Positions 1-64,000 of a stretch of DNA of 64,000 bases are shown one piece after another. The DNA is from Escherichia phage ph0011. The stretch lies in the sequence record OP557969.1; one strand, written 5' to 3'. A model generated the notes under the pieces. The model was not told the origin of the DNA. It searched no databases and worked only from the letters and a program-made list of their open reading frames with translations. Positions within the stretch are counted from its first letter, which is position 1, and each line of letters begins with the position of its first letter. The position numbers and the translations under genes are program-made.

Positions 1-636
1 TGGTATAATCTCAGGTATTCCATTCTTATTAAAACCAACAAACTTTAACTCTAAGATTAAAGGTAAGTCCATGAATTTATGAAATCTAAGTTTGTTACTT
101 AAAGATACTAATTCGTCATATAGACTCATACTGTTATTCTCAGACATATTAAGAACTGCGGTATTAAAACAATAATTCGTTGTCATTCCTGGTGTGGATG
201 GTCCTGCTTGTGTCATTTGAACACTTGTTATATTATATTTTCCACTAACGCCACTTTCTGATATAACATAGCGTTGTACCTCTGCATCAGGGTAAAGCCA
301 AAAGTTTTTGAAATCATCTTTATCTAAAGCAAACAGACAAAAATGCCAAGTTGGGTTGTCATATTTTAATAACTTATTCTCATATGGTATTACAAACTGA
401 CTTAAATCCAAATCTTCATAAACTTGGTCCATTCCGGCACTTTGTGATGGTAATGACTCAACATTACTAACGTTTGCTTTATAATTATTTTTCGTGATAG
501 TTTTTACATCATTTTGTAATGTATTGGCGGTGGCTTTCAAATTATCAAGTGAATTATTTGCAGTTGTTTTTGTCTTACCAGTGATATTTGAAATATCATT
601 TTGAAAATTATCAACTGTACTTCGTAAATCTGCCAT
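1..636 (-). CDS. Hypothetical protein, partial (C-terminus lies beyond window start); possibly a virion structural protein
   Basis: Minus-strand frame open from ATG at 636..634 to the window edge, preceded by a GGAG ribosome-binding site; follows two co-oriented genes. No motif recognised. Confidence 0.3.
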   Translation of the reverse strand, partial: MADLRSTVDNFQNDISNITGKTKTTANNSLDNLKATANTLQNDVKTITKNNYKANVSNVESLPSQSAGMDQVYEDLDLSQFVIPYENKLLKYDNPTWHFCLFALDKDDFKNFWLYPDAEVQRYVISESGVSGKYNITSVQMTQAGPSTPGMTTNYCFNTAVLNMSENNSMSLYDELVSLSNKLRFHKFMDLPLILELKFVGFNKNGIPEIIP

Positions 637-648
637 GTGTTACTCCAT

Positions 649-963
649 TTAGCCTATATTTCGAGTACCATTAAGATAGTTTTGTACTCTTTGATTTGCT
701 GGTATTCTAATTGTTACCCCACTTTTAAAATTATATATTGGGTCTTCTCCTAATATGTCTGGATTTAATAATGCAAAGATATAATATAATCGTTCATTTC
801 CGTACATTTCGTATGCCAAACGCCATGGTTGGTATTCATATTTCAATGGTATCTCATAAAAATCATCAGTATCAGCCGGAATGATATCACGTGGTAAATT
901 ATACCCAAGATACCATGTTTGTTTCACCTTAGCATAAGGTGAGTATTGACTATAGTTGGACAT
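649..963 (-). CDS. Hypothetical protein (104 aa)
   Basis: ORF in track; its start overlaps the stop of the upstream gene (963), suggesting translational coupling. No motif recognised. Confidence 0.3.
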   Translation of the reverse strand: MSNYSQYSPYAKVKQTWYLGYNLPRDIIPADTDDFYEIPLKYEYQPWRLAYEMYGNERLYYIFALLNPDILGEDPIYNFKSGVTIRIPANQRVQNYLNGTRNIG

Positions 964-1709
964 TAAATAAATCCTCCGTTGCGTAATAGTTCACCTCGCT
1001 TAAAAGCATTTAGGTTGAAAGTTTTAGTCATATAATCGGAAGTGGGTTGTTCTTCAAGCTGTATCATAACCGATATTTTTTGTGGAACCCAAACCTCATC
1101 TTGTGGGTTCATATACCCAGTACTTCTAAGTTGTTCGAAGAATTTCCTACTATCCATATCGGATAAGTTAAATGTACTGTCACTACTATTCAAAGGAACT
1201 TGAATATAAGAAACATCATTTGGATATGTAAAATTATAAGATTTTAAAATAACAGGAATATCATTATATGTATATCTCCCATACCCACTTAAAAGTAAGA
1301 TTGGTGGTGGAGCACCTGCAATTGCAAGTTCTGGGTTATTCGCTGCCGCAGCTTGTCTACCAAAATCCATCAATGAAACTGAACGTATAAAATGGATACA
1401 TGCTAATGTGTACATAGCTTCTGCTGCGGTGTTAGCATAAAACTCACCCTGAATGGTGAAAACAGTATTAGATGTGTTCTTATAGTTGTTATAGTTACTG
1501 TTGGTATGTATCGGTGACTGTGTTTCATACTGAATTGACCTTTGTTCAGTAATTATTGGTGTTACAGTCCATACCAACCCATTAGTTGGACGCAGAAACG
1601 AAAGTAGTGTGGGTTCAGAACTATCTCCGAAATCTCCATATACATAGTTAGCACCTGCGGCTTTAGGTCGTAATCGAATTCTACGATCAATCATTTTTTG
1701 ATTCTCCAT
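963..1709 (-). CDS. Hypothetical protein (248 aa), possibly structural
   Basis: ORF in track, first of three co-oriented minus-strand genes. No motif recognised. Confidence 0.3.
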   Translation of the reverse strand: MENQKMIDRRIRLRPKAAGANYVYGDFGDSSEPTLLSFLRPTNGLVWTVTPIITEQRSIQYETQSPIHTNSNYNNYKNTSNTVFTIQGEFYANTAAEAMYTLACIHFIRSVSLMDFGRQAAAANNPELAIAGAPPPILLLSGYGRYTYNDIPVILKSYNFTYPNDVSYIQVPLNSSDSTFNLSDMDSRKFFEQLRSTGYMNPQDEVWVPQKISVMIQLEEQPTSDYMTKTFNLNAFKRGELLRNGGFI

Positions 1710-1739
1710 AATAAGGGAACATTTGATGTATTTATGGGT

Positions 1740-1767
1740 GGGACAAACTGGTTCTTAGTGCTATAAT
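1740..1767 (+). promoter_or_regulatory. Sigma70-type promoter: -35 GGGACA, 16-nt spacer, extended -10 TGc-TATAAT (1762..1767)
   Basis: Member of a six-copy conserved promoter family in this window; lies 58 nt upstream of the gp55 start. Confidence 0.55.
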
Positions 1768-1824
1768 AACATTGATGGTACAAGGATTGTACCTATTGGA
1801 TTAGAACATGGAGAGTGTAACACA

Positions 1825-2664
1825 ATGACAAGTAGACCAAAGCGTAAAAAGTATCTCAACAATGCAGATTTACTTCGTGAAATACAAAAAAGTAAGATTT
1901 CATACTGCTGGTTATTAGATAAATCATATAGTATGTATGATTATATTGTCTTTCATGAATCTGAAATCACGGCTGAGTTACTTGAAAAAGCTAAAGCAGC
2001 ACGAATTAAAAGACTCAACAATGAAATGCTTGAAAGTATTCGTGCAAAGGAAAACATGAGTGCAAAAAAAGCAAAGGAATATGCAGAAGAGAATAATTTA
2101 GTTATTACTGACGTTCCAATTGATGAAGTTGTTATTCGTGTTATTACTGATGAACACATTCCACCAGATACTAGAGTTAACTTTGAACCATTCAAGCATT
2201 ATATTGTGGATAATGAAGGTATCCTTTATGAAGTTTGTCGTTCTCACTGGAAAGGTGACCTAGAAACAGGTGAATTCTGCACTATTCACGGTAAAATTAC
2301 TAATGAATTGGGTAAAATGTTCATTAAACTTGCAGAGGAAATCTCACACAAATCTAATTATAGAAACTATACTTACTTAGATGAAATGATGGGCGATGCA
2401 AGAATTCAATTAGTTAAAAATGCACTACTCTTTAAAGAGAGTATTCTTTATAAAAAAGATAAACCAGCCGTACAATTAAATCCTTTCTCTTACTATACAT
2501 CGTTTGTTAACAATAGCTTTCGTTCTATTTTGAATAGTGAGAAAAATGTTCGAAATATACGTGATGATTTACTCGAAATGCATGGTTTTACACCATCACA
2601 CACACGTCAAATTGAAATTGAATTGAACATGATTGAAAGGAAAAATGAAGATGGCTCTATTTGA
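1825..2664 (+). CDS. 55: Late-transcription sigma factor gp55-like
   Basis: The N-terminus (KRKKYLNNADLLREIQ) resembles the T4 gp55 N-terminus as recalled from memory; it is followed by gp47 and gp46 as in T4. Confidence 0.65.
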   Translation: MTSRPKRKKYLNNADLLREIQKSKISYCWLLDKSYSMYDYIVFHESEITAELLEKAKAARIKRLNNEMLESIRAKENMSAKKAKEYAEENNLVITDVPIDEVVIRVITDEHIPPDTRVNFEPFKHYIVDNEGILYEVCRSHWKGDLETGEFCTIHGKITNELGKMFIKLAEEISHKSNYRNYTYLDEMMGDARIQLVKNALLFKESILYKKDKPAVQLNPFSYYTSFVNNSFRSILNSEKNVRNIRDDLLEMHGFTPSHTRQIEIELNMIERKNEDGSI

Positions 2665-3682
2665 TAAAGCAATTACATTCACTGATATTCACTTGGGATT
2701 AAAGAATAACAGTAAACAACACAATGAAGATTGTTTAAACTTCATTAAATTTATGATAGATGAAGCAAAAAAGAATAATATCAAAGTTTGTGTTTTTATG
2801 GGAGATTATTTTCATAATAGAAGTAATATCAACATTCAAACACTAAACTATGGTTTACAGATTCTTCAACTACTGAATGACAATTTTAAAAAAGTATATT
2901 TTCTTGTTGGGAATCATGATATGTACCATAAGAACAAACGTGATATCACAAGTATCAATATGGCTCAAGTATATGAAAATATCGAGTTCATCAATGAAAT
3001 CACAACATTTGACGATTGTACATTCATTCCATTTATGATTGAAGATGAATATAAACTATTACCTCAACTAAAAAGTAAGTATGTTTTCGGTCACTTAGAA
3101 TTACCAGGGTACTTACTTAATAAGATGGTAGAAATGCCAGACCATGGGAAAGAAACCGATGGTTCTTTTAGTGGTTGTGAATATGTTTTTAGTGGGCATT
3201 TTCATAAAAGGCAAGCAAAAACAACATCTAAAGGAACTCGTGTTGTTTATACTGGTAATTGCTTCCCACATAATTTTTCCGATACGTGGGATGATGCAAG
3301 AGGTGTAATGATTCTCGAACACGATAAAGAACCAATTTTTAAATCGTGGGATAGTGCACCAAAATATCGAACATTCACACTTTCCGAATTATTGACTGAC
3401 CCCAGTTATTATCTTCAAGATAATACAATTTCTAAAGTTCAAATTGATATATCAATAACAACGGATGAGATTAGTTTTATTCGTGATACTTTTACTAAAC
3501 TATACAACATTAGAGAGTTTAATGTTGTAACAAGTAAACAAAATGTATCAGAATTAATTGAAGATGGTGTCAATTTTGAAAGTACTGAATCAGTTGATGA
3601 GATTGTTTTACAACAAATCATGGAAATTGATTCACCAATGTTTGATAAAAATCTTCTAATCCAAATTTACAGATCATTATAA
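2633..3682 (+). CDS. 47: Recombination endonuclease subunit gp47 (Mre11/SbcD-like phosphoesterase)
   Basis: Calcineurin-like phosphoesterase motifs (FTDIHLG, GDYFH, GNHD); immediately upstream of the Rad50-like gene. Confidence 0.8.
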   Translation: MKGKMKMALFDKAITFTDIHLGLKNNSKQHNEDCLNFIKFMIDEAKKNNIKVCVFMGDYFHNRSNINIQTLNYGLQILQLLNDNFKKVYFLVGNHDMYHKNKRDITSINMAQVYENIEFINEITTFDDCTFIPFMIEDEYKLLPQLKSKYVFGHLELPGYLLNKMVEMPDHGKETDGSFSGCEYVFSGHFHKRQAKTTSKGTRVVYTGNCFPHNFSDTWDDARGVMILEHDKEPIFKSWDSAPKYRTFTLSELLTDPSYYLQDNTISKVQIDISITTDEISFIRDTFTKLYNIREFNVVTSKQNVSELIEDGVNFESTESVDEIVLQQIMEIDSPMFDKNLLIQIYRSL

Positions 3683-3690
3683 GGGACTAT

Positions 3691-5838
3691 ATGCTAAACA
3701 TTACACGTATATCTATGCGAAACTTCTTTTCATTCGGTAATGCACCACAAATTATTGAATTGAATAGTTCTGACATTTCATTAGTACTGGGTCAAAATAA
3801 TGATGCAGTTATTGAAGGTGGTGACAGTTCTGGACGACGAAATGGTGTAGGAAAAAGTGCAATTATTCAAGGATTAGTTTTTGGATTATTTGGAAAAAGT
3901 ATTGGGAATGATATTAAAATCCCTAACTTAGTTAATAAAACTAATGGGAAAAATTGCGAAGTTGTGGTAGAGTTTGAAAAAGACGGTGTGCAATATATTG
4001 TTGAGCGTGGGAGAAGTCCCACGTATTTCAATCTTGTTACTTTAGGTAAAGATGACAAAATTGAAGATGAATCAAGGGGTGAAAAGAAAGACACTCAAGA
4101 AGATTTGAATGAAATTCTTGGAATATCTCAATTATTATTTGAACATATTGTAGTACTGAATGCAAACGTTGAACCTTTCTTGGCGTTATCCACACAAAAA
4201 CAACGTGATATGATAGAAGAACTTCTAGGTATAACACAGTTAACAGAAAAAGCCGAAATATTAAAGGAGATGTACAAGGATACTAAACGCTTAGCAGAGC
4301 AAGAAAAGTTTAAAAATGAAACAGTTGCTGCAAGTAACGAACGTATTCAAAAAAGTATTGAGGTTCTTCAAGAACAGGCAAACCAATTTGAGATCGATAA
4401 AAGTAATAGAGTAGCGAAGTTAAATGAAGAGTTGAATATTTATAAAACGTTCGACTTCAATGAACTCTATAAAGCTGCTGAAGAGAAAGAGAAAGCTCTT
4501 ATTCATAACACAAAGCGTAATGAAATAGAACGCCGTGTACAAGATTTAGCTTTAAAATTTGATGCATATGACCGTGAGATTGAATCATCCAAACGTGCAC
4601 TAAAACTAAGCATTGATAAACTAAAAACTATTGATATTAGTGCTGAGTTGGAAAATCATAATGAACTAGAGATATGGAAACAGTTAGAAGACATTCTTAA
4701 AGAGAATAATAACCAAAAACGTTTCAAAGAGCAAAAGCTAAACTCACTAAAAGTTGCATTAAAAGGGTATGAATGTTCAATTAATGCTGAAATTGACAAA
4801 TTATCAACCGTTGAAAATAGTAAATGTCCACTTTGTATGTCAGAATTGGAACATAATGAACATACTTCTTCAATTAAAGATAAAATTCAAAGTACTATTG
4901 ACGATCTTCAAGCCAAAATTGACAGTTCTTCTTCTGAAATTGAGATTTTACTTAAAGAAATTGAGAGTATTGAGATTTTTGATATGCCACCTAAGCCTGT
5001 GACATATTATAATACACTTTCAGAAGCACAAATGCATGAACATAAGCTTCAAGAATTGATCAAAAAGAGTGAAGAAGAGCCAATAAACATCTATGCAAAT
5101 GAACTTATGTCATCATATGATGAACTTAACTCATATGAACTAATGGAAGTTCCAGATACATTAAACAAATATGAAGTTAAAGAGTTGGAAATGACCGTAA
5201 ATTCATTATCACAGCAATTAGATCGTGAATTGAAGACTACTAACACATTTATTAGTCAAATTAATACCCTGAAGACTGATTCTTTAGTACCAATCGATTA
5301 TAGTGACTATAATAATCTTGATAAAATGTCAAATCACCAAGATTTCTTGGTTAAATTACTTTTAAACAAGGATTCTTATGTCCGTAAACGTATTATTGAG
5401 CAAAATATCTCATATTTGAATACACGACTTCAGTACTATATCGATATGTGCGGTTCTGAGCATAATGTTGTGTTTTTGAATGATTTGAGTGTTGAAATTG
5501 AGAAGAGTGGGCAGTACTTTGACTATAAACAGCTTAGTCGTGGCGAGCGTACAAGGGTAAACATTGCTTTATCATGTGCTTTCCGTGATACATACGAGTC
5601 ATTATATCAAAGTATCAATCTAATAGCACTAGATGAAGCTTGTGATGTTGGTCTTGATTCAAGTGGTGTAGTTAAAGTGTGGTCAATCTTCAATGACATG
5701 GCTGCTATCAGAAATAAAAATGTATATATCATCTCTCATAGAGAAGAACTAGTTTCTAAGACTGAACATATACTTAAAGTAACTAAAGAAGATGGTTTTA
5801 GTACTATAAGTTACTGTACAATTGATGATATCTATTAA
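3691..5838 (+). CDS. 46: Recombination ATPase gp46 (Rad50/SbcC-like)
   Basis: N-terminal Walker A (RRNGVGKS), long coiled-coil middle, C-terminal signature/Walker B region (LSRGERTR, LIALDEA). Confidence 0.8.
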   Translation: MLNITRISMRNFFSFGNAPQIIELNSSDISLVLGQNNDAVIEGGDSSGRRNGVGKSAIIQGLVFGLFGKSIGNDIKIPNLVNKTNGKNCEVVVEFEKDGVQYIVERGRSPTYFNLVTLGKDDKIEDESRGEKKDTQEDLNEILGISQLLFEHIVVLNANVEPFLALSTQKQRDMIEELLGITQLTEKAEILKEMYKDTKRLAEQEKFKNETVAASNERIQKSIEVLQEQANQFEIDKSNRVAKLNEELNIYKTFDFNELYKAAEEKEKALIHNTKRNEIERRVQDLALKFDAYDREIESSKRALKLSIDKLKTIDISAELENHNELEIWKQLEDILKENNNQKRFKEQKLNSLKVALKGYECSINAEIDKLSTVENSKCPLCMSELEHNEHTSSIKDKIQSTIDDLQAKIDSSSSEIEILLKEIESIEIFDMPPKPVTYYNTLSEAQMHEHKLQELIKKSEEEPINIYANELMSSYDELNSYELMEVPDTLNKYEVKELEMTVNSLSQQLDRELKTTNTFISQINTLKTDSLVPIDYSDYNNLDKMSNHQDFLVKLLLNKDSYVRKRIIEQNISYLNTRLQYYIDMCGSEHNVVFLNDLSVEIEKSGQYFDYKQLSRGERTRVNIALSCAFRDTYESLYQSINLIALDEACDVGLDSSGVVKVWSIFNDMAAIRNKNVYIISHREELVSKTEHILKVTKEDGFSTISYCTIDDIY

Positions 5839-5845
5839 TAACAGA

Positions 5846-5872
5846 AAAGGGGGCTTATGCTCCCTTTTTTAT
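5846..5872 (+). terminator. Rho-independent terminator after gp46
   Basis: GC-rich hairpin (AGGGGGC-TTAT-GCTCCCT) followed by TTTTTT. Confidence 0.6.
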
Positions 5873-5947
5873 TATCATTATATCTATTGTTTCCATACAT
5901 CCTACATTGAACTAGATTTTGTAAGATATAGGATTGGTAATGTGTTT

Positions 5948-6442
5948 TTATTTTGTATCTCTTTTTACATCAACCATGTTTAATTTACCGTCCTTAATTA
6001 GCTTTCTAGCTTGTTTTACACGAGCAGTAGTGTTGCTACCAGGGACGACACCTAACCCTTCCAGAATTGCGTTTTGCTGCGTTGCTGGAAGCCTTTTAAA
6101 CTTATTCACATCTACTGTTAGTGCTGTGTGATGTATCACTTGCTCTTCTAGTGGGATGTTGTTGTTCTTTTCAAGATAATCTGCCAGATTTCTTAGAACT
6201 TCATGTAAAGGCATATCAGTTAAATGCTTTCCATATCGGTTCCATGCGTTGGAAACTTTACCTTCAAATGCGTTTATTTCATTCTGTAGAACTTCACGAC
6301 AGTGTTGGTTACCATAGTGGTAGTGATCCAGTACTGGTTTAGTTATTGGTTCCTTAATTATAGGATCAATTCCTTTTTGCTTCTTTAGTAATTCATTACG
6401 ATAGTTTGCAGCTTCTTTACTATCTTTTAATCTTTTCTTCAT
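5948..6442 (-). CDS. Free-standing HNH / endonuclease VII-like nuclease (putative homing endonuclease)
   Basis: Motif LDHYHYGNQHCREVLQNEINAFEG fits the DHxH...N...G pattern of EndoVII/HNH nucleases; lone minus-strand gene between conserved genes; late-promoter-like ATAAATAT upstream on the minus strand. Confidence 0.45.
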   Translation of the reverse strand: MKKRLKDSKEAANYRNELLKKQKGIDPIIKEPITKPVLDHYHYGNQHCREVLQNEINAFEGKVSNAWNRYGKHLTDMPLHEVLRNLADYLEKNNNIPLEEQVIHHTALTVDVNKFKRLPATQQNAILEGLGVVPGSNTTARVKQARKLIKDGKLNMVDVKRDTK

Positions 6443-6536
6443 AAATCCCCACCAAACTAATTTTTATAAAAATATTTATGAGTTACATTAGAGAACAATA
6501 ATTATGTGTTTTTTGATAAATAAATTTAAATTATTT

Positions 6537-6564
6537 GAGACAACTTTGAAGTTTGTGCTATAAT
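6537..6564 (+). promoter_or_regulatory. Sigma70-type promoter: GAGACA, 16-nt spacer, TGTGC-TATAAT (6559..6564); no annotated gene downstream
   Basis: Same conserved motif as the other five promoters; A/T-rich upstream region. Confidence 0.5.
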
Positions 6565-7015
6565 GTTTGATGTAGTAATGACAATCCTGTTGAATGCAGA
6601 AATGCATATAAATTAGAACCTGATCCTATCGAAAATGTAGATGGCAGATGAGCAGTTCAACAGTGCGATGAGCAGAAGAAACCCGTCAGAAGTGGGCATA
6701 GTTTGAACCCCTCACGGCAATGCGGCTCAATAAAGAACTCCGATAAGCACACAGAGAGTTCCTAGATAGACATATAAGGAATCACACCTTACCAGATTTG
6801 CTAAGGGAGTTTATTAATTGATTTTAATAAACAGCCTGAAGTTTGATTGTATAGACTTTCAGGTGAGTGCTGGGATGAAAAGACCAGTGACCGTTGCATA
6901 TGACCGTGATAGGGAGAAACAGAGCAACCCGCTTCCGTTTGTGATTGATCATTTTTACAATATAGATCCGTCCAAAATTCACGATACAATAAATGCTGAA
7001 ACCATCAGCGTCAAG

Positions 7016-7040
7016 AAGAGACTTAATTGTCTCTTTTTTA
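7016..7040 (+). terminator. Rho-independent terminator closing the orphan transcription unit
   Basis: Hairpin AGAGAC-TTAATT-GTCTCT followed by TTTTTT. Confidence 0.55.
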
Positions 7041-7255
7041 TTACTTTCATTCCCCTGTGGGGGGATGAAAATGTCCTCAACAAATCCCGTCAAGTTTTAA
7101 ATCTTTAAAAGTTCTTTCTAAATTAATTTAATGAAATGAATATGAGTTACGTAGTAACGAATATTCTTCAGGTAACGAATGAAATGAGTTAGCTGAATCC
7201 AATATATTAAAATTAATCTTTCATAATTCAATTCAAATAATTCTGTAGTTTAAAA

Positions 7256-7285
7256 ACAAAAAACCAGCAACAATGTGCTGGTAAT
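7256..7285 (-). terminator. Rho-independent terminator of the minus-strand operon 8339..7294
   Basis: On the minus strand: CCAGCA-CATTGT-TGCTGG followed by TTTTTT. Confidence 0.55.
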
Positions 7286-7293
7286 TATGTGAT

Positions 7294-7503
7294 TTAGTGC
7301 TTCTCGTTTTGTTTTTTAATTTTCTTATTAAAAGACTTAACTAATAAGTCTCTATCTATTAAAGGCATATTAAGAAGTGTTCCATAGTCAATATTATCCA
7401 TATAAACAGAACACTCCATTAGTGCTTGTTTGATTTCTGACTTATTCAGTTCTATCTCCCTTATGACTTCTTGTATTTCTTCAGGAGTTGACTGGAGAAG
7501 CAT
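7294..7503 (-). CDS. Hypothetical protein (69 aa)
   Basis: ORF in track; its start codon overlaps the stop of the upstream gene. Confidence 0.3.
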   Translation of the reverse strand: MLLQSTPEEIQEVIREIELNKSEIKQALMECSVYMDNIDYGTLLNMPLIDRDLLVKSFNKKIKKQNEKH

Positions 7504-8339
7504 TACTCGAAAAAATGACTAGGATCATATTTTAGTCCATCAATTTCCCATTGATGATTACAGTTACTACATTCAACTTCCATAGTATGGGAGACACCAA
7601 TCTCAAGTACTTCATCCATTTTTTCACGAATTAGTTTAAGAACTCCCTTCGATTGTTGACCGAGCCATTCATTAATAAATTCCTTTTCAACTACTTCATC
7701 ACCGTCTGGTGTTATAATTTTTGCAATAACTCCACCAATCATATCAAAATTAAGTTGAGCCATACTTTCAAAAACTTCTGAAAATATTTTTACTTTTTCA
7801 TCATTGTCAATATCAGCAGTTTCAAGAAACTTGGTTTTTTGTTGTTCGTTGAACATGCGTTCTGCAAAAGATGAATATTCTTTCCATGTAAGTGGTTTAA
7901 ATTCCAAACGTAGACCGTTATCCAAATCAACAGAAGGAATTTCACTAAATGATTTCGCAGTTTCAAGTAGATATGATAGATTACGCTCAAAGCGTCCCTC
8001 TTTTTCACATTCAGGACATACTACGTTAATGTCATATGTTTCTTCTTTCGAAGCAACTTTAATTGCAATAAGAAGCATTTCAACGTCATTTACATATAGT
8101 TCATCTGCATCAATTACATTCGGAACACAGTTCTCAATCACACGTGATACTGCATCACCATTTAGTAGCATATCTGGTGTATTCAGTGTCATTTCATCAC
8201 GTGCACTACGTGCACAAACTCCGCACTTGACACCTTTTGGTCCTAGTACTCCATCTTTATAAGGAATAACGCCGTTTGTAACCAACTTAGTACTGATCTC
8301 TTCAATTTTAGTGTACTTAGCAAGTGGATTCATAGCCAT
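7503..8339 (-). CDS. Zinc-ribbon protein (three CxxC pairs); possibly baseplate-hub related by position
   Basis: The track ORF extends to 8444, but the likely start is MAMNPL at 8339. CxxC motifs: CGVCARS, CPECEK, CSNCNH. Divergent from the tape-measure-like gene. Confidence 0.35.
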   Translation of the reverse strand: MAMNPLAKYTKIEEISTKLVTNGVIPYKDGVLGPKGVKCGVCARSARDEMTLNTPDMLLNGDAVSRVIENCVPNVIDADELYVNDVEMLLIAIKVASKEETYDINVVCPECEKEGRFERNLSYLLETAKSFSEIPSVDLDNGLRLEFKPLTWKEYSSFAERMFNEQQKTKFLETADIDNDEKVKIFSEVFESMAQLNFDMIGGVIAKIITPDGDEVVEKEFINEWLGQQSKGVLKLIREKMDEVLEIGVSHTMEVECSNCNHQWEIDGLKYDPSHFFE

Positions 8340-8462
8340 TTTGTTAAATCTCCATGTAATAAATGTGTTTGTAGTATTTATAATACTAAAAACAAACAAT
8401 TTTTTTATATTATATATAGTTTCATAAATATTTCTATAATACATCTATTAAAAGGGAATGTT

Positions 8463-10664
8463 ATGGCTGGAAATACAAGTGATTACCTACTACAACAGTT
8501 GGTTAATCAAACTAAAGATAACAATGATAGCTTGAGTGCTATACGTGAGTTATTGGCTGAAAATATAAAAAATGACAGAAAGAAATCCGGTTCTAAAAGT
8601 AGAAAACATAACGAAAGAACTTCATCTGGTTCTGGGAATCGTGGTTCTAAAGCTAATAATGTAGGTGGTGGTAAAGAATTTGGTAAAATATTCAAATCAT
8701 TATCATCTGAAGTATCAAATGTTGGAAAAACAATGATGAGTACATCTGCTAACGTCAGCAACGTTGTCAATTCACTGGGAATGAGTGCATCTTCATTTGC
8801 TGGTTCACTGGCAATGATTCCTGGGCCAGTTGGTGCAGCCGCTACTGCTTTTAAAATGGTCGCTGACGTTGGTATGGCAGTATATAATGTATTAAACGCA
8901 CAACTTGAAGTTTATAATAGAATAAACAGTGCTGGTGTTGCCCTATCTGAAGGTTATGGTTCCATATTAAAAGGTGCAGGTGCATCAATGATGAGTGTTG
9001 ATGCATTTGGTGAAGCATTACAAACACATAGTTCCGTTGTTGCACAATTGGATGGAGCATATGGTGATGGTGTTTCCACCTTTGGTAAATTATTGGGTAC
9101 TGTACAACAGGCACAAAATCAATTGGGTTTATATGGAGTTTCACAAAAAACACTAACTGATTTAACTGCACGTAATATTAAATTCCAAAAGCAATTTGGT
9201 GGAAGAGAAATGTTACGTAGTATGGATCAAGCAAAAAGTACTGAACAGTTTATCATGAGCATGACTAAGTTCAGTAAAAGTATGGGTGAGTCGGTTGATG
9301 CACTATTAAATAAAACACAAAACTTAGATAAATCATTAGATACACGTTCAATGCAAATAGCATTACAGAACTATTCTGGGCTATCAGGTAAAGCAGCAGT
9401 CGAAACGTCAAAAGCATTTAACGAAGCTGCTGCGAGTATGGGTGATGCTGGTGCAGATTTCCTACGTTTAATTTCACATCGTTTAACCATTGGTGGTGTA
9501 CCAGATGATTTATTGACTCCAGTACTTAATCAATTTGCTGACTTAGGTGAGAACTTGGTACGTAGTGGTGTTACTGATTCGCAAGAAATTCGCCGCCAGC
9601 AGATAGAATTTGTTAAAAAGAACAAAGAATTAATAAAGCAAGATTTATTACATCAGATTAATTTAGGAAACACTACTGCTGCAATCTTCAACCAACAACT
9701 ACTCGATATGGAAGCTGCGATAAACGATCCTAAGAGTCAACCAGCAGATAAATTAACACAATTCACTGATAGATTCAACAGATGGATTAGTAAAGAGTTT
9801 ACTGGACCATTTAATAAAATGTATGCAGATACACAAAATTCTATTGCGGATTACCTTACTGATATTGCTGATAGTACTGATGGTGCATGGGAATTCATCG
9901 GAAAGTTAGCACTTGATGGTTTTGGTTTGGTTCCTATTGCGAAAGATGCCGTTGTGTATTTGGATAGGATCGGTGGTGAGTTTGAGCAGTGGTTAGAAGG
10001 GTTAGGTACTGAAATTTTTGGTAGTGGATATAATAAAGTTTCAGAAGCATTCAATAGTTTTATGAATAACTTAATGGATTTACCTGGAAAACTATGGGAT
10101 TCTGTAAAAGGTTGGTTTGGTGGTTCGAAAGATAAACCAAAAGTTGATAATAATTCAGTCACCGATGGAGTAGAAAAAGTTAATAGCTACTTCGAAGATA
10201 AAATGAATTCATTTGGGGATTATATTTCCAATTCATTTGACCATTTTTTGAAATGGAATTCAAGTAGGAACTTTAAACAACCTAAACCACTTGATGGTTC
10301 AGTTGCAGAAAAACTTATTGGTACTGGTATTGATAGTAAACCCACAACAACTACTAGAATCGAAAAATCTGAACACGTTGCTCCGTATGTTACCATTACA
10401 CCAAAAACTTTTGATAAGTCAGCATGGGGACCGAATGAACCGCCAGTTCAAGCTCAACCGGACGATAATGAGGCTATGAAAGCGATGATAAATAATGGTA
10501 GTAGTATGGCAAATATTAATAATAATGCCACAATATCAGAAGATATGAAAGAGTTACTTAAAAAACTTGCTGATGTTAACGAGCAATCACTATCTGCTGT
10601 ACAACAGACAAATAACTATCTAAGAACTATCTCTGAAAACACTCAAGGTGAGAGAAACAGTTAA
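8463..10664 (+). CDS. Putative tail tape-measure / baseplate hub protein (gp29-like)
   Basis: 733 aa, Ala/Ser/Gly/Met-rich with low-complexity segments, typical of tape-measure proteins; call rests on composition and position only. Confidence 0.3.
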   Translation: MAGNTSDYLLQQLVNQTKDNNDSLSAIRELLAENIKNDRKKSGSKSRKHNERTSSGSGNRGSKANNVGGGKEFGKIFKSLSSEVSNVGKTMMSTSANVSNVVNSLGMSASSFAGSLAMIPGPVGAAATAFKMVADVGMAVYNVLNAQLEVYNRINSAGVALSEGYGSILKGAGASMMSVDAFGEALQTHSSVVAQLDGAYGDGVSTFGKLLGTVQQAQNQLGLYGVSQKTLTDLTARNIKFQKQFGGREMLRSMDQAKSTEQFIMSMTKFSKSMGESVDALLNKTQNLDKSLDTRSMQIALQNYSGLSGKAAVETSKAFNEAAASMGDAGADFLRLISHRLTIGGVPDDLLTPVLNQFADLGENLVRSGVTDSQEIRRQQIEFVKKNKELIKQDLLHQINLGNTTAAIFNQQLLDMEAAINDPKSQPADKLTQFTDRFNRWISKEFTGPFNKMYADTQNSIADYLTDIADSTDGAWEFIGKLALDGFGLVPIAKDAVVYLDRIGGEFEQWLEGLGTEIFGSGYNKVSEAFNSFMNNLMDLPGKLWDSVKGWFGGSKDKPKVDNNSVTDGVEKVNSYFEDKMNSFGDYISNSFDHFLKWNSSRNFKQPKPLDGSVAEKLIGTGIDSKPTTTTRIEKSEHVAPYVTITPKTFDKSAWGPNEPPVQAQPDDNEAMKAMINNGSSMANINNNATISEDMKELLKKLADVNEQSLSAVQQTNNYLRTISENTQGERNS

Positions 10665-10675
10665 GGACGAAAATA

Positions 10676-12415
10676 ATGAGTTGGAAACGACATATGACAA
10701 TGGGAAGGTCTAAATTATCGACCATCCCAAATCAGTCCAGTAATAGCAATAAATCAACGGGAACTAAAACAAATTTCGCTTCCTATCTACCAGTTGTATA
10801 TAATGGATTGGCAAATCGCACTGAACGTTATAGTCAGTACGAGCAAATGGACCAAGACCCTGAAATTAGAACTGCATTAAATATCATTGCTGACTTCTGT
10901 ACACAAAGTACTGAAGACTATGGTTTGCCATATAAAATTAAATACAAAGATGATATTGGTGATACAGAAGTAACTACAATTGAAGACCGTTTGGATGCTT
11001 GGACTGAACAAAATGATTTTAAAACACGAATGTATGAAATTGTACGTGGTCTTCTTAAATATGGCGACCAGTTTTTTATTCGTGACCCAGAAACATTTGA
11101 TTGGTATTGGGTGAGTCCAAAAAACGTTGAACAAGTGTTTGTTAACGAAGCTACTGGAAAAACACCAGTAATTTATTACATACGAGATGTGTCATTGAAC
11201 CTGAAAGATAAGGTTTTTAGTAACCTACAAGTAGGATTTGATAAAACAGCTTATCCTGGTGCGATCCCTACAACAATGGGTGGGGGTGGTTCAGTAGCTG
11301 CGGGTGGTGCGTCTGGATTTACCAGCCAAGGAAATACTGCTGACCCATTCAGTACTAATGGACAATTGGACGTTATTCCTGTTGGTGCAGAACACGTAAT
11401 TCATCTAACACTAAATACAGGACAAGATGGGGTATGGCCTTTTGGAACAAGTATACTTGAGGACGTATTTAAAGTCTATAAGCAAAAAGAACTTCTGGAA
11501 GATAGTATTATAATTTATCGTGTACAACGTGCACCGGAACGTCGTGTGTTTAAAATTGATGTTGGTGATATGCAAGCACACCAAGCAATGGCTTATGTGG
11601 AAAGATTTAAAAATGAAATCCACCAGCGTAGAATACCTTCGAACAAAGGTGGAAGCACTTCATTGATGGATGCTGCATATAATCCATTAAGCATTTTAGA
11701 AGATTACTTTTTTCCACAAACTTCCGAAGGTCGTGGTTCTGATGTCCAAACACTACCTGGTGGTGATAACTTGGGACAAATTGATGACTTACGTTATTTT
11801 AATAATAAATTGATTCGTGGTCTTCAAATACCAGCTTCATATCTACCACAAGGTCCAGATGATGGCGGTGTTTCGCTATTTGGTGATGGTGCTACACAAG
11901 CTATGGCAAGTGAATTGCGATTCAATAATCAATGTATGCGTTATCAGCGTTTGGTTGCAAAACACTTTGATGCTGAGTTTAAAAGATTTATGGTTAAAAA
12001 TGGTTATAATATTAGTACTTCATCTTTTGAGGTTATAATGAATCCACCTATTAACTTGGCTTCTTATCGTAAAGCAGAGTTGGATGCTAAATTGATTAAC
12101 ACCTATCTTCCTCTTAATGACTTGCCTTATATGGCTAAACAAACAATTCTTGAAAAAATGGGATTTTCTAAATCTGATATTGTCAAGAATGAACAATTGT
12201 GGTTACAAGAAAATCCACAAGATGGTTCCCAACCTACTGGTGATGAAGAAGAATCCGCAGGTTTGCAGTCTGTTGGTATTGACGCACCAAATGACCCTGG
12301 TATGGATCTTGGTATTGATGGCGATGGTAATTTGGAAAGTGCTGATGCAGAATATCAAGAACAACAAAGTGGAAGTGACGGTTTTGACCCGAATAATTTA
12401 GGCAATTCTTTTTAA
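10676..12415 (+). CDS. 20: Portal vertex protein gp20
   Basis: 579 aa; N-terminal motif YEQMDQDPEIRTALNIIADF resembles the conserved portal signature; immediately upstream of the head-morphogenesis genes. Confidence 0.65.
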   Translation: MSWKRHMTMGRSKLSTIPNQSSNSNKSTGTKTNFASYLPVVYNGLANRTERYSQYEQMDQDPEIRTALNIIADFCTQSTEDYGLPYKIKYKDDIGDTEVTTIEDRLDAWTEQNDFKTRMYEIVRGLLKYGDQFFIRDPETFDWYWVSPKNVEQVFVNEATGKTPVIYYIRDVSLNLKDKVFSNLQVGFDKTAYPGAIPTTMGGGGSVAAGGASGFTSQGNTADPFSTNGQLDVIPVGAEHVIHLTLNTGQDGVWPFGTSILEDVFKVYKQKELLEDSIIIYRVQRAPERRVFKIDVGDMQAHQAMAYVERFKNEIHQRRIPSNKGGSTSLMDAAYNPLSILEDYFFPQTSEGRGSDVQTLPGGDNLGQIDDLRYFNNKLIRGLQIPASYLPQGPDDGGVSLFGDGATQAMASELRFNNQCMRYQRLVAKHFDAEFKRFMVKNGYNISTSSFEVIMNPPINLASYRKAELDAKLINTYLPLNDLPYMAKQTILEKMGFSKSDIVKNEQLWLQENPQDGSQPTGDEEESAGLQSVGIDAPNDPGMDLGIDGDGNLESADAEYQEQQSGSDGFDPNNLGNSF

Positions 12416-12488
12416 ACATAAATAATATTGTATAAAAGTGAGGGTGAAATTAAACCCTCATTTATAATGCATATTTCAAGGAGATTGA

Positions 12489-12716
12489 ATGTTAAAGGAC
12501 ATCTTTGAATCTAGCAGTGATTCAATGTACGACCCTGAAGATGATCAGAACGTATATAAAATTACTGATTCCAGAAAACCGAAACTGACATTACAAGTAC
12601 TAAACAATTTAAGAAAGTATCGTGAATTTAAAGCACATGAAGAACAACGCCGCAAAAATGTGGTTGCAGTTGTTTATGCCGCTGCACCATCTGGTGACGG
12701 TTCTGGACTAATGTAA
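12489..12716 (+). CDS. Small head-module protein (gp67 position)
   Basis: 75 aa ORF between portal and protease; a hairpin and late-promoter-like motif lie upstream. Confidence 0.3.
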   Translation: MLKDIFESSSDSMYDPEDDQNVYKITDSRKPKLTLQVLNNLRKYREFKAHEEQRRKNVVAVVYAAAPSGDGSGLM

Positions 12717-12805
12717 GTTAAAAATCGCACTTTTTGAAGCTTTTAAAAAAGGCGATTTTATTCAGTACTAAATAATATCATACTTTATACGAATATAATA
12801 TATCT

Positions 12806-13654
12806 ATGGAGGATATAATGGCGAATTTAAAACTACTACAAGAAGCAATTGCGGCGTTTGCAAATGGCGAGCAAGATATTGCTGATAAAAAAATGCGTAA
12901 GTATTTTGTTGAACAAGCACAAGAAATTAACAAAAAGCTAGAAGAAAGCATGGAAGACGAAGAAAGCATTGAAGATGAAGACGTCGAAGATGAAGAAAAG
13001 CTTGATGAAGATTTTGACGTACAACCAGATGCAGGTCTTAATGCAGAAATCCAATACACCCTTGGTGAAGAAGATGAAAGTGCAGAAGACGAAGTTGAGA
13101 TTTCTGCTGATGCAGATGCCGATGGTGAAGATGATGTTGATGTTGATGTAAAAGCAGATGCTGAAGTTCCTTCTGAAGATCAATGGGAATCAATTCAAGA
13201 TGCTTTCCGTGGTCTACAGCAAATGTTTGATGAAATTGGTGATGGTGAAGTTGACCTAGACTCCGATGAAGAAGTCGAAGATAGTGAAGAAGAAGTTGGT
13301 GTTGATGGTGATGATGAATTCGCTGATATTGAATTTGGTGATGAAAAAATCGGTGAATCATTCAAACTAGAAAAAGTTGCACCAGTTGATAAGAAAGAAA
13401 AAGCAGGAACTCATACTAAATCACCAGTTGCACCAGAAGCTAAATCACCAGTAGATGGTGTAGAACCAGTTAAATTCGCTAAGAAAACTGATCAAGCACC
13501 ACTAGTTGATCTTGATGATAAATCTGTTCTACCAAAAGATAATCTAGATCTTGGTAAAAACGCTCGTGGTGAAATGAAAGATGTCAAAGAACCAAAAACT
13601 ACTGCATCTAAGTCCAAATCACCACTAAGCAAAGCACAACCTAAACTAAAATAA
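12806..13654 (+). CDS. Highly acidic prohead core / internal protein-like
   Basis: Long Glu/Asp-rich N-terminal half and Lys/Pro-rich C-terminus with repeated KSPV; position between portal and protease. Confidence 0.35.
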   Translation: MEDIMANLKLLQEAIAAFANGEQDIADKKMRKYFVEQAQEINKKLEESMEDEESIEDEDVEDEEKLDEDFDVQPDAGLNAEIQYTLGEEDESAEDEVEISADADADGEDDVDVDVKADAEVPSEDQWESIQDAFRGLQQMFDEIGDGEVDLDSDEEVEDSEEEVGVDGDDEFADIEFGDEKIGESFKLEKVAPVDKKEKAGTHTKSPVAPEAKSPVDGVEPVKFAKKTDQAPLVDLDDKSVLPKDNLDLGKNARGEMKDVKEPKTTASKSKSPLSKAQPKLK

Positions 13655-13674
13655 ATATCTGAAAGGAGATCATT

Positions 13675-14298
13675 ATGAGTAGTATGATTCGTGAATGGTC
13701 TTCATTCAATGATTCTAAAGTTGTTTTGGAACATCGTGATAATGGATTTGGTGGGCGTGATTGCTATCTTCGTGGCATTGCTATTCAAGCTGACCAACGA
13801 AATTTGAACGAGAGAATTTACCCTTTATCTGAAATTACAAGGGCAGTAAATAACATGAACCAGCGTTTAGCTAAAGGTGAAAGCATTCTTGTTGAATGTG
13901 ACCATCCAGAAACATTAACTATTAATCTGGACCGAGTAGCAGCAATGATTACTAAGGTTTGGATGGAAGGTGCTAATGGTATGGCAGAAATCAAATTACT
14001 TGATACTGCACATGGTCAAAATATCCGTAAAATGCTAGAGGCTGGTGTGAAACTTGGTGTAAGTTCTCGCGGTTCCGGTAACGTTGATTATAATGGAATA
14101 GTTTCTGATTTTGAAATTATCACTATTGATATTGTTGCTCAACCTAGTGCTCCAGAAGCATACCCAACAGCGGTATTTGAATCTCTGATGAGTAAGTACG
14201 GATCACCTTGTAAAAGTTCTAAAAAAATCACTGAATCTAAAAAGGTAAATAACTTAGATTCCGAAATATACGATTTTTTCAAGAAATTAAAAGGTTAA
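13675..14298 (+). CDS. Prohead protease gp21-like
   Basis: 207 aa (T4 gp21 is about 212 aa) immediately before the scaffold and major capsid genes; ATAAATATCT late motif upstream. Call rests on synteny. Confidence 0.45.
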   Translation: MSSMIREWSSFNDSKVVLEHRDNGFGGRDCYLRGIAIQADQRNLNERIYPLSEITRAVNNMNQRLAKGESILVECDHPETLTINLDRVAAMITKVWMEGANGMAEIKLLDTAHGQNIRKMLEAGVKLGVSSRGSGNVDYNGIVSDFEIITIDIVAQPSAPEAYPTAVFESLMSKYGSPCKSSKKITESKKVNNLDSEIYDFFKKLKG

Positions 14299-14309
14299 CA
14301 TTTTAAAAA

Positions 14310-14317
14310 TATAAATA
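14310..14317 (+). promoter_or_regulatory. T4-type late promoter motif TATAAATA upstream of the scaffold gene
   Basis: Exact TATAAATA 48 nt upstream of the ATG at 14365, followed by a hairpin (ATCTGTA...TACAGAT). Confidence 0.45.
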
Positions 14318-14364
14318 TCTGTATATTGAAGTACAGATATTTCAGTACTTAAAGGAGAGAACGA

Positions 14365-15480
14365 ATGTCTAAATTAGAAAAGCTTCTAAAAGAATCATCT
14401 CTTTCTGATGAGGCAAAACAGCTAATTCAGGAAGCATGGAATGAAGAAAAGAATACACTAGCCGCAGAGATGCGTGAAGAAATGAAAGGTCGTTACCAGC
14501 AGGATTTGGCTGAACTAACTGAAGGTTTGAACACTATGGTTACTCAAGTCATTGCTGAAGAAATGGGTGCTGTATATGAAGAGAAAAAACGTCTTGTTGA
14601 AGATCGTGTAACTCTACGTAAAACACTAAGCAATTTCTCTGCGTTTTCGAACTCTGTATTGGCAGAAGAAGTTAAACAAATGCGTAAAGAACGTAAGCAT
14701 CTTCATGAATGTATGGGTAAATTTGTTAATTTTTCTAACGGTATCCTAGCAGAAGAGCTAAAAGAATTCCACAATGAAAAACGTCAACTAGTTGAAACAC
14801 GTGTAAAACTACTTGCTGAAGGTTCACGTCAAATTGCTGAAGCTCGTAATAACTTCATCAAACGTACATCTGAAAGTGCTGCTAAATATATTGCAGAGAC
14901 AACTCAGAAGAATCTATATGCGTTGAAACAAGATCTAGTGGAAGCGAAACAAAATATGTTTGGTCGTAAAATCTTTGAAGCATTTGCTCAAGAATTTAAT
15001 GTCAAACAATTCAATGAAAATTCATTGCTACGTTCACTAACTGAAACAATTAAATCTAAAGAAGATGAAATTGATCAAGTTAAGCAAGAACTACATGAAA
15101 CTGTTAATGCGGTCAAAGCTGCTAAAACTAAACTACGTATTATGGAAGATGCACAAGCCCGTAATGCGATTATGTCTGAACTAGTAAAACCACTAACAGC
15201 ACAGCAAAAACAAATTATGGAATCCCTTCTAGCAACTTCACCTACTGAAAAGCTTAAAGAAGATTTCAATAAGTACCATAAGTCAGTACTTAACGGTACT
15301 AAAGTAAATGAATCTGCTACCACTCGTCAAGCAGTTCAGTCTTCCGCTAAGAAAACTCTTGCAGAAGGTAAAGTGATCACTGGCAACCGTCAGGCTATTG
15401 TTGAAAGCGAAGAAATGACCGCTGACGATATGGCATTCCTAAAAGAACTTGATGTTCTTTCTGGTATCAATAAAAAATAA
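14365..15480 (+). CDS. Prohead scaffold protein gp22-like
   Basis: 371 aa, highly charged and helical with heptad-like repeats; directly upstream of the major capsid gene. Confidence 0.5.
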   Translation: MSKLEKLLKESSLSDEAKQLIQEAWNEEKNTLAAEMREEMKGRYQQDLAELTEGLNTMVTQVIAEEMGAVYEEKKRLVEDRVTLRKTLSNFSAFSNSVLAEEVKQMRKERKHLHECMGKFVNFSNGILAEELKEFHNEKRQLVETRVKLLAEGSRQIAEARNNFIKRTSESAAKYIAETTQKNLYALKQDLVEAKQNMFGRKIFEAFAQEFNVKQFNENSLLRSLTETIKSKEDEIDQVKQELHETVNAVKAAKTKLRIMEDAQARNAIMSELVKPLTAQQKQIMESLLATSPTEKLKEDFNKYHKSVLNGTKVNESATTRQAVQSSAKKTLAEGKVITGNRQAIVESEEMTADDMAFLKELDVLSGINKK

Positions 15481-15518
15481 ATATTTTAAAGCATTTTAAT
15501 AATCAAATTTTTCAGTTC

Positions 15519-15526
15519 TATAAATA
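15519..15526 (+). promoter_or_regulatory. T4-type late promoter motif TATAAATA upstream of the major capsid gene
   Basis: Exact TATAAATA 46 nt upstream of the ATG at 15572. Confidence 0.45.
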
Positions 15527-15571
15527 ATAACATACTGAAAAACGAATATAACATCTTTAAGGAGATATATA

Positions 15572-16747
15572 ATGTCACAACTACTAAATGAATCCAAATG
15601 GGTAGCAGTAAAAGAGAAACTAGTTGAAGGTCTACAGGGTACTCGTAAGTCTGTAATGGAAACTGTTCTTGATAACCATCGTAAAGTTATGCTAACTGAA
15701 TCTGCAACTTCTGGTGCAACTACTGCTGGTAACATCGCTACTCTAAACAAAGTGATTCTACCAATTATGCGTCGTGTAATGCCAACTGTTATTGCGAACG
15801 AAATTATCGGTGTTCAACCAATGACTGGTCCAGTTGGTCAGATTCACACCCTACGTGTGCAATATGCTGATAATGCACCTGGTGTTATTGCTGGTGAAGA
15901 AATGCTTTCTCCATACAAAATTGCAAAATCCTACTCTGGTGAACTAAATTCTGATAATAGCAACCCACAAGCTGCTCCTACTAGTCAACTAGAAGGTACT
16001 ATGGGTCGTCGCGTAAATATCCGTATCCTACGTGAAACTGTTGAAGCGAAATCACGTCGTCTATCTGCACGTTGGACTGTTGAATCTGCACAAGATGCAC
16101 AATCTCAACATGGTGTTGATGTTGAAGCTGAACTAATGGCAGCAATTGCACAAGAAGTTACTGTAGAAATCGACCAAGAACTACTAAGCCGTCTACGTGC
16201 ACTACCAGGTGCTGCTGCTGTAACTTATGACCAATCTAAAGTTACCGGTGTTGCAACTTTCGTAGGTGATGAACACGCTGCTCTAGCTACCCTAATCAAC
16301 CGTCAAGCTAACGAAGTTGCTCGTCGTACCAAGCGTGGTGCAGCAAACTGGGCCGTTGTTTCCCCAACTGCTCTAACCATTCTACAGTCTGCAACTACTT
16401 CTAGCTTTGCACGTACCACTGAAGGTACTTTTGAAGCACCAACTAACGTTAAGTTTGTAGGTACTCTAAACAGCACCATGCGTATCTTTGTTGATACCTA
16501 TGCAAGTGATTCTGAAGATATCCTAATTGGTTATAAAGGTAATGCTGAAACTGATGCTGGTGTATTCTATTGCCCATACATCCCACTAATGGCATCCGGT
16601 ACTGTTATGGACCCTAACACTGGTGAATTGGTTACAACTTTCCTAACTCGTTATGGTTACGTACAATTGACCGACAGCACTTCCTCTCTTGGTAACGCTG
16701 CTGACTACTATAGCAAAATCGCTATCAAAAACGTTACTTTCATGTAA
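15572..16747 (+). CDS. 23: Major capsid protein gp23-like
   Basis: Conserved blocks IANEIIGVQPMTGPVGQ, VEAKSRRLSARW and IGYKGNAETDAGVFYCPY match the T4 gp23/gp24 family as recalled from memory. Confidence 0.85.
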   Translation: MSQLLNESKWVAVKEKLVEGLQGTRKSVMETVLDNHRKVMLTESATSGATTAGNIATLNKVILPIMRRVMPTVIANEIIGVQPMTGPVGQIHTLRVQYADNAPGVIAGEEMLSPYKIAKSYSGELNSDNSNPQAAPTSQLEGTMGRRVNIRILRETVEAKSRRLSARWTVESAQDAQSQHGVDVEAELMAAIAQEVTVEIDQELLSRLRALPGAAAVTYDQSKVTGVATFVGDEHAALATLINRQANEVARRTKRGAANWAVVSPTALTILQSATTSSFARTTEGTFEAPTNVKFVGTLNSTMRIFVDTYASDSEDILIGYKGNAETDAGVFYCPYIPLMASGTVMDPNTGELVTTFLTRYGYVQLTDSTSSLGNAADYYSKIAIKNVTFM

Positions 16748-16790
16748 TTATAATCGATTTAAAAAAATAATCAAGAAATTAAAAACAAAA

Positions 16791-16819
16791 AGGGACTCTG
16801 ATGAGTCCCTTTTCTTTTA
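16791..16819 (+). terminator. Rho-independent terminator after the capsid gene
   Basis: AGGGACTC-TGAT-GAGTCCCT followed by a T-tract. Confidence 0.65.
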
Positions 16820-16889
16820 TCTAAATATTGACAAACAGTACTGAAACATGTTATGCTTATGTAAATATAGTAACTATAGAGGAATTTAA

Positions 16890-18488
16890 ATGCTTGGTGA
16901 AATCAAACAGTTTTTGAAGACGAAAAAGTTAAGAGGTGTAAAATCTGCACTTCAAGCAAAACCATTATATGTTGATTACTTAAAAGAAATTTATGGTGAT
17001 ATCGAACTGAATGTTATCATTTACATGGTATTGAATGATATTAAAGAAATTCCAAAAGCAAAATGTGGTAACGATGTAAAGTTTGTTAATTTAATTGAGG
17101 GATTCAGTGACAGATGTAATCTACCGTTTCAGGGAAAAAATAAATGTAAAGTTTGTTCTGTAATGATTTCTGAAAAAAGAAAAAGTACATACAAGAATAA
17201 AACTGGGTATGATAATCCCGGACAGAATCCAGACGTTCGTGACAAGATGTCAAGAACTAATATTAATCGTTACGGAACTACTGTTCCCCAGCAGACCGAT
17301 GTTGTCAAAAAACGTTCAATTGAGACAAATCTTCTTAAGTACGGAGTTGAACATCCCTCAATGTTGGAAGAAAACAAAGAGAAACGCCAAAAAACTGTTT
17401 TTGAAAAGTATGGTGTAGATAATGTACTTAAAACTACACATAAACGCCTTGAAGAACGTTATATGAATTTCAAGAAAAAATATGAATATTCTGGAAAATA
17501 TACATTACTTAGTTCAATTGAAGAGTATGATTCTTCTGTTAATGGTGTTAAAAGTATTCTTTTATGGAAATGTAATACTTGCAACAATACTTTCAATAAA
17601 GTTGCACCGTGTTTAAGATGTCCTAAATGTGAACCATACTCTTCCAGTACTGAAGAAGTTGAATTATATGAATATATTTCATCAATCTATGACGGTGTAA
17701 TTATCCAGAATAGTAGGAATATTATCACAGGTAATGAGATTGATATTTTCATTCCAGAACTGAAACTTGGTATTGAGTTCAATGGTGAGTACTGGCACAG
17801 AGACGAAGTGCGTGGTAATAATTATCATCAGAGCAAATATATTCGTATGAAGGAAAATGGCAACAAACTTATTACTATATATAGTAATGAATGGCGTAAT
17901 AAAACTGACATCGTTAAGCGTAGATTAAAAAGCATTTTAAATACTGATAATAGAGTGTACGCTCGTAAGTGTACTATCGGTTTAGTTCAGAATGATGTAT
18001 GTGATGAGTTTTTGAATACATATCATATACAGGGTAAGTGTAGTTCTTCGATTCGCGTAGGTCTGTATTTGGAAACAGAACTTGTTGCAGTAATGACATT
18101 CGGTAAACCAAGATTTAACAAAGAATATGAATATGAACTACTCCGTTATTGTTCCAAAGATACAGTGGTTGGTGGTGCTTCAAAACTGTTAAAATATTTC
18201 GAAATTACACATGTTCCAAAATCTTTGATATCTTATGCTGATATGAATTGGAGTTCTGGTAATCTATATGAAGCAATTGGATTTCAATTTGTTGAAATGA
18301 CGAAACCTGGATATTTCTATTATGATAAAAAAACAGAAACCACATATTCCAGATACCAATGTCAAAAGCAAAAACTAATATCAAAGTTTGGATTTCCTAA
18401 CACAATGACAGAGAATGAAATGACACGATCACTTGGTTATTACAAAATATATGATTGTGGTAATTTAGTATATAAAAAAGAATACTAA
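16890..18488 (+). CDS. Large free-standing nuclease-like protein, paralog 1 (putative homing endonuclease)
   Basis: N-terminal Cys cluster, repeated (R/K)YGV(E/D) module, central DIFIPELKLGIEFNGEYWH motif resembling Vsr/DUF559 PD-(D/E)xK cores, conserved C-terminal domain; paralog of 51760..53508. Confidence 0.45.
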   Translation: MLGEIKQFLKTKKLRGVKSALQAKPLYVDYLKEIYGDIELNVIIYMVLNDIKEIPKAKCGNDVKFVNLIEGFSDRCNLPFQGKNKCKVCSVMISEKRKSTYKNKTGYDNPGQNPDVRDKMSRTNINRYGTTVPQQTDVVKKRSIETNLLKYGVEHPSMLEENKEKRQKTVFEKYGVDNVLKTTHKRLEERYMNFKKKYEYSGKYTLLSSIEEYDSSVNGVKSILLWKCNTCNNTFNKVAPCLRCPKCEPYSSSTEEVELYEYISSIYDGVIIQNSRNIITGNEIDIFIPELKLGIEFNGEYWHRDEVRGNNYHQSKYIRMKENGNKLITIYSNEWRNKTDIVKRRLKSILNTDNRVYARKCTIGLVQNDVCDEFLNTYHIQGKCSSSIRVGLYLETELVAVMTFGKPRFNKEYEYELLRYCSKDTVVGGASKLLKYFEITHVPKSLISYADMNWSSGNLYEAIGFQFVEMTKPGYFYYDKKTETTYSRYQCQKQKLISKFGFPNTMTENEMTRSLGYYKIYDCGNLVYKKEY

Positions 18489-18516
18489 AATACATTATTG
18501 AAACAAGGAGGTTTCG

Positions 18517-18867
18517 GTGTTAACTGTATATATTTTTAAGAAAGAAGAGTACTTAAAGAGTCAGTACTCTAAAATTGAGATTAACGTTCCCTATGGAACA
18601 TTGGTTGGTTATGACGAATCTAGCGAAACCTTGTTTTATAATGATGATAAACTTGACTATAGCATTGATTCATTTATTGAAGATATACTTGATAGTAATA
18701 CAGAAGATATGTTGTATGAAGAATACTTAGATGCGTACAGAGAACGTATGTCAAAGTTACATGCTGATGCTCCAGTACTAAACATTACGCAAAAACCTTC
18801 TGAATTTGAACCACATAATCCGTTTCAACGTTTAATTGATATTGGTTTAAAATTCACTATTAATTGA
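18517..18867 (+). CDS. Hypothetical protein (116 aa)
   Basis: GTG start preceded by a strong AAGGAGG ribosome-binding site. Confidence 0.35.
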   Translation: MLTVYIFKKEEYLKSQYSKIEINVPYGTLVGYDESSETLFYNDDKLDYSIDSFIEDILDSNTEDMLYEEYLDAYRERMSKLHADAPVLNITQKPSEFEPHNPFQRLIDIGLKFTIN

Positions 18868-18906
18868 TAGATAAATATCTCCATATTAATGATGGAGATT
18901 GAATCT

Positions 18907-19215
18907 ATGTCACAAATATGTTATGTTATCATAAATTCTGCGTGGCCTGATTATGTTAAGATTGGGTTCACATCAAAATCCGAAATGACTGAGCGTTTGA
19001 GAACATATCAGACAGCTACACCTTTCAGAGATTTTGAGGTATACCATGAGGTGTATTTTGATGATGCACGTTTGGCTGAAAAAGAAATTCATAAAAGACT
19101 AAAGCAAATGAATGCAATTAGACAACCGAACACTGAGTGGTTTAAAATGTCTAAAAAGATCGCCGCAAACATTATTGACTCCATAAGGGATGATATGGAT
19201 AATGATATGTTATAG
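18907..19215 (+). CDS. T5orf172 / GIY-YIG-like domain protein
   Basis: Pattern CYVIIN...YVKIGFTS...RL..YQT...EWFK fits the T5orf172 domain consensus; GGAG precedes the ATG at 18907 (the track ORF starts at 18889). Confidence 0.45.
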   Translation: MSQICYVIINSAWPDYVKIGFTSKSEMTERLRTYQTATPFRDFEVYHEVYFDDARLAEKEIHKRLKQMNAIRQPNTEWFKMSKKIAANIIDSIRDDMDNDML

Positions 19216-19255
19216 GAATAAATATAGTATATATTAATCATAAAGGGATTTATAC

Positions 19256-20869
19256 ATGAGCATAAGTTTTAATAACCCACTGGATACAATGACCAGTACT
19301 GGTGCTAATGGTTCTTTGGAACTAATAGTGCTTGGTGGTACACCAACTAACCCAAGACCTATTCGTTTTAATTCATCATCAGTTATTATGCCAGTAAAAA
19401 CATTACCGACTGGTGAACAAGGTGCAATGGTTTTTGATAGAAACGAATTAGTGTTAAAGTATCATAATGGTACTAGTTGGATTGCAATATACGACAATGA
19501 TACTATTTTAGAACCAATTAGGGTTTCGTTGGATGAAGTAAACAGAAAATTAAACTTAAAGGTTGAAAGTGTAACATACAGTAGTAGTTCTGTTCCAAGT
19601 GCAAGTATCAGTGGAACAAACTTAAACATCGTATTCCCTACTGTTTCTAGTGGTGGTGGTTCAGGGCCAACTGGCCTTTATACTTCACTTAAACCTGGTG
19701 TTATCACACAGTACGCATTGACTTCTGGTCAAAACGTTGCTAGTATACGTGAACAAATGTCTGGACAAACCAATGGTCAAAATGGACGAAATGGTTCGCA
19801 AGCTGCTCCATGGAAAACATCAGATGGATGGTGCTTTGCTGATGGTATGTGGTGGCAATGGGAAGGTGAAAATGGCACAGTTACTAAACAAGTACCAAAT
19901 CTTAACAGAAACGCGTATTTAAAAGGGATATCCACATCAGGGGTAACCAAAACGGATAGTGTTATTGGGAGCAGTGGTAACATTAGCGGAACTGTTTTGA
20001 GTGTAGCACAATTGCCTTCACATTCATTTAGTTTTAGCGGAAGAACTGATGCTGCTGGTCGCCACAGCCATAGTCAAGCACTAAAAGGTATGGACCGAAG
20101 TGGTCTAAATGCGTTAACATCAAGTAATGATAACGGTATACCAACAGTAATTAGTAACATTAATGAAGCACCAGACCATGTTCACTCATTTAGTGGAAAC
20201 ACAAACACACTTGGTGGGAATCAGCCACATTATCATGGTATCAGTAATGTTGATGTTGAGCACTTTAACGTGGCATATTTATATAACATTGCAGAATCAA
20301 ACGTAGCACTGAGTGAAAAAGTAGCAAATACGCGTTATGTACTGAAATCAGGTGATACAATGACTGGTTCTTTAACTATTGCCAACAGTGCATCTATTAA
20401 GTCTAATGATACATCATTAGTTCTATATTTCCGTAACGCAAGCGGCGGTGAACGTGCGGCTGTTTACCATAATTCATCAAACAACACGTTGCGATTACGT
20501 TCCGGTGGTGCTGAAGTAGCAGTAAACTCTTCAGGTAACTTGTCTGCTCCTTCATTAACTGTTTCTAATAATTCAGCTACTGTTGGTGGTAAAAATATTG
20601 TTCGCACTATCAATGGTACAGCGGCTGATGGTAATGGTAATGTTTCATTGCAAATTAATTCGAATAACGTACAAAGTATTCGTTTGAGTGCAAGAATTGA
20701 AACAAGTAAAATTCCAGATTCTTCATGGACATACGCACCTGAAGGTGCACTCATGGATGGTGTATGGATTTCAGTGAACGGTAGTTCAGGAACTCATTTG
20801 GAACGTATTAGCTATCGTTATATTCAAATGCAGGTAAATGGCAATTGGGAAACGGTACGACAACAATAA
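19256..20869 (+). CDS. Tail fiber protein with HxH metal-binding motifs
   Basis: Ser/Gly/Thr/Asn-rich 537-aa protein; three HxH motifs (RHSHS, DHVHS, PHYHG at 20058..20238); followed by a tail fiber assembly gene. Confidence 0.5.
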   Translation: MSISFNNPLDTMTSTGANGSLELIVLGGTPTNPRPIRFNSSSVIMPVKTLPTGEQGAMVFDRNELVLKYHNGTSWIAIYDNDTILEPIRVSLDEVNRKLNLKVESVTYSSSSVPSASISGTNLNIVFPTVSSGGGSGPTGLYTSLKPGVITQYALTSGQNVASIREQMSGQTNGQNGRNGSQAAPWKTSDGWCFADGMWWQWEGENGTVTKQVPNLNRNAYLKGISTSGVTKTDSVIGSSGNISGTVLSVAQLPSHSFSFSGRTDAAGRHSHSQALKGMDRSGLNALTSSNDNGIPTVISNINEAPDHVHSFSGNTNTLGGNQPHYHGISNVDVEHFNVAYLYNIAESNVALSEKVANTRYVLKSGDTMTGSLTIANSASIKSNDTSLVLYFRNASGGERAAVYHNSSNNTLRLRSGGAEVAVNSSGNLSAPSLTVSNNSATVGGKNIVRTINGTAADGNGNVSLQINSNNVQSIRLSARIETSKIPDSSWTYAPEGALMDGVWISVNGSSGTHLERISYRYIQMQVNGNWETVRQQ

Positions 20870-20875
20870 GGAAAT

Positions 20876-21391
20876 GTGCAAATGCAACTAACTAATTTTA
20901 AGATGTACGATAAAGAAGATGGAAATCCAAATTCTTTGTATATGATGTCCGATGAAGGCATGGATTGGTATGAATCTCGTGGTCTGTTTGACATTAACAA
21001 AGCCAAATTTATGTATGATGCCAATGGATTGATAGTTTCTGCATCATATGACATTTATGATCTAGTACCTTTGGGGTTTAGTGTTTCTGAAATTGAGTAC
21101 GATGGTGACGTTAACAAACTTTATGGTATGATTTATGATGGTAAAACTATCAAGGAGTATGTAGAAACCAAAGAAGAAAAGATTGAACGTCTTAAGATTG
21201 AATTGGAAAAATTAAAATACTCTGCAATTCAACAGCTTGGGCATTTGAAAACAGCTATGGATCTTGAGTTAGCATCAGATGAAGAAGCTGTATTGTTTGC
21301 AAAATTAAAAGAGTATGTAACACAATTGTCGTCAATTAAACCAGTAGATATGGTCAAAAAAACATTTTCATTTCCAGTCAAACCTGAATAA
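20876..21391 (+). CDS. Tail fiber assembly chaperone (Tfa / gp38-like)
   Basis: 171 aa immediately downstream of the fiber gene; composition and C-terminal helical region typical of Tfa proteins. Confidence 0.45.
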   Translation: MQMQLTNFKMYDKEDGNPNSLYMMSDEGMDWYESRGLFDINKAKFMYDANGLIVSASYDIYDLVPLGFSVSEIEYDGDVNKLYGMIYDGKTIKEYVETKEEKIERLKIELEKLKYSAIQQLGHLKTAMDLELASDEEAVLFAKLKEYVTQLSSIKPVDMVKKTFSFPVKPE

Positions 21392-21427
21392 AAATTGAGA
21401 CAGCACTGAAATGTATGATACAATTTA

Positions 21428-21464
21428 GTCATCTCACCAGCGGTGGTGAGGTGACATTTTTTTT
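21428..21464 (+). terminator. Rho-independent terminator after the tail fiber module
   Basis: 11-bp stem (GTCATCTCACC / GGTGAGGTGAC, one G-U pair), 5-nt loop, then A-TTTTTTTT. Confidence 0.65.
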
Positions 21465-21474
21465 CAAAACAAAC

Positions 21475-21792
21475 ATGGAGAAATACAAAATGGCTAAATC
21501 CAAAAAAGAAGTTAAAGTTGAAATTCGTGATCTAAACGATGAACAGCGTAAACGTCTCGGTGATGCACTTAACAACATCGTAGTCCAACTAACTTTTATC
21601 GATGATACTAAAGCATCTTTATCTGATTTTGTTTCTAGTGTTTCAGACGAACTTGGTATTGATGCATCCGATATCAAACAAGCGGCACAACGTATGTACA
21701 AAGGTGATTACTTTGACAAACAAAGTAAACTAGATAATATTGAAACTATTCTAAGTGTTACCAACAATCTTCCACAAGCAGACGATTACTAA
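21475..21792 (+). CDS. Hypothetical protein
   Basis: The track ORF starts at 21415 inside the terminator hairpin; the likely true start is MEKYKMAKSKK at 21475. Confidence 0.35.
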   Translation: MEKYKMAKSKKEVKVEIRDLNDEQRKRLGDALNNIVVQLTFIDDTKASLSDFVSSVSDELGIDASDIKQAAQRMYKGDYFDKQSKLDNIETILSVTNNLPQADDY

Positions 21793-21871
21793 TTTGTAAT
21801 AAAATATATTAAATTGCCTCCATGGACGGAGGCATTATTTTTAACTTAATAAACGTAAGGGAATACTAACG

Positions 21872-24800
21872 ATGTATATCGATGCTTATATGGAACGTAA
21901 ACGTACTGGTGATATTCTTCATGTTGTTGAACGTAAAAATGGTAAACGTATTCTACGTGAATTAGATCCAGTATATGAATATTACGTTGAATCTCCCCAA
22001 GGTACACACAAAACTGTGTATGGTACAATGGCTAAACATTTTGAGTTTCAAACACAAGCTCAAATGAATAAAAGTGTAGAGCAGCACAAAAGTGAAGGTC
22101 TACGTATTTTTGAAAGTGATTGTAACATTACATTTAAAACACTAGCAAAAGAATATATGGGGAAAGGCTCACCGGACTTGAATATTGTTTTCTTCGATAT
22201 CGAGACTGATTTCCATAAGAAATTTGGCTATGCCCCGCCATCAGACCCATTCAACCGTGTAACAGCCATTTCCCTATATCAATCATGGACCGGAAAAGAT
22301 TATGTACTTACTTTACCACCTGATGATATGGAAATTTATGAAGCACAGGACATTGTTCGCAAACTAAATGAAGAAACAAACGATCCTAACAGTACTGTAA
22401 TTCTATATACAGACGAAAAGGAAATGTTTATGGAATTCTTTAGTTTAATTGATGATTCTGATATTATTTCAGGATGGAATAGTGAATTCTTTGATATTCC
22501 ATATATGATCAATAGAACTAAAAAAATCTTCAATGAAGCAACAACTGCACGTTGGTGTTTGTGGAATAAAAAACCAACTTCGCGTGAAGCCGATAACTTT
22601 GGAAAAATAGTTCAAACTTATGATCTGATTGGTCGTGTTCATCTTGACTACTTGGCATTGTATAAAAAACATGCTGGTCAGGTTGAACAATCTTATAAAC
22701 TGGATTATATTGCAGAAAAAGTAACTAAAGAAAATAAAGTATCATATGAAGGTTCACTAGATAAACTTTACAGAGAAGATTATATTACTTTCTTACGATA
22801 TTCCAAACAAGATAGCATTCTACTTAAAAAGATTGATGCAAAGTGTGACTACATCAACCTGCACAATCGCCTGGCACATAAAGAATGCGTTCTTATTAGT
22901 ACAACAATGGGTTCTGTTGCACTTATTGACACAGCTATTATTAACTTAGCACATGCACGTGGTGAAGTTGTTTTTAACAAAGCACCCAAAGATGATGTTG
23001 AGTTTGATCCTGAAATGGAATATTATGGTGAAGATGGAATTGATGGAGAAGAGAAAATCAGTGCAAAAGCAGCAGGGGCATGGGTACAAGATCCAGTACT
23101 AGGACTTGTGAGTGACCTTGGGTGTACTGACTTTAACTCACTTTATCCTACTGTCCTACGTACTTTAGGTATGAGTACTGAATGTATTCTTGGACAACTA
23201 CGACAAGATTACACAGATGCGTATCTTGCAGATAAAATCCAGGAACAGAAGAGCAAATCTAAATCAAAATCATTTGAACCTGATTGGACTGCTGCATGGC
23301 ATGGTTTGTTTGCCGCAGTAGAGTTTACAATGGTCCATGAAAAGTCAGAAGAAACATTGATTGTGGACTTAGAAGATGGTAGTTCCTTCAAAGCAACTGG
23401 TAAGGAACTATATGATATTATTTTTGCAGAAGATAGCACGATTGTTCTTAGTGCAAACGGAACATTGTTTGATAAATCTAAATCAGGTGTAATTCCAGAT
23501 ATTCTTACACAATGGTATTCTGAACGTAAAGCCCAGCAAAAAATGGTTATTGATTACAAACATATGTGTACGGATGGCTGGGAGTTTAATGGTCATGAAA
23601 AAGTTGAACCATTGCTATCCAACTATACACATGGAACTATGTTTAGAACCAATATCCATGATAACGATCCAGTATACTTACTTCGTAAAGAAATTGGTAA
23701 AGGACAATGGGATGAAGTTGCTAAGTTGATTGTTGAAAACGGCTTAATCCTAAAAGAAGGTCGCATTTTTTGTCCAAACGAAGAAAAAGAGTACTTTAAA
23801 CAGCGTAGTGCTTTCTGGAAACAGAACCAACAGATTCGTAAAATTCTTCTAAACAGTCTATATGGTGCACTATTGAACAAAGGTTCTCGTTTCTTTGATA
23901 AACGTTTAGGTCAATCTGTTACATTAACTGGTCGTTCAATGACTAAGCACATGGCAAGTCGTATCAATGAAATCACAACTGGTGAATATATCCACCACGG
24001 TGGTTCTGTAATTTACGGTGATACTGACTCCGTTTACTTTAGTGTGACACATTATCTGAAAGAACAAGGCATCCCATATAATTTATCAAAAGAAGAAATT
24101 GTTGATATGTATATTAAAATTGGTGAAGAAGTTGGTGAATCTTTCCCAACATTTATGCATGAAATGTTCAACACTGGTATTGAAAAAGGTAAGATTGTCG
24201 GTGCAGACCTTGAGATGGTTGGTTCCCGTGGATTATTCTTGAAGAAAAAACGTTATGCAATCTTGAAGTACTGGGAAGATGGCTTCCGTAAAGATATTGA
24301 TGGTAAACCCGGTGAAATCAAAGCAATGGGTCTTGAGATTAAACGTTCAGATACACCAAAATACATCCAGAACTTCCTAGAAGAGACACTAATTGCACTA
24401 CTGGTAGGTGAGAGTGAACAGCAATTAAAACAGCGTGTACGTGCTTTTAAAGATGTATTTAAGGACATGCCAGTATACGAAAAAGGATCACCAAAAACCG
24501 TAAAAAATTACACTAATTTAGAGGCAGAATATCAACTAACTGGTAAGTGTAAGGTTGGTCATGTTCTTGCTGGTATTCAATGGAATCGTCTTCGTGAAAT
24601 TTATGATGATAAAACAGTACCAGAAGTAACTGATGGAACAAAAGTGATTGTCTGTAACTTAAAAGATAACCCTATGGGAATTAAAGCTGTTGGTTATCCA
24701 ATTGACTGTGTTGAGTATCTTCCAGAATGGTTCTTGGAATTACCATTTGATACTGAAAAAATGGAAGAGATTGTCCTGACTAAAAAATTAGAGAATATTT

Positions 24801-24877
24801 TTGGTATTTTAGATATGGATATTGGTATTCATGAAAAAAGTACTGCATCAGTAAACAATGGATTCTTCACTTGGTAA
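21872..24877 (+). CDS. 43: DNA polymerase gp43 (family B)
   Basis: Exo I motif FFDIETD, KILLNSLYGAL, YGDTDS polymerase motif; 1001 aa. Confidence 0.9.
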   Translation: MYIDAYMERKRTGDILHVVERKNGKRILRELDPVYEYYVESPQGTHKTVYGTMAKHFEFQTQAQMNKSVEQHKSEGLRIFESDCNITFKTLAKEYMGKGSPDLNIVFFDIETDFHKKFGYAPPSDPFNRVTAISLYQSWTGKDYVLTLPPDDMEIYEAQDIVRKLNEETNDPNSTVILYTDEKEMFMEFFSLIDDSDIISGWNSEFFDIPYMINRTKKIFNEATTARWCLWNKKPTSREADNFGKIVQTYDLIGRVHLDYLALYKKHAGQVEQSYKLDYIAEKVTKENKVSYEGSLDKLYREDYITFLRYSKQDSILLKKIDAKCDYINLHNRLAHKECVLISTTMGSVALIDTAIINLAHARGEVVFNKAPKDDVEFDPEMEYYGEDGIDGEEKISAKAAGAWVQDPVLGLVSDLGCTDFNSLYPTVLRTLGMSTECILGQLRQDYTDAYLADKIQEQKSKSKSKSFEPDWTAAWHGLFAAVEFTMVHEKSEETLIVDLEDGSSFKATGKELYDIIFAEDSTIVLSANGTLFDKSKSGVIPDILTQWYSERKAQQKMVIDYKHMCTDGWEFNGHEKVEPLLSNYTHGTMFRTNIHDNDPVYLLRKEIGKGQWDEVAKLIVENGLILKEGRIFCPNEEKEYFKQRSAFWKQNQQIRKILLNSLYGALLNKGSRFFDKRLGQSVTLTGRSMTKHMASRINEITTGEYIHHGGSVIYGDTDSVYFSVTHYLKEQGIPYNLSKEEIVDMYIKIGEEVGESFPTFMHEMFNTGIEKGKIVGADLEMVGSRGLFLKKKRYAILKYWEDGFRKDIDGKPGEIKAMGLEIKRSDTPKYIQNFLEETLIALLVGESEQQLKQRVRAFKDVFKDMPVYEKGSPKTVKNYTNLEAEYQLTGKCKVGHVLAGIQWNRLREIYDDKTVPEVTDGTKVIVCNLKDNPMGIKAVGYPIDCVEYLPEWFLELPFDTEKMEEIVLTKKLENIFGILDMDIGIHEKSTASVNNGFFTW

Positions 24878-25027
24878 GGAGTAATATTATGGTTATTGTA
24901 AATGAAATTGAGCTAAACTATGACGAAGTAAATGATACTTTCACTAATGCAATGTTGAATATTACTGAAGAAAGTGTAAATGAGGCATGGGAAAAATATG
25001 TAGAATGGACTTCATTACAAGGTAAAA

Positions 25028-25327
25028 ATGATGAGTAATATATATAAGCGTATTGGTGAAGTACTAGAAGGCAATGGTATCATCAATTCTGTACTAGCAT
25101 ACGATAATGATGAAGAAGTAGTTCTAATTGGTGCGGGTTTTACCCGTACTGGTTCTGTTGAAGTTGATGGCGAGATTGTTGATGTTTATACTCTTGTGAA
25201 AAAGCGTAAAGTTGTTTTTGTAGACGATGTGCATACATTAAAAGACTTAGAAAAATTACGCAATAAAATTGGCATGAGTTCTACAATTGATAAGCCTTAT
25301 CTTAAACGTTGGAACACAAAATTCTGA
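25028..25327 (+). CDS. Hypothetical protein (99 aa)
   Basis: ORF in track between polymerase and clamp. Confidence 0.3.
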   Translation: MMSNIYKRIGEVLEGNGIINSVLAYDNDEEVVLIGAGFTRTGSVEVDGEIVDVYTLVKKRKVVFVDDVHTLKDLEKLRNKIGMSSTIDKPYLKRWNTKF

Positions 25328-25425
25328 TAAAAATGAGACAAGCACCATTTTTGAGATATAATGGTGCTTGTAGTAATCTGACATAAACACATTTTTGATT
25401 AACAAATAAAACGGAGAATTATATA

Positions 25426-26157
25426 ATGGATCTACGCAACGTACTACGTGACCTAGTTAACACCACCAGCAGCATCGATTTTTCTTGTATCGCAGTGAGT
25501 AGTGAAGACCGTGGTGAAGGACAACGTGTATATATGGAAGCGTATACAGATGACCGAACTCTTGTTATGCGTGCATATACAAAAGAAGATGTTCCTGAAG
25601 TTCAGGGTCGTTTTGGTCTAGGAAACCTAGGTCTTCTTCAGGGTCTAATGTCCCTTAAAACGTACAGTACTGAAGGAACTACCATTACATCTAATGTTAA
25701 AGATGGTTCAGTTAAAAGTTTAGGATTTAAATCAGAAGATGCAAGTACTACATTTATGGTACAAGCAGAAAAACTTATTCCAGTTCAACCACGTTTCCAT
25801 GAACAACCATATGACGTACAGGTTATTCCTAGTGCTGCTAAAGTTCAAGAACTAAAAAGTTTTTCTGGTGTATTCAAATCATTTAGTTCTCTCGTAACAC
25901 CATACACTGAAGGAGACACTCTATACTTTCATGTTGGTGAGAAAAACAAAAGCAATCACGTTGGGTCATTAGCTTTTTCTAAAACTGAAGGTGAATTGGG
26001 TCTTGGATTTGGATACAATATTGATCGTGTACTTCAAGCACTGTCCCGTGTATCTAATGCTGAATCTGTATCACTCGGAATTACCAAAACTGGTATGCTA
26101 AATGTAACGCTTGATACTGGTATTGCAGTATACAAATTTTACGTAACAGGTTGCTAA
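25426..26157 (+). CDS. 45: Sliding clamp gp45-like
   Basis: 243 aa; local similarity to T4 gp45 as recalled from memory (GLGNLGLLQGLMSL vs LNGFLGILSL); adjacent to the polymerase. Confidence 0.5.
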   Translation: MDLRNVLRDLVNTTSSIDFSCIAVSSEDRGEGQRVYMEAYTDDRTLVMRAYTKEDVPEVQGRFGLGNLGLLQGLMSLKTYSTEGTTITSNVKDGSVKSLGFKSEDASTTFMVQAEKLIPVQPRFHEQPYDVQVIPSAAKVQELKSFSGVFKSFSSLVTPYTEGDTLYFHVGEKNKSNHVGSLAFSKTEGELGLGFGYNIDRVLQALSRVSNAESVSLGITKTGMLNVTLDTGIAVYKFYVTGC

Positions 26158-26224
26158 TATATATAACGGGGAATGTAATATTCCCCACTACTTAGTTTTA
26201 TTTAAAAGTAAAGGAATACAAAAA

Positions 26225-26431
26225 ATGCCATTATATACATATCGTTGTGAAAAAGAAGAATGCAAGCATAGCATTGAAAAAATTGTTAAAATTGCAAATC
26301 GTGATGAACCTCATGATTGTCCTAAATGTAATGGTGAAAAAACTATGAAGTTGGAAGTGTTCACTCCAGGTGATAAAGGTGCTAATCTTTATTTTCGTGG
26401 AAAATGGTTTGCAAATACTGGGGGCTACTAA
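26225..26431 (+). CDS. Small zinc-ribbon protein
   Basis: 68 aa with C-x5-C ... C-x2-C arrangement (CEKEECK ... CPKCNG). Confidence 0.4.
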   Translation: MPLYTYRCEKEECKHSIEKIVKIANRDEPHDCPKCNGEKTMKLEVFTPGDKGANLYFRGKWFANTGGY

Positions 26432-26432
26432 T

Positions 26433-26732
26433 ATGAAAATTAAAATGATTAATGATTATGTACTTGTTCGCCAAATTGAAGCACAGAATAAAAGTTCTGG
26501 TGGTATTATTCTTGGTAATGTTGAACCACCTTGCATTGGTATGGTAATTTCAGTTGGGCCTGGTAAAATCTTACCTAATGGACAATTAGCAGAGCACAAT
26601 ATTAAAGAAGGTGATATGGTTGTATTTGGACGCTCTTCATTGAACACCCCACTCACTGAAGATCTTGGTGGTGGTGAAGATACATATTATGTAATGAAAA
26701 TTGAAGAGATTTTTGGTAAGAAAAATGGCTAA
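26433..26732 (+). CDS. GroES-like co-chaperonin (functional analog of T4 gp31)
   Basis: MKIKMINDYVLVRQIEAQNKSSGGIILG...VISVGPG...EGDMVVF aligns with the canonical GroES pattern; the track ORF starts earlier at 26370. Confidence 0.7.
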   Translation: MKIKMINDYVLVRQIEAQNKSSGGIILGNVEPPCIGMVISVGPGKILPNGQLAEHNIKEGDMVVFGRSSLNTPLTEDLGGGEDTYYVMKIEEIFGKKNG

Positions 26733-27450
26733 AAAGAAATTCATACCATTTTGGCTTGTCCCTGCACATTGGGGACTTTCTGGAAAAGCAAAAGAGATTG
26801 CCAAAGCATACTACTACAATGATGATTATGAAGCTGATATGAAAGTTGCAGAATTGACATATTTAACTCCATATGAAGTAGAAGTAGCACATTTAGATAT
26901 TAAAAAGAAATATAATGTAATTGGAGAACTTGAATATCTAATCGCAGTACTTGATGTGGACCTTAAATATTCTAAAATTACACGTGAACAGTATGACGTT
27001 AAAGTTCTTGATGCAAAATTAAGTACTGGAACTATTACTGAAAAAGAATATGACATGGAAATTATCGAGTTAATGCCAGACGGTGATGAAAAAAGGCTGA
27101 AGGCAATTGAATATGCATATCGATATGATGAAATCACACAAAGTGAATATTCTAAGGAAATATACACACTTCGTAAAGAGCCGTGGATTGATTTAGACGT
27201 GGTTCTTGACCCTGATACGAATGAAGTTGAGTTTGTGTTTGATTATAATGAGTATTTCTGGAAAAAGTTGAAGGCTGAAGGCCATCCAGGTAATGACGAA
27301 GAAGAGATTATTGATAATTTTGTTAGAGACTTAGGTCGTAAACTTGCCACGGATGATTTCAGTGATGATTATGACACAAAGTTGGTGAGTGCGAACGAAG
27401 GATTAGACAAGCTACCTGGTTTGCCTGAAGGTTTTCGTTCATATAGATGA
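26725..27450 (+). CDS. Hypothetical protein with internal repeats
   Basis: Likely start MAKKKF at 26725 (track ORF starts at 26701); repeated EYD/EYS-containing segments. Confidence 0.3.
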   Translation: MAKKKFIPFWLVPAHWGLSGKAKEIAKAYYYNDDYEADMKVAELTYLTPYEVEVAHLDIKKKYNVIGELEYLIAVLDVDLKYSKITREQYDVKVLDAKLSTGTITEKEYDMEIIELMPDGDEKRLKAIEYAYRYDEITQSEYSKEIYTLRKEPWIDLDVVLDPDTNEVEFVFDYNEYFWKKLKAEGHPGNDEEEIIDNFVRDLGRKLATDDFSDDYDTKLVSANEGLDKLPGLPEGFRSYR

Positions 27451-27455
27451 AATAT

Positions 27456-27487
27456 AAAAAGGAGAGCATATGCTCTCCTTTTCTTTT
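27456..27487. terminator. Bidirectional rho-independent terminator between convergent genes
   Basis: Perfect 18-nt palindrome GGAGAGCATATGCTCTCC flanked by an A-tract and a T-tract. Confidence 0.65.
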
Positions 27488-27493
27488 GATATA

Positions 27494-28183
27494 TTAAACC
27501 AATGCTGGGAGGTATTTGAATAGTTTAATACCGAAATCACCTGCTGCATCAGCGGCCTGTGAACGAAGATACACTTCAGTGACACCATCTTTTGCCAATA
27601 GCGGAACACCAGTTAGGTCATCGATTAGTAGGCGACCTTCTTCATATTCAGTACTTGGAACACCTTGTGGTGATTTGAGATCTTTATTAAAGACACTAGC
27701 ACGTTCAACAAGGAATGTGATAACAGAAGCATCATCAATGCTAACGCTACCAGCACTCATAACACCATCAGGTGCGTTGGAGAAACCAGTAACCGGAAAC
27801 GCTTCAGCACCACTTCCTGCAATGTTGGATGTGGCAATAACAACTGCACGCTGTTGCACAACGTCTACGATGCGTTTGACGTTGGTTTGTGCTGCATAGG
27901 ATGCATTGTAATCTGATTCTAGTGATTCTAGAACGAAAGCAGAACCATCAACACGCTTGATACCTTTATCATTTAGGTATGCTAGAATTTCTTCTGGGAT
28001 ATCAGTGTTTAGAAAACGTTGTAAACCTACATAAGAGGAAACTGCTCCTGTTACAAGAACGTTCACGTCACCAAGTTTACTAATAGCAATAGATGCTAGG
28101 GCGTTAGTACCACAAAAGTAACCTAGAATACGCTCAAATGAATACCCATTGATACGTTCAAAAGAAGTATTAGTATTTGACAT
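27494..28183 (-). CDS. Putative late/structural protein, paralog B
   Basis: Shares blocks with 28199..28798 (QQRAVVIATS vs QQRAVLVTTS; ERASVFNK vs ERQDVFNK). Confidence 0.4.
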   Translation of the reverse strand: MSNTNTSFERINGYSFERILGYFCGTNALASIAISKLGDVNVLVTGAVSSYVGLQRFLNTDIPEEILAYLNDKGIKRVDGSAFVLESLESDYNASYAAQTNVKRIVDVVQQRAVVIATSNIAGSGAEAFPVTGFSNAPDGVMSAGSVSIDDASVITFLVERASVFNKDLKSPQGVPSTEYEEGRLLIDDLTGVPLLAKDGVTEVYLRSQAADAAGDFGIKLFKYLPALV

Positions 28184-28198
28184 AATATTACCTCTCTA

Positions 28199-28798
28199 TT
28201 ATAGTTGAACTGGAAGAGCAGCACGTACTTTAATAGCTACAGCAGTAGATGCACCTGCATCACCAACACCATCAGTTCCTTGACTTACGAAAGTTTTAGT
28301 ACGAAAAACTTTAGCTTGTGCAATAGATTTAGCTAGGTCAACAGTTGGATCAACTGGAGCAGGACATGCAGAACCTGGACGAACTTCTTGTTTATTAAAT
28401 ACGTCTTGACGTTCACAGATGAAAGTCAATGCAACAGAGTTAGCACCACCTTTAACATCAGTACCGCTAGTACCAAATGCAACTACGTTTGGGTTAGCAT
28501 TTTTAAAATCTTCAGGAATAACAACTTCTGCATCAAGAGCAAGTAGTGAAGTCGTTACAAGAACAGCACGTTGCTGTAGTAGTTGAGTAACCATGAATAG
28601 GTTATATTGTGCATTGCTTAGTGCAGTTTGATATGCATCAGCTTGAGCATCAGAACCATCGGACACAACTTTAGTAGTACCGATTTCAACATCGGCTGGT
28701 AGATCGATTACGATGGTTACAAAACCGTTGTTACCACCCCACCATTCGCGTGCAACACCAGACATACCATAGTTACGGTTAAAAGAATTAAGACTCAT
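28199..28798 (-). CDS. Putative late/structural protein, paralog A
   Basis: Paralog of 27494..28183; the minus strand upstream of its start carries GATAAATA late-promoter-like motifs. Confidence 0.4.
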   Translation of the reverse strand: MSLNSFNRNYGMSGVAREWWGGNNGFVTIVIDLPADVEIGTTKVVSDGSDAQADAYQTALSNAQYNLFMVTQLLQQRAVLVTTSLLALDAEVVIPEDFKNANPNVVAFGTSGTDVKGGANSVALTFICERQDVFNKQEVRPGSACPAPVDPTVDLAKSIAQAKVFRTKTFVSQGTDGVGDAGASTAVAIKVRAALPVQL

Positions 28799-28921
28799 GA
28801 AAATCTCCTTGTCAAATTTTGTGCAGGAACATCCTGCTTAAAGTTATTTATCAAAAAATATCATCAGCATTTAAATTTACTGAAATAATTAATGAATTTC
28901 TATGATATTATTTATCAAAAT

Positions 28922-28949
28922 TGGGAAAGTGCTTAATGATGTGCTATAA
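28922..28949 (+). promoter_or_regulatory. Sigma70-type promoter: GGGAAA, 16-nt spacer, TGTGC-TATAAT (28944..28949), upstream of rnh
   Basis: Conserved promoter family member in a divergent intergenic region. Confidence 0.5.
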
Positions 28950-28959
28950 TTTTCAATGA

Positions 28960-35278
<6,319 letters not shown>

Positions 35279-35366
35279 GTAAACCGTCAAAGGAACAATG
35301 AAGTTTCTAAGACAATTGAAGCCAATTAACAAATAACAAAGAAACCCAAAATCAAGGAAGAAATAT

Positions 35367-36425
35367 ATGAAATCTCTAGCTGAAATTCGTGCACACCTAA
35401 AAGCAGAACAAGAAAAAGCAGAAGCACAAAAGAATGGTACATTCACTGGTGAGCGTAAAGCTGATTCGTTTCTAGCTTTCTGGAACGTACCTTACAATGA
35501 ACCACTAAATCTACGTTTTCTACCAGATGCTGATGAGTCCAACCCATTCTTCTGGCGTGAACGTGACATGATTAACCTAACATTCAATGGTGTAGTCGGT
35601 ATGCACACTGATAAAGTAACCGTACAAGTACCTTGTAATGAAATGTGGGTTCCTAAATCTTGTCCGGTACTGAAAGAAGTACGTCAATGGTTCCAAAGTG
35701 CGAATGAAACAGGGAATGAAGAACTAAAAGCAATGGCAGGTCGTTACTGGAAGAAAAAAACCTATCTAATGCAATGCTTTATTGCACCAGATAGTGTTGC
35801 AGTAAAAGACGACATTGCACCAGAAAATCCAATTCGCCGTATTCTAGCTAACAAAGATATCTTTGATAAAGTTAAATCTATCCTACTAAACCCAGGTATC
35901 AAAGAATCCCCAACTCACTACGTTCAAGGTCGTGATTTTGGTATTGTTAAAACTAAGAACGGTGGTGGATATAATAGCTACGACATGTCACAATTCTCCA
36001 TGTCAGAACGTCCACTAAACGAAGAAGAACTAGCAGCAATCGAAAAATATGGTCTATTCAATCTAAATGATTTTATGCCAAAACAACCAACTCCAGAAGA
36101 GTTGAAAGCAATCGAAGAAATGTTCGAAGCATCAGTAAATGGTGAAGCATATGATCCAGCACGTTGGGCATTTGCATATCGTCCAGCGGGTGTACCAAAG
36201 CCTAACACTGGAACTACCACTGTCACTGAATCAAAACCAACTCCTGCTCCAGTACAACAAGAGTCAACACCTGCACCAGTAGCACCTACTGCTCCAGTTA
36301 CACCAGCACCACAAGCTGCTCCTGTAACCCCAGTAGCTACACCAGCAGCATCTACGACTGAAGCACCAAAAGAACAACTATCTGCATCTGCACTAGTTGC
36401 TCGTTTGAAACAACAAGGTAAGTAA
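35367..36425 (+). CDS. 32: Single-stranded DNA-binding protein gp32
   Basis: N-terminal region with LRFLPDADE and Cys/His zinc-site residues resembles T4 gp32 as recalled from memory; Pro/Ala/Thr-rich C-terminal tail. Confidence 0.75.
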   Translation: MKSLAEIRAHLKAEQEKAEAQKNGTFTGERKADSFLAFWNVPYNEPLNLRFLPDADESNPFFWRERDMINLTFNGVVGMHTDKVTVQVPCNEMWVPKSCPVLKEVRQWFQSANETGNEELKAMAGRYWKKKTYLMQCFIAPDSVAVKDDIAPENPIRRILANKDIFDKVKSILLNPGIKESPTHYVQGRDFGIVKTKNGGGYNSYDMSQFSMSERPLNEEELAAIEKYGLFNLNDFMPKQPTPEELKAIEEMFEASVNGEAYDPARWAFAYRPAGVPKPNTGTTTVTESKPTPAPVQQESTPAPVAPTAPVTPAPQAAPVTPVATPAASTTEAPKEQLSASALVARLKQQGK

Positions 36426-36444
36426 TAGTTTTTTGAAAAGTTAA

Positions 36445-36474
36445 GGGGCAACGGAGTTTGCCCCGTTTTATTTC
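36445..36474 (+). terminator. Rho-independent terminator after gp32
   Basis: GGGGCAA-CGGAGT-TTGCCCC followed by a T-rich tract. Confidence 0.6.
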
Positions 36475-36495
36475 ATAAAATTCAAGGAGAGAATT

Positions 36496-37614
36496 ATGAA
36501 AATGACAAGTGGTTTTGCAAACATTCTTAAAAACAGTACTGGTAGTGTTAAAAAGAATACTGGTGTTAGTGTTGGATTTCATGATCCAGATACATGGGTT
36601 AGTACTGGTAACTATGCACTAAATTACCGTATTAGTGGTTATTTTGACCGTGGTATCCCACTGGGTAAAGTAACTATGTTTGCTGGTGAATCAGGTAGTG
36701 GTAAATCTTTTATTGTATCCGGTAACATCGCACGTGAAGCTCAACAACAAGGTATTTTTGTTGTAATGATTGACACAGAGAATGCTTTGGATTCAGATTG
36801 GCTACAAGCTCTTGGTGTTGACACTTCTGAAGAAAAACTTCTTAAAGTTAATATGGGTATGATTGGTGATGTAGCCAAATTCACTTATGAATTTATTGAA
36901 GGATATCGCAAAGAGTACGAAAATACACCTAAAGATGAACGCCAAAAAGTATTGTTCATTATCGATTCGATTGGTATGCTTAATACTGAAGTATCTAATG
37001 ATCAAATGAAAGCTGGTAATCTTAAAGGTGATATGGGTCATAAACCTAAGCAGCTAAAAGCATATATTACTAACTGTGTGAATTCTATTGGTTCACTAAA
37101 TATCGGAATGGTTTGTGTGAACCATTCGTATGAATCACAGGATATGTTTAATCCAGATCCTAAAGTGTCTGGTGGTAGTGGTTTGATTTATGCATCATCA
37201 ATGGTGATTGCAATGGGTAAACTAAAACTAAAAGAAGATGAGGATGGTAATAAAACATCCGATGTGAGTGGTATTCGCTCCAAATGTAAAGTTATGAAAA
37301 CTCGTTATAATAAACCATTCGAGGAAGTTGAGATTAAGATTCCTTGGGATAAAGGTATGGACCCACGTAGTGGTCTACTAGATATGTTTGAAAAATACGG
37401 TCTAATCACTAAATCAGGTAACCGTCTATTGTATGTTGATATTGTAACTGGCGAACAGATTCTAAAATATCGCAAAGAGTGGATGCGTAATGAAGATTCA
37501 TGTCTTGATTTGGTAATGCATCAATTTAAAAATCATCCTTTGATTGAAGAAGTTAAAGAAGAAGAAAAAGGTGATGAAACTTTTGGTACTGATGTTGATA
37601 TTAGTGAGGAATAA
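36496..37614 (+). CDS. uvsX: RecA-like recombinase UvsX
   Basis: Walker A GESGSGKS; C-terminal GMDPRSGLLDMFEKYGLITK matches T4 UvsX GIDPYSGLLDMALELGFVVK as recalled from memory. Confidence 0.8.
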   Translation: MKMTSGFANILKNSTGSVKKNTGVSVGFHDPDTWVSTGNYALNYRISGYFDRGIPLGKVTMFAGESGSGKSFIVSGNIAREAQQQGIFVVMIDTENALDSDWLQALGVDTSEEKLLKVNMGMIGDVAKFTYEFIEGYRKEYENTPKDERQKVLFIIDSIGMLNTEVSNDQMKAGNLKGDMGHKPKQLKAYITNCVNSIGSLNIGMVCVNHSYESQDMFNPDPKVSGGSGLIYASSMVIAMGKLKLKEDEDGNKTSDVSGIRSKCKVMKTRYNKPFEEVEIKIPWDKGMDPRSGLLDMFEKYGLITKSGNRLLYVDIVTGEQILKYRKEWMRNEDSCLDLVMHQFKNHPLIEEVKEEEKGDETFGTDVDISEE

Positions 37615-38075
37615 TGAAACCTTGGCATTGGATTATCAAAGATGATAAATCTAAAATTATTGAAATGATTGAGTTCTTTAACAAAGAAATTGAAGAGGCT
37701 CGTCGTGAAGTAAAGAAGATTGGCATCATTGAAAAAATTGCTCAAGAGATTCCTGGCTGGCATGAGACGCGTCTAAGCCAGCTTCAAGAACTTGAAGCAG
37801 TATTGGAAATGTTAGAAATTGAAATGCGTCAGATACAAGCCGAGAAGTTCAAATACTTTCTCGAAGGATACCGCCGTGCACTATCTTCATCTGACTGTAA
37901 AAAGTATGTTGAAGGTGATAAAGATGTTTGTGAGTTAGCAGAACTTATAAACGAGGTATCTTATATAAGAAATACATATTCCAGTATTGTTAAATCCTTA
38001 GAGATGAAAGCTTTTCAGTTAAACAATATTGTGAGACTACGTGCCGCTGGTATCGAGGATGCACGTTTAGAATAA
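37614..38075 (+). CDS. UvsY-like recombination mediator
   Basis: 153 aa; start overlaps the UvsX stop (TAATG); weak C-terminal similarity to T4 UvsY. Confidence 0.4.
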   Translation: MKPWHWIIKDDKSKIIEMIEFFNKEIEEARREVKKIGIIEKIAQEIPGWHETRLSQLQELEAVLEMLEIEMRQIQAEKFKYFLEGYRRALSSSDCKKYVEGDKDVCELAELINEVSYIRNTYSSIVKSLEMKAFQLNNIVRLRAAGIEDARLE

Positions 38076-38083
38076 TTATCATT

Positions 38084-38108
38084 AAGGACGCATATCGCGT
38101 CCTTTTTC
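38084..38108 (+). terminator. Rho-independent terminator
   Basis: GGACGC-ATATC-GCGTCC followed by TTTTT. Confidence 0.6.
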
Positions 38109-38125
38109 TATGTGAGATTAAAAAA

Positions 38126-38944
38126 ATGACAAAATTAAATGAATTCTTATCAAATATAGCAGTTCTTGATACTGAAACCACTGGCGTTGAAAGTGATGAT
38201 GATATTATTGAATTTAGTATCTCATATCCATATACTTCACATGAAAACATTGATACTATTGATAACTATACATTGCGATATAAACCACTGAAAGATATTC
38301 CACCAGAAGCATCGGCTGTTCACTTTATCAGTACTGAGGATGTAGCTAATTGTGTTGGGTATAAAGATGATTTAGATAACATAGATGCACTTATGGGATG
38401 CCGTAAGTATTTTGTTGGTCATAATGTACAATTTGACCGTAGAATGATGGTAGATAATGAATATAAATATCGTAACTCAGTTTCACAGTACTTACTCGAT
38501 GAAGATAAATGGATTTGTACTCTTCGTTTGGCTAAGAAAATGTTTGCAGAAGATACCGAATATAAAAACTTAACTCTAAGTTATTTGTGGTATAAGTTTG
38601 GATGCCATCGAGATGTTCACAGACCTATTAATGCTCACGCGGCAAAAGATGATGTATTCATGTGTTATCAGGTTCTAATCAAATTGGTTGAAATTGCCAT
38701 CGAACGTGGTCATATTGATTCCAATGGGGATATTGGTGAACAAATAGTAGCTTTTTGTAACACCCCAATGCGTTATCAATTCATGCCATTTGGTAAACAT
38801 AAAGGTGAGCCAATGAATACAGTACCATTGAATTACATTGAATGGATGATCACTAATAGTGACATTTTAGATGCAAGTAACCCTAACTGTGATAAAGATT
38901 TAGTATATACATTTGAGTACGAATATAATACTCGAACTAATTAA
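38126..38944 (+). CDS. DnaQ-like DEDDh 3'-5' exonuclease (DexA-like)
   Basis: Exo motifs LDTETTG, VGHNVQFD and H-x4-D (AHAAKDD). Confidence 0.6.
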   Translation: MTKLNEFLSNIAVLDTETTGVESDDDIIEFSISYPYTSHENIDTIDNYTLRYKPLKDIPPEASAVHFISTEDVANCVGYKDDLDNIDALMGCRKYFVGHNVQFDRRMMVDNEYKYRNSVSQYLLDEDKWICTLRLAKKMFAEDTEYKNLTLSYLWYKFGCHRDVHRPINAHAAKDDVFMCYQVLIKLVEIAIERGHIDSNGDIGEQIVAFCNTPMRYQFMPFGKHKGEPMNTVPLNYIEWMITNSDILDASNPNCDKDLVYTFEYEYNTRTN

Positions 38945-38959
38945 CAAAGGTAATCATGG

Positions 38960-41539
38960 ATGAAAATTTGTAAGTTAACTTTATTGGATGAGGTGAATTG
39001 TAAATTTGAGGGACTAGATCCCTCAATTCGACAAAAGATGATTCGTGCAACTGAATATGTGCTACCATATGCAAAGTTTACACCAGCAGGTCGTATTGGG
39101 CGTTGGGATGGTAAAGTACAATTCATGAACTTAGGTGGAAGCACATACTTTCATATGCTTGATAAACTTTTACCTATTCTTGACGAAGCTAATATTGATA
39201 TTGAATTAGAAGATCATAGACTAAATTACGGTTTCGAATTTGAACCAATTGATGAAAATATTTTTAGCGATGTTGTTTTTGGTCCTGGACACCACATGGA
39301 AGGTAAAAGTATTATCCTACGTGAACATCAGGTAAATGCAGTAAATTCGTGTTTAGCTAACCCACATGGGTTGGTTCTGGCAGCAACTGGTGCAGGAAAA
39401 GCCCAGCCACTTGATGAACCAGTTCTTACCATTAATGGATGGAAACGAATGGGTGACATAAAAGTTGGCGATATAGTAAAATGTCCTGATGGAACAAATG
39501 CTCCCGTCCTTGGTGTATATCCACAGGGAATTAAACCAACAGTACGAATGACATTCTCGGATGGACGAAGTGTCGAATGTTGTGATGAACATTTATGGAA
39601 TATATATAGTATTGCTGGTGAAAAAAACCCTGAAAAACGATGGAGAAACCTTTCTGTTAAAGAAATCATTGAATTACAAAATAAACAAAAACGTCCAGTA
39701 TATATTAAAACAATCACTGGTGATATTTTTGAAGAAAAAGAATTACCAATACATCCATATATTTTAGGTGTATTACTCGGTGATGGATGTTTAAGAAATG
39801 GTAATATAATGTTATCAAGTTCAGATGAATTTGTTATTGATAAGGTATCTTCATTATTACCTGATGGTTATATTATCAAGAAAAAACAATCATCAAAATA
39901 TGATTATAGTATTGTCATGGATGATACAAAAAAGAAAGAATATTTATGTAAAAATAATAAAGAAAGATATAACGAACTTAGGGTTATTTTGGAAGAACTT
40001 GGAATTTATAATAAGTATTCATATGAAAAGTTTATCCCTGAAATTTACAAAATGTCATCAATTGAACAACGTCTGCAACTCATTCAAGGATTAATTGACA
40101 CGGATGGTTATGTTGATAAAAGATTAAAAAACGGAAAGTCCCGAAATGTGGTGGAATTTTGTAGTACATCAGAAAAATTGGTTGATGATTTGAAAGATAT
40201 AATGAATAGTTTAGGTGGTTACGGTATTAAAAAATCTAAACAAACTTATTATACCTATGCAGGGGTAAAACAAAAAGGTCGCCCAAGTTTTAAAATGAGA
40301 ATTGATTATAATAATCTTAATGCCTTGGCTAGTTTACCTCGCAAAAAAGACTTTTTATATTCAGAAAGAAATCGTGTTGAAAATAAACTAAAAATTGAAA
40401 AAATTGAATATATTGAAGATAAAGAATGTCAATGTATCTATATTGATCATCCAGAACATCTATATATTACCAGAGATTATATCGTAACACACAATACAAT
40501 TATTTGTGCTGCTTTGGCGAAATCGGTACAAAAATATGGACGTTCTGTTATCATTGTCCCCAGCACTGACCTAGTACAACAAACATATGATGATTACATT
40601 ATGTGTGGATTAGATGCTGGTATGTTCTATGGTGCACAGAAAGATTTTGGTCATCAACATACTATTACTACTTGGCAATCATTTAACTCTCTATGGAAGA
40701 AAACCAAAAAAGGTGAAATTGAATTAACAGAACAAGACGTAAATGATTTTATTGATGGGGTAGTTTGTGTTATAGTTGATGAGTGTCAAGGTGCTGGTGG
40801 TGATGCATTAGTTCAAGTACTATCTAAAGTTATGAACAACGTACCATTGCGTTGGGGTCTTACTGGTACAATTCCGAAAGATCCGGTTGTTGCAGCGAAA
40901 ATCAAATGTAATGTTGGTGATGTTATATATAAAATCACTGCAAAGGAATTACAAGATAAAAAGATACTAAGTACATGTAATGTGAATTGCATTAAACTAA
41001 AAAGTAGTATGAAGTTTGCATCATATGCTGAAGAGTTGAAATACTTAGTAACTGACAGAGATAGAATGGCATATGTAGCGTCATTGATATCTGCGTTATC
41101 TGAATCAGGAAACACTTTAGTTTTAGTAGATAGACTTGAAGCAGGTGAGTTGCTATGTGAATTTTTAGGCATTCCCAAATCAGAATTCGTTCGTGGAGAA
41201 ACTAAAAAGAAAGATCGAGAATCATCTTATGGTGAAATTCGTTGGGCTGATAATAAAATACTTATTGCGACATACGGCGTTGCCAGTACTGGTATCAGTA
41301 TTTCAAGGCTATACAATGTAGTATTGATTGAACCTGGAAAAAGTTTCGTAAGAACTATACAATCAATCGGACGTGGATTACGCCGTGCTGAAGACAAAGA
41401 CCATGTTGAAATATATGACATTAGTGGTTCTAATAAGTATAGTGCAAAGCATTTACGTGAGCGTCTCGCTTACTATAAGGAAGCACAATATCCTCATACA
41501 GTAATAGACGTTAAAGATTGGGAAAACACAGCGGGATAA
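38960..41539 (+). CDS. uvsW: UvsW helicase containing an intein
   Basis: Exteins resemble T4 UvsW as recalled from memory (RIGRWDGKV; LAATGAGK | TIICAALAKS...IIVPSTDL; ATYGVASTGISI); 859 aa including a 365-aa insertion. Confidence 0.8.
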   Translation: MKICKLTLLDEVNCKFEGLDPSIRQKMIRATEYVLPYAKFTPAGRIGRWDGKVQFMNLGGSTYFHMLDKLLPILDEANIDIELEDHRLNYGFEFEPIDENIFSDVVFGPGHHMEGKSIILREHQVNAVNSCLANPHGLVLAATGAGKAQPLDEPVLTINGWKRMGDIKVGDIVKCPDGTNAPVLGVYPQGIKPTVRMTFSDGRSVECCDEHLWNIYSIAGEKNPEKRWRNLSVKEIIELQNKQKRPVYIKTITGDIFEEKELPIHPYILGVLLGDGCLRNGNIMLSSSDEFVIDKVSSLLPDGYIIKKKQSSKYDYSIVMDDTKKKEYLCKNNKERYNELRVILEELGIYNKYSYEKFIPEIYKMSSIEQRLQLIQGLIDTDGYVDKRLKNGKSRNVVEFCSTSEKLVDDLKDIMNSLGGYGIKKSKQTYYTYAGVKQKGRPSFKMRIDYNNLNALASLPRKKDFLYSERNRVENKLKIEKIEYIEDKECQCIYIDHPEHLYITRDYIVTHNTIICAALAKSVQKYGRSVIIVPSTDLVQQTYDDYIMCGLDAGMFYGAQKDFGHQHTITTWQSFNSLWKKTKKGEIELTEQDVNDFIDGVVCVIVDECQGAGGDALVQVLSKVMNNVPLRWGLTGTIPKDPVVAAKIKCNVGDVIYKITAKELQDKKILSTCNVNCIKLKSSMKFASYAEELKYLVTDRDRMAYVASLISALSESGNTLVLVDRLEAGELLCEFLGIPKSEFVRGETKKKDRESSYGEIRWADNKILIATYGVASTGISISRLYNVVLIEPGKSFVRTIQSIGRGLRRAEDKDHVEIYDISGSNKYSAKHLRERLAYYKEAQYPHTVIDVKDWENTAG
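39401..40495 (+). mobile_element. Intein (365 aa) with LAGLIDADG homing-endonuclease domain in the UvsW Walker A
   Basis: Begins AQPLDEPVLT directly after GAGK and ends YIVTHN before Thr+1; LAGLIDADG motifs ILGVLLGDG and LIQGLIDTDGY; homologous to the terminase intein. Confidence 0.75.
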
Positions 41540-41567
41540 TCCCGCTGTTTATGATATAATATGACAT

Positions 41568-42020
41568 ATGACAACAACAAGGATGTATAATAAAATGGAA
41601 TTAAGATCTAGTATTGCTTTTATCTGTGACCAAGAAACGTTAGATGTTATTGATGTATTGTTGAATGATGATGGTATCATGGATGATATGGTGTCTTCTC
41701 TTGACTATATCCCTGAACTAGAAACTGATGATACTAATGTATGGAGGTGTAACATTGATAGTGATTCTTGGATTAATATCTATGAATTGCAATCACGAAT
41801 TGATTCTAAAGTCGAATCATTAAAATATGATATAATCTATGCCAGTACTGACACGAAAACTTTCATCGATGTTGTAAGTCTAAGTGGTAATTTTGATTCA
41901 TATCTGGATACTGATGTTGATAAAATTCAAGAGATGTGTGAAACTTATGGACTTGAATTTTATGGACAAGAAGAACTGGATGATGAAGATTATTATGATG
42001 ATGAAGATTCGCAGTATTAA
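41568..42020 (+). CDS. Acidic hypothetical protein (150 aa)
   Basis: ORF in track; strongly acidic C-terminal tail (EELDDEDYYDDEDSQY). Confidence 0.35.
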   Translation: MTTTRMYNKMELRSSIAFICDQETLDVIDVLLNDDGIMDDMVSSLDYIPELETDDTNVWRCNIDSDSWINIYELQSRIDSKVESLKYDIIYASTDTKTFIDVVSLSGNFDSYLDTDVDKIQEMCETYGLEFYGQEELDDEDYYDDEDSQY

Positions 42021-42029
42021 GGAGATAAC

Positions 42030-42527
42030 ATGAACGTACTAACACCCGAAAATGTTTCGTTTGATATGGATTTAGTGACAGAACATATCCCCGAAGAAAT
42101 GTATTGTGTTTTGGACCTAAGTCCCAATGGTGAATCTGATTTTTATTTTAGACATATTTTAAACACGGTGTCATTTAATAGTATCAGTGCTGACCTCCAG
42201 ATTGGTGAAAAAGTTATTCAAGTCCCGTTAGGTTGGCAAATTATGTTAGGTGATGAAGATACTGGTATGGTTGAGATGTGTACAATTGAAAACATTCTTA
42301 ACATGAAAGAACCAAAAGCTTTTGTTTACAATCCTATCCGTTCAATGTATCCTAAGTTTGAACCAGTAAAAGTTCTACGTGTATTTGCATTAACTACAAA
42401 GTGGCAAATTCCAATGTTACCTAAGAAGAATTTATTATGTGTACCATTGAATGGTGGTGAAAATCCACCATGTGTGTACTTTGCTGATGAAAATGAAAAA
42501 ATTCAAGATTTATATCTAGGAGTATAA
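42030..42527 (+). CDS. Hypothetical protein
   Basis: ORF in track. Confidence 0.3.
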   Translation: MNVLTPENVSFDMDLVTEHIPEEMYCVLDLSPNGESDFYFRHILNTVSFNSISADLQIGEKVIQVPLGWQIMLGDEDTGMVEMCTIENILNMKEPKAFVYNPIRSMYPKFEPVKVLRVFALTTKWQIPMLPKKNLLCVPLNGGENPPCVYFADENEKIQDLYLGV

Positions 42528-42531
42528 AATA

Positions 42532-43377
42532 GTGTTTGATTTCAGTGATATTAAAAATAAGTCAGTCGATGATGATAATAAACCAACCCAGCATTCTTTT
42601 TCTATTGCTGAATTTCTAAAACACATTGACCGTGCAGATTATAAGTTCTATAATGAACTGACGGAAAAAGAACAAAAAGAGTTTACGCCATATACTGTAT
42701 TACGTTGGGTAAGCTCTTTGGATGATTCACTACAAGTCACATATCCCAGTAGTAAAGTTGAAAGTGTATTTGGTAAATGGAAAGCTGGTGGTAAAGAAGC
42801 ACTAACTGAACTAGTAACTGAATTAAAGGCTTCTGGGACTAAGGTTTCATCAGTGACGAAGTACTGTCATGGTGATTATGATTGGCGTATTAAATTTGCA
42901 GTCCAATCAAAAGATGATGCACATAAATTAATATCATCAATGATGGAATTTGGTGTCTCTGGTTCTGAAATTATTTCATTAGTAGATACTGAAGTAGTGA
43001 AATACCAACTTATTATGCTAAATGATATGGTTAATGATGGTTTCTGGGATATGAAAGAACATCCAGAATTAGTATATCAGCTTATGTGTTCTGTACATGA
43101 TATGATTGGTGCACAAGAAATGCCACGTAATTGGTTGAATTTTTCTAAAAATTTCAAAAAGGCAAATAATGAATTATTTGATTTGATTAAAAATTCACAG
43201 CCTGATACTATCGCTACTCAAATGAATGAAGATGAGTACAAGATTGTTTTATTACAGTATGATAAAAAAACATTTGAAACATTTCTTGACAATAATGGTT
43301 TTCAAGATAATGAAAAGAAATCTATGATGAAATTATTTAAAGAAGAATGTAAAAAATATGGCAAAGAAATCAAATAA
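42532..43377 (+). CDS. Hypothetical protein (281 aa)
   Basis: ORF in track with GTG start. Confidence 0.3.
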   Translation: MFDFSDIKNKSVDDDNKPTQHSFSIAEFLKHIDRADYKFYNELTEKEQKEFTPYTVLRWVSSLDDSLQVTYPSSKVESVFGKWKAGGKEALTELVTELKASGTKVSSVTKYCHGDYDWRIKFAVQSKDDAHKLISSMMEFGVSGSEIISLVDTEVVKYQLIMLNDMVNDGFWDMKEHPELVYQLMCSVHDMIGAQEMPRNWLNFSKNFKKANNELFDLIKNSQPDTIATQMNEDEYKIVLLQYDKKTFETFLDNNGFQDNEKKSMMKLFKEECKKYGKEIK

Positions 43378-44068
43378 ACAAGTATATACGTGTAAATTTT
43401 GTGATCGTGAATTTAAGCGAGAAGAAACAGTACAGACACATAAATGCATAAAACGTGACAGATACGAAAATAGACAAAGCCGCCAGATGATGGAGGCGTT
43501 TCGTATCTATATGCAATTTATGGAATTGAACAAATTTACATTTAAAAAAGGCGTAGAGCCTTTTATTGCTTTTATAAAGTCAAAGTACTTTAACGATTTT
43601 TATAGTTTTGCTGAATACTATTTGAATAATAGAGATATTATTAATGTTGACGAGTTTGTAAAGTACTTAATTATTAATAACAGACCAATTACAGAATGGA
43701 GTACTTACAAAGCAAAAGATGAATGGATATTAAAAACGATTCGTTCTGAGCATCCAAAAGAAGCGATTGCAAGAAGTGTGATATCGTTGGTTGAATGGGC
43801 TGAAAAATTGAATGTACAATGGAATACTTTCTTTGAAAATGTGAGTTCTGCCCGTGCAATTGCATGGATTGAGAGTGGGAAAATATCACCATGGATCATT
43901 TGGTTATCTCCAAAACAAAGTACTAATACATTTTTTAAAAAGCTATCAAACTCAGAAATTGAATACATACTTAAATACATTGATCCAAGTTATTTTGAAA
44001 TTAAAACGATCAAATATAAAACGGATTGCGATGAAATTAAGAGTATGCTACGTGAGGCAGGATTATGA
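43358..44068 (+). CDS. Hypothetical protein with N-terminal C2H2-like zinc finger
   Basis: CKFCDREFKREETVQTHKC. Confidence 0.3.
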   Translation: MAKKSNKQVYTCKFCDREFKREETVQTHKCIKRDRYENRQSRQMMEAFRIYMQFMELNKFTFKKGVEPFIAFIKSKYFNDFYSFAEYYLNNRDIINVDEFVKYLIINNRPITEWSTYKAKDEWILKTIRSEHPKEAIARSVISLVEWAEKLNVQWNTFFENVSSARAIAWIESGKISPWIIWLSPKQSTNTFFKKLSNSEIEYILKYIDPSYFEIKTIKYKTDCDEIKSMLREAGL

Positions 44069-44394
44069 ATGGAAAAAGTATATATAATAAAATACCAGAA
44101 GGGTATGTACCTGTACCAAAAGAACAAAAAACAAAACAAATATCTCTTCTTAGACAAGGATCTATTACTGAAATAACTTTGGATGGTAAAACATTTCAAG
44201 TTCATGATCCCGCTCGTGTTGAAAAAATAATTTCTTTAGTAGAACGACATGAAGAACGTTTTTTTAGTTTAAGTCAGGAGTTAGCAAAGACGAAACAAAA
44301 TTATAAAATATTAGAGAATCAAATAACCACCTTGACTAATACCGTTAAACAGTTACAGGAGCAAGTAAAAAATGCAGGATTCGACAGATTCTAA
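44065..44394 (+). CDS. Hypothetical protein
   Basis: ORF in track overlapping the upstream stop. Confidence 0.3.
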   Translation: MNGKSIYNKIPEGYVPVPKEQKTKQISLLRQGSITEITLDGKTFQVHDPARVEKIISLVERHEERFFSLSQELAKTKQNYKILENQITTLTNTVKQLQEQVKNAGFDRF

Positions 44395-45010
44395 ACATTA
44401 CAGAAAAGCCAGAACTGATATTGATATTGACTTCAAGGATAGTAAAAGCGTCATCGCTAAACTTCCATGCGTGCGAAGTACTGAGAAAATTACTGAGGAT
44501 GGTTTAATCCCACACAATAGTGGTGTTCATTTTGATAATATACCAATTGACCCAATCACTGGATTGGCGAGTATACAATATAAAGAAGCTGAAAGGTTAG
44601 GGTATCAAAAAGTTGATATTCTTTCACAGTCAGCTTACATGTATGTTCGCGATAGAGAGCATTTAAAAGAACTAATGAATCAGGAACCGAATTGGGATCT
44701 TTTACTAGAACCCGAAATTGTAGAGCATCTTTCGCAAATTAAAAAACACGTAACTTTATTAAATGTATGGAAGCCTAAATCAATTGACGAACTTGCAATG
44801 TTTATTGCTATGATTCGACCAGGAAAAAGGCAGTGCCAAAGTATGAACACATGGGACGAAGTAAAAGCCACCATATGGGATTATAGTACTATTGGCACTG
44901 ACCAATCAGGAAATAAATTGCGATATTTCAAAAAGCCACATGCTTATGCATATAGCTTAATGATTGTAGTCCAACTAAATGCTTTAGTTGAACACCTTAC
45001 TTCTTCTTAA
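44372..45010 (+). CDS. Hypothetical protein
   Basis: ORF in track. Confidence 0.3.
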   Translation: MQDSTDSKHYRKARTDIDIDFKDSKSVIAKLPCVRSTEKITEDGLIPHNSGVHFDNIPIDPITGLASIQYKEAERLGYQKVDILSQSAYMYVRDREHLKELMNQEPNWDLLLEPEIVEHLSQIKKHVTLLNVWKPKSIDELAMFIAMIRPGKRQCQSMNTWDEVKATIWDYSTIGTDQSGNKLRYFKKPHAYAYSLMIVVQLNALVEHLTSS

Positions 45011-45350
45011 GTGCCACATTACGACGCTTGATGCGTTTCTGTGGTAAATTGCTTAAAGAAACTTCTGGACCACATACGAAATTCACCGATGGTGTATCAA
45101 ATCTATGTGTATACGGTTCAAATTTCTCCATCTCTTCTTGAAAGAATAGACACACTGGAATGGTTCTATTGCTTTGCCACCACCAATCGTGTGCTATACC
45201 TAACAATTCGTCTTGCATTGACTCATTCATGTCATCGAAACAGTACATAGTAGTATACTGTTTACTTTTGATTTTGATGATACCAATGAACGTTTTACCA
45301 TCATACTGGATTACAGTAATAAATGGTGGAATAGTGTTATATTGATTCAT
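44997..45350 (-). CDS. Hypothetical protein on the opposite strand
   Basis: Only minus-strand ORF in this block; Trp-rich segment HDWWWQ. Confidence 0.3.
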   Translation of the reverse strand: MNQYNTIPPFITVIQYDGKTFIGIIKIKSKQYTTMYCFDDMNESMQDELLGIAHDWWWQSNRTIPVCLFFQEEMEKFEPYTHRFDTPSVNFVCGPEVSLSNLPQKRIKRRNVALKKK

Positions 45351-45407
45351 ATTAGTTCCATAAATATTAGTATAAATTTATACCTATTATTTATGGAAGG
45401 AAAAACT

Positions 45408-46385
45408 ATGGCTCATCACGGCGTGTTTATGTACCCTTATAATCAGGAAGTATCATTGGGCAATTTTAATATGCCATATAGCAATGAAAAACTAACTATA
45501 TATAAAGGGGCAAATAATAATTTATCTTTTACTGTTCACAACGCTGATGGAAAGTATACTTTATTGAAAGAAAATGAATATCTTACATTTATGATTTTTG
45601 ATGTACGAAATAATACTAAACTATTTGATGTTGTTTTGGAAAAACAAGAACCAAGTTGGCTATCCGAAAGCGGTCAGGCCCGACAAACATTGGGAAATAA
45701 AAAGAAAGTATATTATGGATGTATTGTTCCAGCAGGTGTTATCCAAGATACCAGTCCTGGTTCCAAATATAGATGGAGTATCACTAAAGTAACAATGGAC
45801 GGTTCACTTGTAGAACCAACGCAATATCTATATACAGGTATGAACTATGAAGCATCAGCAGAGTTAATTATTTCAGACCAAGCTGTACCTGTATTTGTCC
45901 CTAGTACTGAAATATCTGTCAACCAAAATTCTGCATGGACGACTATTAAGCGTTTATATCATGAGCCTATTGGTAATGGTATGATTGGGGAATATGATAT
46001 TCTTGCATCAACACCCCTCCCTGCACAAATGCAGTTTGGATTGGTTGATGGATTGAGTAGTATAGCAATCTATTTTGATAAATTTATTGGTAGGATACAG
46101 CTTCAAGGGTGTTTGTGTAATGACGTACCAAATGATAATGAAAACTATAAATGGTTTATTATTAAATTAGATGGAAAGGATTATATTGAAAATGGGGTGG
46201 ATGTGGAAGGATTTCCAGAAGAACTCGATGGAATTGAAGCATTTAATTTTAAAGGAAATTATATGTGGTTAAGAATTGTAGTAGCTATTCATCCTAAAAC
46301 TGTTCCAGTACCATATGACTATGCTGCTGTGAGAAAAGTGTATGACCCTTTCTTAACTGTACCTAAAATTTTGATTCGCAGGTGA
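45408..46385 (+). CDS. Hypothetical protein (possibly structural)
   Basis: Likely start MAHHGVF at 45408 (track ORF starts at 45342); late-promoter-like CATAAATA upstream. Confidence 0.3.
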   Translation: MAHHGVFMYPYNQEVSLGNFNMPYSNEKLTIYKGANNNLSFTVHNADGKYTLLKENEYLTFMIFDVRNNTKLFDVVLEKQEPSWLSESGQARQTLGNKKKVYYGCIVPAGVIQDTSPGSKYRWSITKVTMDGSLVEPTQYLYTGMNYEASAELIISDQAVPVFVPSTEISVNQNSAWTTIKRLYHEPIGNGMIGEYDILASTPLPAQMQFGLVDGLSSIAIYFDKFIGRIQLQGCLCNDVPNDNENYKWFIIKLDGKDYIENGVDVEGFPEELDGIEAFNFKGNYMWLRIVVAIHPKTVPVPYDYAAVRKVYDPFLTVPKILIRR

Positions 46386-46411
46386 GACAAAACCCGAAGT
46401 TGTGCTATAAT
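46384..46411 (+). promoter_or_regulatory. Sigma70-type promoter: GAGACA, 16-nt spacer, TGTGC-TATAAT (46406..46411), upstream of the primase
   Basis: Conserved promoter family member. Confidence 0.55.
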
Positions 46412-46440
46412 CATTTGTAAGAAAAGACAAGGATTAACTT

Positions 46441-47496
46441 ATGAACGCTGTACAAAACATAATGGCACAAATAATGAATGACCCAGTACCTGCAATTGGC
46501 ACATGGACACATCACAACTGTCCCGCGTGTGTGTTCAGAGGACATTCGAGGCCGGACATAAAGAACCGTGGTAATCATATGTTCAATGCCGATGGTTCCG
46601 TTTCATATAACTGCTTTAACTGTAGTTTGAAAACTGGCTGGCAACCAGGAAAATATATGAGCAAAGATATGGAGTCTTTGCTCATTTCTTTTGGTGCACA
46701 AGATAAAGAAATTGAATTAGTTAAGTTTTATATTAAAGAAATGGTTGATAGTGGTGAATATGCTACACAAGAAACCGTTGTAACAAAACTATATGACCGA
46801 ATAACGGTACGTGATTTACCATCAAATGCTAAAACATTTTGGGATTGGGCTTCACTACCAGAAGATAAAATTCCGCAAGAATTTTTGAGTGTTTTACATC
46901 ATGTAAATGAAAGAAATCCATATTTGTTGGATTTGGAATTATATTGGTCACCTAATAAAGAACATAAAATGTATGATAGATTTATGATTCCTTATTACAT
47001 GAATGGTAAAATAATTGGTTATGCTGCTAGACATAAATTAAAAGATCCGGGAAGCACATACAGATTTATAAATCAGGTAAGTACTAATATATTGTATAAT
47101 TATGATTTATTGAAAGATGACAGAATAAAAACGATTTTAGTATGTGAAGGGCCGTTGGATGCAGCATTGATGGGCGGTGTATCTGCTAATAACTTTAAAT
47201 TATCAAACTTGCAGATTGACGTATTAAAAGATGCCCAGAAAAAAGGGAAAAGGATAGTTATTGTTCCAGATAGAGACAAAGATGGATTAATAACAATAGA
47301 CCAAGCACTTGAAAATGGATTCAGTGTGTCTTTCCCTGATTTTGGTACAGTAAGAGAAGGTAGTACGATACGTCATATCAAAGATTTTGAAGAGGCGTGT
47401 TCGCGATTTGGTAGGTTATTTTGCTTACAATTAATACATGATAGTATAGTAGATGAGCCATTTTATATTAAAGCTCAAACTGATAAATGGATGTAA
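46441..47496 (+). CDS. 61: DNA primase gp61
   Basis: N-terminal zinc ribbon (HHNCPACVF...NCFNCS) and Toprim motifs (VCEGPLDA, VPDRDKDG). Confidence 0.8.
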   Translation: MNAVQNIMAQIMNDPVPAIGTWTHHNCPACVFRGHSRPDIKNRGNHMFNADGSVSYNCFNCSLKTGWQPGKYMSKDMESLLISFGAQDKEIELVKFYIKEMVDSGEYATQETVVTKLYDRITVRDLPSNAKTFWDWASLPEDKIPQEFLSVLHHVNERNPYLLDLELYWSPNKEHKMYDRFMIPYYMNGKIIGYAARHKLKDPGSTYRFINQVSTNILYNYDLLKDDRIKTILVCEGPLDAALMGGVSANNFKLSNLQIDVLKDAQKKGKRIVIVPDRDKDGLITIDQALENGFSVSFPDFGTVREGSTIRHIKDFEEACSRFGRLFCLQLIHDSIVDEPFYIKAQTDKWM

Positions 47497-47518
47497 TACA
47501 TATAATGAGGGAACATAG

Positions 47519-49039
47519 ATGATTCAAAGCACAGTGGATGTGAAACAATATGGGATTAATGCACAACAATACTTATTATCTCAGATTTTCAGTAATCCTG
47601 ATTTGTATGTACGTTGTAAAAATATCCTTAAACCTGAATATTTTGATAAAACATTTCATGAAAGTATTCAATTCGTACATGATTACGCCGCAAAATATAG
47701 TTCTTCTCCAACGTTGAAAGATATTGAAGTTAAAGGTGGTTATCAATACGATCATTATGAAGTACAAGAATTACATAAACAATCAGTACTTGATACCTGT
47801 GGTGAGTTTTGTCGCCATAAAGCATTAGCATTGGCAGTTGAAAAAGGAATGGAACTTGTTCATCAGAAAAAATATGGTGGAATCGAAGAGCTAATCCGAG
47901 AAGCGATGTTGGTAACTGTACAGAATGAGTTAGGTTTGGACATTTTTGAAAATCCAGAAGATACCATTCGCTCACTAAGTTCAATGCAAGGGTCATTTAA
48001 AAGTGGATGGGAAACTCTTGATTATAAACTTTTCGGTGGTTTTGGGCGTAGAGAGTTAGAGATCTTTGCTGCTGCATCAGGTGGTGGTAAATCAGTAGTG
48101 TTGCAAAATTTAGCAGTAAACTTTGCTAAAGCTGGTATGAATGGTGCATACATCTCACTAGAACTAGCTGAAGAGTTGGTTGCAGTTCGTATCTATGGTA
48201 TGATGACAGAATCGAAGCTCAGTAATGTAAAAAATGAAGCTGAAAAGATTGGATTTGCCGTTAAGGTAGAAGGTAAAAATAGTGGCATCTTGCGTATTAA
48301 ACGTTTACCTGAATCTGTAACAACAACAGATGATATTGAAAGCTATTTGCGTGAATTACAAATTAAGTTGGAAATAAAACTTGATTATGTATGCGTGGAC
48401 TATTTGGATCTATTAACTTCTAATCGTCTTGGTCCAAATGATAAATCCAACACATTTACAAAAGACAAATTTGTATCAGAAGAATTACGTGCTCTTGCGT
48501 CCAAAATGGATCTAACAGTTTTCACTGCATCACAGTTTAACCGTAGTGGGATGGATGAAGATAAGAAAAGTCAAAGTCAGATTGCTGGTGGTATTTCTAA
48601 AATTTATACTGCGGATAACGTAATTTATATTGAAGCAAAAAAAGACACTGGTGAATTATGGTTTGATTTTCAAAAAACACGTAACAGTAGTGCTGTTGGT
48701 TCACGTTTGCGTATGTCATATGATATTGATTCATTGCGTGTTCTTGATCATGCAACTACAGTACAACAAATGGAAACTGAAGGTAATGGTTTTCGACACA
48801 GTGGACTCTCTAAGATTGGTGGGGGTAATATGGTGTTACCACCTAGTACAATGCAAACATTGCGTCATACGCTCTCTGGTGCTGCCAAAACACCATCTAC
48901 ACAACCAAACAATCAGATAACACTAAATACTGATAGTGCTCCTAACACCGCAACACAAAATGACTCACAGTCACCGCCACAACACGCGGCTTCTGACCGT
49001 GTTCATGCGATGAAGCAATGGTTAAATCAAAGGAAATGA
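47519..49039 (+). CDS. 41: Replicative helicase gp41 (DnaB-like)
   Basis: Walker A AAASGGGKS, Walker B-like VCVDYLDLL; directly follows the primase. Confidence 0.8.
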   Translation: MIQSTVDVKQYGINAQQYLLSQIFSNPDLYVRCKNILKPEYFDKTFHESIQFVHDYAAKYSSSPTLKDIEVKGGYQYDHYEVQELHKQSVLDTCGEFCRHKALALAVEKGMELVHQKKYGGIEELIREAMLVTVQNELGLDIFENPEDTIRSLSSMQGSFKSGWETLDYKLFGGFGRRELEIFAAASGGGKSVVLQNLAVNFAKAGMNGAYISLELAEELVAVRIYGMMTESKLSNVKNEAEKIGFAVKVEGKNSGILRIKRLPESVTTTDDIESYLRELQIKLEIKLDYVCVDYLDLLTSNRLGPNDKSNTFTKDKFVSEELRALASKMDLTVFTASQFNRSGMDEDKKSQSQIAGGISKIYTADNVIYIEAKKDTGELWFDFQKTRNSSAVGSRLRMSYDIDSLRVLDHATTVQQMETEGNGFRHSGLSKIGGGNMVLPPSTMQTLRHTLSGAAKTPSTQPNNQITLNTDSAPNTATQNDSQSPPQHAASDRVHAMKQWLNQRK

Positions 49040-49042
49040 TAA

Positions 49043-49315
49043 ATGTCTAGTAAATCCAATAAAAAGAATCTACTTGATAGTATAGTTGACTATACACCAG
49101 AGAAAGACACACTACAAAGTTTTAGTAATCGTGCAGACCACGCGATAAACTCTGTGATTCATTTATTGGAGAGCATTGAAGATGAGTTTAACCAAACTGA
49201 TGCCGAAGATTTAAAAAAACGTTTATTTCTAAGTATAAAAAACCGAGATTATAAAAAGTTTCAAAAAGGGTTAGAAAACATAGCACTTGATGAAAAACGT
49301 AATAAGGGAAATTGA
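49043..49315 (+). CDS. Hypothetical protein (90 aa)
   Basis: ORF in track. Confidence 0.3.
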   Translation: MSSKSNKKNLLDSIVDYTPEKDTLQSFSNRADHAINSVIHLLESIEDEFNQTDAEDLKKRLFLSIKNRDYKKFQKGLENIALDEKRNKGN

Positions 49316-49477
49316 TATGAAGAAAAAGAATATTAAAGAGAATGCATCATCCGGTGCTACTTCAGCAGGTGCTATTGCATCAGTCAGTACTGGTTTGCAT
49401 TATCCATTACATCGTCGATTGCCTCCAACAGACTTCTTTGGATATAAAGTAGTAGAGACAAAAGATAAGGACACAGA

Positions 49478-49870
49478 ATGAAACCATATACTTTCTACAC
49501 TATACATACTGTAGTAGATATCGGTGATGGTAAAACTCCAACAATAATAGATTCAAAGTTTACTGGTGCAATGAATTTATCTAGATTGTTGGAGGCAATT
49601 ATGGTATATGATTATCCTATGATGGTAAGTGTTGTTAAAAATGAAGTTGATTTATATAAAGATAATAATTCATCTTTTTATAATATACCAATTTCATGGG
49701 GTAAATGTACAATAAGCACATTTAAATTTGCACTACCAATGGATGTTGAACTTAGATTGAATGGTATTCCATTAGTTCTACCAACTGAATTAAATGGTAA
49801 ACGAATAACTAAATTTATCACATCTGGTGATGATATCAACATTAGCATCAGTAAACAGACCTTTTCTTAA
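49478..49870 (+). CDS. Hypothetical protein (130 aa)
   Basis: ORF in track. Confidence 0.3.
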   Translation: MKPYTFYTIHTVVDIGDGKTPTIIDSKFTGAMNLSRLLEAIMVYDYPMMVSVVKNEVDLYKDNNSSFYNIPISWGKCTISTFKFALPMDVELRLNGIPLVLPTELNGKRITKFITSGDDINISISKQTFS

Positions 49871-49926
49871 TTGTGATAAATATCATAAAGTGAGACAAAG
49901 GTCTTTTTTATTTTTATGGAGAAAAT

Positions 49927-50871
49927 ATGGATATAAACCAAACAGCAACCGAGCTTCAAAAGTTCGCAGATGCACATAATTTAAATGTTGATGTTTCTGT
50001 AATTCTTGATAATATGGATGCAGGTGATTTCATCACCTTAAATTCTGCGATTGATAATTCTGACAATCGTGAAATATTCCAAATTTTACAAAAATACAAA
50101 GCACAGATGAGTGAATGTTATGAATACTTCAGTACTAAAAATGTTAGTAAACATATAAACGAAAGTACTGAACTTTATAGTATTATTGATGCAATGTCAC
50201 TAAAACAATTAGAAGAAATGTATAATAAAAAATATACTTATTCTGATACAACAAAATTAACCACACAGGAATTAAAAGCGATTGTATTTGAGGATTTTCA
50301 AAATCAAACAACACAAATGCAAGCTAAACAAATTGCTAAAATGAATGTTTCTCAAGACCAACAGCAAGTTAATCCACAAACACAAGCTAAAATGAAACAA
50401 GCTGAGCTACAAAGAAATGCTAATAATATAAAGGTTAGTGTTCCTGGTACACAAGACGGTACTGATGCAGTTGAGCCAGTTGTGGGTATTGATCCAGGTC
50501 AAACACCAGAACAATCACTAGTAGTGACAAAGAGTGGTACTAAACCGAATGAATTGAATGTTTTCCCATTAAATGATGTCAATCCTATAGACAATCAAAA
50601 CACGCCAATCCGTGAGGAAAAATCCCCACAAGAAATCAATAGTGAACTAATGGGTAATTCAAGTTTAGAGTCTGATAGTAACCCTGATACACAATCACCA
50701 CTATCACATCACGCCCCTGGTATGGGTGAAATGATTCATGCTATTTCTGATATCGAAAAAGAAGATGATATTTATGGTGATGAAAGTGTAATGGCAAACC
50801 AGTCCCAATCTGAGAATGATGACATGGTGGATCAAATTATTGATTATTGTCATCGTATGCGAGGTCGTTGA
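49927..50871 (+). CDS. Hypothetical protein (314 aa)
   Basis: ORF in track; Gln-rich middle segment. Confidence 0.3.
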   Translation: MDINQTATELQKFADAHNLNVDVSVILDNMDAGDFITLNSAIDNSDNREIFQILQKYKAQMSECYEYFSTKNVSKHINESTELYSIIDAMSLKQLEEMYNKKYTYSDTTKLTTQELKAIVFEDFQNQTTQMQAKQIAKMNVSQDQQQVNPQTQAKMKQAELQRNANNIKVSVPGTQDGTDAVEPVVGIDPGQTPEQSLVVTKSGTKPNELNVFPLNDVNPIDNQNTPIREEKSPQEINSELMGNSSLESDSNPDTQSPLSHHAPGMGEMIHAISDIEKEDDIYGDESVMANQSQSENDDMVDQIIDYCHRMRGR

Positions 50872-51085
50872 TGAGAACAGTACTGAATGTGCATGGTCAC
50901 AATACGATAGTTTCCAATGAAGAATATAAACTGTTACAAAAGATAAAAGCACGCGGTACTGTTCCAGTTGAAAAAGTAAATGAATATTATCAGGAACTAG
51001 CTAATAAAATGGTATCGCGTGGTGTTCTACATAAAATAGAAAATGATGATGGTACTGAATCATACCAAACTGTTAGGAGTAGTAA

Positions 51086-51760
51086 ATGAATTACGAATAT
51101 GATCAACAATCCGTTAATCAGATGGCAGATTTATTAAGTGGTCTTAATGATATTGAAGCTGGTGAAACACATAATGCCGCAGGTGTTCCATATAAAGCAA
51201 GTGGTGATATTGGTGCAATGACTGCAATTTTAACTTCATTAAATGAAGCTGGAATGGATTACGGTACTGATCCAGAGAAGATTCATCCGAACGTTGTGCC
51301 ATACAATGCACCATTCAATGAACACATGAATGGACAACAATCTACCATTCAGCCATATAGTCAACCATCTAAGCCGAAAACTAATTGGAGCTTAGTAGAA
51401 GAAAAAGTTCAAGGAACTAAATCTACCAAAGTGTATAGTATCAAGTGTAATCATAGTTCACAGATTATTATGAATAATATTATGATGTATGAAGCTGCAC
51501 TTACATTAGTTAATCTTTTGAATGAAGGACGAATGTTGACAGATGCAAAACTCCTTGGTATAATTAGTTCTGGATTACAATACACAAATGTAATCAGTGA
51601 GGCATTAAAAGCTGCTCAAAGGCGACAACGTGTTCTTAATGAATCAAAGTATGATGAAGCAAAAGAATTAGATATAATTATTGCAGAAAAGAAAGCAGAA
51701 GCTTATAAATTGAAAGAGCGTGTATTGAACTTTCTTAAAAATGAAGGGTATATTACCTGA
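51086..51760 (+). CDS. Hypothetical protein (224 aa)
   Basis: ORF in track. Confidence 0.3.
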   Translation: MNYEYDQQSVNQMADLLSGLNDIEAGETHNAAGVPYKASGDIGAMTAILTSLNEAGMDYGTDPEKIHPNVVPYNAPFNEHMNGQQSTIQPYSQPSKPKTNWSLVEEKVQGTKSTKVYSIKCNHSSQIIMNNIMMYEAALTLVNLLNEGRMLTDAKLLGIISSGLQYTNVISEALKAAQRRQRVLNESKYDEAKELDIIIAEKKAEAYKLKERVLNFLKNEGYIT

Positions 51761-53508
51761 TGTTAGATGAATTGAAGAAATTCTTAAAAAGCAAAAACAA
51801 AAAAACATGGGTTAAGTTGGTAAACAATAATGAATTATATTTTAAATATGTTCGTGAATTGTTCCCAACTAAACCAATGAATGAAGCATTGTATCTTATC
51901 ATGAATGACATGGTGCGTGCACCATCTGCCCCATGTGGTTCTGAATGTAAATTTATTAATGGTTCATATGATAAGTATTGTTCTAAGCCTACAAAACCAA
52001 ACAAAAATCGTGATAATGGGTTTTGTGTAGTATGTAATGAGCATTGGAAGCAAAACAAACTCAAAAATACTAAACAAAAATGTCTTGATGTTTATGGTGT
52101 CGAACATCATTGGCAAAGAAATGATGTAAAAGATAAAATAAAAAGTACTAATATGAAACGATATGGTGTTGAACACAATTCACACGTCGAACATGTACTT
52201 GAAAAAAGAAAGGAAACTTTCATTGAAAGATATGGTGTTGAATCACCGTTATCATCTGTTGAAATTCGTGATAAGATAAAAGCAACAAACATTGCAAAAT
52301 ATGGTGTTGAAAATTATGGAAGTACATGTGAATGTATCGAAAAACGAAATAAAACAATGCAAGAATTATATGGTTTTAGTAATGCACAACATGTAAAGAA
52401 GTTTTCAAATGAATCAAAGATTACTAAATCTAAAATAAGATATGATAAAATTTTATCTATTATTAACCCTTCATATAAAGAACTGTTTGAATATGATGAC
52501 TTGATAGATTCAACCAATGAAAGTAAACTTCCGTACTATTGTGAAATACACAAAGGACTGTTTTATAGTAATTATAAATATGGTATAGTTTGTGATGTTT
52601 GCAACCCACCTGTATATAGTTCAATACAAAATGAAATAAAAAACTTTGTATCAACATTGACTGAATGTAACATTATCATGAATGATAGAAGTAATGGGTA
52701 TGAGTATGATATATACATCCCTGAACTTCAGATAGCAATAGAAGTCAATGGAATGTATTGGCATAAAAGTGATATGGTTGATAAGTATTACCATAGAACA
52801 AAAACAATAAATTCGATAGAACGTGGGATTAGATTGATACATATCTTTGAAGATGAATGGTACTGTAAACAGGAAATTATTAAAAATAGATTAATGAATG
52901 TTTTTCAGTGTTCTAGAAAGATTTATGCCAGAAAATGTATTGTTAAAAAAATTAACACTAATATTTGTTATGATTTCTTAAACACTAATCATATACAAGG
53001 ATATACTAAATCTGGAATAAACTATGGTTTGTTTTATAATCAAGAATTGATTGCAGTAATGACGTTCGGAAAAAGTCGATATGATAAAAAATTTGAATAT
53101 GAACTAATACGATACTGCTCACGTGGAACTGTTGTTGGTGGTGCTAGTAAATTATTGTCTGCATTTGAGCGTGAATACAAACCATTGTCGTTGATGAGTT
53201 ACGCTGACTTGAATTGGGGGTCAGGACAGTTATACATATCTCTTAACTTTGAAAATTTAGGATACACAGAACCCAAATATTTTTATTATGATCCAAAAAC
53301 AAAACAGCGTTTTTCTAGACATAAATTTAGAAAACATAAATTAATTGAAATGGGCTACGACTCATCTAAAACTGAAGAAGATATATGCTTAGGTGAAATT
53401 GGATTGTATAAAATATACGATTCTGGTAATTGCAAATTTGCTAAATATTATTACAACACAAACATTACAGGAGATATTGAAAAATGTCCAAATCGTACAA
53501 AAAACTAA
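51760..53508 (+). CDS. Large free-standing nuclease-like protein, paralog 2 (putative homing endonuclease)
   Basis: Same architecture as 16890..18488: N-terminal Cys cluster, YGV repeats, YDIYIPELQIAIEVNGMYWH motif, conserved C-terminal YELIRYCS...VVGGASKLL. Confidence 0.45.
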   Translation: MLDELKKFLKSKNKKTWVKLVNNNELYFKYVRELFPTKPMNEALYLIMNDMVRAPSAPCGSECKFINGSYDKYCSKPTKPNKNRDNGFCVVCNEHWKQNKLKNTKQKCLDVYGVEHHWQRNDVKDKIKSTNMKRYGVEHNSHVEHVLEKRKETFIERYGVESPLSSVEIRDKIKATNIAKYGVENYGSTCECIEKRNKTMQELYGFSNAQHVKKFSNESKITKSKIRYDKILSIINPSYKELFEYDDLIDSTNESKLPYYCEIHKGLFYSNYKYGIVCDVCNPPVYSSIQNEIKNFVSTLTECNIIMNDRSNGYEYDIYIPELQIAIEVNGMYWHKSDMVDKYYHRTKTINSIERGIRLIHIFEDEWYCKQEIIKNRLMNVFQCSRKIYARKCIVKKINTNICYDFLNTNHIQGYTKSGINYGLFYNQELIAVMTFGKSRYDKKFEYELIRYCSRGTVVGGASKLLSAFEREYKPLSLMSYADLNWGSGQLYISLNFENLGYTEPKYFYYDPKTKQRFSRHKFRKHKLIEMGYDSSKTEEDICLGEIGLYKIYDSGNCKFAKYYYNTNITGDIEKCPNRTKN

Positions 53509-54119
53509 TGGAAACTGCTTCTCGTGCTGAAGCAATGAAATTTATTAAATTGAATGAATCTAATATTGAAAAGGCAGAAATCGTCCTTTCAGTTAAAGGT
53601 GAAATTGTTGATAAATTACAACGTCAATCAGAGGTTATTAATAACATGGGTGTTGACGTACTAGGCCCACTACTGGATCGTATTAAAGCTGAACAGGGTT
53701 TGGATGCCGCACAAAATTTTAGTGATAATGTTCGTCATCTTCTACAACATGCTGTAGCTACTTTAATGGACGTGAAAGACAAAATCAGTACTGAAACACT
53801 AAAACTAACTGGTGATATTACTGATGGTCCTGATGTTTCTGATATTGGTAGTGAAGATGTTGATATTGACATTGCCAGTGACACCCCAACTTTTGATATG
53901 GATGCTGATGCAGATTTTGAAGATGATATTATTTCTGAGCCTGTTCCAACTGAGCGTGAGATGAAAGAATCGGTTAAGCCACGTAAAGTTGGTGTAAAAA
54001 TGGAAAGTATTCGCGGTACTGTAGGAACTAAATATTTTAGTTCAAAAGACGAAATGAAAACATGGCTATCTGAGAATGAAAAGAAAGTTAAACGAGTTCT
54101 AGGGTATGTTAAAAAATAA
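53484..54119 (+). CDS. Acidic hypothetical protein
   Basis: ORF in track; Asp/Glu-rich central region. Confidence 0.3.
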   Translation: MSKSYKKLMETASRAEAMKFIKLNESNIEKAEIVLSVKGEIVDKLQRQSEVINNMGVDVLGPLLDRIKAEQGLDAAQNFSDNVRHLLQHAVATLMDVKDKISTETLKLTGDITDGPDVSDIGSEDVDIDIASDTPTFDMDADADFEDDIISEPVPTEREMKESVKPRKVGVKMESIRGTVGTKYFSSKDEMKTWLSENEKKVKRVLGYVKK

Positions 54120-54135
54120 TAAAGGGTGAATCTAC

Positions 54136-54471
54136 ATGAGGTTTAGTGATCTTACTGAAGAGGCTCCTGGAAAAGATATACGCAATATGATCACGACTAT
54201 TGCGTTGTCTTTAATGTCCACTGGTAGAGAAGATGTGAATGTTCAATCTTTAATTTCTGAAATTAAAAAGAGAACCAACATCGATGTTCCATACAATGTG
54301 ATGATGGATATTTTGAATTCCCTACCTTTTGTACAGGATGCTAATTCAGATATTGTAACTTTTGTTGGTAATTCAGCAGAAGGTTCAGGTGAATCTGAAC
54401 AAAATTCGGAAGAGCAAGTTGAAGATTGGGCAACAAAAGCTGCTGTGTCAGCAAATAAACAAAAAAACTGA
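54136..54471 (+). CDS. Hypothetical protein (111 aa)
   Basis: ORF in track. Confidence 0.3.
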   Translation: MRFSDLTEEAPGKDIRNMITTIALSLMSTGREDVNVQSLISEIKKRTNIDVPYNVMMDILNSLPFVQDANSDIVTFVGNSAEGSGESEQNSEEQVEDWATKAAVSANKQKN

Positions 54472-54510
54472 AACAAATAAAAATATAATGCTATAATTAG
54501 GAGTACACGG

Positions 54511-55230
54511 ATGTACACACCACCAATTGTTAGCAGATATACATACGTTGGTTATAATAGAATTGAAGGCGGCCCAGAAGGTCGCCTTTATTCAACTCCA
54601 ACAGGTAATCTGCCATCAGTAACAACAATTCTTAGTGCGACCTCAAATGATGAGGGTTTAAAGAAGTGGAGAGAATTCGTTGGTGAAGAAAAAGCTAATG
54701 AAATCACATTAGAAGCATGTACAATTGGTACTTTTATGCATGAGAACTTAGAATTTAGATTAGAAGGCAAACCAGACCATGAAGGTGGTATGCCAGTTAG
54801 AGTTCTAGCACGAAGGATGGCTGATAAGATTCAGGAAGAAGCATGGCCTCGAATCAATGAAGTGTGGGGACAGGAAGTCCCCTTGTATTATGAAGGTTTG
54901 TGGGCAGGTACAACAGACTTAGTAGGTGTTCATGATGGAATTCCAACCATTATGGATTATAAAAATTCTCGTAAGGTTAAGAAGTGGTCACAAATTGAAA
55001 ATTATCGTATGCAAATCGCTGCGTATGCATTAGCTCACAATCAAATGTTTGGTACTAATATAGAACGTGGTGTTATTTTCATCTGTGTAAGAAAAGACCC
55101 TAATAATCTACAATATCAAGAGTTTATTATTGAAGGACAAGACTTCAAAGATGCTGTTAATATGTGGATTGAACGTGTAGAACAATACTATATTTTACGT
55201 GGAGAAATTGAATCAAATGGAGCAGCATAA
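54511..55230 (+). CDS. PD-(D/E)xK nuclease of the RecB/Cas4/lambda-exonuclease type
   Basis: Motifs D...IMDYK (D-x-K core) and QIAAYALA (QxxxY); no Cys cluster. Confidence 0.5.
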   Translation: MYTPPIVSRYTYVGYNRIEGGPEGRLYSTPTGNLPSVTTILSATSNDEGLKKWREFVGEEKANEITLEACTIGTFMHENLEFRLEGKPDHEGGMPVRVLARRMADKIQEEAWPRINEVWGQEVPLYYEGLWAGTTDLVGVHDGIPTIMDYKNSRKVKKWSQIENYRMQIAAYALAHNQMFGTNIERGVIFICVRKDPNNLQYQEFIIEGQDFKDAVNMWIERVEQYYILRGEIESNGAA

Positions 55231-55771
55231 AAAAATGAAACAAGATCTATATACAATTCGTGCTTTAGAAAGTAAAGGGTATGATTTAGAAGAAGTTATC
55301 AAACTAAGTGATGAAGAAATTGACAATCTTGATTTATCACATAAACTGATTCTAAATATTAAAGATTATAAACAGCGTGGTGCTAAACCTGTAGAAGTAA
55401 TTAAAGAACAAATTGCACAAGATATTAGTATCGATGAGGTATCACGTAATGTGCCACCAGAAGTAATCCAAGAGTATGCTGTCAATAGTGAAGAACAGGT
55501 AAAAGTTTCTAAAGAAGTCGAAAGTATGGCAGAAGAACTAGTTCCTGAAGTCAAAGAAGATGAAATTGTTATTGAGCGAGTGGTTTCTTCTAAAGAAGAT
55601 TTGGATATTATCAAAGAAGCACTACAAACTAAAGAGCTTAAAAGTGTATCTAGTTATGTAAAACATTTAAAATCTATCGTCCCAGAACAGATTCTATCTT
55701 CTGTCGATAGTTCAGTAGTATCTCAGTTGATCAATGAGCGTATTACTGAAGTTAAAGAAAAAGCTAAATAA
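55199..55771 (+). CDS. Acidic hypothetical protein
   Basis: ORF in track; Glu-rich. Confidence 0.3.
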   Translation: MEKLNQMEQHKKMKQDLYTIRALESKGYDLEEVIKLSDEEIDNLDLSHKLILNIKDYKQRGAKPVEVIKEQIAQDISIDEVSRNVPPEVIQEYAVNSEEQVKVSKEVESMAEELVPEVKEDEIVIERVVSSKEDLDIIKEALQTKELKSVSSYVKHLKSIVPEQILSSVDSSVVSQLINERITEVKEKAK

Positions 55772-55798
55772 TCCTATGATACTATAGGAGATAGTTTT

Positions 55799-56380
55799 AT
55801 GGCACAACAACAAATTGCATTACAACAAGTACGAACTGGTAAACAACGAGATTTACCAGATGCATTAGAAAAAGGTCAGATAGGATTTAGTACTGATGTG
55901 GGTCGTGTATTCATTGGTCTACCATCATCATCTGACCCAGCTAGTCTAGTTGCAGGAAGAACATGGACAACTGATCCAAATTCAGGAAAAGAAAACGTAG
56001 AAATAATTACAGAATTTTCACCGTGGAGAACGGTTTCCAAAATAGTCAATAGGCCATTTAAAGTGGATCTCCCACAAAATCAAGATAAAATTGAAGTTAT
56101 TCTTGATAGTGAGAGTCGAGTCTTTATTGATTATATTGCATATGATGATACTGAAGAGGTTTTAGAATCTGGAACAGTCCAAATTGTGGCGATTGGCTCA
56201 AAGGCGATGTTTGCACAGTCTAATAACACAAATCGAAATGATGCGATTATATCTATTACATTTGAAGATCCTGCATATGATCCAACAACTGGAAATATGC
56301 AATTCAATATAGTTAACTCGGATTATTTAAATGCAGGATATCATATAGAATTTGTATATCGTGGGTGGGACAAACCTTAA
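55799..56380 (+). CDS. Hypothetical protein (193 aa)
   Basis: ORF in track, followed by a terminator. Confidence 0.3.
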   Translation: MAQQQIALQQVRTGKQRDLPDALEKGQIGFSTDVGRVFIGLPSSSDPASLVAGRTWTTDPNSGKENVEIITEFSPWRTVSKIVNRPFKVDLPQNQDKIEVILDSESRVFIDYIAYDDTEEVLESGTVQIVAIGSKAMFAQSNNTNRNDAIISITFEDPAYDPTTGNMQFNIVNSDYLNAGYHIEFVYRGWDKP

Positions 56381-56400
56381 AAGGCGTCCCGCCTTTTTCT
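56378..56400 (+). terminator. Rho-independent terminator
   Basis: AAGGCG-TCC-CGCCTT followed by a T-tract. Confidence 0.55.
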
Positions 56401-56443
56401 TCCACTAAAAAAGTAATTTACATCAAAAAAACAAGGATGACAT

Positions 56444-58762
56444 ATGATTAACGTAACCAAGCGTAATGGAATGAAAGAACCGTTATCATTGGATAAGATC
56501 CATCAGATTTTATTTTTCGCTGCTGAAGGTCTAAGTGGTATTTCAGTTTCTGAAATTGAACTTCGTGCACAACTTCAGTTTTATGAAGGTATTGAAACCA
56601 GTACTATTCATGATATTCTGATTAAAGCAGCCGCAGAACTTATTTCAGAAGATACACCAAATTACCAATATGTTGCTGGTAGATTATTAAACTATAGTAT
56701 TCGTAAGCAAGTATATGGGCAGTATGACCCGATTAAATATGCTGCTCATCTTCAAGAAATGGTTGATATCAAAATATATGATCCTGAAATTCTTGAAAAA
56801 TATACTCTTCAAGAAATAGAAGAGCTTGGGCGTTATATCAAACATAAACGTGACGATAAATTTACTTATGTTGCAATGCGACAATGGGAAGGAAAATACC
56901 TTTACAAAAACCGCGTTACTAAGAAAATTTATGAAACTCCACAAATGGCATATATGACTATTGCCGCAATCATTTTTATGGAGTATGATCGTTCCGTTCG
57001 TATGTCATATGTTAAAAAGTTTTATGATGCAGTAAGTAACTTTGACATTAGTCTTCCTACACCTATTATGGCTGGTCTACGTACAAACACACGTCAGTTT
57101 AGCTCTTGTGTAGTTCTAAATGTTGGTGACAGCTTGGATAGTATTGGTTCATCTAACCACGCCATTCTACGTTATATTTCACGTAAAGCTGGTCTTGGTA
57201 TTAATATGGGCCGCATTCGTGCCCTAGACTCCGAGATTCGTTCAGGTGATGCAGTACATACTGGATTGATTCCGTTCATTGCAGCTACTGCTAAAACTGT
57301 TAAAAGCTGTTCACAAGGTGGTGTTCGTGGTGGAGCAGCAACTGTTCACTTCCCATTGTGGCATTTGGAATTTGATAACTTGGTAGTTCTTAAAAACAAC
57401 AAAGGAACTGAGTTTAACCGTGTACGTCAACTGGACTATTGTTTCCAAGTAAACAAAACTTTGTATCAACGTTTGGTTGATGGAAAGAATATCACGTTCT
57501 TTAGTCCTAATGAAGTTCCTGGGTTATATGATGCATTTTGCTCTGATCAAAAAGAATTTGAAAAGCTATATAAAAAATACGAATCTGACCAAAGCATCCG
57601 TAAAAAATCCGTACCTGCTGTTGAAGTATTCAGTACTCTAATGACTGAGCGTGCAGAAACTGGTCGCATTTATATTCAAAATATTGACCATGCAAACACA
57701 CACTCAACCTTTATTGAATCAATTGCACCAATTGAACAATCCAACTTGTGCCAAGAAATTGCACTACCATCTGTACCATTTGATGATATTAATACAGGTG
57801 AAGGTTTGATTAGTCTATGTACTTTGAGTGCAATCAACTGGGGTAACTTTGATCGCCCAGAAGATATGGAAACTGCATGTGATCTTTCTGTACGTGCACT
57901 TGATTCTCTATTGGACTATCAAGACTATCCAGTGGTTCATGCGGATCGTGCAACAAAAATGTACCGCCCGTTGGGTGTTGGTATCATTAACTTTGCATAC
58001 TTCCTAGCCAAACGTGGGTTACGTTATAATGAGGAAGCATTAGAAACAGTTAACGAGTGGGCTGAAGCATGGTCTTATTATCTAATTAAATCTTCTGTAC
58101 AGCTTGCCAAAGAAAAAGGTAAGTGTGAAGGTTTTGACACATTAAAATATGCTAAAGGTATCCTTCCAATTGATACTTATAAATCTGATATGGATGAATT
58201 AGTAACTAAAGAGCTAAAACAAGATTGGAAATCTTTGCGTGAAGATATCAAACAATATGGTATTCGTAATGCTACAACTATGGCTCTAATGCCAGCAGAA
58301 ACAAGTGCACAAATCAGTAACAGTACTAACGGTATTGAAAAACCTCGTTCTCTTGTAACAAAGAAACTATCAAAAGATGGTATTCTGAAACAAGTAGTTC
58401 CTGAAATCAATAAGTTGAAAAACAAATATGATTTACTATGGGAACAAAAAGATAACATTGGCTATCTACAAATTTGTGGTGTTCTACAAAAATACATTGA
58501 TCAAAGTATCAGCGTTAATACCAGTTACAATCCAGTACATTTCCCTGATGGAAAGTTACCAATGTCAACTCTCCTAACTGAGCTTATGTATGCATATAAA
58601 GTAGGGCTTAAGAACCTGTACTATCATAATACCAATGACGGTTCGGATGAAGTAGATGTTGAAAAAGTACTCAAAGAAGCATCTAAACCAGAATCAGGGC
58701 AGTTTGTGTTACCTACATTACCTGACTTGGATGAAGGTGATTGTGATAGTTGTAAAATCTAA
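56444..58762 (+). CDS. nrdA: Ribonucleotide reductase class Ia alpha subunit NrdA
   Basis: Extensive identity to E. coli/T4 NrdA as recalled from memory (VTKRNG...LDKIH ATP cone; PTPIMAGLRT; CSQGGVRGGAAT; C-terminal Cys pair). Confidence 0.95.
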   Translation: MINVTKRNGMKEPLSLDKIHQILFFAAEGLSGISVSEIELRAQLQFYEGIETSTIHDILIKAAAELISEDTPNYQYVAGRLLNYSIRKQVYGQYDPIKYAAHLQEMVDIKIYDPEILEKYTLQEIEELGRYIKHKRDDKFTYVAMRQWEGKYLYKNRVTKKIYETPQMAYMTIAAIIFMEYDRSVRMSYVKKFYDAVSNFDISLPTPIMAGLRTNTRQFSSCVVLNVGDSLDSIGSSNHAILRYISRKAGLGINMGRIRALDSEIRSGDAVHTGLIPFIAATAKTVKSCSQGGVRGGAATVHFPLWHLEFDNLVVLKNNKGTEFNRVRQLDYCFQVNKTLYQRLVDGKNITFFSPNEVPGLYDAFCSDQKEFEKLYKKYESDQSIRKKSVPAVEVFSTLMTERAETGRIYIQNIDHANTHSTFIESIAPIEQSNLCQEIALPSVPFDDINTGEGLISLCTLSAINWGNFDRPEDMETACDLSVRALDSLLDYQDYPVVHADRATKMYRPLGVGIINFAYFLAKRGLRYNEEALETVNEWAEAWSYYLIKSSVQLAKEKGKCEGFDTLKYAKGILPIDTYKSDMDELVTKELKQDWKSLREDIKQYGIRNATTMALMPAETSAQISNSTNGIEKPRSLVTKKLSKDGILKQVVPEINKLKNKYDLLWEQKDNIGYLQICGVLQKYIDQSISVNTSYNPVHFPDGKLPMSTLLTELMYAYKVGLKNLYYHNTNDGSDEVDVEKVLKEASKPESGQFVLPTLPDLDEGDCDSCKI

Positions 58763-58767
58763 ATAAA

Positions 58768-58787
58768 AATCCCGCTTCGGCGGGATT
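58768..58787 (+). promoter_or_regulatory. Stem-loop in the nrdA-nrdB intergenic spacer
   Basis: AATCCCGC-TTCG-GCGGGATT with no following T-tract; possibly an RNA stability or processing element. Confidence 0.3.
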
Positions 58788-58816
58788 AATCTTTCCGAAT
58801 ATTTAAAGGAATATAT

Positions 58817-59941
58817 ATGTCAGTTTTTAAAATTAATGAGAAATCTCACCTAGAAAAAAATATGTTTTTTGATGAAAGTGTTGACATTCAACGATTTGAA
58901 AGTGTGAAATATTCAGCACTAGAGAAACTAACTGAACAACAGAAAAGTTTCTTCTGGACCCCTGGTGAAGTTGATGTATCCAAGGATAAAATTGATTTTG
59001 CCAACCTTAATGATTCAGAGAAGCACATTTTTACCTCTAACTTGAAACGTCAAATTCTTCTTGATTCTGTACAAGGTCGTGGTCCAAACCTAATGCTACT
59101 ACCATATGCATCACTACCTGAATTAGAGAACTTTATTGAGACATGGGCATTCTTTGAAGGTGCTATTCATAGTAAATCATATACTCATATTATTCGTAAC
59201 ATTTACCCTAATCCATCTGAAGTGTTTGATACTATGTTGGACATTCCAGAAATCACAGATTGTGCGGCTGATGTGTCTAAGTATTATGATGAACTGGATG
59301 AGCTAGGTACATGGTATAAAGTACTGGGTGAAGGAACTCACAATGTCAATGGTAAAACTATTGTTGTTGATATGTACGAACTTAAAAAGAAAATGTGGTT
59401 GTGTCTGAATAGTATTAACATCCTTGAGGGTGTGCGTTTTTACGCTAGTTTTGCCTGTTCGTGGGCCTACGCCGAAAACAAGCTTATGGAAGGTAATGCC
59501 AAAATTATTCGTCTAATTTGTCGTGATGAAAATTTACACTTAGCGGCAACACAAATGATTCTTCGCCTACTTAAGAAAGAAGATCTAGACTTTGCAAAAA
59601 TTGCAGAAGAGTGTTATGATGAAGTACTGGAAATGTTTATGTCTGCTATTCGCCAAGAAGAAGCTTGGGCAGATTTCCTCTTTAAAGATGGTTCTATTAT
59701 TGGATTGAACTCTGAAATTCTTAAACAGTATGTTCGCTGGATTGGATCTAAGCGTATGACGGCACTTGGTATCAAATGTCCATATACTGTATCCAAGAGT
59801 AACCCACTACCGTGGACTGAACACTGGGTAAGTGGTAGTTCTGTACAGGTAGCACCACAAGAAACTGAAATCAGTTCTTATATCATTGGTGGTATTGTGA
59901 ATGATATTCAAGAAGATACATTCACACCATTCAAACTATAA
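58817..59941 (+). CDS. nrdB: Ribonucleotide reductase beta subunit NrdB
   Basis: Strong identity to E. coli NrdB as recalled from memory (FFWTPGEVDVSKD; WAFFEGAIHSKSYTHIIRN; NAKIIRLICRDENLH). Confidence 0.95.
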   Translation: MSVFKINEKSHLEKNMFFDESVDIQRFESVKYSALEKLTEQQKSFFWTPGEVDVSKDKIDFANLNDSEKHIFTSNLKRQILLDSVQGRGPNLMLLPYASLPELENFIETWAFFEGAIHSKSYTHIIRNIYPNPSEVFDTMLDIPEITDCAADVSKYYDELDELGTWYKVLGEGTHNVNGKTIVVDMYELKKKMWLCLNSINILEGVRFYASFACSWAYAENKLMEGNAKIIRLICRDENLHLAATQMILRLLKKEDLDFAKIAEECYDEVLEMFMSAIRQEEAWADFLFKDGSIIGLNSEILKQYVRWIGSKRMTALGIKCPYTVSKSNPLPWTEHWVSGSSVQVAPQETEISSYIIGGIVNDIQEDTFTPFKL

Positions 59942-59953
59942 AATAAAACTAAC

Positions 59954-59978
59954 AGGGATTCATAGAATCCCTTTTCTT
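59954..59978 (+). terminator. Rho-independent terminator after nrdB
   Basis: AGGGATTC-ATA-GAATCCCT followed by TTTCTT. Confidence 0.6.
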
Positions 59979-60163
59979 ATGGAATTTTTATGAGTGATAT
60001 TTTTACAATTGAGCGTAATGTTATCTATGACTTCTACCTAACTGGTGGATTTAAGGTAACTGGTGCGGTATCTGATGTTTGTCCAAATGGACTTGTACTG
60101 GTCGATGGTACTAGAGTTGTTCAGGCACATATTGTTATGTTTGTACCAACCAAATAAAAATTT

Positions 60164-61593
<1,430 letters not shown>

Positions 61594-61594
61594 T

Positions 61595-61625
61595 AAAAAA
61601 GGAGCAACATATTGTTGCTCCTTTA
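61595..61625. terminator. Bidirectional terminator between convergent genes
   Basis: GGAGCAACA-TAT-TGTTGCTCC flanked by an A-tract and T-rich sequence. Confidence 0.6.
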
Positions 61626-61627
61626 AC

Positions 61628-63030
<1,403 letters not shown>

Positions 63031-63098
63031 TGTTAATCTCCAATTGTATTGTTATTTTTATAAAGTATTTACCCGATTTTACGTTTTATATAGTTTAT

Positions 63099-63994
<896 letters not shown>

Positions 63995-64000
63995 AAATAG

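Follow-up and report, generated by a model that had tools for sequence, protein, structure and literature searches.

What does the short minus-strand ORF that faces gp46 encode, and is it a mobile gene or a resident one? The 64,000-nt stretch of Escherichia phage ph0011 DNA in which it lies (hereafter the window) comes from an Asteriusvirus-like jumbo coliphage (121Q/PBECO4/G17, "Rak2-like"). A sequence-only reading had taken the ORF for a free-standing HNH/EndoVII-like homing endonuclease gene directed at a conserved neighbour. Our analysis indicates that it is very probably the resident endonuclease VII gene (endoVII) of this phage group, an orthologue of T4 gp49.

The ORF listing gives the minus-strand ORF just as that reading had described it (Table 1). 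Its translation includes VLDHYHYGNQHCREVLQNEINAFEGK, and the DHYH...NAFEG motif that had drawn attention to the ORF is found at residues 39-61. The claimed location, between a gp46 terminator and a non-coding stretch, also agrees with what we see, the hairpin lying on one side and positions 6443-7293 on the other; neither the ORF list nor the relatives compared gave a conserved protein-coding ORF in this upstream stretch. As read from the sequence, a U-rich tract follows the hairpin on both strands, and the hairpin carries a terminator annotation in G17, UE-S1, and Munch. It is probably a bidirectional terminator for gp46 and endoVII.

Table 1. Features of the gp46/endoVII locus, in window coordinates.
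Feature	Position	Strand	Remarks
gp46-like ORF	3691-5838	+	A strong hairpin with T-run follows 5 nt after its end
TH47-type (homing-endonuclease-gene lineage) tract	5539..6518		Covers gp46 3' end, scar and most of endoVII; otherwise G17-type backbone
GC-rich hairpin	5843-5870		Scan on + strand; between convergent gp46 and endoVII
Remnant of a putative endonuclease gene	5855..5947	-	Frameshifted; roughly last 35 codons and inherited stop; MUG113/T5orf172 (GIY-YIG-like)
endoVII CDS	5948..6442	-	164 aa, ATG start; very probable orthologue of T4 gp49 recombination endonuclease VII
Catalytic beta-beta-alpha-Me (DHHRN) core	6260..6328	-	Residues 39-61: D39, H40, H42, R49, N57, E60
Shine-Dalgarno-like GTGGGGA	6446..6452	-	3 nt upstream of ATG; sequence reading
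Late-promoter-like ATAAATAT (cATAAATA)	6472..6479	-	ATAAATA core ends 30 nt before endoVII ATG

Searches with the single sequence were empty or sub-threshold. Pfam Endonuclease_7 (PF02945) reached E=0.027 and 14.8 bits against a gathering cut-off of 23.6, NCBIfam gave no match, and phmmer found nothing in PDB; a homologue profile and a fold comparison were therefore needed. A profile of 30 homologues retrieved T4 EndoVII from PDB (1e7d/1en7/2qnc) at E=3.5e-13, with profile positions 13-140 aligned to T4 residues 10-143 of 157, and PHROG 423 ('endonuclease VII') matched residues 1-150 of the window protein at E=8.7e-35. The AF2 monomer model (pLDDT 93.7) had T4 EndoVII at the top of its Foldseek matches (1e7l/2qnf/1en7; E=1.5e-7 to 1.8e-6, probability 1.00, TM 0.53-0.65, 161 aligned columns). 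These chains were its only significant matches in PDB, the next one having E=0.73. The E-values of all three comparisons put a chance resemblance to EndoVII far out of range. A precomputed PF02945 match exists for several homologues at 58-73% identity, and the shortfall of the window protein fits its loss of cysteines, described below.

The family assignment of the sequence-only reading, an EndoVII-type His-Me finger nuclease, stands. None of the Pfam HNH families matched the protein even at E<=10, and a match to PHROG 36860 ('HNH endonuclease') was weak (E=2e-4). In EndoVII/DHHRN enzymes the motif has no counterpart to the central Asn of HNH (PMC6083498), and with no significant HNH profile match a canonical HNH endonuclease was rejected.

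Comparison with T4 gp49 (PDB 1EN7, 1E7L, 2QNC) shows proteins of similar size (164 vs 157 aa), collinear over T4 residues 10-143 and alike in fold (best TM 0.65), in six catalytic residues and in architecture, each having an N-terminal catalytic domain followed by a C-terminal helical domain. In the profile alignment, D39, H40, H42, R49, N57, and E60 of the window protein correspond to D40, H41, H43, R54, N62, and E65 of T4. A late-promoter-like element lies upstream of the gene, as in T4, and the phage also encodes gp46, gp47, and gp55 homologues. The two proteins differ in that only ~21% of residues are identical and all four zinc-binding cysteines of T4 are replaced; the gene neighbourhood, in which endoVII of the window converges on gp46, is also different.

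The catalytic core and the zinc site have had different fates. D39, H40, H42, R49, N57, E60, and G61 are invariant in the 30-sequence alignment. Of the 156 homologue cluster representatives sampled, 154 retain D-H-H-R-N; P0135 and P0180 do not. The T4 zinc ligands C23, C26, C58, and C61, on the other hand, align to D26, I29, Q53, and I56. Because every ligand is missing and the T4 EndoVII mutants C23S and C61S show neither activity nor DNA binding (cited in PMC6083498), homology by itself does not guarantee activity. DHHRN enzymes take their family name from the catalytic residues and not from the cysteines (PMC6083498), and the window protein was therefore filed as a zinc-less member rather than excluded. 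It has much company: among the 156 nearest representatives 8 have all four Cys, 14 have three (CCHC), 2 have two, and 132 (~85%) have none or one. The CCHC and one-Cys forms are apparent intermediates toward the zinc-less state. This state extends to the rV5-like phages (Vequintavirinae), whose 'EndoVII packaging and recombination endonuclease' is 46% identical to the window protein over residues 5-117 and has the same DHHRN core. In their best-fitting clusters, P0116-P0120, the four positions are free of Cys apart from a single one in one cluster; these proteins differ in being shorter (~127-141 aa) and in having a C-terminal part that has diverged or is truncated.

On balance we favour, with moderate confidence, the existence of a large zinc-independent branch of EndoVII (DHHRN) resolvases in which D26, I29, Q53, and I56 stand in for the cysteines without loss of the catalytic core, of the fold or, evidently, of the function. 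Our literature searches for a zinc-less EndoVII found nothing specific. If such a branch exists, the zinc site of EndoVII would be a structural support that the enzyme can do without, and the consensus in the literature (CX2-4C-DHDH-CX2C) would, like the present Pfam model, cover only part of the family. The homologues would form a natural series of the EndoVII fold without its zinc site that is biochemically easy to test.

The same four substitutions could instead mark a compromised relative, in which loss of the zinc knuckle has left a protein that binds DNA or junctions, or a nuclease with a changed specificity, in place of a true resolvase. The loss of DNA binding and of activity in the T4 zinc-site mutants points in this direction, as does the sub-threshold Pfam score. 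We nevertheless consider this unlikely. D-H-H-R-N and E60 are invariant over a large and old clade, which is unexpected for a dead enzyme; the zinc-less state is stable and widespread; and in the AF2 model the T4 fold continues, at pLDDT 97-98, through the region that binds zinc in T4. What is more, Iyer et al. 2021 assign the T4 endoVII-like protein to one subgroup of jumbo phages as its Holliday junction resolvase and find its distribution across jumbo phages nearly complementary to that of RuvC, which suggests that it fills the resolvase role.

As a member of the resident EndoVII lineage, the window protein would be, by homology, a dimeric His-Me-finger (DHHRN) nuclease acting on branched DNA. 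Its junction specificity and dimerisation, its role in packaging and its late timing are inferred from T4. By that analogy it would depend on Mg2+ to nick Holliday junctions, Y-branches and heteroduplex loops, resolve the intermediates of recombination-dependent replication, and debranch the concatemer so that the ~350-kb genome could be packaged. The gene is convergent with gp47 and gp46, which encode a recombination nuclease of the Mre11/Rad50 type, and is probably transcribed from a late promoter that depends on gp55 (cATAAATA, 30 nt upstream).

The sequence-only reading had noted a late-promoter-like motif upstream of the gene, and ATAAATAT is indeed there, at a position where G17 and UE-S1 have TATAAATA. 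The T4 late promoter TATAAATA is not enriched in the window (7 observed vs 10.5 expected); the shorter ATAAATA was therefore examined by its position upstream of genes. Half of its occurrences in the window (13 of 26 sites) fall 10-60 nt upstream of gene starts, which were crudely called, against 0.7 expected. The motif is thus strongly positional, while the 8-mer ATAAATAT shows no overall enrichment (16 observed vs 12 expected). ATAAATA has been proposed, from phage CBB, as a putative late promoter of Rak2-like phages (PMC5259590). Upstream of endoVII the motif stands where it usually does in this phage group. The Shine-Dalgarno-like element is kept as GTGAGGA or GTGGGGA in G17, UE-S1, and TH47.

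An EndoVII-fold nuclease could also have another main job, for example degradation of host DNA or the countering of host defence. His-Me finger nucleases are functionally diverse, the DHHRN fold occurring also in the restriction enzyme Hpy99I (PMC6083498), and jumbo phages carry many conflict genes (PMC7824862). Here, however, endoVII adjoins gp46, gp47, and a gp55-like sigma factor gene in a block with virion genes rather than among variable accessory genes, a promoter motif of late type precedes it, and its product has the architecture of T4 gp49 over its full length, C-terminal domain included. Such a role is therefore very improbable.

Whether endoVII is a resident of this locus was examined in three Asteriusvirus phages (G17, UE-S1, and TH47), Salmonella phage Munch, and the Erwinia Eneladusvirus pEa_SNUABM_50. 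The window and all five share the order gp55-gp47-gp46 followed by convergent endoVII. Amino-acid identities of endoVII to G17, UE-S1, TH47, Munch, and pEa_SNUABM_50 are 88, 82, 94.5, 67, and 60%, and those of gp46 are 92.6, 91.9, 89.4, 63, and 57%; on these figures the divergence of endoVII appears to track that of gp46 across genera, as expected of a gene inherited with its flanks. Comparison with relatives that lack the gene, which the sequence-only reading had proposed, found no such relative: none of the five has an empty site for endoVII. Among phage records, 72 have a full-length copy of endoVII and 72 have a portal at >=60% identity. The sole truncated copy is in Salmonella phage SD-1_S14, where apparently only the 3' third of the gene is present. 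In that phage the gp47 space is annotated as two short 'hypothetical protein' CDSs, and if gp47 is split, a sequence or assembly error there is likely.

An endonuclease VII annotation is already in use for 121Q, PBECO4, G17, CBB, and related phages, among them UE-S1, Munch, and pEa_SNUABM_50, and is now confirmed. The Rak2-like 'endonuclease VII' genes (121Q gp594, PBECO4, G17_00330, CBB_248, Munch_273, pEa_SNUABM_50_00242) are orthologues at the same locus with 60-94% amino-acid identity, from which the window gene differs in essentially nothing except its TH47-type allele and a homing-endonuclease scar downstream. In the CBB paper endoVII (CBB_248) is listed with gp46-gp47 (printed CBB_246, 267) among the homologues of T4 recombination proteins and is given a T4-like role in packaging, recombination and repair (PMC5259590). 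The identical protein is present in NCBI as a hypothetical protein from an E. coli assembly. For the endoVII gene little changes; the side results (the zinc-less series, the homing-endonuclease-gene scar and the RNA described below) may be more useful.

Could endoVII nonetheless be a free-standing homing endonuclease that cuts gp46 or gp47 and spreads by double-strand-break repair? Homing by an enzyme with the EndoVII catalytic motif is known from cyanophage S-PM2, whose F-CphI shares with the window protein the D-H-H-R-N motif and the beta-beta-alpha-Me fold; F-CphI too is the product of a small phage ORF, first annotated as gp49-like (PMC6083498). Its motif, however, is C-terminal (residues 71-129), behind an N-terminal region, and the protein keeps the CX2-4C / CX2C zinc motif; its distribution is sporadic, and it cuts a specific psbA site (PMC6083498). 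Resolvases are separated from homing and restriction enzymes by an N-terminal motif and a whole-length alignment to T4 EndoVII (PMC6083498). In the window protein the motif occupies residues 39-61 of 164, the alignment extends over T4 residues 10-143 of 157, the cysteines are absent, the locus is fixed, and there is no extra DNA-recognition domain of the F-CphI kind.

The position of endoVII, a small gene on the opposite strand wedged between a terminator and an intergenic region, and the recombinant tract at a locus to which mobile endonuclease genes are drawn may still suggest homing. Against this, the T4 collinearity places the protein in the resolvase clade, all relatives examined have the gene at this one locus, across genera it diverges much as gp46 does, its count agrees with that of the related portals, and the presence/absence polymorphism at the locus belongs to other ORFs; the homing proposal is extremely unlikely and already close to refuted. 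The sequence-only reading had set against its own proposal a gene conserved at this locus in all relatives with a non-nuclease function; we find the conservation, and the conserved function is still that of a nuclease. A false homing-endonuclease lead is thereby removed.

The suspicion that the locus hosts a mobile endonuclease nevertheless had some basis, though in other ORFs than endoVII: one between gp46 and endoVII that is intact in TH47 and a scar in the window, and another in Munch, where a different mobile endonuclease gene lies upstream of endoVII. The TH47 gene is a 340-aa ORF (L003 1856-2878, minus strand) that overlaps the endoVII stop codon as ATGA. Its profile matches are to Pfam MUG113 (E=5.9e-5) and to PHROG 681 ('endonuclease', E=3.4e-41), and from such profiles it has a putative MUG113/T5orf172 (GIY-YIG-like) catalytic domain. 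The window remnant aligns to this ORF both in DNA and in translation, and the scar junction fits a deletion that ran from one CATTACCAA direct repeat to the other, the two being ~903 nt apart in TH47. In G17 and UE-S1 the site is empty, with 18-19 nt between the gp46 and endoVII stop codons. The remnant is the deletion scar of a genuine GIY-YIG-like free-standing endonuclease gene.

The surrounding tract was mapped at positions where G17 and TH47 differ. Up to 5505 the window has G17-type sites, and then 88 unbroken TH47-type sites from 5539 to 5968; a G17-type patch at 5972-6031 is followed by mainly TH47-type sites from 6143 to 6518, after which the sequence is G17-type again. Among 50,697 phage records only TH47 shares the gp46 3' allele of the window, all others being <=78% identical. 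We considered whether ECO103 4-12-1 and EC22.5-2 also carry the TH47 insertion and rejected this; both have the G17-type gp46 3' allele, and their extra ~1 kb must therefore lie elsewhere. Within Asteriusvirus endoVII lies inside a ~1-kb TH47-type tract that includes the gp46 3' end. The neighbouring endonuclease gene, of which the scar is left, explains this tract better than homing of endoVII would. As at other mobile endonuclease loci, an ORF inserted between two conserved genes is found intact (TH47), as a scar (window) or not at all (G17, UE-S1), and a donor-type tract of ~1 kb is centred on the insertion site. At the gp46/endoVII junction the life cycle of a jumbo-phage homing-endonuclease gene could thus be followed in compact form.

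The non-coding stretch beside endoVII was examined separately. It contains no tRNA or tmRNA genes, and Rfam searches at E<=1 and E<=10 returned only noise; in eight paralogous RNA loci searched at E<=0.1 no family was found, apart from one sub-threshold terminator-like match. Overlapping ORFs of 96 aa (plus strand) and 89 aa (minus strand) were rejected as coding, since all that relatives have in common there is an invariant RNA block, which falls in different frames, and the indels are not multiples of three. RNase P RNA and a group I intron (P/Q/R/S elements), suggested by a likeness seen by eye, were also rejected; the Rfam models gave no match and the pseudoknot topology differs. An nhmmer profile had no match in the region with ncRNA001 and ncRNA002, two of the ncRNAs of PA5oct defined by RNA-seq. 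No second copy was found within the window, and literature searches for a large pseudoknotted RNA gave nothing specific. The stretch encodes a pseudoknotted RNA of ~510 nt, apparently a member of an undescribed class of large RNAs; it is present in several copies per genome, and each copy has a host-type promoter.

The endoVII ORF is the resident counterpart of T4 gp49, an ordinary endonuclease VII orthologue that is already annotated. As the sequence-only reading had stated, a 164-aa minus-strand ORF carrying the motif is listed by the ORF finder, and it lies between the gp46 terminator (a hairpin with a T-run) and a non-coding stretch, 6443-7293 upstream of it, in which no conserved protein-coding ORF was found. 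It is convergent with the gp46/Rad50-like ORF. By megablast, 49 jumbo-phage records, including 121Q, PBECO4, G17, phAPEC6, UE-S1 and TH47 (genus Asteriusvirus, the "Rak2-like" group), match 5000-8000 at roughly 84-88% identity, and the feature under the ORF in these records is annotated as "(DNA/recombination) endonuclease VII". NCBI has the identical protein as a hypothetical one, encoded on a 350-kb contig in E. coli assemblies.

Features of the endoVII locus, in window positions unless a phage locus is named
Feature	Position	Strand	Remarks
gp55-like ORF	1825-2664		5' of gp46-like ORF
gp47/Mre11-like ORF	2633-3682		5' of gp46-like ORF
gp46/Rad50-like ORF	3691-5838	+	715 aa
TH47-type recombinant tract	5539-6518		sites distinguishing G17 from TH47; centred on scar
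GC-rich hairpin	5843-5870		12 bp, with T-run
Putative deletion scar of TH47-type endonuclease gene	5855-5947	-	aligns to 3' end of TH47 ORF
endoVII ORF	5948..6442	-	164 aa, ATG start (ORF finder)
Catalytic motif DHYHYGNQHCREVLQNEINAFEG	endoVII residues 39-61	-	from translation
Shine-Dalgarno-like GTGGGGA	3 nt upstream of endoVII ATG	-
Late-promoter-like cATAAATAtttt	end 30 nt upstream of endoVII ATG	endoVII strand
Near-consensus sigma-70 promoter	6535-6564	+	TTGAGA-N18-TGcTATAAT; 11/12 matches, extended -10
RNA conserved core	6584-7098	+
Terminator-like hairpin	7013-7038	+	internal to RNA
C/G hairpin	about 7049-7072	+
Intact endonuclease ORF, TH47	locus L003, 1856-2878	- (endoVII strand)	340 aa; fills gp46/endoVII space
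Second endonuclease-like ORF, Munch	locus L004, 4988-5944	-	318 aa; between endoVII start and RNA promoter

The proposed EndoVII-type family was confirmed by several searches. The protein matched PHROG 423, "endonuclease VII", over its full length (E=8.7e-35), while the Pfam family Endonuclease_7 was indeed found, but below threshold (E=0.027); NCBIfam gave no match, nor did a single-sequence phmmer search of the PDB. A profile made from 30 aligned homologues (A1) retrieved T4 endonuclease VII from the PDB (1e7d/1en7/2qnc, E=3.5e-13), covering residues 10-143 of its 157. By fold, the AlphaFold2 model (mean pLDDT 93.7) matched only three PDB chains significantly, all of them T4 EndoVII: the probability was 1.00, E ranged from 1.5e-7 to 1.8e-6 and TM reached 0.65, with 161 columns aligned. 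The match after these had E=0.73. Residues D39, H40, H42, R49, N57, E60 and G61 are invariant among the 30 homologues and correspond in the profile alignment to T4 D40, H41, H43, R54, N62, E65 and G66.

In T4 EndoVII a single zinc is coordinated by C23, C26, C58 and C61, and activity is lost in the mutants C23S and C61S, as cited in a passage of PMC6083498. The window protein, in contrast, lacks all four cysteines, with D26, I29, Q53 and I56 in their places in both the profile alignment and an independent MAFFT alignment, although its catalytic residues are kept. The A1 profile had 948 matches at E<=0.001 among 1.84 billion cluster representatives. When the best 149 of these were aligned with seven others, D-H-H-R-N was kept in 154 of the 156 proteins; four cysteines were present at the zinc positions in 8, three (CCHC) in 14, two in 2 and none or one in 132. 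The zinc-less state, which accounts for the weak Pfam score, is, to judge from this alignment, stably kept across a large clade, the enzymes of rV5-like phages among them. In a limited literature search we found no mention of a zinc-less EndoVII, and this zinc-less active-site scaffold is what is most novel about the gene itself.

The space between gp46 and endoVII differs among the phages. In G17 and UE-S1, where the site is empty, the two stop codons are 18-19 nt apart and have a terminator in common; in the window they are 109 nt apart, and in TH47 an intact ORF lies between them, overlapping the endoVII stop as ATGA. This 340-aa ORF matched Pfam MUG113 above cut-off (E=5.9e-5), T5orf172 below threshold and PHROG 681, "endonuclease" (E=3.4e-41), which fits a free-standing endonuclease of the GIY-YIG superfamily. 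Translated in two frames, the corresponding window segment reads KNTLPILYLTK and FNVGCMETIDIMIIKKGA (ending at a stop), the TH47 counterpart being KNSLPIRYLTKNEFGVGYTETID...IIKKGA (also ending at a stop). The TH47 ORF contains the direct repeat CATTACCAA twice, near codon 4 and about 903 nt further downstream, and the window junction ACAAAATAAAAACACATTACCAATCC is the expected product of a deletion between the two copies. Judging by alignment and junction, the segment is the deletion scar of a free-standing endonuclease gene of MUG113/T5orf172 (GIY-YIG-like) type, and it merits separate attention.

At sites that distinguish G17 from TH47, the window is G17-type up to 5505, is TH47-type at 88 sites in unbroken succession (5539-5968), has a G17-type patch at 5972-6031 and mostly TH47-type sites at 6143-6518, and is G17-type again beyond 6518. 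Its gp46 3' allele is shared with TH47 only, among 50,697 phage records, and is as distant from that of other Asteriusvirus phages (73-78% identity) as from that of Klebsiella RaK2 (72%). The tract resembles what co-conversion around a homing event, followed by loss of the endonuclease gene, would leave behind, and this is the history we infer; it is possible that ordinary recombination produced it. Another endonuclease-like ORF, that of Munch, is an insertion in this phage only and is different from the TH47 ORF. It matched PHROG 559, "HNH endonuclease" (E=1.4e-70), and PHROG 9084, "homing endonuclease", contains repeated CxxC treble-clef motifs, and is on the ncRNA strand with TATAAATA just upstream. 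ECO103 4-12-1 and EC22.5-2 have about 1 kb extra somewhere within the 3-kb region 5000-8000.

The endoVII ORF itself had been read from the sequence as a homing endonuclease, for which there is a precedent in F-CphI of cyanophage S-PM2, a homing endonuclease of the "DHHRN" family that uses the EndoVII motif (PMC6083498). In that family the motif is C-terminal in the homing/restriction clade, while members of the resolvase clade have it at the N terminus and align to T4 EndoVII along their whole length (PMC6083498). Unlike F-CphI, the window protein is built like the members of the resolvase clade: it has an N-terminal motif, the T4 EndoVII alignment and the T4 EndoVII fold. Nor is the distribution of the gene sporadic. 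Comparison with relatives placed it at the same locus in G17, UE-S1, TH47, Salmonella phage Munch and the Erwinia phage pEa_SNUABM_50, an Eneladusvirus (amino-acid identities of 88%, 82%, 94.5%, 67% and 60%, respectively, against 92.6%, 91.9%, 89.4%, 63% and 57% for gp46). All five have gp55-gp47-gp46 converging on endoVII, followed by a gap of ~800 nt, a small ORF and the baseplate hub in the endoVII orientation, and the tape measure and portal in the opposite one. A portal at >=60% identity is present in 72 phage records, and a full-length endoVII copy in 72. Because of this architecture and this distribution, the homing reading is not supported. The resident gp49 orthologue has parallels in the CBB paper (PMC5259590), which counts endoVII (CBB_248), together with gp46-gp47 (given there as CBB_246, 267), among the homologues of T4 recombination proteins, and in Iyer et al. 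2021, who assign Holliday junction resolution in one jumbo-phage subgroup to the T4 endoVII-like protein. Salmonella phage SD-1_S14 has endoVII residues 106-163 alone (the 3' third; locus L041, 3501-3674), directly abutting the ncRNA, and where gp47 is expected its annotation shows two short hypothetical CDSs. This is either a real deletion or an assembly/sequence error, the error being probable if gp47 is split.

Above all, it is the RNA next to the gene that merits separate attention. The non-coding stretch has a GC content of 39-42%, compared with 25-30% in its flanks, and a cross-genus conservation far above that of proteins, with long invariant blocks. Most related phage records gave blastn matches at 4-5 places, the Klebsiella phages at 3. 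In IMG/VR a two-block pattern found 33 loci, every one of them on a Rak2-like contig; these contigs measure 33-378 kb, most of them ~350 kb, and carry no more than four loci each. An nhmmer profile recovered a single window copy, at 6585-7096 (E=3e-107), and in RaK2 one of full length, beneath an annotated hypothetical ORF; short hypothetical ORFs are annotated over the RNA in some records. The family extends over Asteriusvirus, Munch-like phages, Eneladusvirus, Mimasvirus (CBB) and Alcyoneusvirus (RaK2), with 3-5 paralogous copies per genome. For 29 non-identical copies RNAalifold predicted 63 pairs, and compensatory changes occur in 36 of these. The structure then tested was this prediction extended manually by one hairpin and two pseudoknots; in it, 93.3% of cells were paired, against 37-45% with the partners slid, and both sides changed in 46 of 72 pairs. 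The covariation score was 0.524, against 0.09-0.14 in the slid controls, and was reached by none of 500 shuffles. Support is good for at least one pseudoknot, and we regard this as a real structured RNA family of roughly 510 nt. Neither the window copy nor eight paralogues matched a family in Rfam 15, and the family is apparently new to description. PA5oct ncRNA001/002, considered as possible homologues, showed no homology by nhmmer. The sequence uACAAUAUAGAUCCGUCcaAAAUU, about 30 nt long, is a conserved module that different copies have at either of two places (columns 335-375 or 505-535 of the RNA alignment A5); it is in the 3' position in the window (about 6957-6983), is missing in the orthologous 121Q copy, and may be a transposable tertiary-contact module.

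The late-promoter-like motif reported upstream of endoVII is present on the gene's strand; where the window has cATAAATAtttt, a perfect TATAAATA stands in G17 and UE-S1. Neither TATAAATA nor ATAAATAT was enriched across the whole window. ATAAATA, which has been put forward as the late promoter in CBB and GAP32 (PMC5259590), behaves by its position in the window like a late-promoter element: of its 26 sites, 13 are 10-60 nt upstream of gene starts, with 0.7 expected under a uniform distribution, a count that uses crudely called starts and is raised somewhat by the AT-rich intergenic composition. Late, gp55-dependent expression of endoVII is plausible from these motifs. The "baseplate hub" ORF (7503-8444, minus strand, 313 aa) is probably over-extended; its alignment to relatives begins only at about residue 26-38, and the G17 protein is annotated with 278 aa. 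Since a perfect TATAAATA (8375-8382, minus strand) lies about 36 nt upstream of an internal Met (MAMNPLAKY...), the true start is likely near 8339.

Follow-up and report, generated by a model that had tools for sequence, protein, structure and literature searches.

A large pseudoknotted RNA, apparently of an undescribed family, common to jumbo phages and chromosomal islands of enteric bacteria

Closest in kind to the RNA described here are GOLLD and ROOL, RNAs of several hundred nt with many helices and pseudoknots, which are borne by phages or prophages as free-standing genes and whose function is unknown (PMC12286853, PMC7567579). Gene-free gaps of large lytic phages also give rise to abundant ORF-less transcripts, among them ncRNA001-004 of PA5oct, which were defined by RNA-seq (PMC7318152), and a transcript of ~800 nt in ICP1 (PMC7567579). 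PA5oct is distantly related to the Rak2-like jumbo phages, the group to which all the phages carrying the present RNA belong. Large RNAs with several conserved pseudoknots are rare: to our knowledge, bacteria and phages have fewer than about twenty classes of them, most of which have proved to be ribozymes or parts of core machines. Other transcripts that invite comparison are RNA II of ColE1, a structured primer of ~550 nt, those of T4, which has several dispersed origins and in oriF and oriG uses middle-promoter R-loops, and the put RNA of HK022, which is about 70 nt long and acts only in cis.

The locus lies in a gene-free gap of 851 bp (6443-7293) within the window, the whole 64,000-nt stretch of DNA that was analysed. 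A sequence-only reading of the window had placed here, between an HNH gene and the hub operon, an orphan promoter-to-terminator unit lacking a convincing ORF. We find the intergenic region as it was described, gene-free up to the leftward baseplate-hub operon at 7294-8444 (Pfam match T4_baseplate). On the left the gap is bounded by a − strand gene at 5948-6442, whose orthologs in 121Q, G17 and UE-S1 are annotated as recombination endonuclease VII and not as an HNH gene; this identity comes from the ortholog annotation, a Pfam search of the gene itself having returned no match. The G+C content is 0.41-0.46 within 6575-7024 against 0.21-0.30 in the flanks, and the gap is 86-94% identical to its counterparts in jumbo phages of the 121Q/PBECO4/G17 type. 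The window is part of the genome of an Asteriusvirus-like jumbo phage of that type. No tRNA or tmRNA gene was found by ARAGORN in the whole window, in line with the earlier failure to see a tRNA-like T-arm.

The RNA family encoded here, large, pseudoknotted and common to jumbo phages and islands of enteric bacteria, appears to be undescribed. The covariance-model scan that had been suggested for this region was run with Rfam 15: there was no match at E <= 10 inside 6570-7010 of the window copy, nor, at permissive thresholds, any match on the RNA at 13 other phage loci and 6 bacterial loci, which excludes GOLLD, ROOL, HEARO, group I and II introns, RNase P, tmRNA, 6S and the small ribozymes as families. 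Full-text searches, which covered genome papers on CBB, Sharanji, UE-S1 and 121Q-like phages and surveys of phage RNAs, turned up no account of it; it may be present, unnamed, among 10,006 candidate motifs catalogued from contigs of IMG/VR, in which these phages are represented (PMC10690425). With GOLLD and ROOL the jumbo-phage RNA shares its size, its helices and pseudoknots, its location in phages and the free-standing gene. It differs from them in matching no covariance model, in having no adjacent tRNA (there is none in the window), in its hosts, which are Enterobacterales and their jumbo myoviruses rather than Firmicutes or rumen bacteria, and in its 3-5 paralogs per genome, each with a distinctive promoter. 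The PA5oct and ICP1 transcripts are likewise ORF-less units in gene-free gaps of large lytic phages; for these there are expression data and no demonstrated conserved structure, while for the jumbo-phage RNA the reverse holds. PA5oct ncRNA001 and ncRNA002 were tried as homologs and rejected, since they show no sequence similarity (nhmmer E > 1).

To collect copies, a 481-nt query from within the unit was searched against phages, and it matched 72 records, all of Rak2-like jumbo phages infecting Escherichia, Salmonella, Klebsiella, Erwinia, Yersinia, Serratia, Cronobacter, Pectobacterium and 'Xanthomonas'; among the phage isolates of the collection, temperate ones included, nothing matched outside this group. 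Each record has the sequence in 3-5 places, nearly all of them unannotated; in the UE-S1 record part of the region is labelled 'repeat_region'. The whole genome of 121Q contains four copies on the same strand, at 90.3, 192.8, 247.5 and 326.6 kb, every one of them in a separate gene-free gap of 600-840 bp behind its own TGnTATAAT; the one at 326.6 kb is orthologous to the window copy. By pattern scans of IMG/VR we located copies in 121Q, fHe-Yen9-04, CBB, GAP32, Serratia phage BF and uncultivated contigs of 350-380 kb, and nhmmer yielded 36 distinct full-length copies, among which length-changing indels are frequent. A copy stands beside endonuclease VII in 121Q, GAP32, CBB, BF and Yen9-04, and RaK2 has a diverged full-length copy after a sigma-factor gene, syntenic with one of the 121Q copies. 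As one of 3-5 paralogs per genome, in a family that is found in bacterial chromosomal islands too, the unit is not an orphan. That paralogs keep syntenic positions from genus to genus would also agree with a cis function tied to position, for instance that of an origin.

The family extends to bacterial chromosomes. We scanned bacterial assemblies, one genome per species, and metagenomes with a degenerate pattern derived from the PK3/P10 core (see below), and obtained 8 true bacterial homologs and 64 metagenome stretches, almost all of them confirmed by nhmmer at 100-440 bits. Chromosomal copies are found in Serratia fonticola (complete chromosome), Serratia sp., Silvania hatchlandensis, Enterobacter chinensis, Buttiauxella and Enterobacteriaceae isolates or MAGs; a search of a plasmid collection returned no match to the family. 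Among complete E. coli genomes, 2 of 5,426 have a copy, and that of E. coli LR-29-1 is full-length (400 bits) and sits in an unannotated gap of 1.4 kb on an island inserted beside ffs. Such islands carry the RNA singly. Their typical order, along the RNA strand, is integrase, RNA, a convergent CI-like repressor (HTH and S24 peptidase), a Ner-like protein (recognized by eye only), a predicted membrane protein and an LprI-like protein; the integrase is a large serine recombinase or, elsewhere, a protein of ~420 aa that is tyrosine-integrase-like by eye only. No gene neighbouring the RNA is conserved in both phages and islands. Jumbo phages have no homologs of the proteins encoded on either side of the E. 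coli island copy, so the cassette of promoter and RNA has moved alone.

In order to model the fold, we searched column pairs for compensatory changes, long-range ones included, and obtained 96 pairs in 17 helices with three pseudoknots. The model was evaluated on two alignments, A1, a plain MAFFT alignment of 34 copies that was not fitted to the structure, and A2, which contains 8 chromosomal, 11 metagenomic and 5 phage copies. The features of the window copy are:

6536-6564, + strand: promoter, with −35-like TGAGAC at 6536-6541, a 17-nt spacer and the extended −10 TGCTATAAT at 6556-6564
6594-6607, + strand: candidate variable 5' leader hairpin AUGCA-GAAA-UGCAU; other copies have a hairpin of different sequence here
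6620-6802, + strand: 5' domain, made of P1-P6, PK1 and T1, with pairs counted on A1 and A2
6620-6630/6640-6647, + strand: P1, 5' domain
6652-54/6664-66, + strand: P2, 5' domain
6669-73/6725-29, + strand: P3, 5' domain
6683-86/6714-17, + strand: P4, 5' domain
6720-22/6771-73, + strand: T1, a 3-bp tertiary pairing of the 5' domain
6735-40/6756-61, + strand: P5, 5' domain
6746-49/6799-6802, + strand: PK1, a loop-to-junction pseudoknot of the 5' domain
6775-79/6787-91, + strand: P6, 5' domain
6802-6809, + strand: single-stranded UAAGGGAG, its core AAGGGA invariant in all copies of A1 and A2
6809-6832, + strand: peripheral hairpin at insertion point 1, its closing stem 6809-11/6830-32 covarying in 3 of 3 pairs
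6818-7108, + strand: chance ORF, 96 aa from TTG 6818 or 77 aa from ATG 6875, not a gene
6833-6990, + strand: 3' domain, made of P7-P11, PK2 and PK3
6833-45/6852-64, + strand: P7, 3' domain
6846-51/6985-90, + strand: PK2, the P7 loop paired with 6985-6990
6868-73/6884-89, + strand: P8, 3' domain
6893-97/6924-28, + strand: PK3, which crosses P9 and P10
6905-09/6979-83, + strand: P9
6912-16/6932-36, + strand: P10
6939-41/6973-75, + strand: P11, which closes an optional module that is present in the window copy
7004-7015, + strand: DR1, direct repeat AUCAGCGUCAAG, changing in step with DR2 across lineages
7013-7040, + strand: hairpin and U-run, stem 7017-22/7029-34; the terminator scan gives 10 pairs at 7013-7038
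7046-7069, + strand: P12, a G+C-rich hairpin UUCAUUCCCC-UGUG-GGGGGAUGAA found in all copies
7084-7094, + strand: DR2, direct repeat AUCCCGUCAAG, sharing lineage-specific substitutions with DR1
7138-7166, + strand: hairpin A, first of a two-hairpin block that follows phage and island copies
7167-7197, + strand: hairpin B, second of the block

On A1, 93.7% of the cells in paired columns were paired, against 76.8 +/- 0.4% in shuffled alignments and 38-46% when the partners were slid by 1-3 columns. Changes on both sides were seen in 65 pairs (46.7 shuffled, 17-32 slid) and in 501 cells (141 shuffled, 50-83 slid), and none of 500 shuffles reached any of the observed values of pairing or covariation. 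On A2 the paired cells amounted to 88.3%, against 75.5% shuffled and about 42% slid. The helices of the 5' domain are 85-100% paired on A1, with compensatory changes in most of them, and were confirmed on A2 with the exceptions of PK1 (60%) and P6 (75%), which are lowered where MAFFT misaligns. PK2 is 99.5% paired with 5 of its 6 pairs covarying on A1, and 100% paired with 6 of 6 covarying on A2, island copies included; PK3, P9 and P10 are each 100% paired on A1. Many copies carry at insertion point 1 a module of ~30 nt, AUUUUGUACAAUAUAGAUCCGUCCAAAAUU, and the invariant single-stranded motifs of the RNA include UAAGGGAG, GACCGU and ACCCGC. With more than 400 nt and many helices and pseudoknots supported by covariation, on A1 and again on A2, the molecule has the build of a large ornate RNA of the GOLLD/ROOL kind. 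In the paired columns G·U cells (236) far outnumber A·C cells (55), and the + strand is therefore the RNA; the direction of the promoter agrees with this assignment. Folding energy was rejected as an indicator of strand, its z-scores being equally low on both (-4.6 and -5.5). Two resemblances to known ribozymes were also discarded. The segment AGAUGAG...CGA around P2, hammerhead-like by eye, has no CUGANGA/GAAA core and no Rfam match. A group I intron does not agree with a free-standing RNA that has its own promoter and lies between complete genes encoded on the opposite strand. Intron_gpI gives no match, and the order along the strand (PK3-5', P9-5', P10-5', PK3-3', P10-3', P11, P9-3') differs from that of group I introns, which have a P3/P7 pseudoknot with P8 between P3' and P7', and a P4-P6 domain.

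Since covariation is accompanied by the lack of any conserved ORF, the window locus is almost certainly a gene for a conserved structured RNA and not for a protein, and the sequence-only reading of a promoter-driven non-coding RNA is thereby supported. The short ORFs that it listed do exist, one of 21 codons at 6641-6706 and one of 77 codons ending at 7108, and the latter, which from TTG 6818 would have 96 codons, could be imagined as a small-protein gene translated behind AAGGGAG (6803-6809, 8 nt ahead of the TTG) and ending just past the conserved region. We give this almost no credence, because no other copy has the ORF intact: in the 121Q ortholog, which is ~90% identical, the longest ORF has 36 aa, one CBB copy has no ORF of 30 aa or more, and among 36 copies the ORFs of at least 30 aa differ in frame, length and position. 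Indels are frequent, substitutions track base-pairing and not codons, and a Pfam search of 6818-7108 found no match. The invariant AAGGGA resembles a Shine-Dalgarno sequence and is followed by no conserved ORF. Just as little can be said for a functionless, decaying repeat or the remnant of a gene or selfish element, which would account for repeated sequence in gene-free gaps and for the 'repeat_region' label of UE-S1; about 90 pairs are kept by compensatory changes across phage genera and bacterial islands, many columns are invariant and the promoter is conserved. The decayed protein gene without conserved structure, contemplated earlier, is contradicted by these changes, which preserve the fold. 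A selfish-element remnant beside a homing nuclease finds no support, the neighbour being an endonuclease VII homolog and the other copies having unrelated neighbours.

The promoter was correctly assigned to a conserved family, with its −10 at 6559-6564. Read against the consensus, 6535-6564 is TTGAGA-18-TATAAT, 11 of 12 positions plus the TG extension, and it is the best promoter-like site in 5000-9000, an interval that shows no excess of sigma-70-like sites in general (17 against 19.3 expected). Of the family motif TG[AG][AG]A[CT]-N16-18-TATAAT the window has 7 instances, one of them at 6536-6564, where shuffles have 1.2 +/- 1.1. The same architecture lies 5' of every phage copy and of the island copies; in the latter the promoter reads AATGAAAC/T-N17-TGTCCTATACT and is preceded by a palindrome with 12-bp arms. 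The class to which the promoter belongs, with −35 TGAAACG and a TATA −10, has been described ahead of DNA-synthesis genes in the CBB genome (PMC5259590). From the position of the −10 we infer that transcription would start near 6571.

At the other end, the proposed terminator at 7016-7040 stands as a hairpin with a U-run (7013-7038) but not as the 3' end of the conserved unit. The scan for hairpins followed by U-runs returned 5 terminator-like sites against 1.6 expected. The hairpin at 7013-7040 occurs in 20 of 34 copies, with covarying stems of differing sequence, and the island copies have a hairpin at this place without the U-run; it lies inside the conserved unit and may serve some of the copies as a partial or conditional terminator. 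In every copy conservation runs past 7040, to about 7197 in the window, and takes in P12 (88.5% paired on A1, 83.8% on A2), DR2 and hairpins A and B, with covarying elements among them. DR1 and DR2, roughly 12 nt each, vary together: copies have AUC/AUC or ACC/ACC, CGUCAA/CGUCAA or CGUCAG/CGUCAG, the RaK2 type has CUUCAAG in both and one Serratia copy CGACAA in both. A complementary partner for the repeats was sought within the RNA and no convincing one was found; the candidate 6842-6847, for which the RaK2 change is compensatory, was rejected, being used in P7 and PK2 and leaving a change in Serratia L101 uncompensated. Hairpins A and B sit behind a short variable spacer after DR2, and the island copies keep the same downstream hairpins as the phage copies. 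The stems of hairpin B covary (UUUG..CAAA, UUAG..CUAA, CUGG-CUCGCUUG..AGCGGG-CAG), and a TTGACA in this block that looks like a −35 box belongs to that hairpin. Judged from this conservation, A and B are probably the 3' part of the same RNA, whose length may be about 470 nt (end at 7040) or about 630 nt (end at about 7197).

What the RNA does can be approached from the way in which it is distributed. The cassette is kept in 3-5 diverged copies per phage and singly in islands, next to unrelated neighbours, and from this we infer a function in trans; the reading we favour, with moderate confidence, is a folded RNA that is free-standing and trans-acting. Our best guess, by analogy with other large structured RNAs, is that mobile elements would use it as a scaffold or decoy for binding proteins, or as a ribozyme. 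The host polymerase, perhaps together with a phage factor, would begin transcription near the predicted site from TGRRAC-N17-TGnTATAAT, and the + strand transcript would fold into two domains with pseudoknots (6620-6802 and 6833-6990), after which comes a tail containing the two co-evolving 12-nt repeats and several hairpins. Where mobile elements and the cell are in conflict, the folded RNA might then capture a protein of the host or the phage by way of its invariant single-stranded motifs, or be catalytic, and DR1 and DR2 would be natural recognition or processing sites. A bolder and rather doubtful version takes it for a new class of large catalytic or self-assembling RNA, exchanged as a cassette between jumbo phages and enteric islands, in which the island copies, with the TGAAAC-type promoter of the phage itself, would be switched on by jumbo-phage infection and would either compete with the phage RNAs, in defence, or exploit them, in the manner of a satellite, the repeats again marking processing or recognition sites.

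The main rival to a trans-acting RNA is a replication origin module, in which the transcript of a middle-type promoter would form a persistent RNA-DNA hybrid that primes the leading strand, so that the copies would be multiple origins and satellite-like islands would use the phage replication machinery. Like the primer transcripts of T4 oriF/oriG and ColE1 RNA II, the unit is promoter-driven, non-coding, ~0.5 kb long and set in a gene-free stretch, and there are 3-5 dispersed, syntenically conserved copies per ~350-kb genome. The P12 hairpin with its G-run and C-run, the A+T-rich flanks, repeated ACGAA-type motifs with hairpins downstream, the islands of host chromosomes with the same cassette and promoter type, and the TGAAACG promoter class ahead of CBB DNA-synthesis genes (PMC5259590) would also suit an origin. 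However, about 100 covarying pairs, three pseudoknots and many G·U pairs make its structure far more constrained than those of the T4 and ColE1 primers and exceed what known primer transcripts need, and no replication initiator gene adjoins the island copies; we regard an origin as unlikely. The T4 origins are not homologous to one another, and we know of no such conserved RNA that they have in common. Still somewhat less probable is a cis-acting leader, in which the nascent RNA would modify the polymerase or control the internal terminator, as in HK022 put or a riboswitch-like attenuator, and so govern the expression of what follows. With HK022 put the unit has in common a structured RNA close to the promoter and a terminator-like hairpin after it. 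About half of the phage copies have a hairpin and U-run inside the conserved unit, in one class of paralogs a terminator-like hairpin comes immediately behind the promoter, and the downstream genes are co-directional at 3 of the 4 copies of 121Q. Against a leader function argues that the nearest downstream gene is convergent to the RNA gene in the window copy, its orthologs and the island copies; moreover, the U-run is absent from the islands, the cassette was transferred without downstream genes, and with 500-630 nt and three pseudoknots the RNA is far above known antitermination RNAs, 7-9 times larger than put, and often faces convergent genes. We consider very improbable an RNA anti-CRISPR, in which P12 (UUCCCC..GGGGGAUGAAA) would mimic the type I-E repeat and trap Cas6e/Cascade. 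The E. coli type I-E repeat is GUUCCCCGCGCCAGCGGGGAUAAACCG, which P12 resembles by eye, and the hosts commonly carry I-E systems. A weak Rfam match to CRISPR-DR37 exists at 7037-7072, but with 21.3 bits (E = 0.92) it falls short of the gathering score, which is 40, and it is on the opposite strand; the P12 stem is 1-2 bp shorter than that of the repeat and its loop is different, a pseudoknotted core of ~400 nt would be left unexplained, and the RNA is also found in bacterial chromosomes.

The function of the family would be directly testable by genetics, pull-downs and cryo-EM, since it is present in the E. coli phages 121Q, PBECO4, G17 and phAPEC6, which can be grown in the laboratory, and in chromosomes of E. 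coli, Serratia and Enterobacter. For genome annotation, the results mean that the 'empty' gaps of 600-850 bp in all Rak2-like genomes are genes, and that the many short 'hypothetical proteins' with which several records fill these gaps are probably spurious.

The RNA gene contains, in window coordinates, the following repeated or variable elements:

7004-7015 and 7084-7094: two direct repeats of ~12 nt, flanking the 'terminator' hairpin and the conserved hairpin P12
6939-6975: ~30-nt module AUUUUGUACAAUAUAGAUCCGUCCAAAAUU, in which a stem carries a conserved loop of 17 nt

Lineage-specific substitutions are identical in both ~12-nt repeats, in phage copies and in chromosomal island copies alike, a pattern of concerted evolution; a search within the RNA found no complementary partner for them. 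The ~30-nt module has two insertion points (6939-6975 and, in other copies, the equivalent of 6812-6830), of which one or both are occupied depending on the RNA copy, and in this it resembles a movable peripheral element.

The promoter of the RNA gene belongs to a family, TG[AG][AG]A[CT]-N16-18-TATAAT, with 7 matches in the window against 1.2 expected. The six others are:

898-926, minus strand: promoter-family match
1739-1767, 25334-25362, 46383-46411, 53013-53040 and 54469-54497, plus strand: promoter-family matches

The strings 'TGRGACAA' and 'TGCTATAAT' are common to the RNA-gene promoter and several of these sites. In the copy at 192.8 kb of phage 121Q (locus L007, 42793-42870), a strong hairpin with a U-run directly follows the promoter and precedes the conserved core. 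This hairpin marks one class of paralogs (also L060, L062, L067, L070, L078 and L081), in which it looks like a promoter-proximal attenuator. Downstream of the RNA gene, the hub operon ends at a hairpin of its own:

7263-7282: two-way terminator hairpin ACCAGCAACAATGTGCTGGT, with a U-run on the minus strand only

Weak matches to Rfam 'Arrc14' and 'CyaR' at 7249-7334 (minus strand) were rejected, as they reflect nothing but this hairpin.

In several deposited genomes, including LT960551 (g347, g348), OR699181-OR699188, PP886230 and PQ330092 among others, the RNA is covered by annotations of 2-5 very small 'hypothetical proteins', for which ribosome-binding sites are also given; they are probably false predictions. 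Phage 121Q also has a 2-kb stretch without any annotated gene (135,194-137,161; L006 35194-37161), which holds no copy of the RNA family.

Six island loci (L099, L104, L095, L100, L111 and L165) carry, ~60 nt upstream of the RNA promoter, a perfect palindrome with 12-bp arms, CCCTATAAATATCGGTAGATATTTATAGGG, which lies between the integrase gene and that promoter and could be an operator for the adjoining CI/Ner-like regulators. The E. coli RNA copy resides in the LR-29-1 island:

L169 14996-16727: island beside ffs

The same island, possibly a defence island, also encodes a small serine recombinase and a truncated tyrosine integrase and contains an IS3, together with a trio of genes (DUF4326 / DUF488 / dual-OB-domain). 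Finally, a full-length island-type copy is present in a 2.8-kb contig labelled Clostridium sp. UBA10317 (DPOH01000171.1, L103); because this copy is almost identical to the enterobacterial ones, the contig was probably mis-binned.

Follow-up and report, generated by a model that had tools for sequence, protein, structure and literature searches.

Late promoters and promoter-containing hairpins in T4-type phages

The late promoter box of phage T4, TATAAATA, occupies positions -13 to -6 and is read by gp55 (Geiduschek & Kassavetis 2010, PMC2988020), and a CTAAATA-type variant of this box is known from phage Aeh1 (PMC2988020). For Pectobacterium phage CBB and Cronobacter phage GAP32, the core of the motif is already in the literature as 'Promoter 3', their predicted late promoter (Buttimer et al. 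2017, PMC5259590; Abbasifar et al. 2014). In CBB, homologues of gp33 and gp45 were reported as undetected (PMC5259590), and the literature holds no mapped transcription start for any phage of this group.

T4 also provides the described cases of hairpin translational control in which a late promoter lies within the hairpin. The genes controlled in this way are e, soc, 49, those encoding I-TevI, -II and -III, as well as segB, together with mobE of Aeh1, as covered by two reviews (PMC2988022, PMC3014915) and, through them, by the primary studies of McPheeters 1986, Gott 1988 and Gibb & Edgell 2007-2010.

A recurrent 10-mer in the ph0011 genome

The stretch of DNA analysed here, referred to as the window, comprises 64,000 nt of Escherichia phage ph0011 (OP557969.1) and derives from an Asteriusvirus (121Q/PBECO4-like) jumbo phage. 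A preliminary description of this DNA singled out the 10-mer ATAAATATCT as a T4 late promoter extended by a conserved TCT and recurring before head and accessory genes; the observation is partly confirmed and the interpretation partly supported. The three exact copies are present, all on the + strand and with no other copy in the window, and they begin 24, 54 and 36 nt before the start codons of the protease (ATG 13675), scaffold (ATG 14365) and T5orf172 (ATG 18907) genes. Three copies compare with 0.44 expected, and 0 of 100 shuffles reach that number, but the excess does not survive multiple testing: the window holds 1,757 distinct 10-mers with at least three copies (1,135-1,336 in Markov surrogates), among which ATAAATATCT is unremarkable. 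The full T4 box TATAAATA is likewise not enriched in the window (7 found, 10.5 expected). Apart from this 10-mer, the window carries a non-coding element of about 470 nt (6625-7091) with four copies and strong covariation, and AGTACT occurs in 5-fold excess.

The three copies are ordinary T4-style late-promoter boxes (ATAAATA), with the extra TCT lying outside the promoter and, in two of the copies, within RNA hairpins. We consider it likely that the whole is best explained by a late-promoter box that does not include TCT, combined at the T5orf172 gene with an anti-Shine-Dalgarno (SD) switch. In this account the placement and conservation of the motif, the sigma factor gene and the covarying structures are observed, and the start sites, late timing and translational effect are predicted. 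The features concerned are collected in Table 1, in which all predicted start sites rest on T4 geometry and on the enrichment of A at position +6 past the box.

Table 1. Promoter boxes, RNA structures and associated genes in the window
Feature	Position	Strand	Predicted start	Remarks
gp55-like late sigma factor gene	1825..2664	+		phrog_12791 'sigma factor for late transcription', E 5e-154
ATAAATA box before 75-aa gene (12489)	12418..12424	+		Directly 3' of portal stop codon; conserved in 5 genera
CTAAATA box before virion structural gene (ATG 12806/12818)	12768..12774	+	A of CATAC at 12780	Orthologous sites are (C/A)TAAATAAnnnCATAC in all genera
ATAAATATCT copy 1, protease site	13651..13660	+	A13663	Box overlaps TAA stop of upstream gene, 17 nt before protease ATG
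ATAAATATCT copy 2, before scaffold gene	14311..14320	+	A14323	TATAAATA at 14310-14317
Scaffold hairpin AAAUAUCUGUAU / GUACAGAUAUUU	14313..14342	+		5' arm contains TCT and overlaps promoter box
Capsid promoter TATAAATA (15519-15526) between hairpin arms	15508..15542	+	A15532	Arms UUUUUCAGU (15508-15516) and ACUGAAAAA (15534-15542)
CTAAATA box	16821..16827	+		After strong capsid terminator (16788-16813); 63 nt before ORF 16890-18488
T5orf172 two-helix leader	18867..18908	+		-14.2 kcal/mol, z -2.8
ATAAATATCT copy 3, ATAAATA box of T5orf172 gene	18871..18880	+	A18883	(A/C)TAAATA kept in 17/17 distinct leaders
T5orf172 / MUG113-domain gene, 102 aa	18907..19215	+		Pfam PF10544, E 3e-13, 50.5 bits (cutoff 20)
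ATAAATA box before tail-fibre gene (ATG 19256)	19218..19224	+		No hairpin; fold z 0.0
Terminator-like compound hairpin, then U-run	49857..49904	+		Inner stem-loop is TGATAAATATCA (49874-49885)

Placement and conservation of the late box

The true signal is the 7-mer (A/C)TAAATA, and its non-random part is its placement. The 7-mer is depleted in the window (38 copies against 57.8 +/- 6.4 expected), yet the non-coding 5.9% of the sequence accounts for 17 of these copies. Across the whole genome of 121Q there are 97 copies, 55 of them in the non-coding fraction (8.7%), and 48 of these 55 are sense-oriented and lie 14-130 nt 5' of a start, mostly of virion genes. Counts by 50-kb bin (8, 3, 3, 0, 4, 12, 18) track the virion-gene modules. 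At these 48 sites position +6 past the box is A in 32 and a purine in 40. No conserved sequence is found upstream of the boxes, and sigma-70-type sites are not enriched in the 12-22 kb interval (35 vs 41). Orthologous boxes are kept across Asterius, Mimas, Eneladus, Alcyoneus and the Kae01/Munch group while their flanks diverge.

The claim that ATAAATA acts as a late-promoter box is supported by its placement, orientation and conservation, and by the gp55-like sigma factor gene in the window, which also matches phrog_234 'late sigma transcription factor' (E 3e-17) and has an orthologue of the same annotation in 121Q, gp591. The element would correspond to the -10-type box of phage late promoters, matching T4 positions -12 to -6, and would presumably be read by host RNA polymerase carrying this sigma factor, with transcription starting about 6 nt past the last A of the box, usually at an A. 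At 279 aa the factor is larger than T4 gp55 and, as gp33 and gp45 are reported missing in CBB, the box-to-start spacing could differ.

The preliminary description had also suggested that genes associated with homing endonucleases are expressed with the late genes, and endonuclease-type genes do bear late boxes: CTAAATA at 16821 precedes the homing-endonuclease-like ORF 16890-18488 (phrog_3339 'homing endonuclease', E 5e-136), and ATAAATA precedes the HNH gene gp584 of 121Q. 121Q and JNE01 carry a different endonuclease in place of that ORF, which is missing from fEgEco12. For the T5orf172 gene there is a separate copy of the box, kept in every examined genus.

The supposed TCT extension

As a conserved extension of the consensus, TCT is not borne out: it follows the box at 4 of 48 sites in 121Q and at 1 of 35 published sites in CBB, and the information content after the box is 0.14 bit at +2 and 0.21 bit at +3. 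The three bases after the box would therefore seem to lie outside the recognition sequence, and the TCT is accounted for differently at each copy. At the protease site it is lineage-specific, occurring only in the window and 121Q (AAT in the close relative UE-S1, AAA or AAG in others); the box itself is absent there in Mimas, Eneladus and RaK2, and the local pairing of ATCT with AGAT does not exceed chance (-3.1 kcal/mol, z -0.5). At the scaffold site TCT falls in the 5' arm of an RNA hairpin that is conserved and spans the promoter, and at the T5orf172 site TCTCC is an anti-SD segment pairing with GGAGA.

Two other readings of the motif have to be weighed here. It is quite improbable that ATAAATATCT is a true extended late consensus in which TCT aids sigma recognition or promoter strength, as originally proposed. 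All three window copies and all four in 121Q are in promoter position on the sense strand, the four TCT in 121Q are a mild excess over about 0.6 (non-coding trinucleotide) or 1.4 (position-specific) expected, the fibre promoters of Mimas and Eneladus read ATAAATATCTCT, and at the scaffold site every genus keeps T(C/T)T, even RaK2, where the hairpin partner is missing. TCT is nevertheless missing at 44 of 48 sites in 121Q and 34 of 35 in CBB, +1 is A at the capsid, tail-tube and portal-proximal promoters, +2 and +3 carry almost no information, the protease-site TCT becomes AAT in a close relative, and that of the T5orf172 site gives way to covarying anti-SD bases in other genera. That ATAAATA is no promoter at all but AT-rich intergenic noise is hardly credible, even though intergenic DNA is AT-rich and raw counts of TATAAATA and MTAAATA show no over-representation, as the motif is depleted in coding and concentrated in non-coding DNA, the 48 sense-oriented copies before starts cluster in virion-gene modules, orthologous copies persist between diverged flanks and a dedicated late sigma gene is present.

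Hairpins at the head-gene promoters

A hairpin had been placed after the scaffold copy at 14318-14340, where the mRNA was predicted to begin. The structure exists, but it is formed by 14313-14324 and 14331-14342 (12 bp) and overlaps the motif instead of following it. With the T4 geometry (box at -13 to -6) the start is predicted at about 14323, the 3' end of the 5' arm; the hairpin would thus be confined to read-through RNA, and the late message would not begin with it. It folds at -12.8 kcal/mol (z -2.6) and leaves the scaffold SD uncovered; RNAalifold gives 11 pairs in nine genomes, with four cells broken, and the changes are mostly G.U-compatible on the + strand, one pair having changed on both sides. 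At this site TATAAATAT(C/T)TGTA is kept in 13 of 13 genomes, and because T(C/T)TGTA persists even in RaK2, which is without the 3' arm, a site-specific sequence constraint beyond pairing acts there.

The capsid promoter, confirmed at 15519 with its box starting 53 nt from ATG 15572, lies within a hairpin (-8.1 kcal/mol, z -1.5) that has nine pairs across 11 genomes; five genomes show a single swap of A-U to U-A. After the 12418 box, the region of a 5'-UTR hairpin (12436-12463) folds at -19.4 kcal/mol (z -3.75), and its structure is kept while its sequence differs between genera. At the tail-fibre gene, the Mimas and Eneladus orthologues of the box read ATAAATATCTCTATAAT.

The near-copy reported in a palindrome at 49873-49885 is present as TGATAAATATCA, but its place is in the loop of a hairpin resembling a terminator (-19.4 kcal/mol, z -3.8), which is conserved in 121Q with a G.U-compatible change. 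Like intrinsic terminators, this structure has a GC-containing stem and a U-run right after a stop codon, with the ATAAATA box in the loop, whereas the scaffold and capsid hairpins have A/U-rich stems and no U-tract and thus fall outside the terminator definition.

The T5orf172 leader

The T5orf172 gene is resident at a fixed position, and the identity between genera at this locus is 65-88%. An in-frame ATG at 18889 is unlikely to be its start, as it has no SD, and 121Q annotates the 102-aa form. In the inner helix of its leader, AUCUCCAU (18877-18884) pairs with AUGGAGAU (18892-18899) and buries the SD GGAGA (18894-18898), and the outer helix, AUAGAU (18867-18872) with AUCUAU (18903-18908), extends into the AUG at 18907. 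Read-through RNA folds at -6.3 to -15.4 kcal/mol over 17 leaders and truncated 'late' RNA at -1.2 to -5.4 kcal/mol in 12 genomes, with the unpaired probability of the SD at 0.00 and 0.41, respectively. Some lineages have an inner helix that is weak or interrupted (-6 to -7.5 kcal/mol; L024, L030, L031).

The bases after the box vary over the leaders (TCTCC, TCTTC, CTTCC, CCTCC, CTCCC, CCCC, ACCC, ACTC), and the four nucleotides that follow it pair with the SD in 17, 17, 16 and 16 of 17 distinct leaders, as U-A/C-G/A-U, C-G/U.G, U-A/C-G and C-G/U.G. In all 17 variants the contiguous 5' arm begins at most 1 nt from the last A of the box. Matched arms pair better than cross-matched ones (summed run 52, reached by 1 of 5000 permutations, against 40.3 on average), and the outer helix shows covariation that involves a synonymous Ser codon (AGAUA/UGUCU to CGAUA/UGUCG). 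Its G.U pairs assign the structure to the sense RNA.

We infer that RNA read through from upstream would fold both helices and bury SD and AUG, and that RNA from the gene's own late promoter would begin inside the 5' arm, be unable to fold the leader and be translated, which would be the design of T4 e, soc, I-TevI and segB and of Aeh1 mobE. In CBB a middle-type promoter (Porf_258) lies on the upstream gene of the T5orf172 pair (PMC5259590). In Asteriusviruses the nearest candidates upstream are also late-type (16821; in fEgEco12, 5' of a 116-aa gene), so the switch may set dosage and not timing.

These late-looking upstream promoters make a temporal switch less obviously needed, and they favour a view of the T5orf172 hairpin as a constitutive attenuator, present in all transcripts and holding a possibly toxic nuclease-like protein low with no promoter-dependent switch. 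The burial of the SD in every lineage fits that view, as does a start site that is predicted and not mapped. We regard it as unlikely, since an attenuator has no need of the register by which the arm abuts the box in 17 of 17 variants whatever their sequence, since A or a purine at +6 at most sites puts the start inside the arm, and since the arrangement is identical to the experimentally dissected T4 cases. It is very improbable that a dimeric regulator uses the inverted repeats at the scaffold and T5orf172 promoters as DNA operators. A precedent exists in the autorepression of I-TevI at a late promoter, the promoter box is overlapped by both repeats, and the scaffold repeat is unusually conserved in sequence, beyond pairing. 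The changes, however, are mostly G.U-compatible on the sense strand only (ATCTTCAT/ATGGAGAT, ACTTCC/GGAGGT, ACTCCC/GGGGGT, ATATTTGTAC/GTACGAATGT), and would be A.C mismatches on DNA or on the other strand, and the T5orf172 arms change completely between genera with SD complementarity kept.

Comparison with known systems

In common with T4-type late promoters, those described here have a single -10-type box and no -35 element, an AT-rich segment downstream, tolerance of A at -13 and a position before virion genes, and a gene for a gp55-like sigma factor lies in the window. They differ from T4 in their conserved core of 7 nt, (A/C)TAAATA, the full TATAAATA occurring at no more than 2 of about 10 sites in the head module, and in being known from sequence alone and not from experimental start sites. 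'Promoter 3' of the related phages CBB and GAP32 is the identical motif, ATAAATA followed by A/T-rich sequence, and its 35 sites before structural genes include the orthologous scaffold and fibre sites; that list, drawn up with MEME on one genome only, contains neither the T5orf172 promoter nor the hairpins or anti-SD arrangement.

As in T4 e and I-TevI, the T5orf172 hairpin would sequester the SD or AUG on read-through RNA, and the late box lies in the DNA encoding the 5' arm, so that late transcripts are predicted to be without that arm. The setting, unlike that of T4, is a Rak2-like jumbo phage, and the leader has a second helix reaching the AUG, with a translational effect that is predicted here. 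The regulated gene is nuclease-related (GIY-YIG clan), as in the T4 cases, but, in contrast to the T4 homing endonucleases, it encodes a T5orf172-only protein of 102 aa that shows conservation and synteny in all genera, and it is therefore not obviously a mobile homing endonuclease.

The head-gene region and the T5orf172 gene

The region 12400-20900 is 88-92% identical to its counterparts in the Asteriusvirus jumbo myophages (121Q, PBECO4, UE-S1 and others) and about 77% identical to those of the wider Rak2-like group (GAP32, CBB, fHe-Yen9, RaK2, Munch and Kae01). Its genes are, in order, portal, a 75-aa gene, a virion protein, prohead protease (Peptidase_S77), scaffold, major capsid protein, a variable endonuclease, a 116-aa gene, T5orf172 and tail fibre. 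The T5orf172 gene (18907-19215) encodes a protein of 102 aa that matches Pfam PF10544 at 50.5 bits (cutoff 20) and MUG113 at 49.8 (cutoff 22.3). Of the 13 sequenced genomes compared, 12 have it at this position, as do related IMG/VR contigs, at 65-88% identity; no orthologue was identified at the RaK2 locus. The sporadic presence and variable position of a free-standing homing endonuclease gene were thus not found, and this level of identity together with synteny across genera argues that the gene is resident and not mobile. The neighbouring slot, between the capsid terminator and the 116-aa gene, holds a homing-endonuclease-like ORF of 532 aa (16890-18488; phrog_3339, DUF7487) with a CTAAATA box 63 nt 5' of it; in 121Q the slot carries a shorter endonuclease ORF (365 aa), in JNE01 a shorter unnamed ORF, and in fEgEco12 it is empty, so that from these differing contents it looks like an insertion hot spot.

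A predicted T4-type late-promoter box

The preliminary description proposed the 10-mer ATAAATATCT, an ATAAATA box followed by TCT, as an extended late-promoter motif. It does occur exactly three times, always on the + strand, before the protease (ATG 13675), scaffold (ATG 14365) and T5orf172 genes; TATAAATA is present before the capsid gene (ATG 15572), and the near copy TGATAAATATCA, reported within a palindrome, is found with its start at 49874, where it forms the inner stem-loop of a terminator-like hairpin. Three copies exceed the 0.44 expected and were reached in 0 of 100 shuffles, but the 10-mer was picked post hoc, and 1,757 distinct 10-mers have at least three copies in the window (about 1,250 in Markov surrogates). 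The observation is genuine yet ordinary: the three copies are examples of a previously predicted T4-type late-promoter box, 'ATAAATA followed by A/T' being the late promoter earlier predicted for CBB (35 sites; Table S7) and GAP32 (PMC5259590). The T4 box itself spans -13 to -6, and variants with A at -13 and a CTAAATA-like form are known.

Within the window the full T4 box is not enriched (7 copies vs 10.5 expected) and (A/C)TAAATA is depleted (38 vs 57.8 +/- 6.4 expected), 17 of the 38 copies falling within the 5.9% that is non-coding. A genome-wide census, taken on the assembled whole 121Q genome, gave 97 copies, 55 of them within the 8.7% non-coding fraction and 48 sense-oriented at 14-130 nt 5' of a start codon. 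Counted in 50-kb bins (8, 3, 3, 0, 4, 12 and 18), the boxes track virion-gene modules and shun blocks of small early genes. The first four 121Q blocks (198.5 kb) contain 40 sites, of which about 30 stand before genes annotated with virion or assembly functions, among them tail tube, baseplate, fibres, neck, portal-proximal genes, protease, scaffold, capsid and endonuclease VII. This sense placement before virion and morphogenesis genes is that of T4-type late promoters.

The form of the sites agrees with such an assignment. The box, of the -10 type and related to TATAAATA, is invariant as (A/C)TAAATA at the 48 promoter-positioned 121Q sites and at about 17 in the window, and orthologous intergenic boxes are kept in five genera, with diverging flanks. 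An information profile of the 8 nt immediately preceding the box shows little conservation (no position above 0.58 bit), in line with the lack of a -35 element in T4-type late promoters; the downstream positions are dominated by A/T, and sigma-70-type sites are not enriched. Numbering from the base after the last A of the box, position +6 is A at 32 and purine at 40 of the 48 121Q sites, which is consistent with T4 start geometry; a literature search found no mapped transcription start sites for this phage group. The phage also encodes its own gp55-family late sigma factor (see the table), as a T4-type late promoter calls for; the gp33 co-activator and the gp45 sliding-clamp activator were reported as undetected in CBB (PMC5259590). 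For annotating 121Q-like jumbo phages, the late-promoter signal to use is (A/C)TAAATA plus an A some 6 nt further on, in place of a 10-mer; on this basis each genome has roughly 50 predicted late transcription units.

Coordinates of promoter elements, RNA structures and related features (window positions unless 121Q is named)
Feature	Position	Strand	Detail
Late sigma factor ORF	1825-2664		gp55 family; phrog_12791 (E 5e-154), phrog_234 (E 3e-17)
ATAAATATCT copies	13651, 14311, 18871	+	before protease, scaffold and T5orf172 genes
TATAAATA	15519		before capsid gene
T5orf172 leader, inner helix	18877-18884 / 18892-18899	+	AUCUCCAU / AUGGAGAU; buries SD GGAGA of ATG 18907
T5orf172 leader, outer helix	18867-18872 / 18903-18908	+	extends into AUG
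Scaffold hairpin	14313-14324 / 14331-14342		11-12 bp
Neck gp13-like gene hairpin	121Q 260929-260976 (L015 10929-10976)		AGCACCUC...GAGGUGCU, then U6
gp49 hairpin	121Q 35018-35077 (L013)		AAAACUCCAAGAUU...AAUCUUGGAGUUUU, then U-run
TGCTATAAT sites	1759, 6556, 28942, 35270, 46403, 54489, 60183		TGnTATAAT type; other TGnTATAAT sites occur besides

The TCT extension

The TCT that was proposed to extend the late consensus lies outside it, as judged by its rarity after the box, the low information at its second and third positions and its replacement at the protease site. The first base after the 48 121Q boxes is A in 25, T in 16, C in 6 and G in 1, and information is near zero at +2 (0.14 bit) and +3 (0.21 bit). 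Far from marking most late promoters, TCT follows the box at 4 of the 48 sites in 121Q (the orthologues of the three window copies and one at 35042), at 1 of 35 in CBB and at 3 of about 17 in the window. Nor is it conserved across orthologous promoters. The protease site has TCT in the window and 121Q only, AAT in UE-S1 and AAA or AAG in others, and no box whatever in the Mimas, Eneladus and RaK2 phages; at the T5orf172 site of relatives TCT gives way to CTT, CCT, CTC, CCC or ACC, and T(C/T)T is kept at the scaffold site only. TCT is in small excess (4 sites, about 0.6-1.4 being expected), for which RNA structure local to two of the sites largely accounts. An ATCT/AGAT pairing at the protease site was considered as a further structure and rejected (z -0.5, unconserved).

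A proposed RNA switch in the T5orf172 leader

At the T5orf172 gene the bases that follow the box belong to a helix that closes over the Shine-Dalgarno sequence (SD), the full leader structure having a predicted energy of -14.2 kcal/mol (z -2.8). We gathered 17 distinct leaders from the 13 sequenced phages and IMG/VR contigs, and a stable helix predicted to sequester the SD and/or the AUG, as in T4 e and I-TevI, was seen in every one of them. Their alignment was anchored by hand and controlled by permutation; MAFFT gave no structural register for the 17. More distant T5orf172 homologues from IMG/VR (about 40% identity, records L033-L096) proved unusable for upstream comparison.

The box is kept in all 17 leaders and the bases after it co-vary with the SD, the arm/SD pairs being AUCUCC/GGAGAU, AUCUUC/GGAGAU (with G.U), ACUUCC/GGAGGU, ACCUCC/GGAGG, ACUCCC/GGGGGU, ACCCC/GGGGU, ACCC/GGGU and AACUCACCU/AGGAGAGUU. 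Pairing is present at levels +1 and +2 in all 17 leaders and at levels +3 and +4 in 16 of them, with two or three pair types per level; covariation supports the helix, since among the eight arm types both sides have changed at levels +1 and +3. No contiguous 5' arm begins more than 1 nt from the last A of the box. Pairing is better between matched than between cross-matched arms, a score as high arising in 1 of 5000 permutations in a test that ignores kinship. The presence of G.U pairs assigns the structure to the sense RNA and not to DNA, and covariation in the outer helix runs via a synonymous serine codon.

With T4 spacing the late start is predicted at about 18883, the seventh of the eight arm bases, so that RNA begun at the gene's own box would differ in structure from read-through RNA made from upstream promoters. 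RNA truncated at the predicted start has folding energies of only -1.2 to -5.4 kcal/mol, those of read-through RNA being -6.3 to -15.4 kcal/mol, and the SD is unpaired with a probability of 0.41 in the truncated form and 0.00 in the read-through form. No terminator-like site was found on the + strand between 16814 and 18870. The T5orf172 protein, a small member of the GIY-YIG clan, would be made solely from transcripts begun at its own late promoter. We regard it as about evenly balanced whether the leader is a clade-wide, covarying translation switch of this own-promoter-only kind, its late box abutting the anti-SD arm in every Rak2-like genus examined.

In CBB a middle-type TGAAACG...TATAAT promoter precedes the upstream gene of the pair, which agrees with the T4 logic. 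In the Asteriusviruses the upstream promoter candidates are late-type, so there the device may limit dosage and not timing. If the switch is real, the conserved, non-mobile, nuclease-like T5orf172 protein would have a late function for which dosage or timing is critical.

Hairpins at other predicted late promoters

The hairpin described after the scaffold copy exists, at coordinates other than those first quoted (see the table), and by T4 geometry it would not stand at the 5' end of the late mRNA as had been suggested. The promoter-proximal AAAUAUCUGUAU forms its 5' arm, at the end of which the predicted start (14323) falls, so the hairpin could form only in transcripts that arrive from the protease gene. 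It is kept in four genera, the variant pairs being mostly of G.U type, with one changed on both sides and four cells broken. It does not cover the scaffold SD, and its role could be to stabilise 3' ends or to insulate a low-copy gene from a high-copy one. RaK2 retains T(C/T)TGTA at this site without the partner arm, which points to an extra, site-specific constraint.

The arms UUUUUCAGU and ACUGAAAAA flank the capsid promoter, and five genomes share one A-U to U-A swap in this pairing. Comparable enclosures surround the promoters of the 121Q neck gene and gp49; all three could be variants of the insulating design proposed for the T5orf172 leader. In 121Q these last two boxes lie in the loops of terminator-like hairpins whose 3' arm bears the SD of the next gene, and the gp49 box is the fourth ATAAATATCT copy of that genome, its ATATCT pairing with an upstream AGATAT. 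A GC-containing stem with a U-tract, as in intrinsic terminators, is present at 49857-49904 (followed by a U-run) and 16788-16813; the scaffold and capsid hairpins have no U-tract. A general rule of promoters inside hairpins was rejected, since pairs spanning the predicted start averaged 11.0 vs 10.6 in shuffles over 40 121Q sites, and the arrangement is thus specific to the T5orf172, scaffold, capsid, neck and gp49 sites.

A separate stable hairpin (12436-12463; region -19.4 kcal/mol, z -3.75) lies 3' of the portal-proximal late box, so placed that the late mRNA begun there would carry it close to its 5' end. Every genus has one at this position, each with its own sequence; this suggests that a structure of the 5' UTR is conserved, and it may stabilise the mRNA.

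Other features of the window

The ORF-free stretch 6443-7293 contains the promoter TGTGCTATAATG (6553-6564, + strand; TGTGCTATAAT type) and a structured core of about 470 nt (approximately 6625-7091, + strand). This element occurs in 4-5 copies per Rak2-like genome (277 places in 69 records), mostly unannotated; the four 121Q copies each fill an unannotated gap (90310-90810, 192836-193316, 247505-248049 and 326664-327159). RNAalifold, applied to seven copies from four lineages, gave 86 consensus pairs in 15 helices, long-range ones included, with 33 of the 86 pairs changed on both sides; 95.6% of cells were paired, vs 41-51% with partners slid, and the observed values were reached by 0 of 500 shuffles. 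Rfam, tRNA and tmRNA searches with the element gave no match, and Rfam at the gathering threshold and ARAGORN found nothing in the whole window. It is likely an undescribed family of large structured RNA; one idea is that it could act as an origin-primer RNA, and it is possibly, though not necessarily, related to the four PA5oct ncRNAs.

The palindrome AGTACT is present 84 times in the window, vs 15.7 +/- 3.5 in dinucleotide shuffles and a mean of 27 (maximum 36) in synonymous-codon shuffles that keep proteins and codon usage; its extended form AGTACTGAA has 20 copies vs 0.85 expected. Copies touch all reading frames and intergenic DNA and lie beside the promoters studied here (e.g. 12764, 14344 and 16837). 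The excess recurs in five 121Q blocks (one made up of small hypothetical genes) as well as at the head loci of RaK2, GAP32, CBB, Yen9-03, Kae01, Kaldavass and XbC2, and every related genus checked shows it; no prior report was found in a literature search. Among other 6-bp palindromes, CGATCG, CAGCTG, AGGCCT and AGCGCT (about 5.7 expected each) and CCGCGG and CCCGGG (about 1.5 each) are absent from the window, and GTGCAC is 3.3-fold over-represented, a bias that may reflect restriction avoidance. The AGTACT excess and the structured element may merit more attention than the promoter finding.

Extended -10 promoters (TGnTATAAT) number 15 vs 7.6 expected and stand before replication, recombination and nucleotide-metabolism genes and the non-coding element; they match the divergent RpoD-like, probably middle, promoters 'TGAAACG...TATGGTATAAT' published for CBB and GAP32. 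In a composite form, ATAAATAT(T/C)TCTATAAT, a late box lies immediately 5' of a TATAAT hexamer (8424-8440). The virion gene at 8463 and the Mimas and Eneladus fibre gene (records L006, L004 and L007) are preceded by this composite, and four CBB sites read ATAAATAnnTCTAT; it may be a tandem of late and sigma-70-type -10 elements.

Comparison with known systems

No general concept is altered by these results, and a literature search turned up no earlier account of the T5orf172 leader. The leader would offer a clean example, outside the T4-like phages, of promoter choice gating translation, and, if so, the T4 device would be older than the split between T4-like and Rak2-like phages. The same arrangement is found at T4 e, soc, 49, I-TevI and segB and at Aeh1 mobE, where it has been established by experiment; what appears to be new here is a further, comparatively supported case of this T4 class, a late promoter inside an RBS-sequestering hairpin, 5' of the conserved T5orf172 gene.

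Follow-up and report, generated by a model that had tools for sequence, protein, structure and literature searches.

Two genes of the window, which here means the whole 64,000-nucleotide stretch of Escherichia phage ph0011 DNA (OP557969.1) that was analysed, very probably represent free-standing, Hef-family (EDxHD/Vsr-like) homing endonuclease genes, each inserted beside conserved structural genes, and the two small genes that follow the first of them, a 116-aa open reading frame (orf116) and a T5orf172 gene, are in the same reading ancestral. The source phage is an Asteriusvirus-like jumbo coliphage of the 121Q/PBECO4/UE-S1 group. Two Hef-type homing endonuclease genes would thereby be added to a jumbo-phage lineage, which is a routine genome feature. 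An earlier, sequence-only reading had instead placed a selfish island of three genes between the capsid and tail-fibre genes. The three open reading frames that it named (532, 116 and 108 aa) are all present, as is the terminator hairpin directly after the capsid gene; the features of both loci are compiled in Table 1.

Table 1. Features of the capsid-downstream locus and of the second insertion site (positions in the window)
Feature	Coordinates	Strand	Remarks
Gp23-type major capsid gene	15572..16747		Directly upstream of terminator hairpin
Capsid-gene terminator hairpin	16788..16813	+	11 pairs then T-run (terminator scan); left edge of insertion site
Inserted segment, ~1.7 kb vs PBECO4	16819..18517	+	Hef copy 1 plus own upstream and downstream spacers
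Sigma-70-like promoter candidate within insert	16828..16857	+	TTGACA-18 nt-TATGCT, TG before -10
Predicted Hef-family free-standing homing endonuclease gene, copy 1, 532 aa	16890..18488	+	
N-terminal helical region and Cys4 module, aa 1-94 (C59, C76, C86, C89)	16890..17171	+	
DUF7487 helical '...K.K.T..E.YGV' repeats, aa 95-200	17172..17489	+	Pfam PF24308 at 1.2e-13
Zinc ribbon CxxC...CxxC, aa 228-247 (C228/C231/C244/C247)	17571..17630	+	Before nuclease
Vsr-like PD-(D/E)XK 'EDxHD' nuclease, aa 253-349 (E283, D285, E296, H303, H313, K316)	17646..17936	+	
C-terminal Mom-like GNAT-fold domain, aa 353-532	17946..18485	+	
Conserved 116-aa ORF (orf116)	18517..18867	+	GTG start; borders insertion, outside it
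Single-domain T5orf172 (GIY-YIG superfamily) protein, 108 aa	18889..19215	+	
Second inserted segment, ~1.7 kb vs PBECO4 and 121Q	51754..53481	+	Replaces 33-nt spacer between two virion-protein genes; gp26-gp27 junction
Predicted Hef-family homing endonuclease gene, copy 2, 582 aa	51760..53508	+	

Insertion sites and distribution among relatives

Both Hef copies, absent from most relatives, are precise insertions in intergenic spacers. When the window is compared with PBECO4 by blastn, the gaps coincide with both inserted segments; empty-site alignments of copy 1 with PBECO4 and fEgEco12 give the same boundary as the blastn gap, and junction alignments confirm the boundaries of the second segment. 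Compared with PBECO4 and over 30 further relatives, the insertions are clean, and the hairpin at the left edge of the first site is kept in all aligned relatives, with or without the insert. A copy-1-type gene occurs in 1 of 63 related records, and for the copy 2 insert UE-S1 is the sole carrier among 49 matching records, more than 30 of which have a ~1.7-kb gap there. The paralog, which the sequence-only reading had also pointed out, shares 37% identity with copy 1 over 544 columns (E = 9e-107). This second copy lies 35 kb away, and no third copy is found in the window.

The slot downstream of the capsid gene exists in four states, being empty (as in PBECO4 and fEgEco12) or occupied by a 305-aa Zn-finger/T5orf172 gene, a 365-aa Zn-finger/T5orf172 gene or a Hef-type gene. 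Endonuclease genes from at least two unrelated families have repeatedly settled in the spacer that follows the capsid gene, a pattern that helps to explain mosaicism and can guide the annotation of Asteriusvirus genomes. Copy 1 and its UE-S1 counterpart share 66% identity with a dS of about 1.65, against 0.75-1.5 in the genes of the right flank; because that flank is equally diverged, independent acquisition and an old shared insertion both fit. All three genes are strongly diverged from UE-S1 at synonymous sites, which the capsid gene is not, and about 300 nt beyond the end of copy 1, inside orf116, the sequence affinity changes. The dS of copy 2 from UE-S1 is 0.28, below the 0.44-0.90 of its flanking genes. 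The change of affinity and the low dS of copy 2 are indirect hints at homing with co-conversion of flanking sequence.

A different view of these insertions is that of a domesticated, immobile nuclease kept for the benefit of the phage, for which it might shut out co-infecting relatives, break down host DNA or promote recombination. Such a role would agree with the purifying selection on both copies (omega 0.17 for copy 1 against the UE-S1 allele and 0.12 for copy 2 against the UE-S1 ortholog), with the tight integration of copy 2, whose start overlaps the upstream stop and whose end overlaps the downstream start, and with the promoter-like site that copy 1 brings along. This candidate lies 33 nt 5′ of the Hef start, matches the consensus at 10 of 12 positions and has the top score of the region, where the total number of promoter-like sites does not exceed the shuffled expectation, and it is to be read as a consensus match only. 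The patchy distribution described above and the turnover of other endonuclease families at the same slot speak against domestication. Moreover, marker exclusion does not differ in mechanism from homing, so that the domesticated reading is a matter of emphasis more than a separate mechanism, and we regard it as unlikely.

Family assignment and domain architecture

From their sequences, both genes are predicted to encode homing endonucleases of the Hef family (Vsr-like/EDxHD). Copies 1 and 2 match PHROG 3339 ('homing endonuclease') at 5e-136 and 1.4e-136, respectively, and copy 1 is colinear with U5 Hef over almost its full length (BLASTP, 31% identity, residues 37-529, E = 7e-46), with a tblastn match to the U5 hef gene as well. 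The family has at least 1,995 metagenomic members and is multi-copy in many phages, occupying up to 11 places per genome. In PADLOC the Hef copies match the 'homing endonuclease' model alone, and weakly, and NCBIfam yields zero matches for any of the four proteins. The Pfam matches of copy 2 are DUF7487 (5e-23) and MTES_1575 (1e-4). The AF2 model of the copy 1 protein has a pLDDT of 90.9, and the protein can be divided into five parts (Table 1).

The Cys cluster and the YGV repeats noted by the earlier reading are both present in the N-terminal half. C59, C76 and C86 are kept in 118-119 of 122 family members, and the region of aa 1-94 is the family's least conserved part (mean pairwise identity 21.5% among 122 homologs). 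The copy 1 protein has three or four '(K/R)YG(V/T)' repeats, each of which forms one long helix in the AF2 model; across 122 homologs the number of DUF7487 repeats ranges from 0 to 15 and follows protein length (r = 0.81). These repeats are presumed to form a modular DNA-binding array, and a literature search for 'DUF7487' returned nothing. In the zinc ribbon that precedes the nuclease, all four Cys are kept in 111-116 of 122 homologs.

The nuclease domain has the conserved Asp/Glu/His catalytic set, whose residues are near-invariant across the family, and the FNGEYWH core recognized earlier lies within 'IEFNGEYWH' at residues 295-303. A profile of the domain searched against the PDB has I-Bth0305I as its sole match (E = 5e-8), with the catalytic residues aligned, and Hef-type enzymes have been placed in the EDxHD family (PMC3239194). 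The description of the 532-aa protein as a Vsr-like nuclease is borne out by this EDxHD domain and its PDB match; NUMOD domains, sought in all three proteins of the locus, were not detected. Both Hef copies appear to be functional genes, as supported by omega values of 0.12-0.17 and the near-invariant catalytic residues.

The steps of homing can be sketched by analogy with Hef and I-Bth0305I. In a cell co-infected by a relative without the gene, the Hef-like protein would bind DNA near the empty site through its variable N-terminal Cys4/DUF7487 array, and possibly through the Mom-like domain too. The Vsr-like domain (D285/E296/H303) would then cut the DNA, and recombinational repair from the endonuclease-carrying genome would copy the gene together with some flanking sequence into the recipient. 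For hef itself, homing was reportedly considered 'most likely', and not demonstrated, by Sandegren et al. in 2005, in whose hands Hef is said to have also cut the DNA of its own phage.

The Mom-like GNAT domain

The C-terminal domain belongs integrally to the Hef family and is under strong constraint; it is the family's most conserved part (mean identity 49% among 122 homologs), with many invariant Arg, His, Glu, Tyr and Lys residues. In a Foldseek search its top PDB match is Mu Mom (8bv8, E = 3.6e-6, 192 columns aligned). Compared by hhalign with a profile of the Mom family, it reaches 93.6% probability (E = 2e-7), and PHROG 1384 ('Mom-like') is matched at 1.5e-8; a sequence profile of the domain has zero matches in the PDB. 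The essential R111 of Mom corresponds to R419, which is invariant in the family, and H58 (H379), E108, Y159 (Y460) and mostly D149 (D451) are kept, with W48 present as Phe. The position of Mom S124 is D424, in a variable column (Leu/Ile/Gly/Cys/Lys in the family), and the invariant P-x-N-x-E-S (PRNSES) loop of Mom is deleted. The equivalent of R151 is Arg in 67-82 of 122 members, whereas the two window proteins have Met/Asn (M452/N453) and Leu/Asn there. The HTH-like insertion of Mom, which is required for activity, comprises residues 175-209; the profile alignment stops near Mom residue 180.

The S124A and R151A substitutions abolish Mom activity (PMC13219725), and because these essential residues are missing, a non-Mom role is favoured: judged by its residues, the domain most probably binds nucleic acid or has some other conserved activity unlike that of Mom. 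A module serving target specificity alone would not be expected to show such top conservation, which also allows for an enzymatic role. It is doubtful that the domain is active with a non-Mom active site and marks DNA, be it the phage's own targets or the substrate that is cut. If true, Hef-type elements would combine a homing endonuclease with built-in modification or immunity, as a hybrid with a single-chain restriction-modification enzyme, and the homing-endonuclease literature would come into agreement with the 'momylase-REase' that Iyer et al. predicted. The 'Hef-like homing endonucleases' and the 'Mom-REase fusion', described separately, have the same combination of nuclease and Mom-like GNAT domain, and it is by this combination that they are likened here.

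Mom-REase fusions have been described from group 2 jumbo phages by Iyer et al. 2021 (PMC7824862), who propose a restriction-modification-like model in which the Mom-like domain hypermodifies the phage's own adenines, by momylation or a related acylation, and the REase-fold domain destroys unmodified DNA of host or competitors. The homology of the C-terminal domain to Mom, its high conservation with many invariant residues, and the retention of R111, Y159, H58 and mostly D149 are all in keeping with that model, which is nevertheless quite improbable for the window proteins. Both copies have replaced R151, S124 falls in a variable column and the PRNSES loop is gone. The prototype Hef is, according to PMC2988022, a site-specific endonuclease that cleaves nrdB, adjoining its own gene. 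Insertion/absence polymorphism, several divergent copies per genome and a slot shared with other homing-endonuclease families are together typical of homing genes, and the 'homing endonuclease' model is the sole PADLOC match. Mobile homing endonuclease genes remain the preferred reading of the two Hef copies.

The two small genes downstream of copy 1

The orf116 and T5orf172 genes belong to the ancestral core of the lineage, throughout which both are single-copy and under strong purifying selection; they border an insertion hotspot and are not its cargo. All relatives inspected have them between the capsid and tail-fibre genes, with the same synteny in the empty-slot phages PBECO4 and fEgEco12 and in the more distant Munch and fENko-Kae01. 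The start codon of orf116 is GTG in the window phage and ATG in relatives. Its product has 25% identity to the Munch counterpart (E = 9e-15) and belongs to a family of only 12 protein clusters, all of this phage lineage; omega is about 0.11, and the AF2 model is poor (pLDDT 58). The note 'identified with LC-MS/MS', given for the capsid and tail-fibre proteins in the fENko-Kae01 record, is absent from the orf116 ortholog there.

For the third gene, the T5orf172/GIY-YIG-like domain proposed earlier passes the Pfam threshold (50.2 bits, cutoff 20, 3.9e-13) and occupies residues 10-99 of 108, with no other Pfam domain. The true start of the 108-aa protein may be at 18907, since its orthologs align from residue 7. 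A zinc-finger DNA-binding module (CapR/DUF723/DUF4379 or similar) was not found in it, and such CapR/DUF723/DUF4379 fingers are present in 87% of T5orf172 homing endonucleases (PMC10448857). The protein is 75% identical to its Munch ortholog, and in PADLOC it falls among generic T5orf172-containing defence candidates. One ortholog (at least 60% identity) per record is found in 62 phage records, the capsid region itself being found in 63. The gene has an omega of 0.019, and a patchy, mobile distribution is not seen, as it is single-copy and syntenic in the approximately 62 related records.

The earlier view of the three genes as homing-endonuclease cargo thus divides. It stands for the first gene and its paralog, which are Hef-family members with clean insertions, copy 1 having empty sites in relatives, and fails for the second and third, which the relatives show to be ancestral and syntenically conserved and which stay in place in empty-slot phages. 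The three-gene selfish island is partly supported, the mobile insertion being the first gene only. That all of 16890-19215 is a single selfish island is very improbable: the genes are adjacent, T5orf172 is a GIY-YIG subfamily used by many phage homing endonucleases, and all three share the high synonymous divergence from UE-S1, unlike the capsid gene, but genes 2 and 3 are kept at the empty slot and in more distant genera, the T5orf172 gene is a strongly constrained single-copy gene in all of about 62 relatives, its product lacks the DNA-binding domain usual in such endonucleases, and the boundary of the insertion falls 5′ of the orf116 start.

Comparison with known systems

The earlier reading had remarked that genes of this kind are absent from this position in T4. 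The comparison is uninformative because the source phage is no close relative of T4, and T4 has in fact a free-standing homing endonuclease gene, segD, immediately after its major capsid gene (gene 23). The likeness ends with this position, as segD is a GIY-YIG gene on the opposite strand, in a different phage lineage. In sister phages, the very slot behind the capsid gene is taken by homing endonucleases with Zn-finger and T5orf172 domains (ICP1/T5-type; 121Q gp604 and Munch gp284), which fill the same ecological role; their architecture is unrelated, consisting of DUF4379/DUF723/CapR zinc fingers and a GIY-YIG-type nuclease. BLASTP of such proteins against the window protein gave only one short, weak match (113 columns, 25% identity, E = 1e-4 in that one comparison).

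Mu Mom, a Gly-tRNA-dependent, adenine-modifying GNAT, shares the GNAT fold with the C-terminal domain, in which S124 and its loop are absent and, in the window clade, R151 as well. Where Mom has 'SRAISYALK' the window domain has the classical GNAT 'V-G-G-A-x-K-L-L', and Mom stands alone whereas the window domain is fused to a nuclease and its activity is putative. I-Bth0305I (PDB 3r3p), the EDxHD prototype, resembles the window proteins in its catalytic D196 and H213, which align with D285 and H303. It is, however, intron-encoded, with 266 aa, N-terminal NUMOD2/HTH repeats and a C-terminal nuclease, while the window proteins are free-standing, have DUF7487 repeats and zinc modules, and continue after the nuclease into an extra Mom-like domain of 180 aa.

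U5 Hef has the same order of parts as the window proteins, a Cys module and YG repeats followed by a Vsr-like nuclease and a Mom-like domain, and its gene is likewise free-standing and wedged between conserved genes, in U5 nrdA and nrdB. The window sites differ, one lying after the capsid gene and the other between two virion-protein genes; the second zinc ribbon is kept in the window proteins and aligns poorly with Hef, and the Arg pair of 'NRRW' in the Mom-like domain is replaced by 'DMNW' or 'DLNW'. Hef-like kin include F-LimIII/VII/VIII/X of LIMEstone1 and the copies of Campylobacter CP220/CP81, again in a multi-copy family. Some members are carried by introns or inteins, among them PHROG 559 proteins in terL introns of Bastillevirinae (PMC11878797). 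The two Hef copies are best placed beside these as further members of a known family and a familiar kind of selfish element.

Two Hef-type genes in a jumbo coliphage

The 532-aa gene behind the capsid gene (copy 1) and its 582-aa paralog at 51760..53508 (copy 2; 37% identity, E = 9e-107) are new members of the Hef-like homing endonuclease family, both carried by a jumbo coliphage. Both match PHROG 3339 'homing endonuclease' from end to end (copy 1 at 5e-136, copy 2 at 1.4e-136), and copy 1 is colinear with Hef of the T4-like phage U5 over residues 37-529 (BLASTP, 31% identity, E = 7e-46). Hef is described as an endonuclease that cuts nrdB, which is adjacent to its own gene (PMC2988022), and the EDxHD/Vsr-like family takes in Hef-type enzymes together with I-Bth0305I (PMC3239194). 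A tblastn search of phage genomes matched 415 records, including the U5 hef gene; many of these are annotated 'Hef-like homing endonuclease', and Campylobacter phages have up to 11 such places per genome. No third copy of the large gene was found within the 64-kb window. The sequence-only reading had located the paralog and the three ORFs behind the capsid gene correctly, and each motif it named (the Cys cluster, the YGV repeats and the FNGEYWH core) was found.

The AF2 model of copy 1 is confident (mean pLDDT 90.9) and its domains are listed in the table, with residue conservation counted over 122 aligned family members. Mean pairwise identity is highest in the Mom-like domain (49%) and the nuclease (45%), and lower in the repeats (32%) and the N-terminus (21.5%). 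The DUF7487 repeats, of which the literature search found no mention, number from 0 to 15 among the 122 homologs and rise with protein length (r = 0.81), suggesting a modular array that grows and shrinks; by motif count, copy 1 has three and copy 2 six of the ~23-aa 'K.K.T..E.YGV' repeats.

Features of the window, domains of copy 1 and endonuclease genes occupying the same slot in relatives
Feature	Position	Remarks
Gp23-type major capsid gene	15572..16747	Pfam Gp23, 5.5e-90
Strong terminator hairpin	16788-16813	between capsid gene and copy 1
ORF, 532 aa (copy 1)	16890..18488	
ORF, 116 aa	18517..18867	GTG start
ORF, 108 aa (T5orf172 gene)	18889..19215	
Helices and Cys4 module	residues 1-94	C59, C76, C86 kept in 118-119/122
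DUF7487 repeats	residues 95-200	Pfam 1.2e-13; one helix each, '(K/R)YG(V/T)' at end
DUF7487 repeats, nucleotides	17172-17489 (copy 1); 52060-52420 (copy 2)	
Zinc ribbon	residues 228-247	four Cys kept in 111-116/122
Vsr-like nuclease	residues 253-349	
Mom-like GNAT domain	residues 353-532	
Insertion vs PBECO4	16819-18517	532-aa gene (copy 1)
Insertion vs PBECO4	31461-32477	LAGLIDADG intein, terminase large subunit
Insertion vs PBECO4	39401-40506	LAGLIDADG intein, helicase-like gene
Insertion vs PBECO4	51754-53481	paralog (copy 2)
Slot gene, 121Q gp604	L002 2895-3992	
Slot gene, Sharanji	L019 1388-2305	
Slot gene, Munch	L009 6354-7268	

Insertion sites and their occupants

The relatives of the window phage are Asteriusvirus-like jumbo coliphages (121Q, PBECO4, UE-S1 and others; 84-89% nucleotide identity by megablast), and it is not a close relative of T4. 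The window is colinear with PBECO4 except for four insertions, two of which are the Hef-type genes. In PBECO4 and fEgEco12 the slot between the capsid terminator and the 116-aa ORF is empty, that ORF beginning ~40 nt past the terminator. In 121Q, Turkey3, A4 and vB_Ec-M-J it holds a 365-aa gene unrelated to copy 1, which combines DUF4379/DUF723/CapR-like zinc fingers with a T5orf172 nuclease domain, and in Sharanji and Munch a 305-aa version of this type; among the relatives only UE-S1 has a Hef-type gene there (66% protein identity to copy 1). The slot thus has at least four states, counting empty and Hef-type, and both the pattern of insertion and absence and the turnover of occupants bear on the mobility of Hef-type genes. 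Copy 2 stands between two virion-protein genes, where it has displaced a spacer of 33 nt and overlaps both neighbours; it is shared with UE-S1 only, being absent from more than 30 relatives. UE-S1 has an annotated left terminal repeat of 8.3 kb, whose end at record position 8298 (L017 4340) lies ~130 bp downstream of the copy 2 ortholog (record positions 6419-8170).

The proposal of a three-gene selfish island held for the first gene, which is inserted, but not for the second and third, which conservation in relatives and low omega place in the ancestral core, the first gene alone having been inserted. Both small genes are syntenic in relatives: PBECO4 and fEgEco12 retain them, as do even Munch and fENko-Kae01, at 25% identity for the 116-aa ORF and 75% for the T5orf172 gene. 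The T5orf172 protein has one ortholog (>=60% identity) in each of 62 phage records, nearly as many as the 63 with the capsid region. Omega is 0.019 for its gene and about 0.11 for the 116-aa ORF; compared with UE-S1, the T5orf172 gene is saturated in synonymous divergence (dS about 1.5) at 94% amino-acid identity, so that the protein is under constraint equal to that of the capsid protein. The 116-aa ORF starts with GTG in the window but with ATG in all aligned relatives. The three ORFs are followed by a tail-fibre gene and then a tail-fibre assembly gene.

Signals of mobility

Family membership, an intact catalytic set, insertion polymorphism and flanking mosaicism are directly established. 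Over its first ~300 nt (18518-18817) the 116-aa ORF is closer to the fEgEco12/Turkey3 clade (87-90%) than to PBECO4/121Q/UE-S1 (78-82%), and past about 18820 the affinity flips, the latter group being closer at 89-95%. This switch (18518-18900) marks a recombination junction beside the endonuclease gene, a kind of junction known from PMC10448857. Copies 1 and 2 are under purifying selection (omega 0.12-0.17), and copy 1 comes with a promoter-like site (16828-16857; TTGACA-18 nt-TATGCT), recognized by consensus match only. Against UE-S1, copy 2 has a dS of 0.28 and its flanking genes a higher one (0.44-0.90), a modest signal that fits spread later than the divergence of the backbone. For copy 1 dS is about 1.65, much higher than in the capsid and scaffold genes (0.12-0.29) but close to that of the right-flank genes (0.75-1.5), values that are compatible with independent acquisition as well as with old ancestry shared with UE-S1.

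By analogy with Hef and I-Bth0305I, the variable N-terminal array would recognise DNA near the empty site during co-infection, possibly assisted by the Mom-like domain; the Vsr-like domain would then cleave the DNA, and recombinational repair would copy the gene and adjoining sequence into the recipient.

Inteins

The terminase intein lies inside the Walker A motif (ARQMGK / intein / TTVAAAF); it is absent in PBECO4 and 121Q, and UE-S1 has a version with 95.7% nucleotide identity. At its junction (near 31452-31456) the window has one extra C at about 31455 ('ATGCGGAAAA' vs 'ATG-GGTAAG' in UE-S1), which breaks the reading frame relative to the in-frame UE-S1 allele, so that the N-extein ORF (31193..31495) and the ORF of intein and C-extein (31470..33854) differ in frame. 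Either the extra C is an artefact of sequencing or an essential gene is truly frameshifted. The helicase-like protein (ORF 38960..41539) carries an in-frame LAGLIDADG intein of ~365 aa after the Walker A 'GAGK', which PBECO4 lacks.

Comparison with known systems

The slot has an analogous position in T4, where the GIY-YIG homing endonuclease gene segD follows gene 23 immediately (L016 3062-3733); the comparison with T4 in the sequence-only reading is therefore little informative. The Hef-type find is real yet ordinary, and the remaining interest lies in the unexplained, highly conserved Mom-like domain, an integral functional unit of the Hef family; phage homologs of minimal length comprise nothing but the nuclease and this domain (query residues about 244-531). 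A full-text literature search found no paper linking 'Hef-like' endonucleases with a GNAT domain. Iyer et al. described Mom-REase fusions in group 2 jumbo phages, predicted a restriction-modification-like function and counted, for example, 'five momylating enzymes' in a single phage (PMC7824862); the domain combination they described is, as a combination, that of the Hef family.

Mom of phage Mu moves glycine from Gly-tRNA onto adenine N6, and its key residues include H58, R111, S124, D149, R151 and Y159, with S124A and R151A inactive (PMC13219725). In a profile alignment the Hef-family equivalents of H58 (H379), R111 (R419) and Y159 (Y460) vary little or not at all, that of E108 (E416) is kept in 118/122 members, and D149 corresponds to D451, an Asp in 99/122. 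In contrast, S124 falls in a variable column (D424 in copy 1), the invariant P-x-N-x-E-S loop of Mom is deleted, and in place of R151 copies 1 and 2 have M452/N453 and Leu/Asn, respectively. Since these three elements are not retained, momylation by the Mu mechanism is unlikely, and the role favoured for the Mom-like domain is nucleic-acid binding or a conserved activity other than that of Mom.

Follow-up and report, generated by a model that had tools for sequence, protein, structure and literature searches.

A tail fibre of Escherichia phage ph0011 with three HxH motifs in an internal T4 gp37-like module and a Mu gpS-like C-terminal domain

The tail fibre gene and its surroundings

The window, a 64,000-nucleotide stretch of DNA from Escherichia phage ph0011 (OP557969.1), contains a tail fibre gene that lies between head genes (portal, protease, scaffold, and major capsid protein) and DNA polymerase. 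The gene and the first part of its product are located as follows.

19256..20869, + strand, stop included: tail fibre gene, 537 aa (ORF, phrog_13229, 121Q gp607 identity)
19256..19678, + strand: N-terminal part of the fibre, aa 1-141 (AF2 secondary structure, pLDDT, family conservation)

The 537-aa protein encoded by this ORF is a full-length match to phrog_13229 with an E of 1.9e-263. The DNA of the segment is 87% identical to that of Asteriusvirus jumbo coliphages, such as 121Q, PBECO4, phAPEC6, and SHEFM2K, and the fibre gene shares 87% nucleotide identity with 121Q gp607, a "tail fiber". In 121Q and its relatives the fibre gene and the gene downstream of it carry prior annotations as a tail fibre and a tail fibre assembly protein. 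CBB_260, the orthologous protein of phage CBB, is present in virions as determined by mass spectrometry, and the phAPEC6 orthologue is absent from the phAPEC6 virion MS list. The original prediction of a tail fibre protein is borne out by phrog_13229, the 121Q annotation, and the presence of CBB_260 in virions.

Searches of PDB sequences with the single fibre protein found nothing relevant, and a PDB search with the fibre family profile returned only a spurious nanobody match. Pfam assigns no family to the protein, and its sub-threshold matches to Pfam YmaF probably reflect the HxH repeats only. The AF2 model of aa 1-141 features a beta domain, a helix at 81-99, a small beta domain, and a Gly/Ser linker at 131-141. 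This N-terminal part is presumed to attach the fibre to the virion.

Immediately 5' of the fibre gene is a 108-aa T5orf172/MUG113-domain ORF (18889-19215, + strand) that is GIY-YIG-like and belongs to phrog_15085, and this ORF keeps its slot in every relative examined (CBB_259, GAP32, and loci L005-L007). A 532-aa homing-endonuclease-like ORF (16890-18488, + strand) is located between the major capsid gene and the fibre gene. It matches phrog_3339 with an E of 5e-136 and Pfam DUF7487, and features a weak Mom-like match at its C-terminus. What fills this slot varies among relatives: 121Q has a 365-aa hypothetical protein there, L006 a 309-aa DUF723 protein, and GAP32 and CBB have two small ORFs. 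The slot looks like an insertion site for mobile elements.

The three HxH motifs

The fibre, which has 11 His in total, contains exactly three HxH motifs, and these are preceded by a degenerate fourth copy.

20021..20029, + strand: degenerate motif H256-S-F258 in LPSHSFSFSG; aligns with T4 gp37 H915/H917
20063..20071, + strand: HxH 1, RHSHS, H270-S-H272; aligns with gp37 H929/H931; kept in 68 of 109 homologues
20177..20185, + strand: HxH 2, DHVHS, H308-V-H310; aligns with gp37 H966/H968; kept in 68 of 109 homologues
20228..20236, + strand: HxH 3, PHYHG, H325-Y-H327; invariant site, 109 of 109 homologues

In 100,000 shuffles of the fibre's own sequence, at least three HxH motifs occurred in 0.09%, and three HxH within 60 residues occurred in 0.01% (~1e-4). 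The fibre gene is the sole real gene with at least two HxH among the window ORFs of at least 100 aa. The other ORFs with at least two HxH are the antisense shadow ORFs 13038-13361 (- strand) and 8851-9171 (- strand). They lie inside larger + strand genes, feature 29 and 15 His, respectively, and contain numerous HxH; almost certainly they do not encode proteins and are an artefact of codon usage on the opposite strand.

The presence of RHSHS, DHVHS, and PHYHG in the fibre was correctly predicted, and the predicted interval, 20058-20238, brackets the motifs to 1-2 nt. Their assignment to the C-terminal region is inaccurate, since the motifs are located mid-protein, at 50-61% of the fibre length, and 210 residues follow the last one. 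Published accounts of 121Q, PBECO4, phAPEC6, CBB, and Sharanji consist of annotation and MS data only and leave the HxH motifs unmentioned.

Relationship to the T4 gp37 and gp12 tips

The needle of T4 gp37 holds seven iron ions along its length by means of seven HxH motifs (PMC6957217). His929 and His931 are iron ligands and their substitution with Ala is lethal, and the tip, residues 933-959, binds LPS and OmpC (PMC6957217). At the head, the gp37 chain turns back on itself and runs to the collar again, forming a six-stranded needle (PMC12609058). Fe(II) is bound by HxH motifs in pyocin fibres and in phage spikes, and Zn is bound in refolded gp12; the roles proposed for such a metal site are to provide a reference point for folding and to stiffen the fibre (PMC6116203). 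Three further elements of the window fibre can be related to these proteins.

19679..20020, + strand: collar-like domain, aa 142-255 (PGVITQY...DGWCFADG...VPNLNRNAYLKG...LSVAQLP)
20072..20176, + strand: 35-aa loop, aa 273-307, between HxH 1 and 2; counterpart of the gp37 distal head
20252..20296, + strand: DVEHFNVAYLYNIAE, aa 333-347, conserved; counterpart of the C-terminal collar-return strand of gp37/gp12

An hhalign comparison aligned aa 254-321 of the fibre family with T4 gp37 913-979 with a prob of 75-82% and an E of about 1e-5, and controls with the reversed gp37 C-terminus and 30 shuffles never gave a prob above 0.7%. The alignment pairs H256/F258 with gp37 H915/H917, H270/H272 with H929/H931, and H308/H310 with H966/H968. 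The loop at 273-307 (35 aa), which has a model pLDDT below 50, is aligned with gp37 932-965 (34 aa). A 5-way alignment that includes gp37 and three distant relatives features H256, H270, H272, H308, H310, and H325 as invariant columns. HxH 3 aligns with an HxH on the ascending strand of gp37 and, in collar proteins, with the motif GGxxH(E/L)(N/H). Additionally, direct sequence comparison revealed a likeness between DVEHFNVAYLYNIAE and the final strands of gp37 (NIAFNYIVRLA) and gp12 (NISLNYIIKV).

A collar-type fold precedes the needle in the fibre model, and the PDB matches of a model of aa 142-352 are all fibre tips of gp37/gp12 type. Proteins named as related to this region are collar protein C24, a PVC fibre, and T4 gp12 (three times). 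The Collar (PF07484) and Gp10_C (PF21939) HMMs gave no match at E ≤1 to the window fibre or to 25 family members. The gp12 sequence has no direct match to the window fibre, and hhalign of the fibre family against T4 gp12 and gp34 found nothing. The family profile does match proteins that are Collar- or Gp10_C-positive, such as P0156 and P0147, which is a transitive link only. The relationship is therefore one of fold and motif and does not amount to membership of Pfam Collar. A profile search of 1.84 billion representatives returned 368 relatives at E ≤1e-3, and those sampled carry Pfam Collar or Gp10_C. The order common to the sampled relatives is a collar, LPxHxH, GxHxH, a variable loop, GxHxHTF, GGxxH, and a terminal strand ending in YI.

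The proposed kinship with the metal-coordinating HxH motifs of T4-type fibres is upheld in that the region shares homology with the needle of gp37, in which HxH motifs bind iron (PMC6957217, PMC6116203). Alignment with gp37/gp12 tips, which had been suggested as a check, succeeded for gp37 at the prob given above and yielded nothing by hhalign for gp12. The T4 gp37 tip (PDB 2XGF: collar, HxH needle, and head) features seven HxH compared to three and one degenerate copy here, and it ends the chain, whereas the module of the window fibre is internal with 190 residues beyond it. The sequence similarity of the needle region to gp37 is confined to ~65 residues, and a homologue of gp38 is absent here. 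The receptor-binding domain of T4 gp12 (1OCY/1H6W) has a single HxH, unlike the window fibre. Gp60 of Pseudomonas phage Pa223 (PDB 9NXK) is a 215-aa podophage fibre that ends at its tip, and the tip itself was modelled with AlphaFold2.

Conservation of the needle module

The 138 fibre homologues that were gathered are all on contigs typical of 350-kb RaK2/GAP32/121Q-like phages, and 109 of them were aligned. These homologues feature two alternative cassettes in the region of ~aa 256-322. The type A cassette, which is found in 67 sequences including the window fibre, has HxF at 256/258 and HxH at 270, 308, and 325. The type B cassette, found in 41 sequences including those of GAP32, CBB, XbC2, RaK2-like, Erwinia, and Yersinia phages, has an intact HxH at 256/258 followed by an insert of its own (~65 residues), and its next HxH only at 325. 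P0119 (588 aa) is the sole family member in which all four HxH are intact (aa 262, 276, 320, and 337), and it looks like an intermediate between the two types. A true HxH is found at the H256/F258 site in 42 of the 109 relatives. Each cassette type strictly retains its own set of His down to ~47% identity, which argues for function. Positions D333, V334, H336, A340, Y343, N344, I345, and A346 are invariant or near-invariant, with H336 present in 105 of the 109 aligned homologues.

The stalk and the C-terminal domain

The 190 residues that follow the collar-return strand consist of a short helix, a GDTMTG motif, a stalk, and a terminal domain.

20297..20650, + strand: stalk, aa 348-465, with helix, GDTMTG motif, and beta repeats (pLDDT 80-92)
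20651..20866, + strand: Mu gpS-like C-terminal domain, aa 466-537 (hhalign, Foldseek, phrog_4465)

Fibre residues 470-535 align with Mu gpS 439-502 in hhalign with a prob of 93% and an E of 3.4e-7. The best Foldseek match of the full-length model is 5yvq_A, the Mu fibre-chaperone complex (E 1.1e-4), and 8ju3 is also matched. Phage Mu gpS/gpU (PDB 5YVQ, 8JU3) have the same gene order, a fibre followed by a tail-fibre assembly protein (TFA), and the C-terminal 66 residues of the window fibre align to gpS. However, Mu gpS features no HxH and no collar or needle module, and it resembles the window fibre only in the stalk motif and at the tip. A tblastn search found that the last ~110 fibre residues are common to rV5-like, PVP-SE1-like, and other phages, and in some relatives the Mu-like C-terminal domain is replaced by Gp53-like_C or Peptidase_S74. 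The Mu gpS-like domain is the probable distal receptor-binding domain and the probable client of the chaperone.

The stalk segment KSNDTSLVLYFRNASGGERAAVYH..NTLRLRS (aa 382-419, nt 20399-20512) resembles T4 gp37 109-150 with an hhalign prob of 83.5%. It forms a further patch of similarity to gp37, apart from the needle region, and its order differs from that in T4.

The mid-protein position of the needle module is unusual. Among 126 distant relatives, 112 (89%) have at most 30 residues after the match, with a median of 15, as in gp37/gp12, and only 9 have more than 50. The module of the window fibre is not the end of the chain, as the 190 residues described above follow it. Two metagenomic proteins, P0137 (739 aa) and P0254 (346 aa), feature an internal collar-HxH module and a third, P0266 (383 aa), features two such modules in tandem, so the chain can continue after a collar-HxH module in other lineages too. 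To our knowledge, there is no known structure of a trimer that continues after a doubled-back needle.

The downstream chaperone gene

The gene directly downstream of the fibre gene is located as follows.

20876..21391, + strand: tail-fibre assembly protein, Mu gpU type, 171 aa (PF02413, phrog_136, Mu gpU BLASTP)

The ORF matches PF02413 (Caudo_TAP) with 37.7 bits against a cut-off of 22.1 (E 2.6e-9) and phrog_136 with an E of 1.6e-36, and these two matches bear out the prediction that the downstream gene is an assembly chaperone. The protein and Mu gpU share 28% identity over 156 aa (BLASTP, E 6e-16). No similarity to T4 gp38 was found, and T4 gp38 itself falls below the Caudo_TAP threshold. 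The phAPEC6 TFA is explicitly reported as undetected in phAPEC6 virions (PMC7247149).

The co-variation of the TFA with the fibre C-terminus was determined for 15 complete loci, and a scan of viral contigs supplied only 11 loci.

Mu-like fibre C-terminus, 12 loci: phrog_136 TFA directly downstream in 12
Gp53-like_C fibre C-terminus, 1 locus: phrog_136 TFA directly downstream in 0
Peptidase_S74 fibre C-terminus, 2 loci: phrog_136 TFA directly downstream in 0

The HxH module is retained in the fibre of all 15 loci. The Gp53-like_C fibre is 85% identical to the window fibre over an aligned 86% of the query, and the next conserved gene follows it directly. The TFA slot of both Peptidase_S74 loci is occupied by an unrelated 188-aa ORF (L005 5177-5743, L014 4635-5201). 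As the TFA is present in 12 of 12 loci with a Mu-like C-terminus and in none of the three others, all of which have HxH, the chaperone goes with the C-terminal domain. The HxH motifs had been taken as support for the chaperone call, and this part of the prediction fails; because the chaperone tracks the C-terminal domain, the motifs add nothing to the call, which rests on direct homology. The TFA is predicted to serve the Mu-like end domain of the fibre, with a role in binding or folding the tip.

The 188-aa ORF of the S74 loci, whose fibres carry Peptidase_S74 as an intramolecular chaperone at their end, matches the C-terminal end of phrog_26008 (profile positions 535-672 of 673). In the window, the TFA gene is followed by a 125-aa ORF (21415-21792, + strand) that matches phrog_12534 and phrog_639 (transcription-regulator-like) only from residue 26-28. 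Since the orthologues are 100-101 aa long and the match begins there, the true start is probably an ATG near 21490.

Variation in the loop and in the C-terminal domain

The least conserved stretches of the fibre family-wide are aa 271-300 and aa 466-537, and the loop at 273-307, with at least two cassette types, is the least conserved internal stretch. Among close relatives with 73-92% identity overall, the loop is 91-100% conserved and is the most conserved part of the protein, and the last 72 residues of the same relatives are only 10-56% identical. The C-terminal domain is therefore a module that is exchanged on short time scales, and the sequences compared indicate that change in the needle loop occurs solely through replacement of the cassette between more distant members. 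The suggestion that the HxH motifs mark the receptor-binding tip holds in part: the loop, which varies across the family, corresponds to the gp37 tip, but the C-terminal domain is the part that close relatives exchange.

A proposed metal-clamped needle and its alternatives

The three HxH motifs are, on balance, likely to form buried His6 metal sites in a gp37-like needle, as judged from homology. The collar and HxH needle module of gp37/gp12 type would span ~aa 145-347 of a homotrimeric fibre. The needle would be composed of two copies of a double-motif unit of ~20 residues (P-x-H-x-[H/F]-S-F-S-G-x-T-x3-G-x(1-4)-H-x-H), with one copy on either side of the 35-residue loop, and the loop at 273-307 would form the exposed head. 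By homology, each HxH, repeated in the three chains, would provide six imidazoles that enclose one octahedral metal ion buried on the three-fold axis, giving three ions per fibre and a fourth layer of His3/Phe3. The ion in this position is Fe(II) in gp37 and the pyocin fibres, and Zn in refolded gp12. The ions would keep the chains in register as they fold and make the needle stiffer. Residues 348-537 form a stalk with the Mu gpS-like domain at its end; this domain is the part that close relatives exchange, and it would be served by the Mu-type chaperone. Trimer formation, metal binding, receptor contact, and the spatial arrangement of the needle and the C-terminal stalk are features that we infer for this fibre.

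The main rival to the gp37-like needle, which is considered rather unlikely, is a shaft in which the HxH segments run one way, as in R-type pyocin fibres, where a single-iron shaft precedes a terminal lectin domain. The metal sites would then be purely structural, the loop at 273-307 would be a lateral bulge, and the Mu-like C-terminal domain would be the only receptor-binding element. Such a shaft is consistent with the 190 residues beyond the module, which include a stalk with the usual GDTMTG motif and a Mu-like tip that has a chaperone of its own, and with the S74-type relatives, in which the C-terminus must be the distal end. It is also consistent with the variation of the C-terminal domain, and not of the loop, among close relatives. 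A mid-fibre HxH iron site has precedent in the pyocin fibre (PMC6116203). The R1/R2 pyocin fibres feature a buried Fe(II) with three HxH in the mid-fibre shaft followed by a terminal receptor-binding domain (PMC6116203), a layout comparable to that proposed here; however, they have one site and no collar, show no detectable sequence similarity, and are not among the structural matches found for the window fibre. The gp37 alignment spans both the descending and the ascending units with a loop of equal length, gp37, gp12, and collar proteins have a collar-return strand that is matched by the conserved NVAYLYNIA, and the structural neighbours of the model are all tips that double back, which argues against a one-way shaft.

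An arrangement with two functional tips, in which the internal needle with its head loop at 273-307 and the C-terminal Mu-like domain are both exposed and both bind the host, is judged unlikely. The internal and tandem modules of P0137, P0254, and P0266 suggest that such an arrangement recurs. If true, the fibre could, for example, bind a primary ligand that is conserved and a secondary one that varies, and it would need a trimer topology not described so far, in which the chain, once it has doubled back, exits the collar and trimerises again.

It is very unlikely that the needle is partly vestigial, with only H325/H327 (together with H336) binding metal or being structurally essential, and with H270/H272 and H308/H310 as metal-free relics of a duplicated gp37-like unit. 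The site at 256/258 has already decayed to HxF in the clade of the window fibre and 41 of 109 relatives are without H270/H272 and H308/H310, but the 68 sequences that keep these residues do so strictly down to ~47% identity, which is unexpected for relics.

Several metallo-hydrolase families contain HxH, and RaK2-like phages have many depolymerase fibres, so a catalytic metal centre, such as that of a hydrolase acting on surface polysaccharide, was considered. This reading is highly improbable and was rejected, as no enzyme family match was found in Pfam, PHROGs, or the PDB and the structural neighbours are all non-enzymatic fibre tips. The tail spikes of RaK2 are discussed in PMC5259590. A chance cluster of HxH in a protein rich in Ser, Gly, Asn, and Thr, for which nothing more than the low complexity of the region speaks, has next to no probability and is refuted by the shuffles (~1e-4), by conservation in 109 homologues, and by the specific gp37 alignment with its negative shuffled controls.

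Implications

The HxH module is an ordinary, previously unremarked case of a well-known fibre device in a gene pair that was already annotated, and the composite architecture and topology are the only points of real curiosity. The HxH motif is no evidence for the role of an adjoining chaperone gene. The structural question that is raised is the shape of a doubled-back gp37-type needle when it is not the end of the chain. The fibre divides into engineerable parts, namely a conserved attachment region and collar, a cassette-type needle loop, and a freely swapped Mu-like tip that is accompanied by its chaperone gene, and this division is useful for host-range work on Asteriusvirus-like therapeutic phages.
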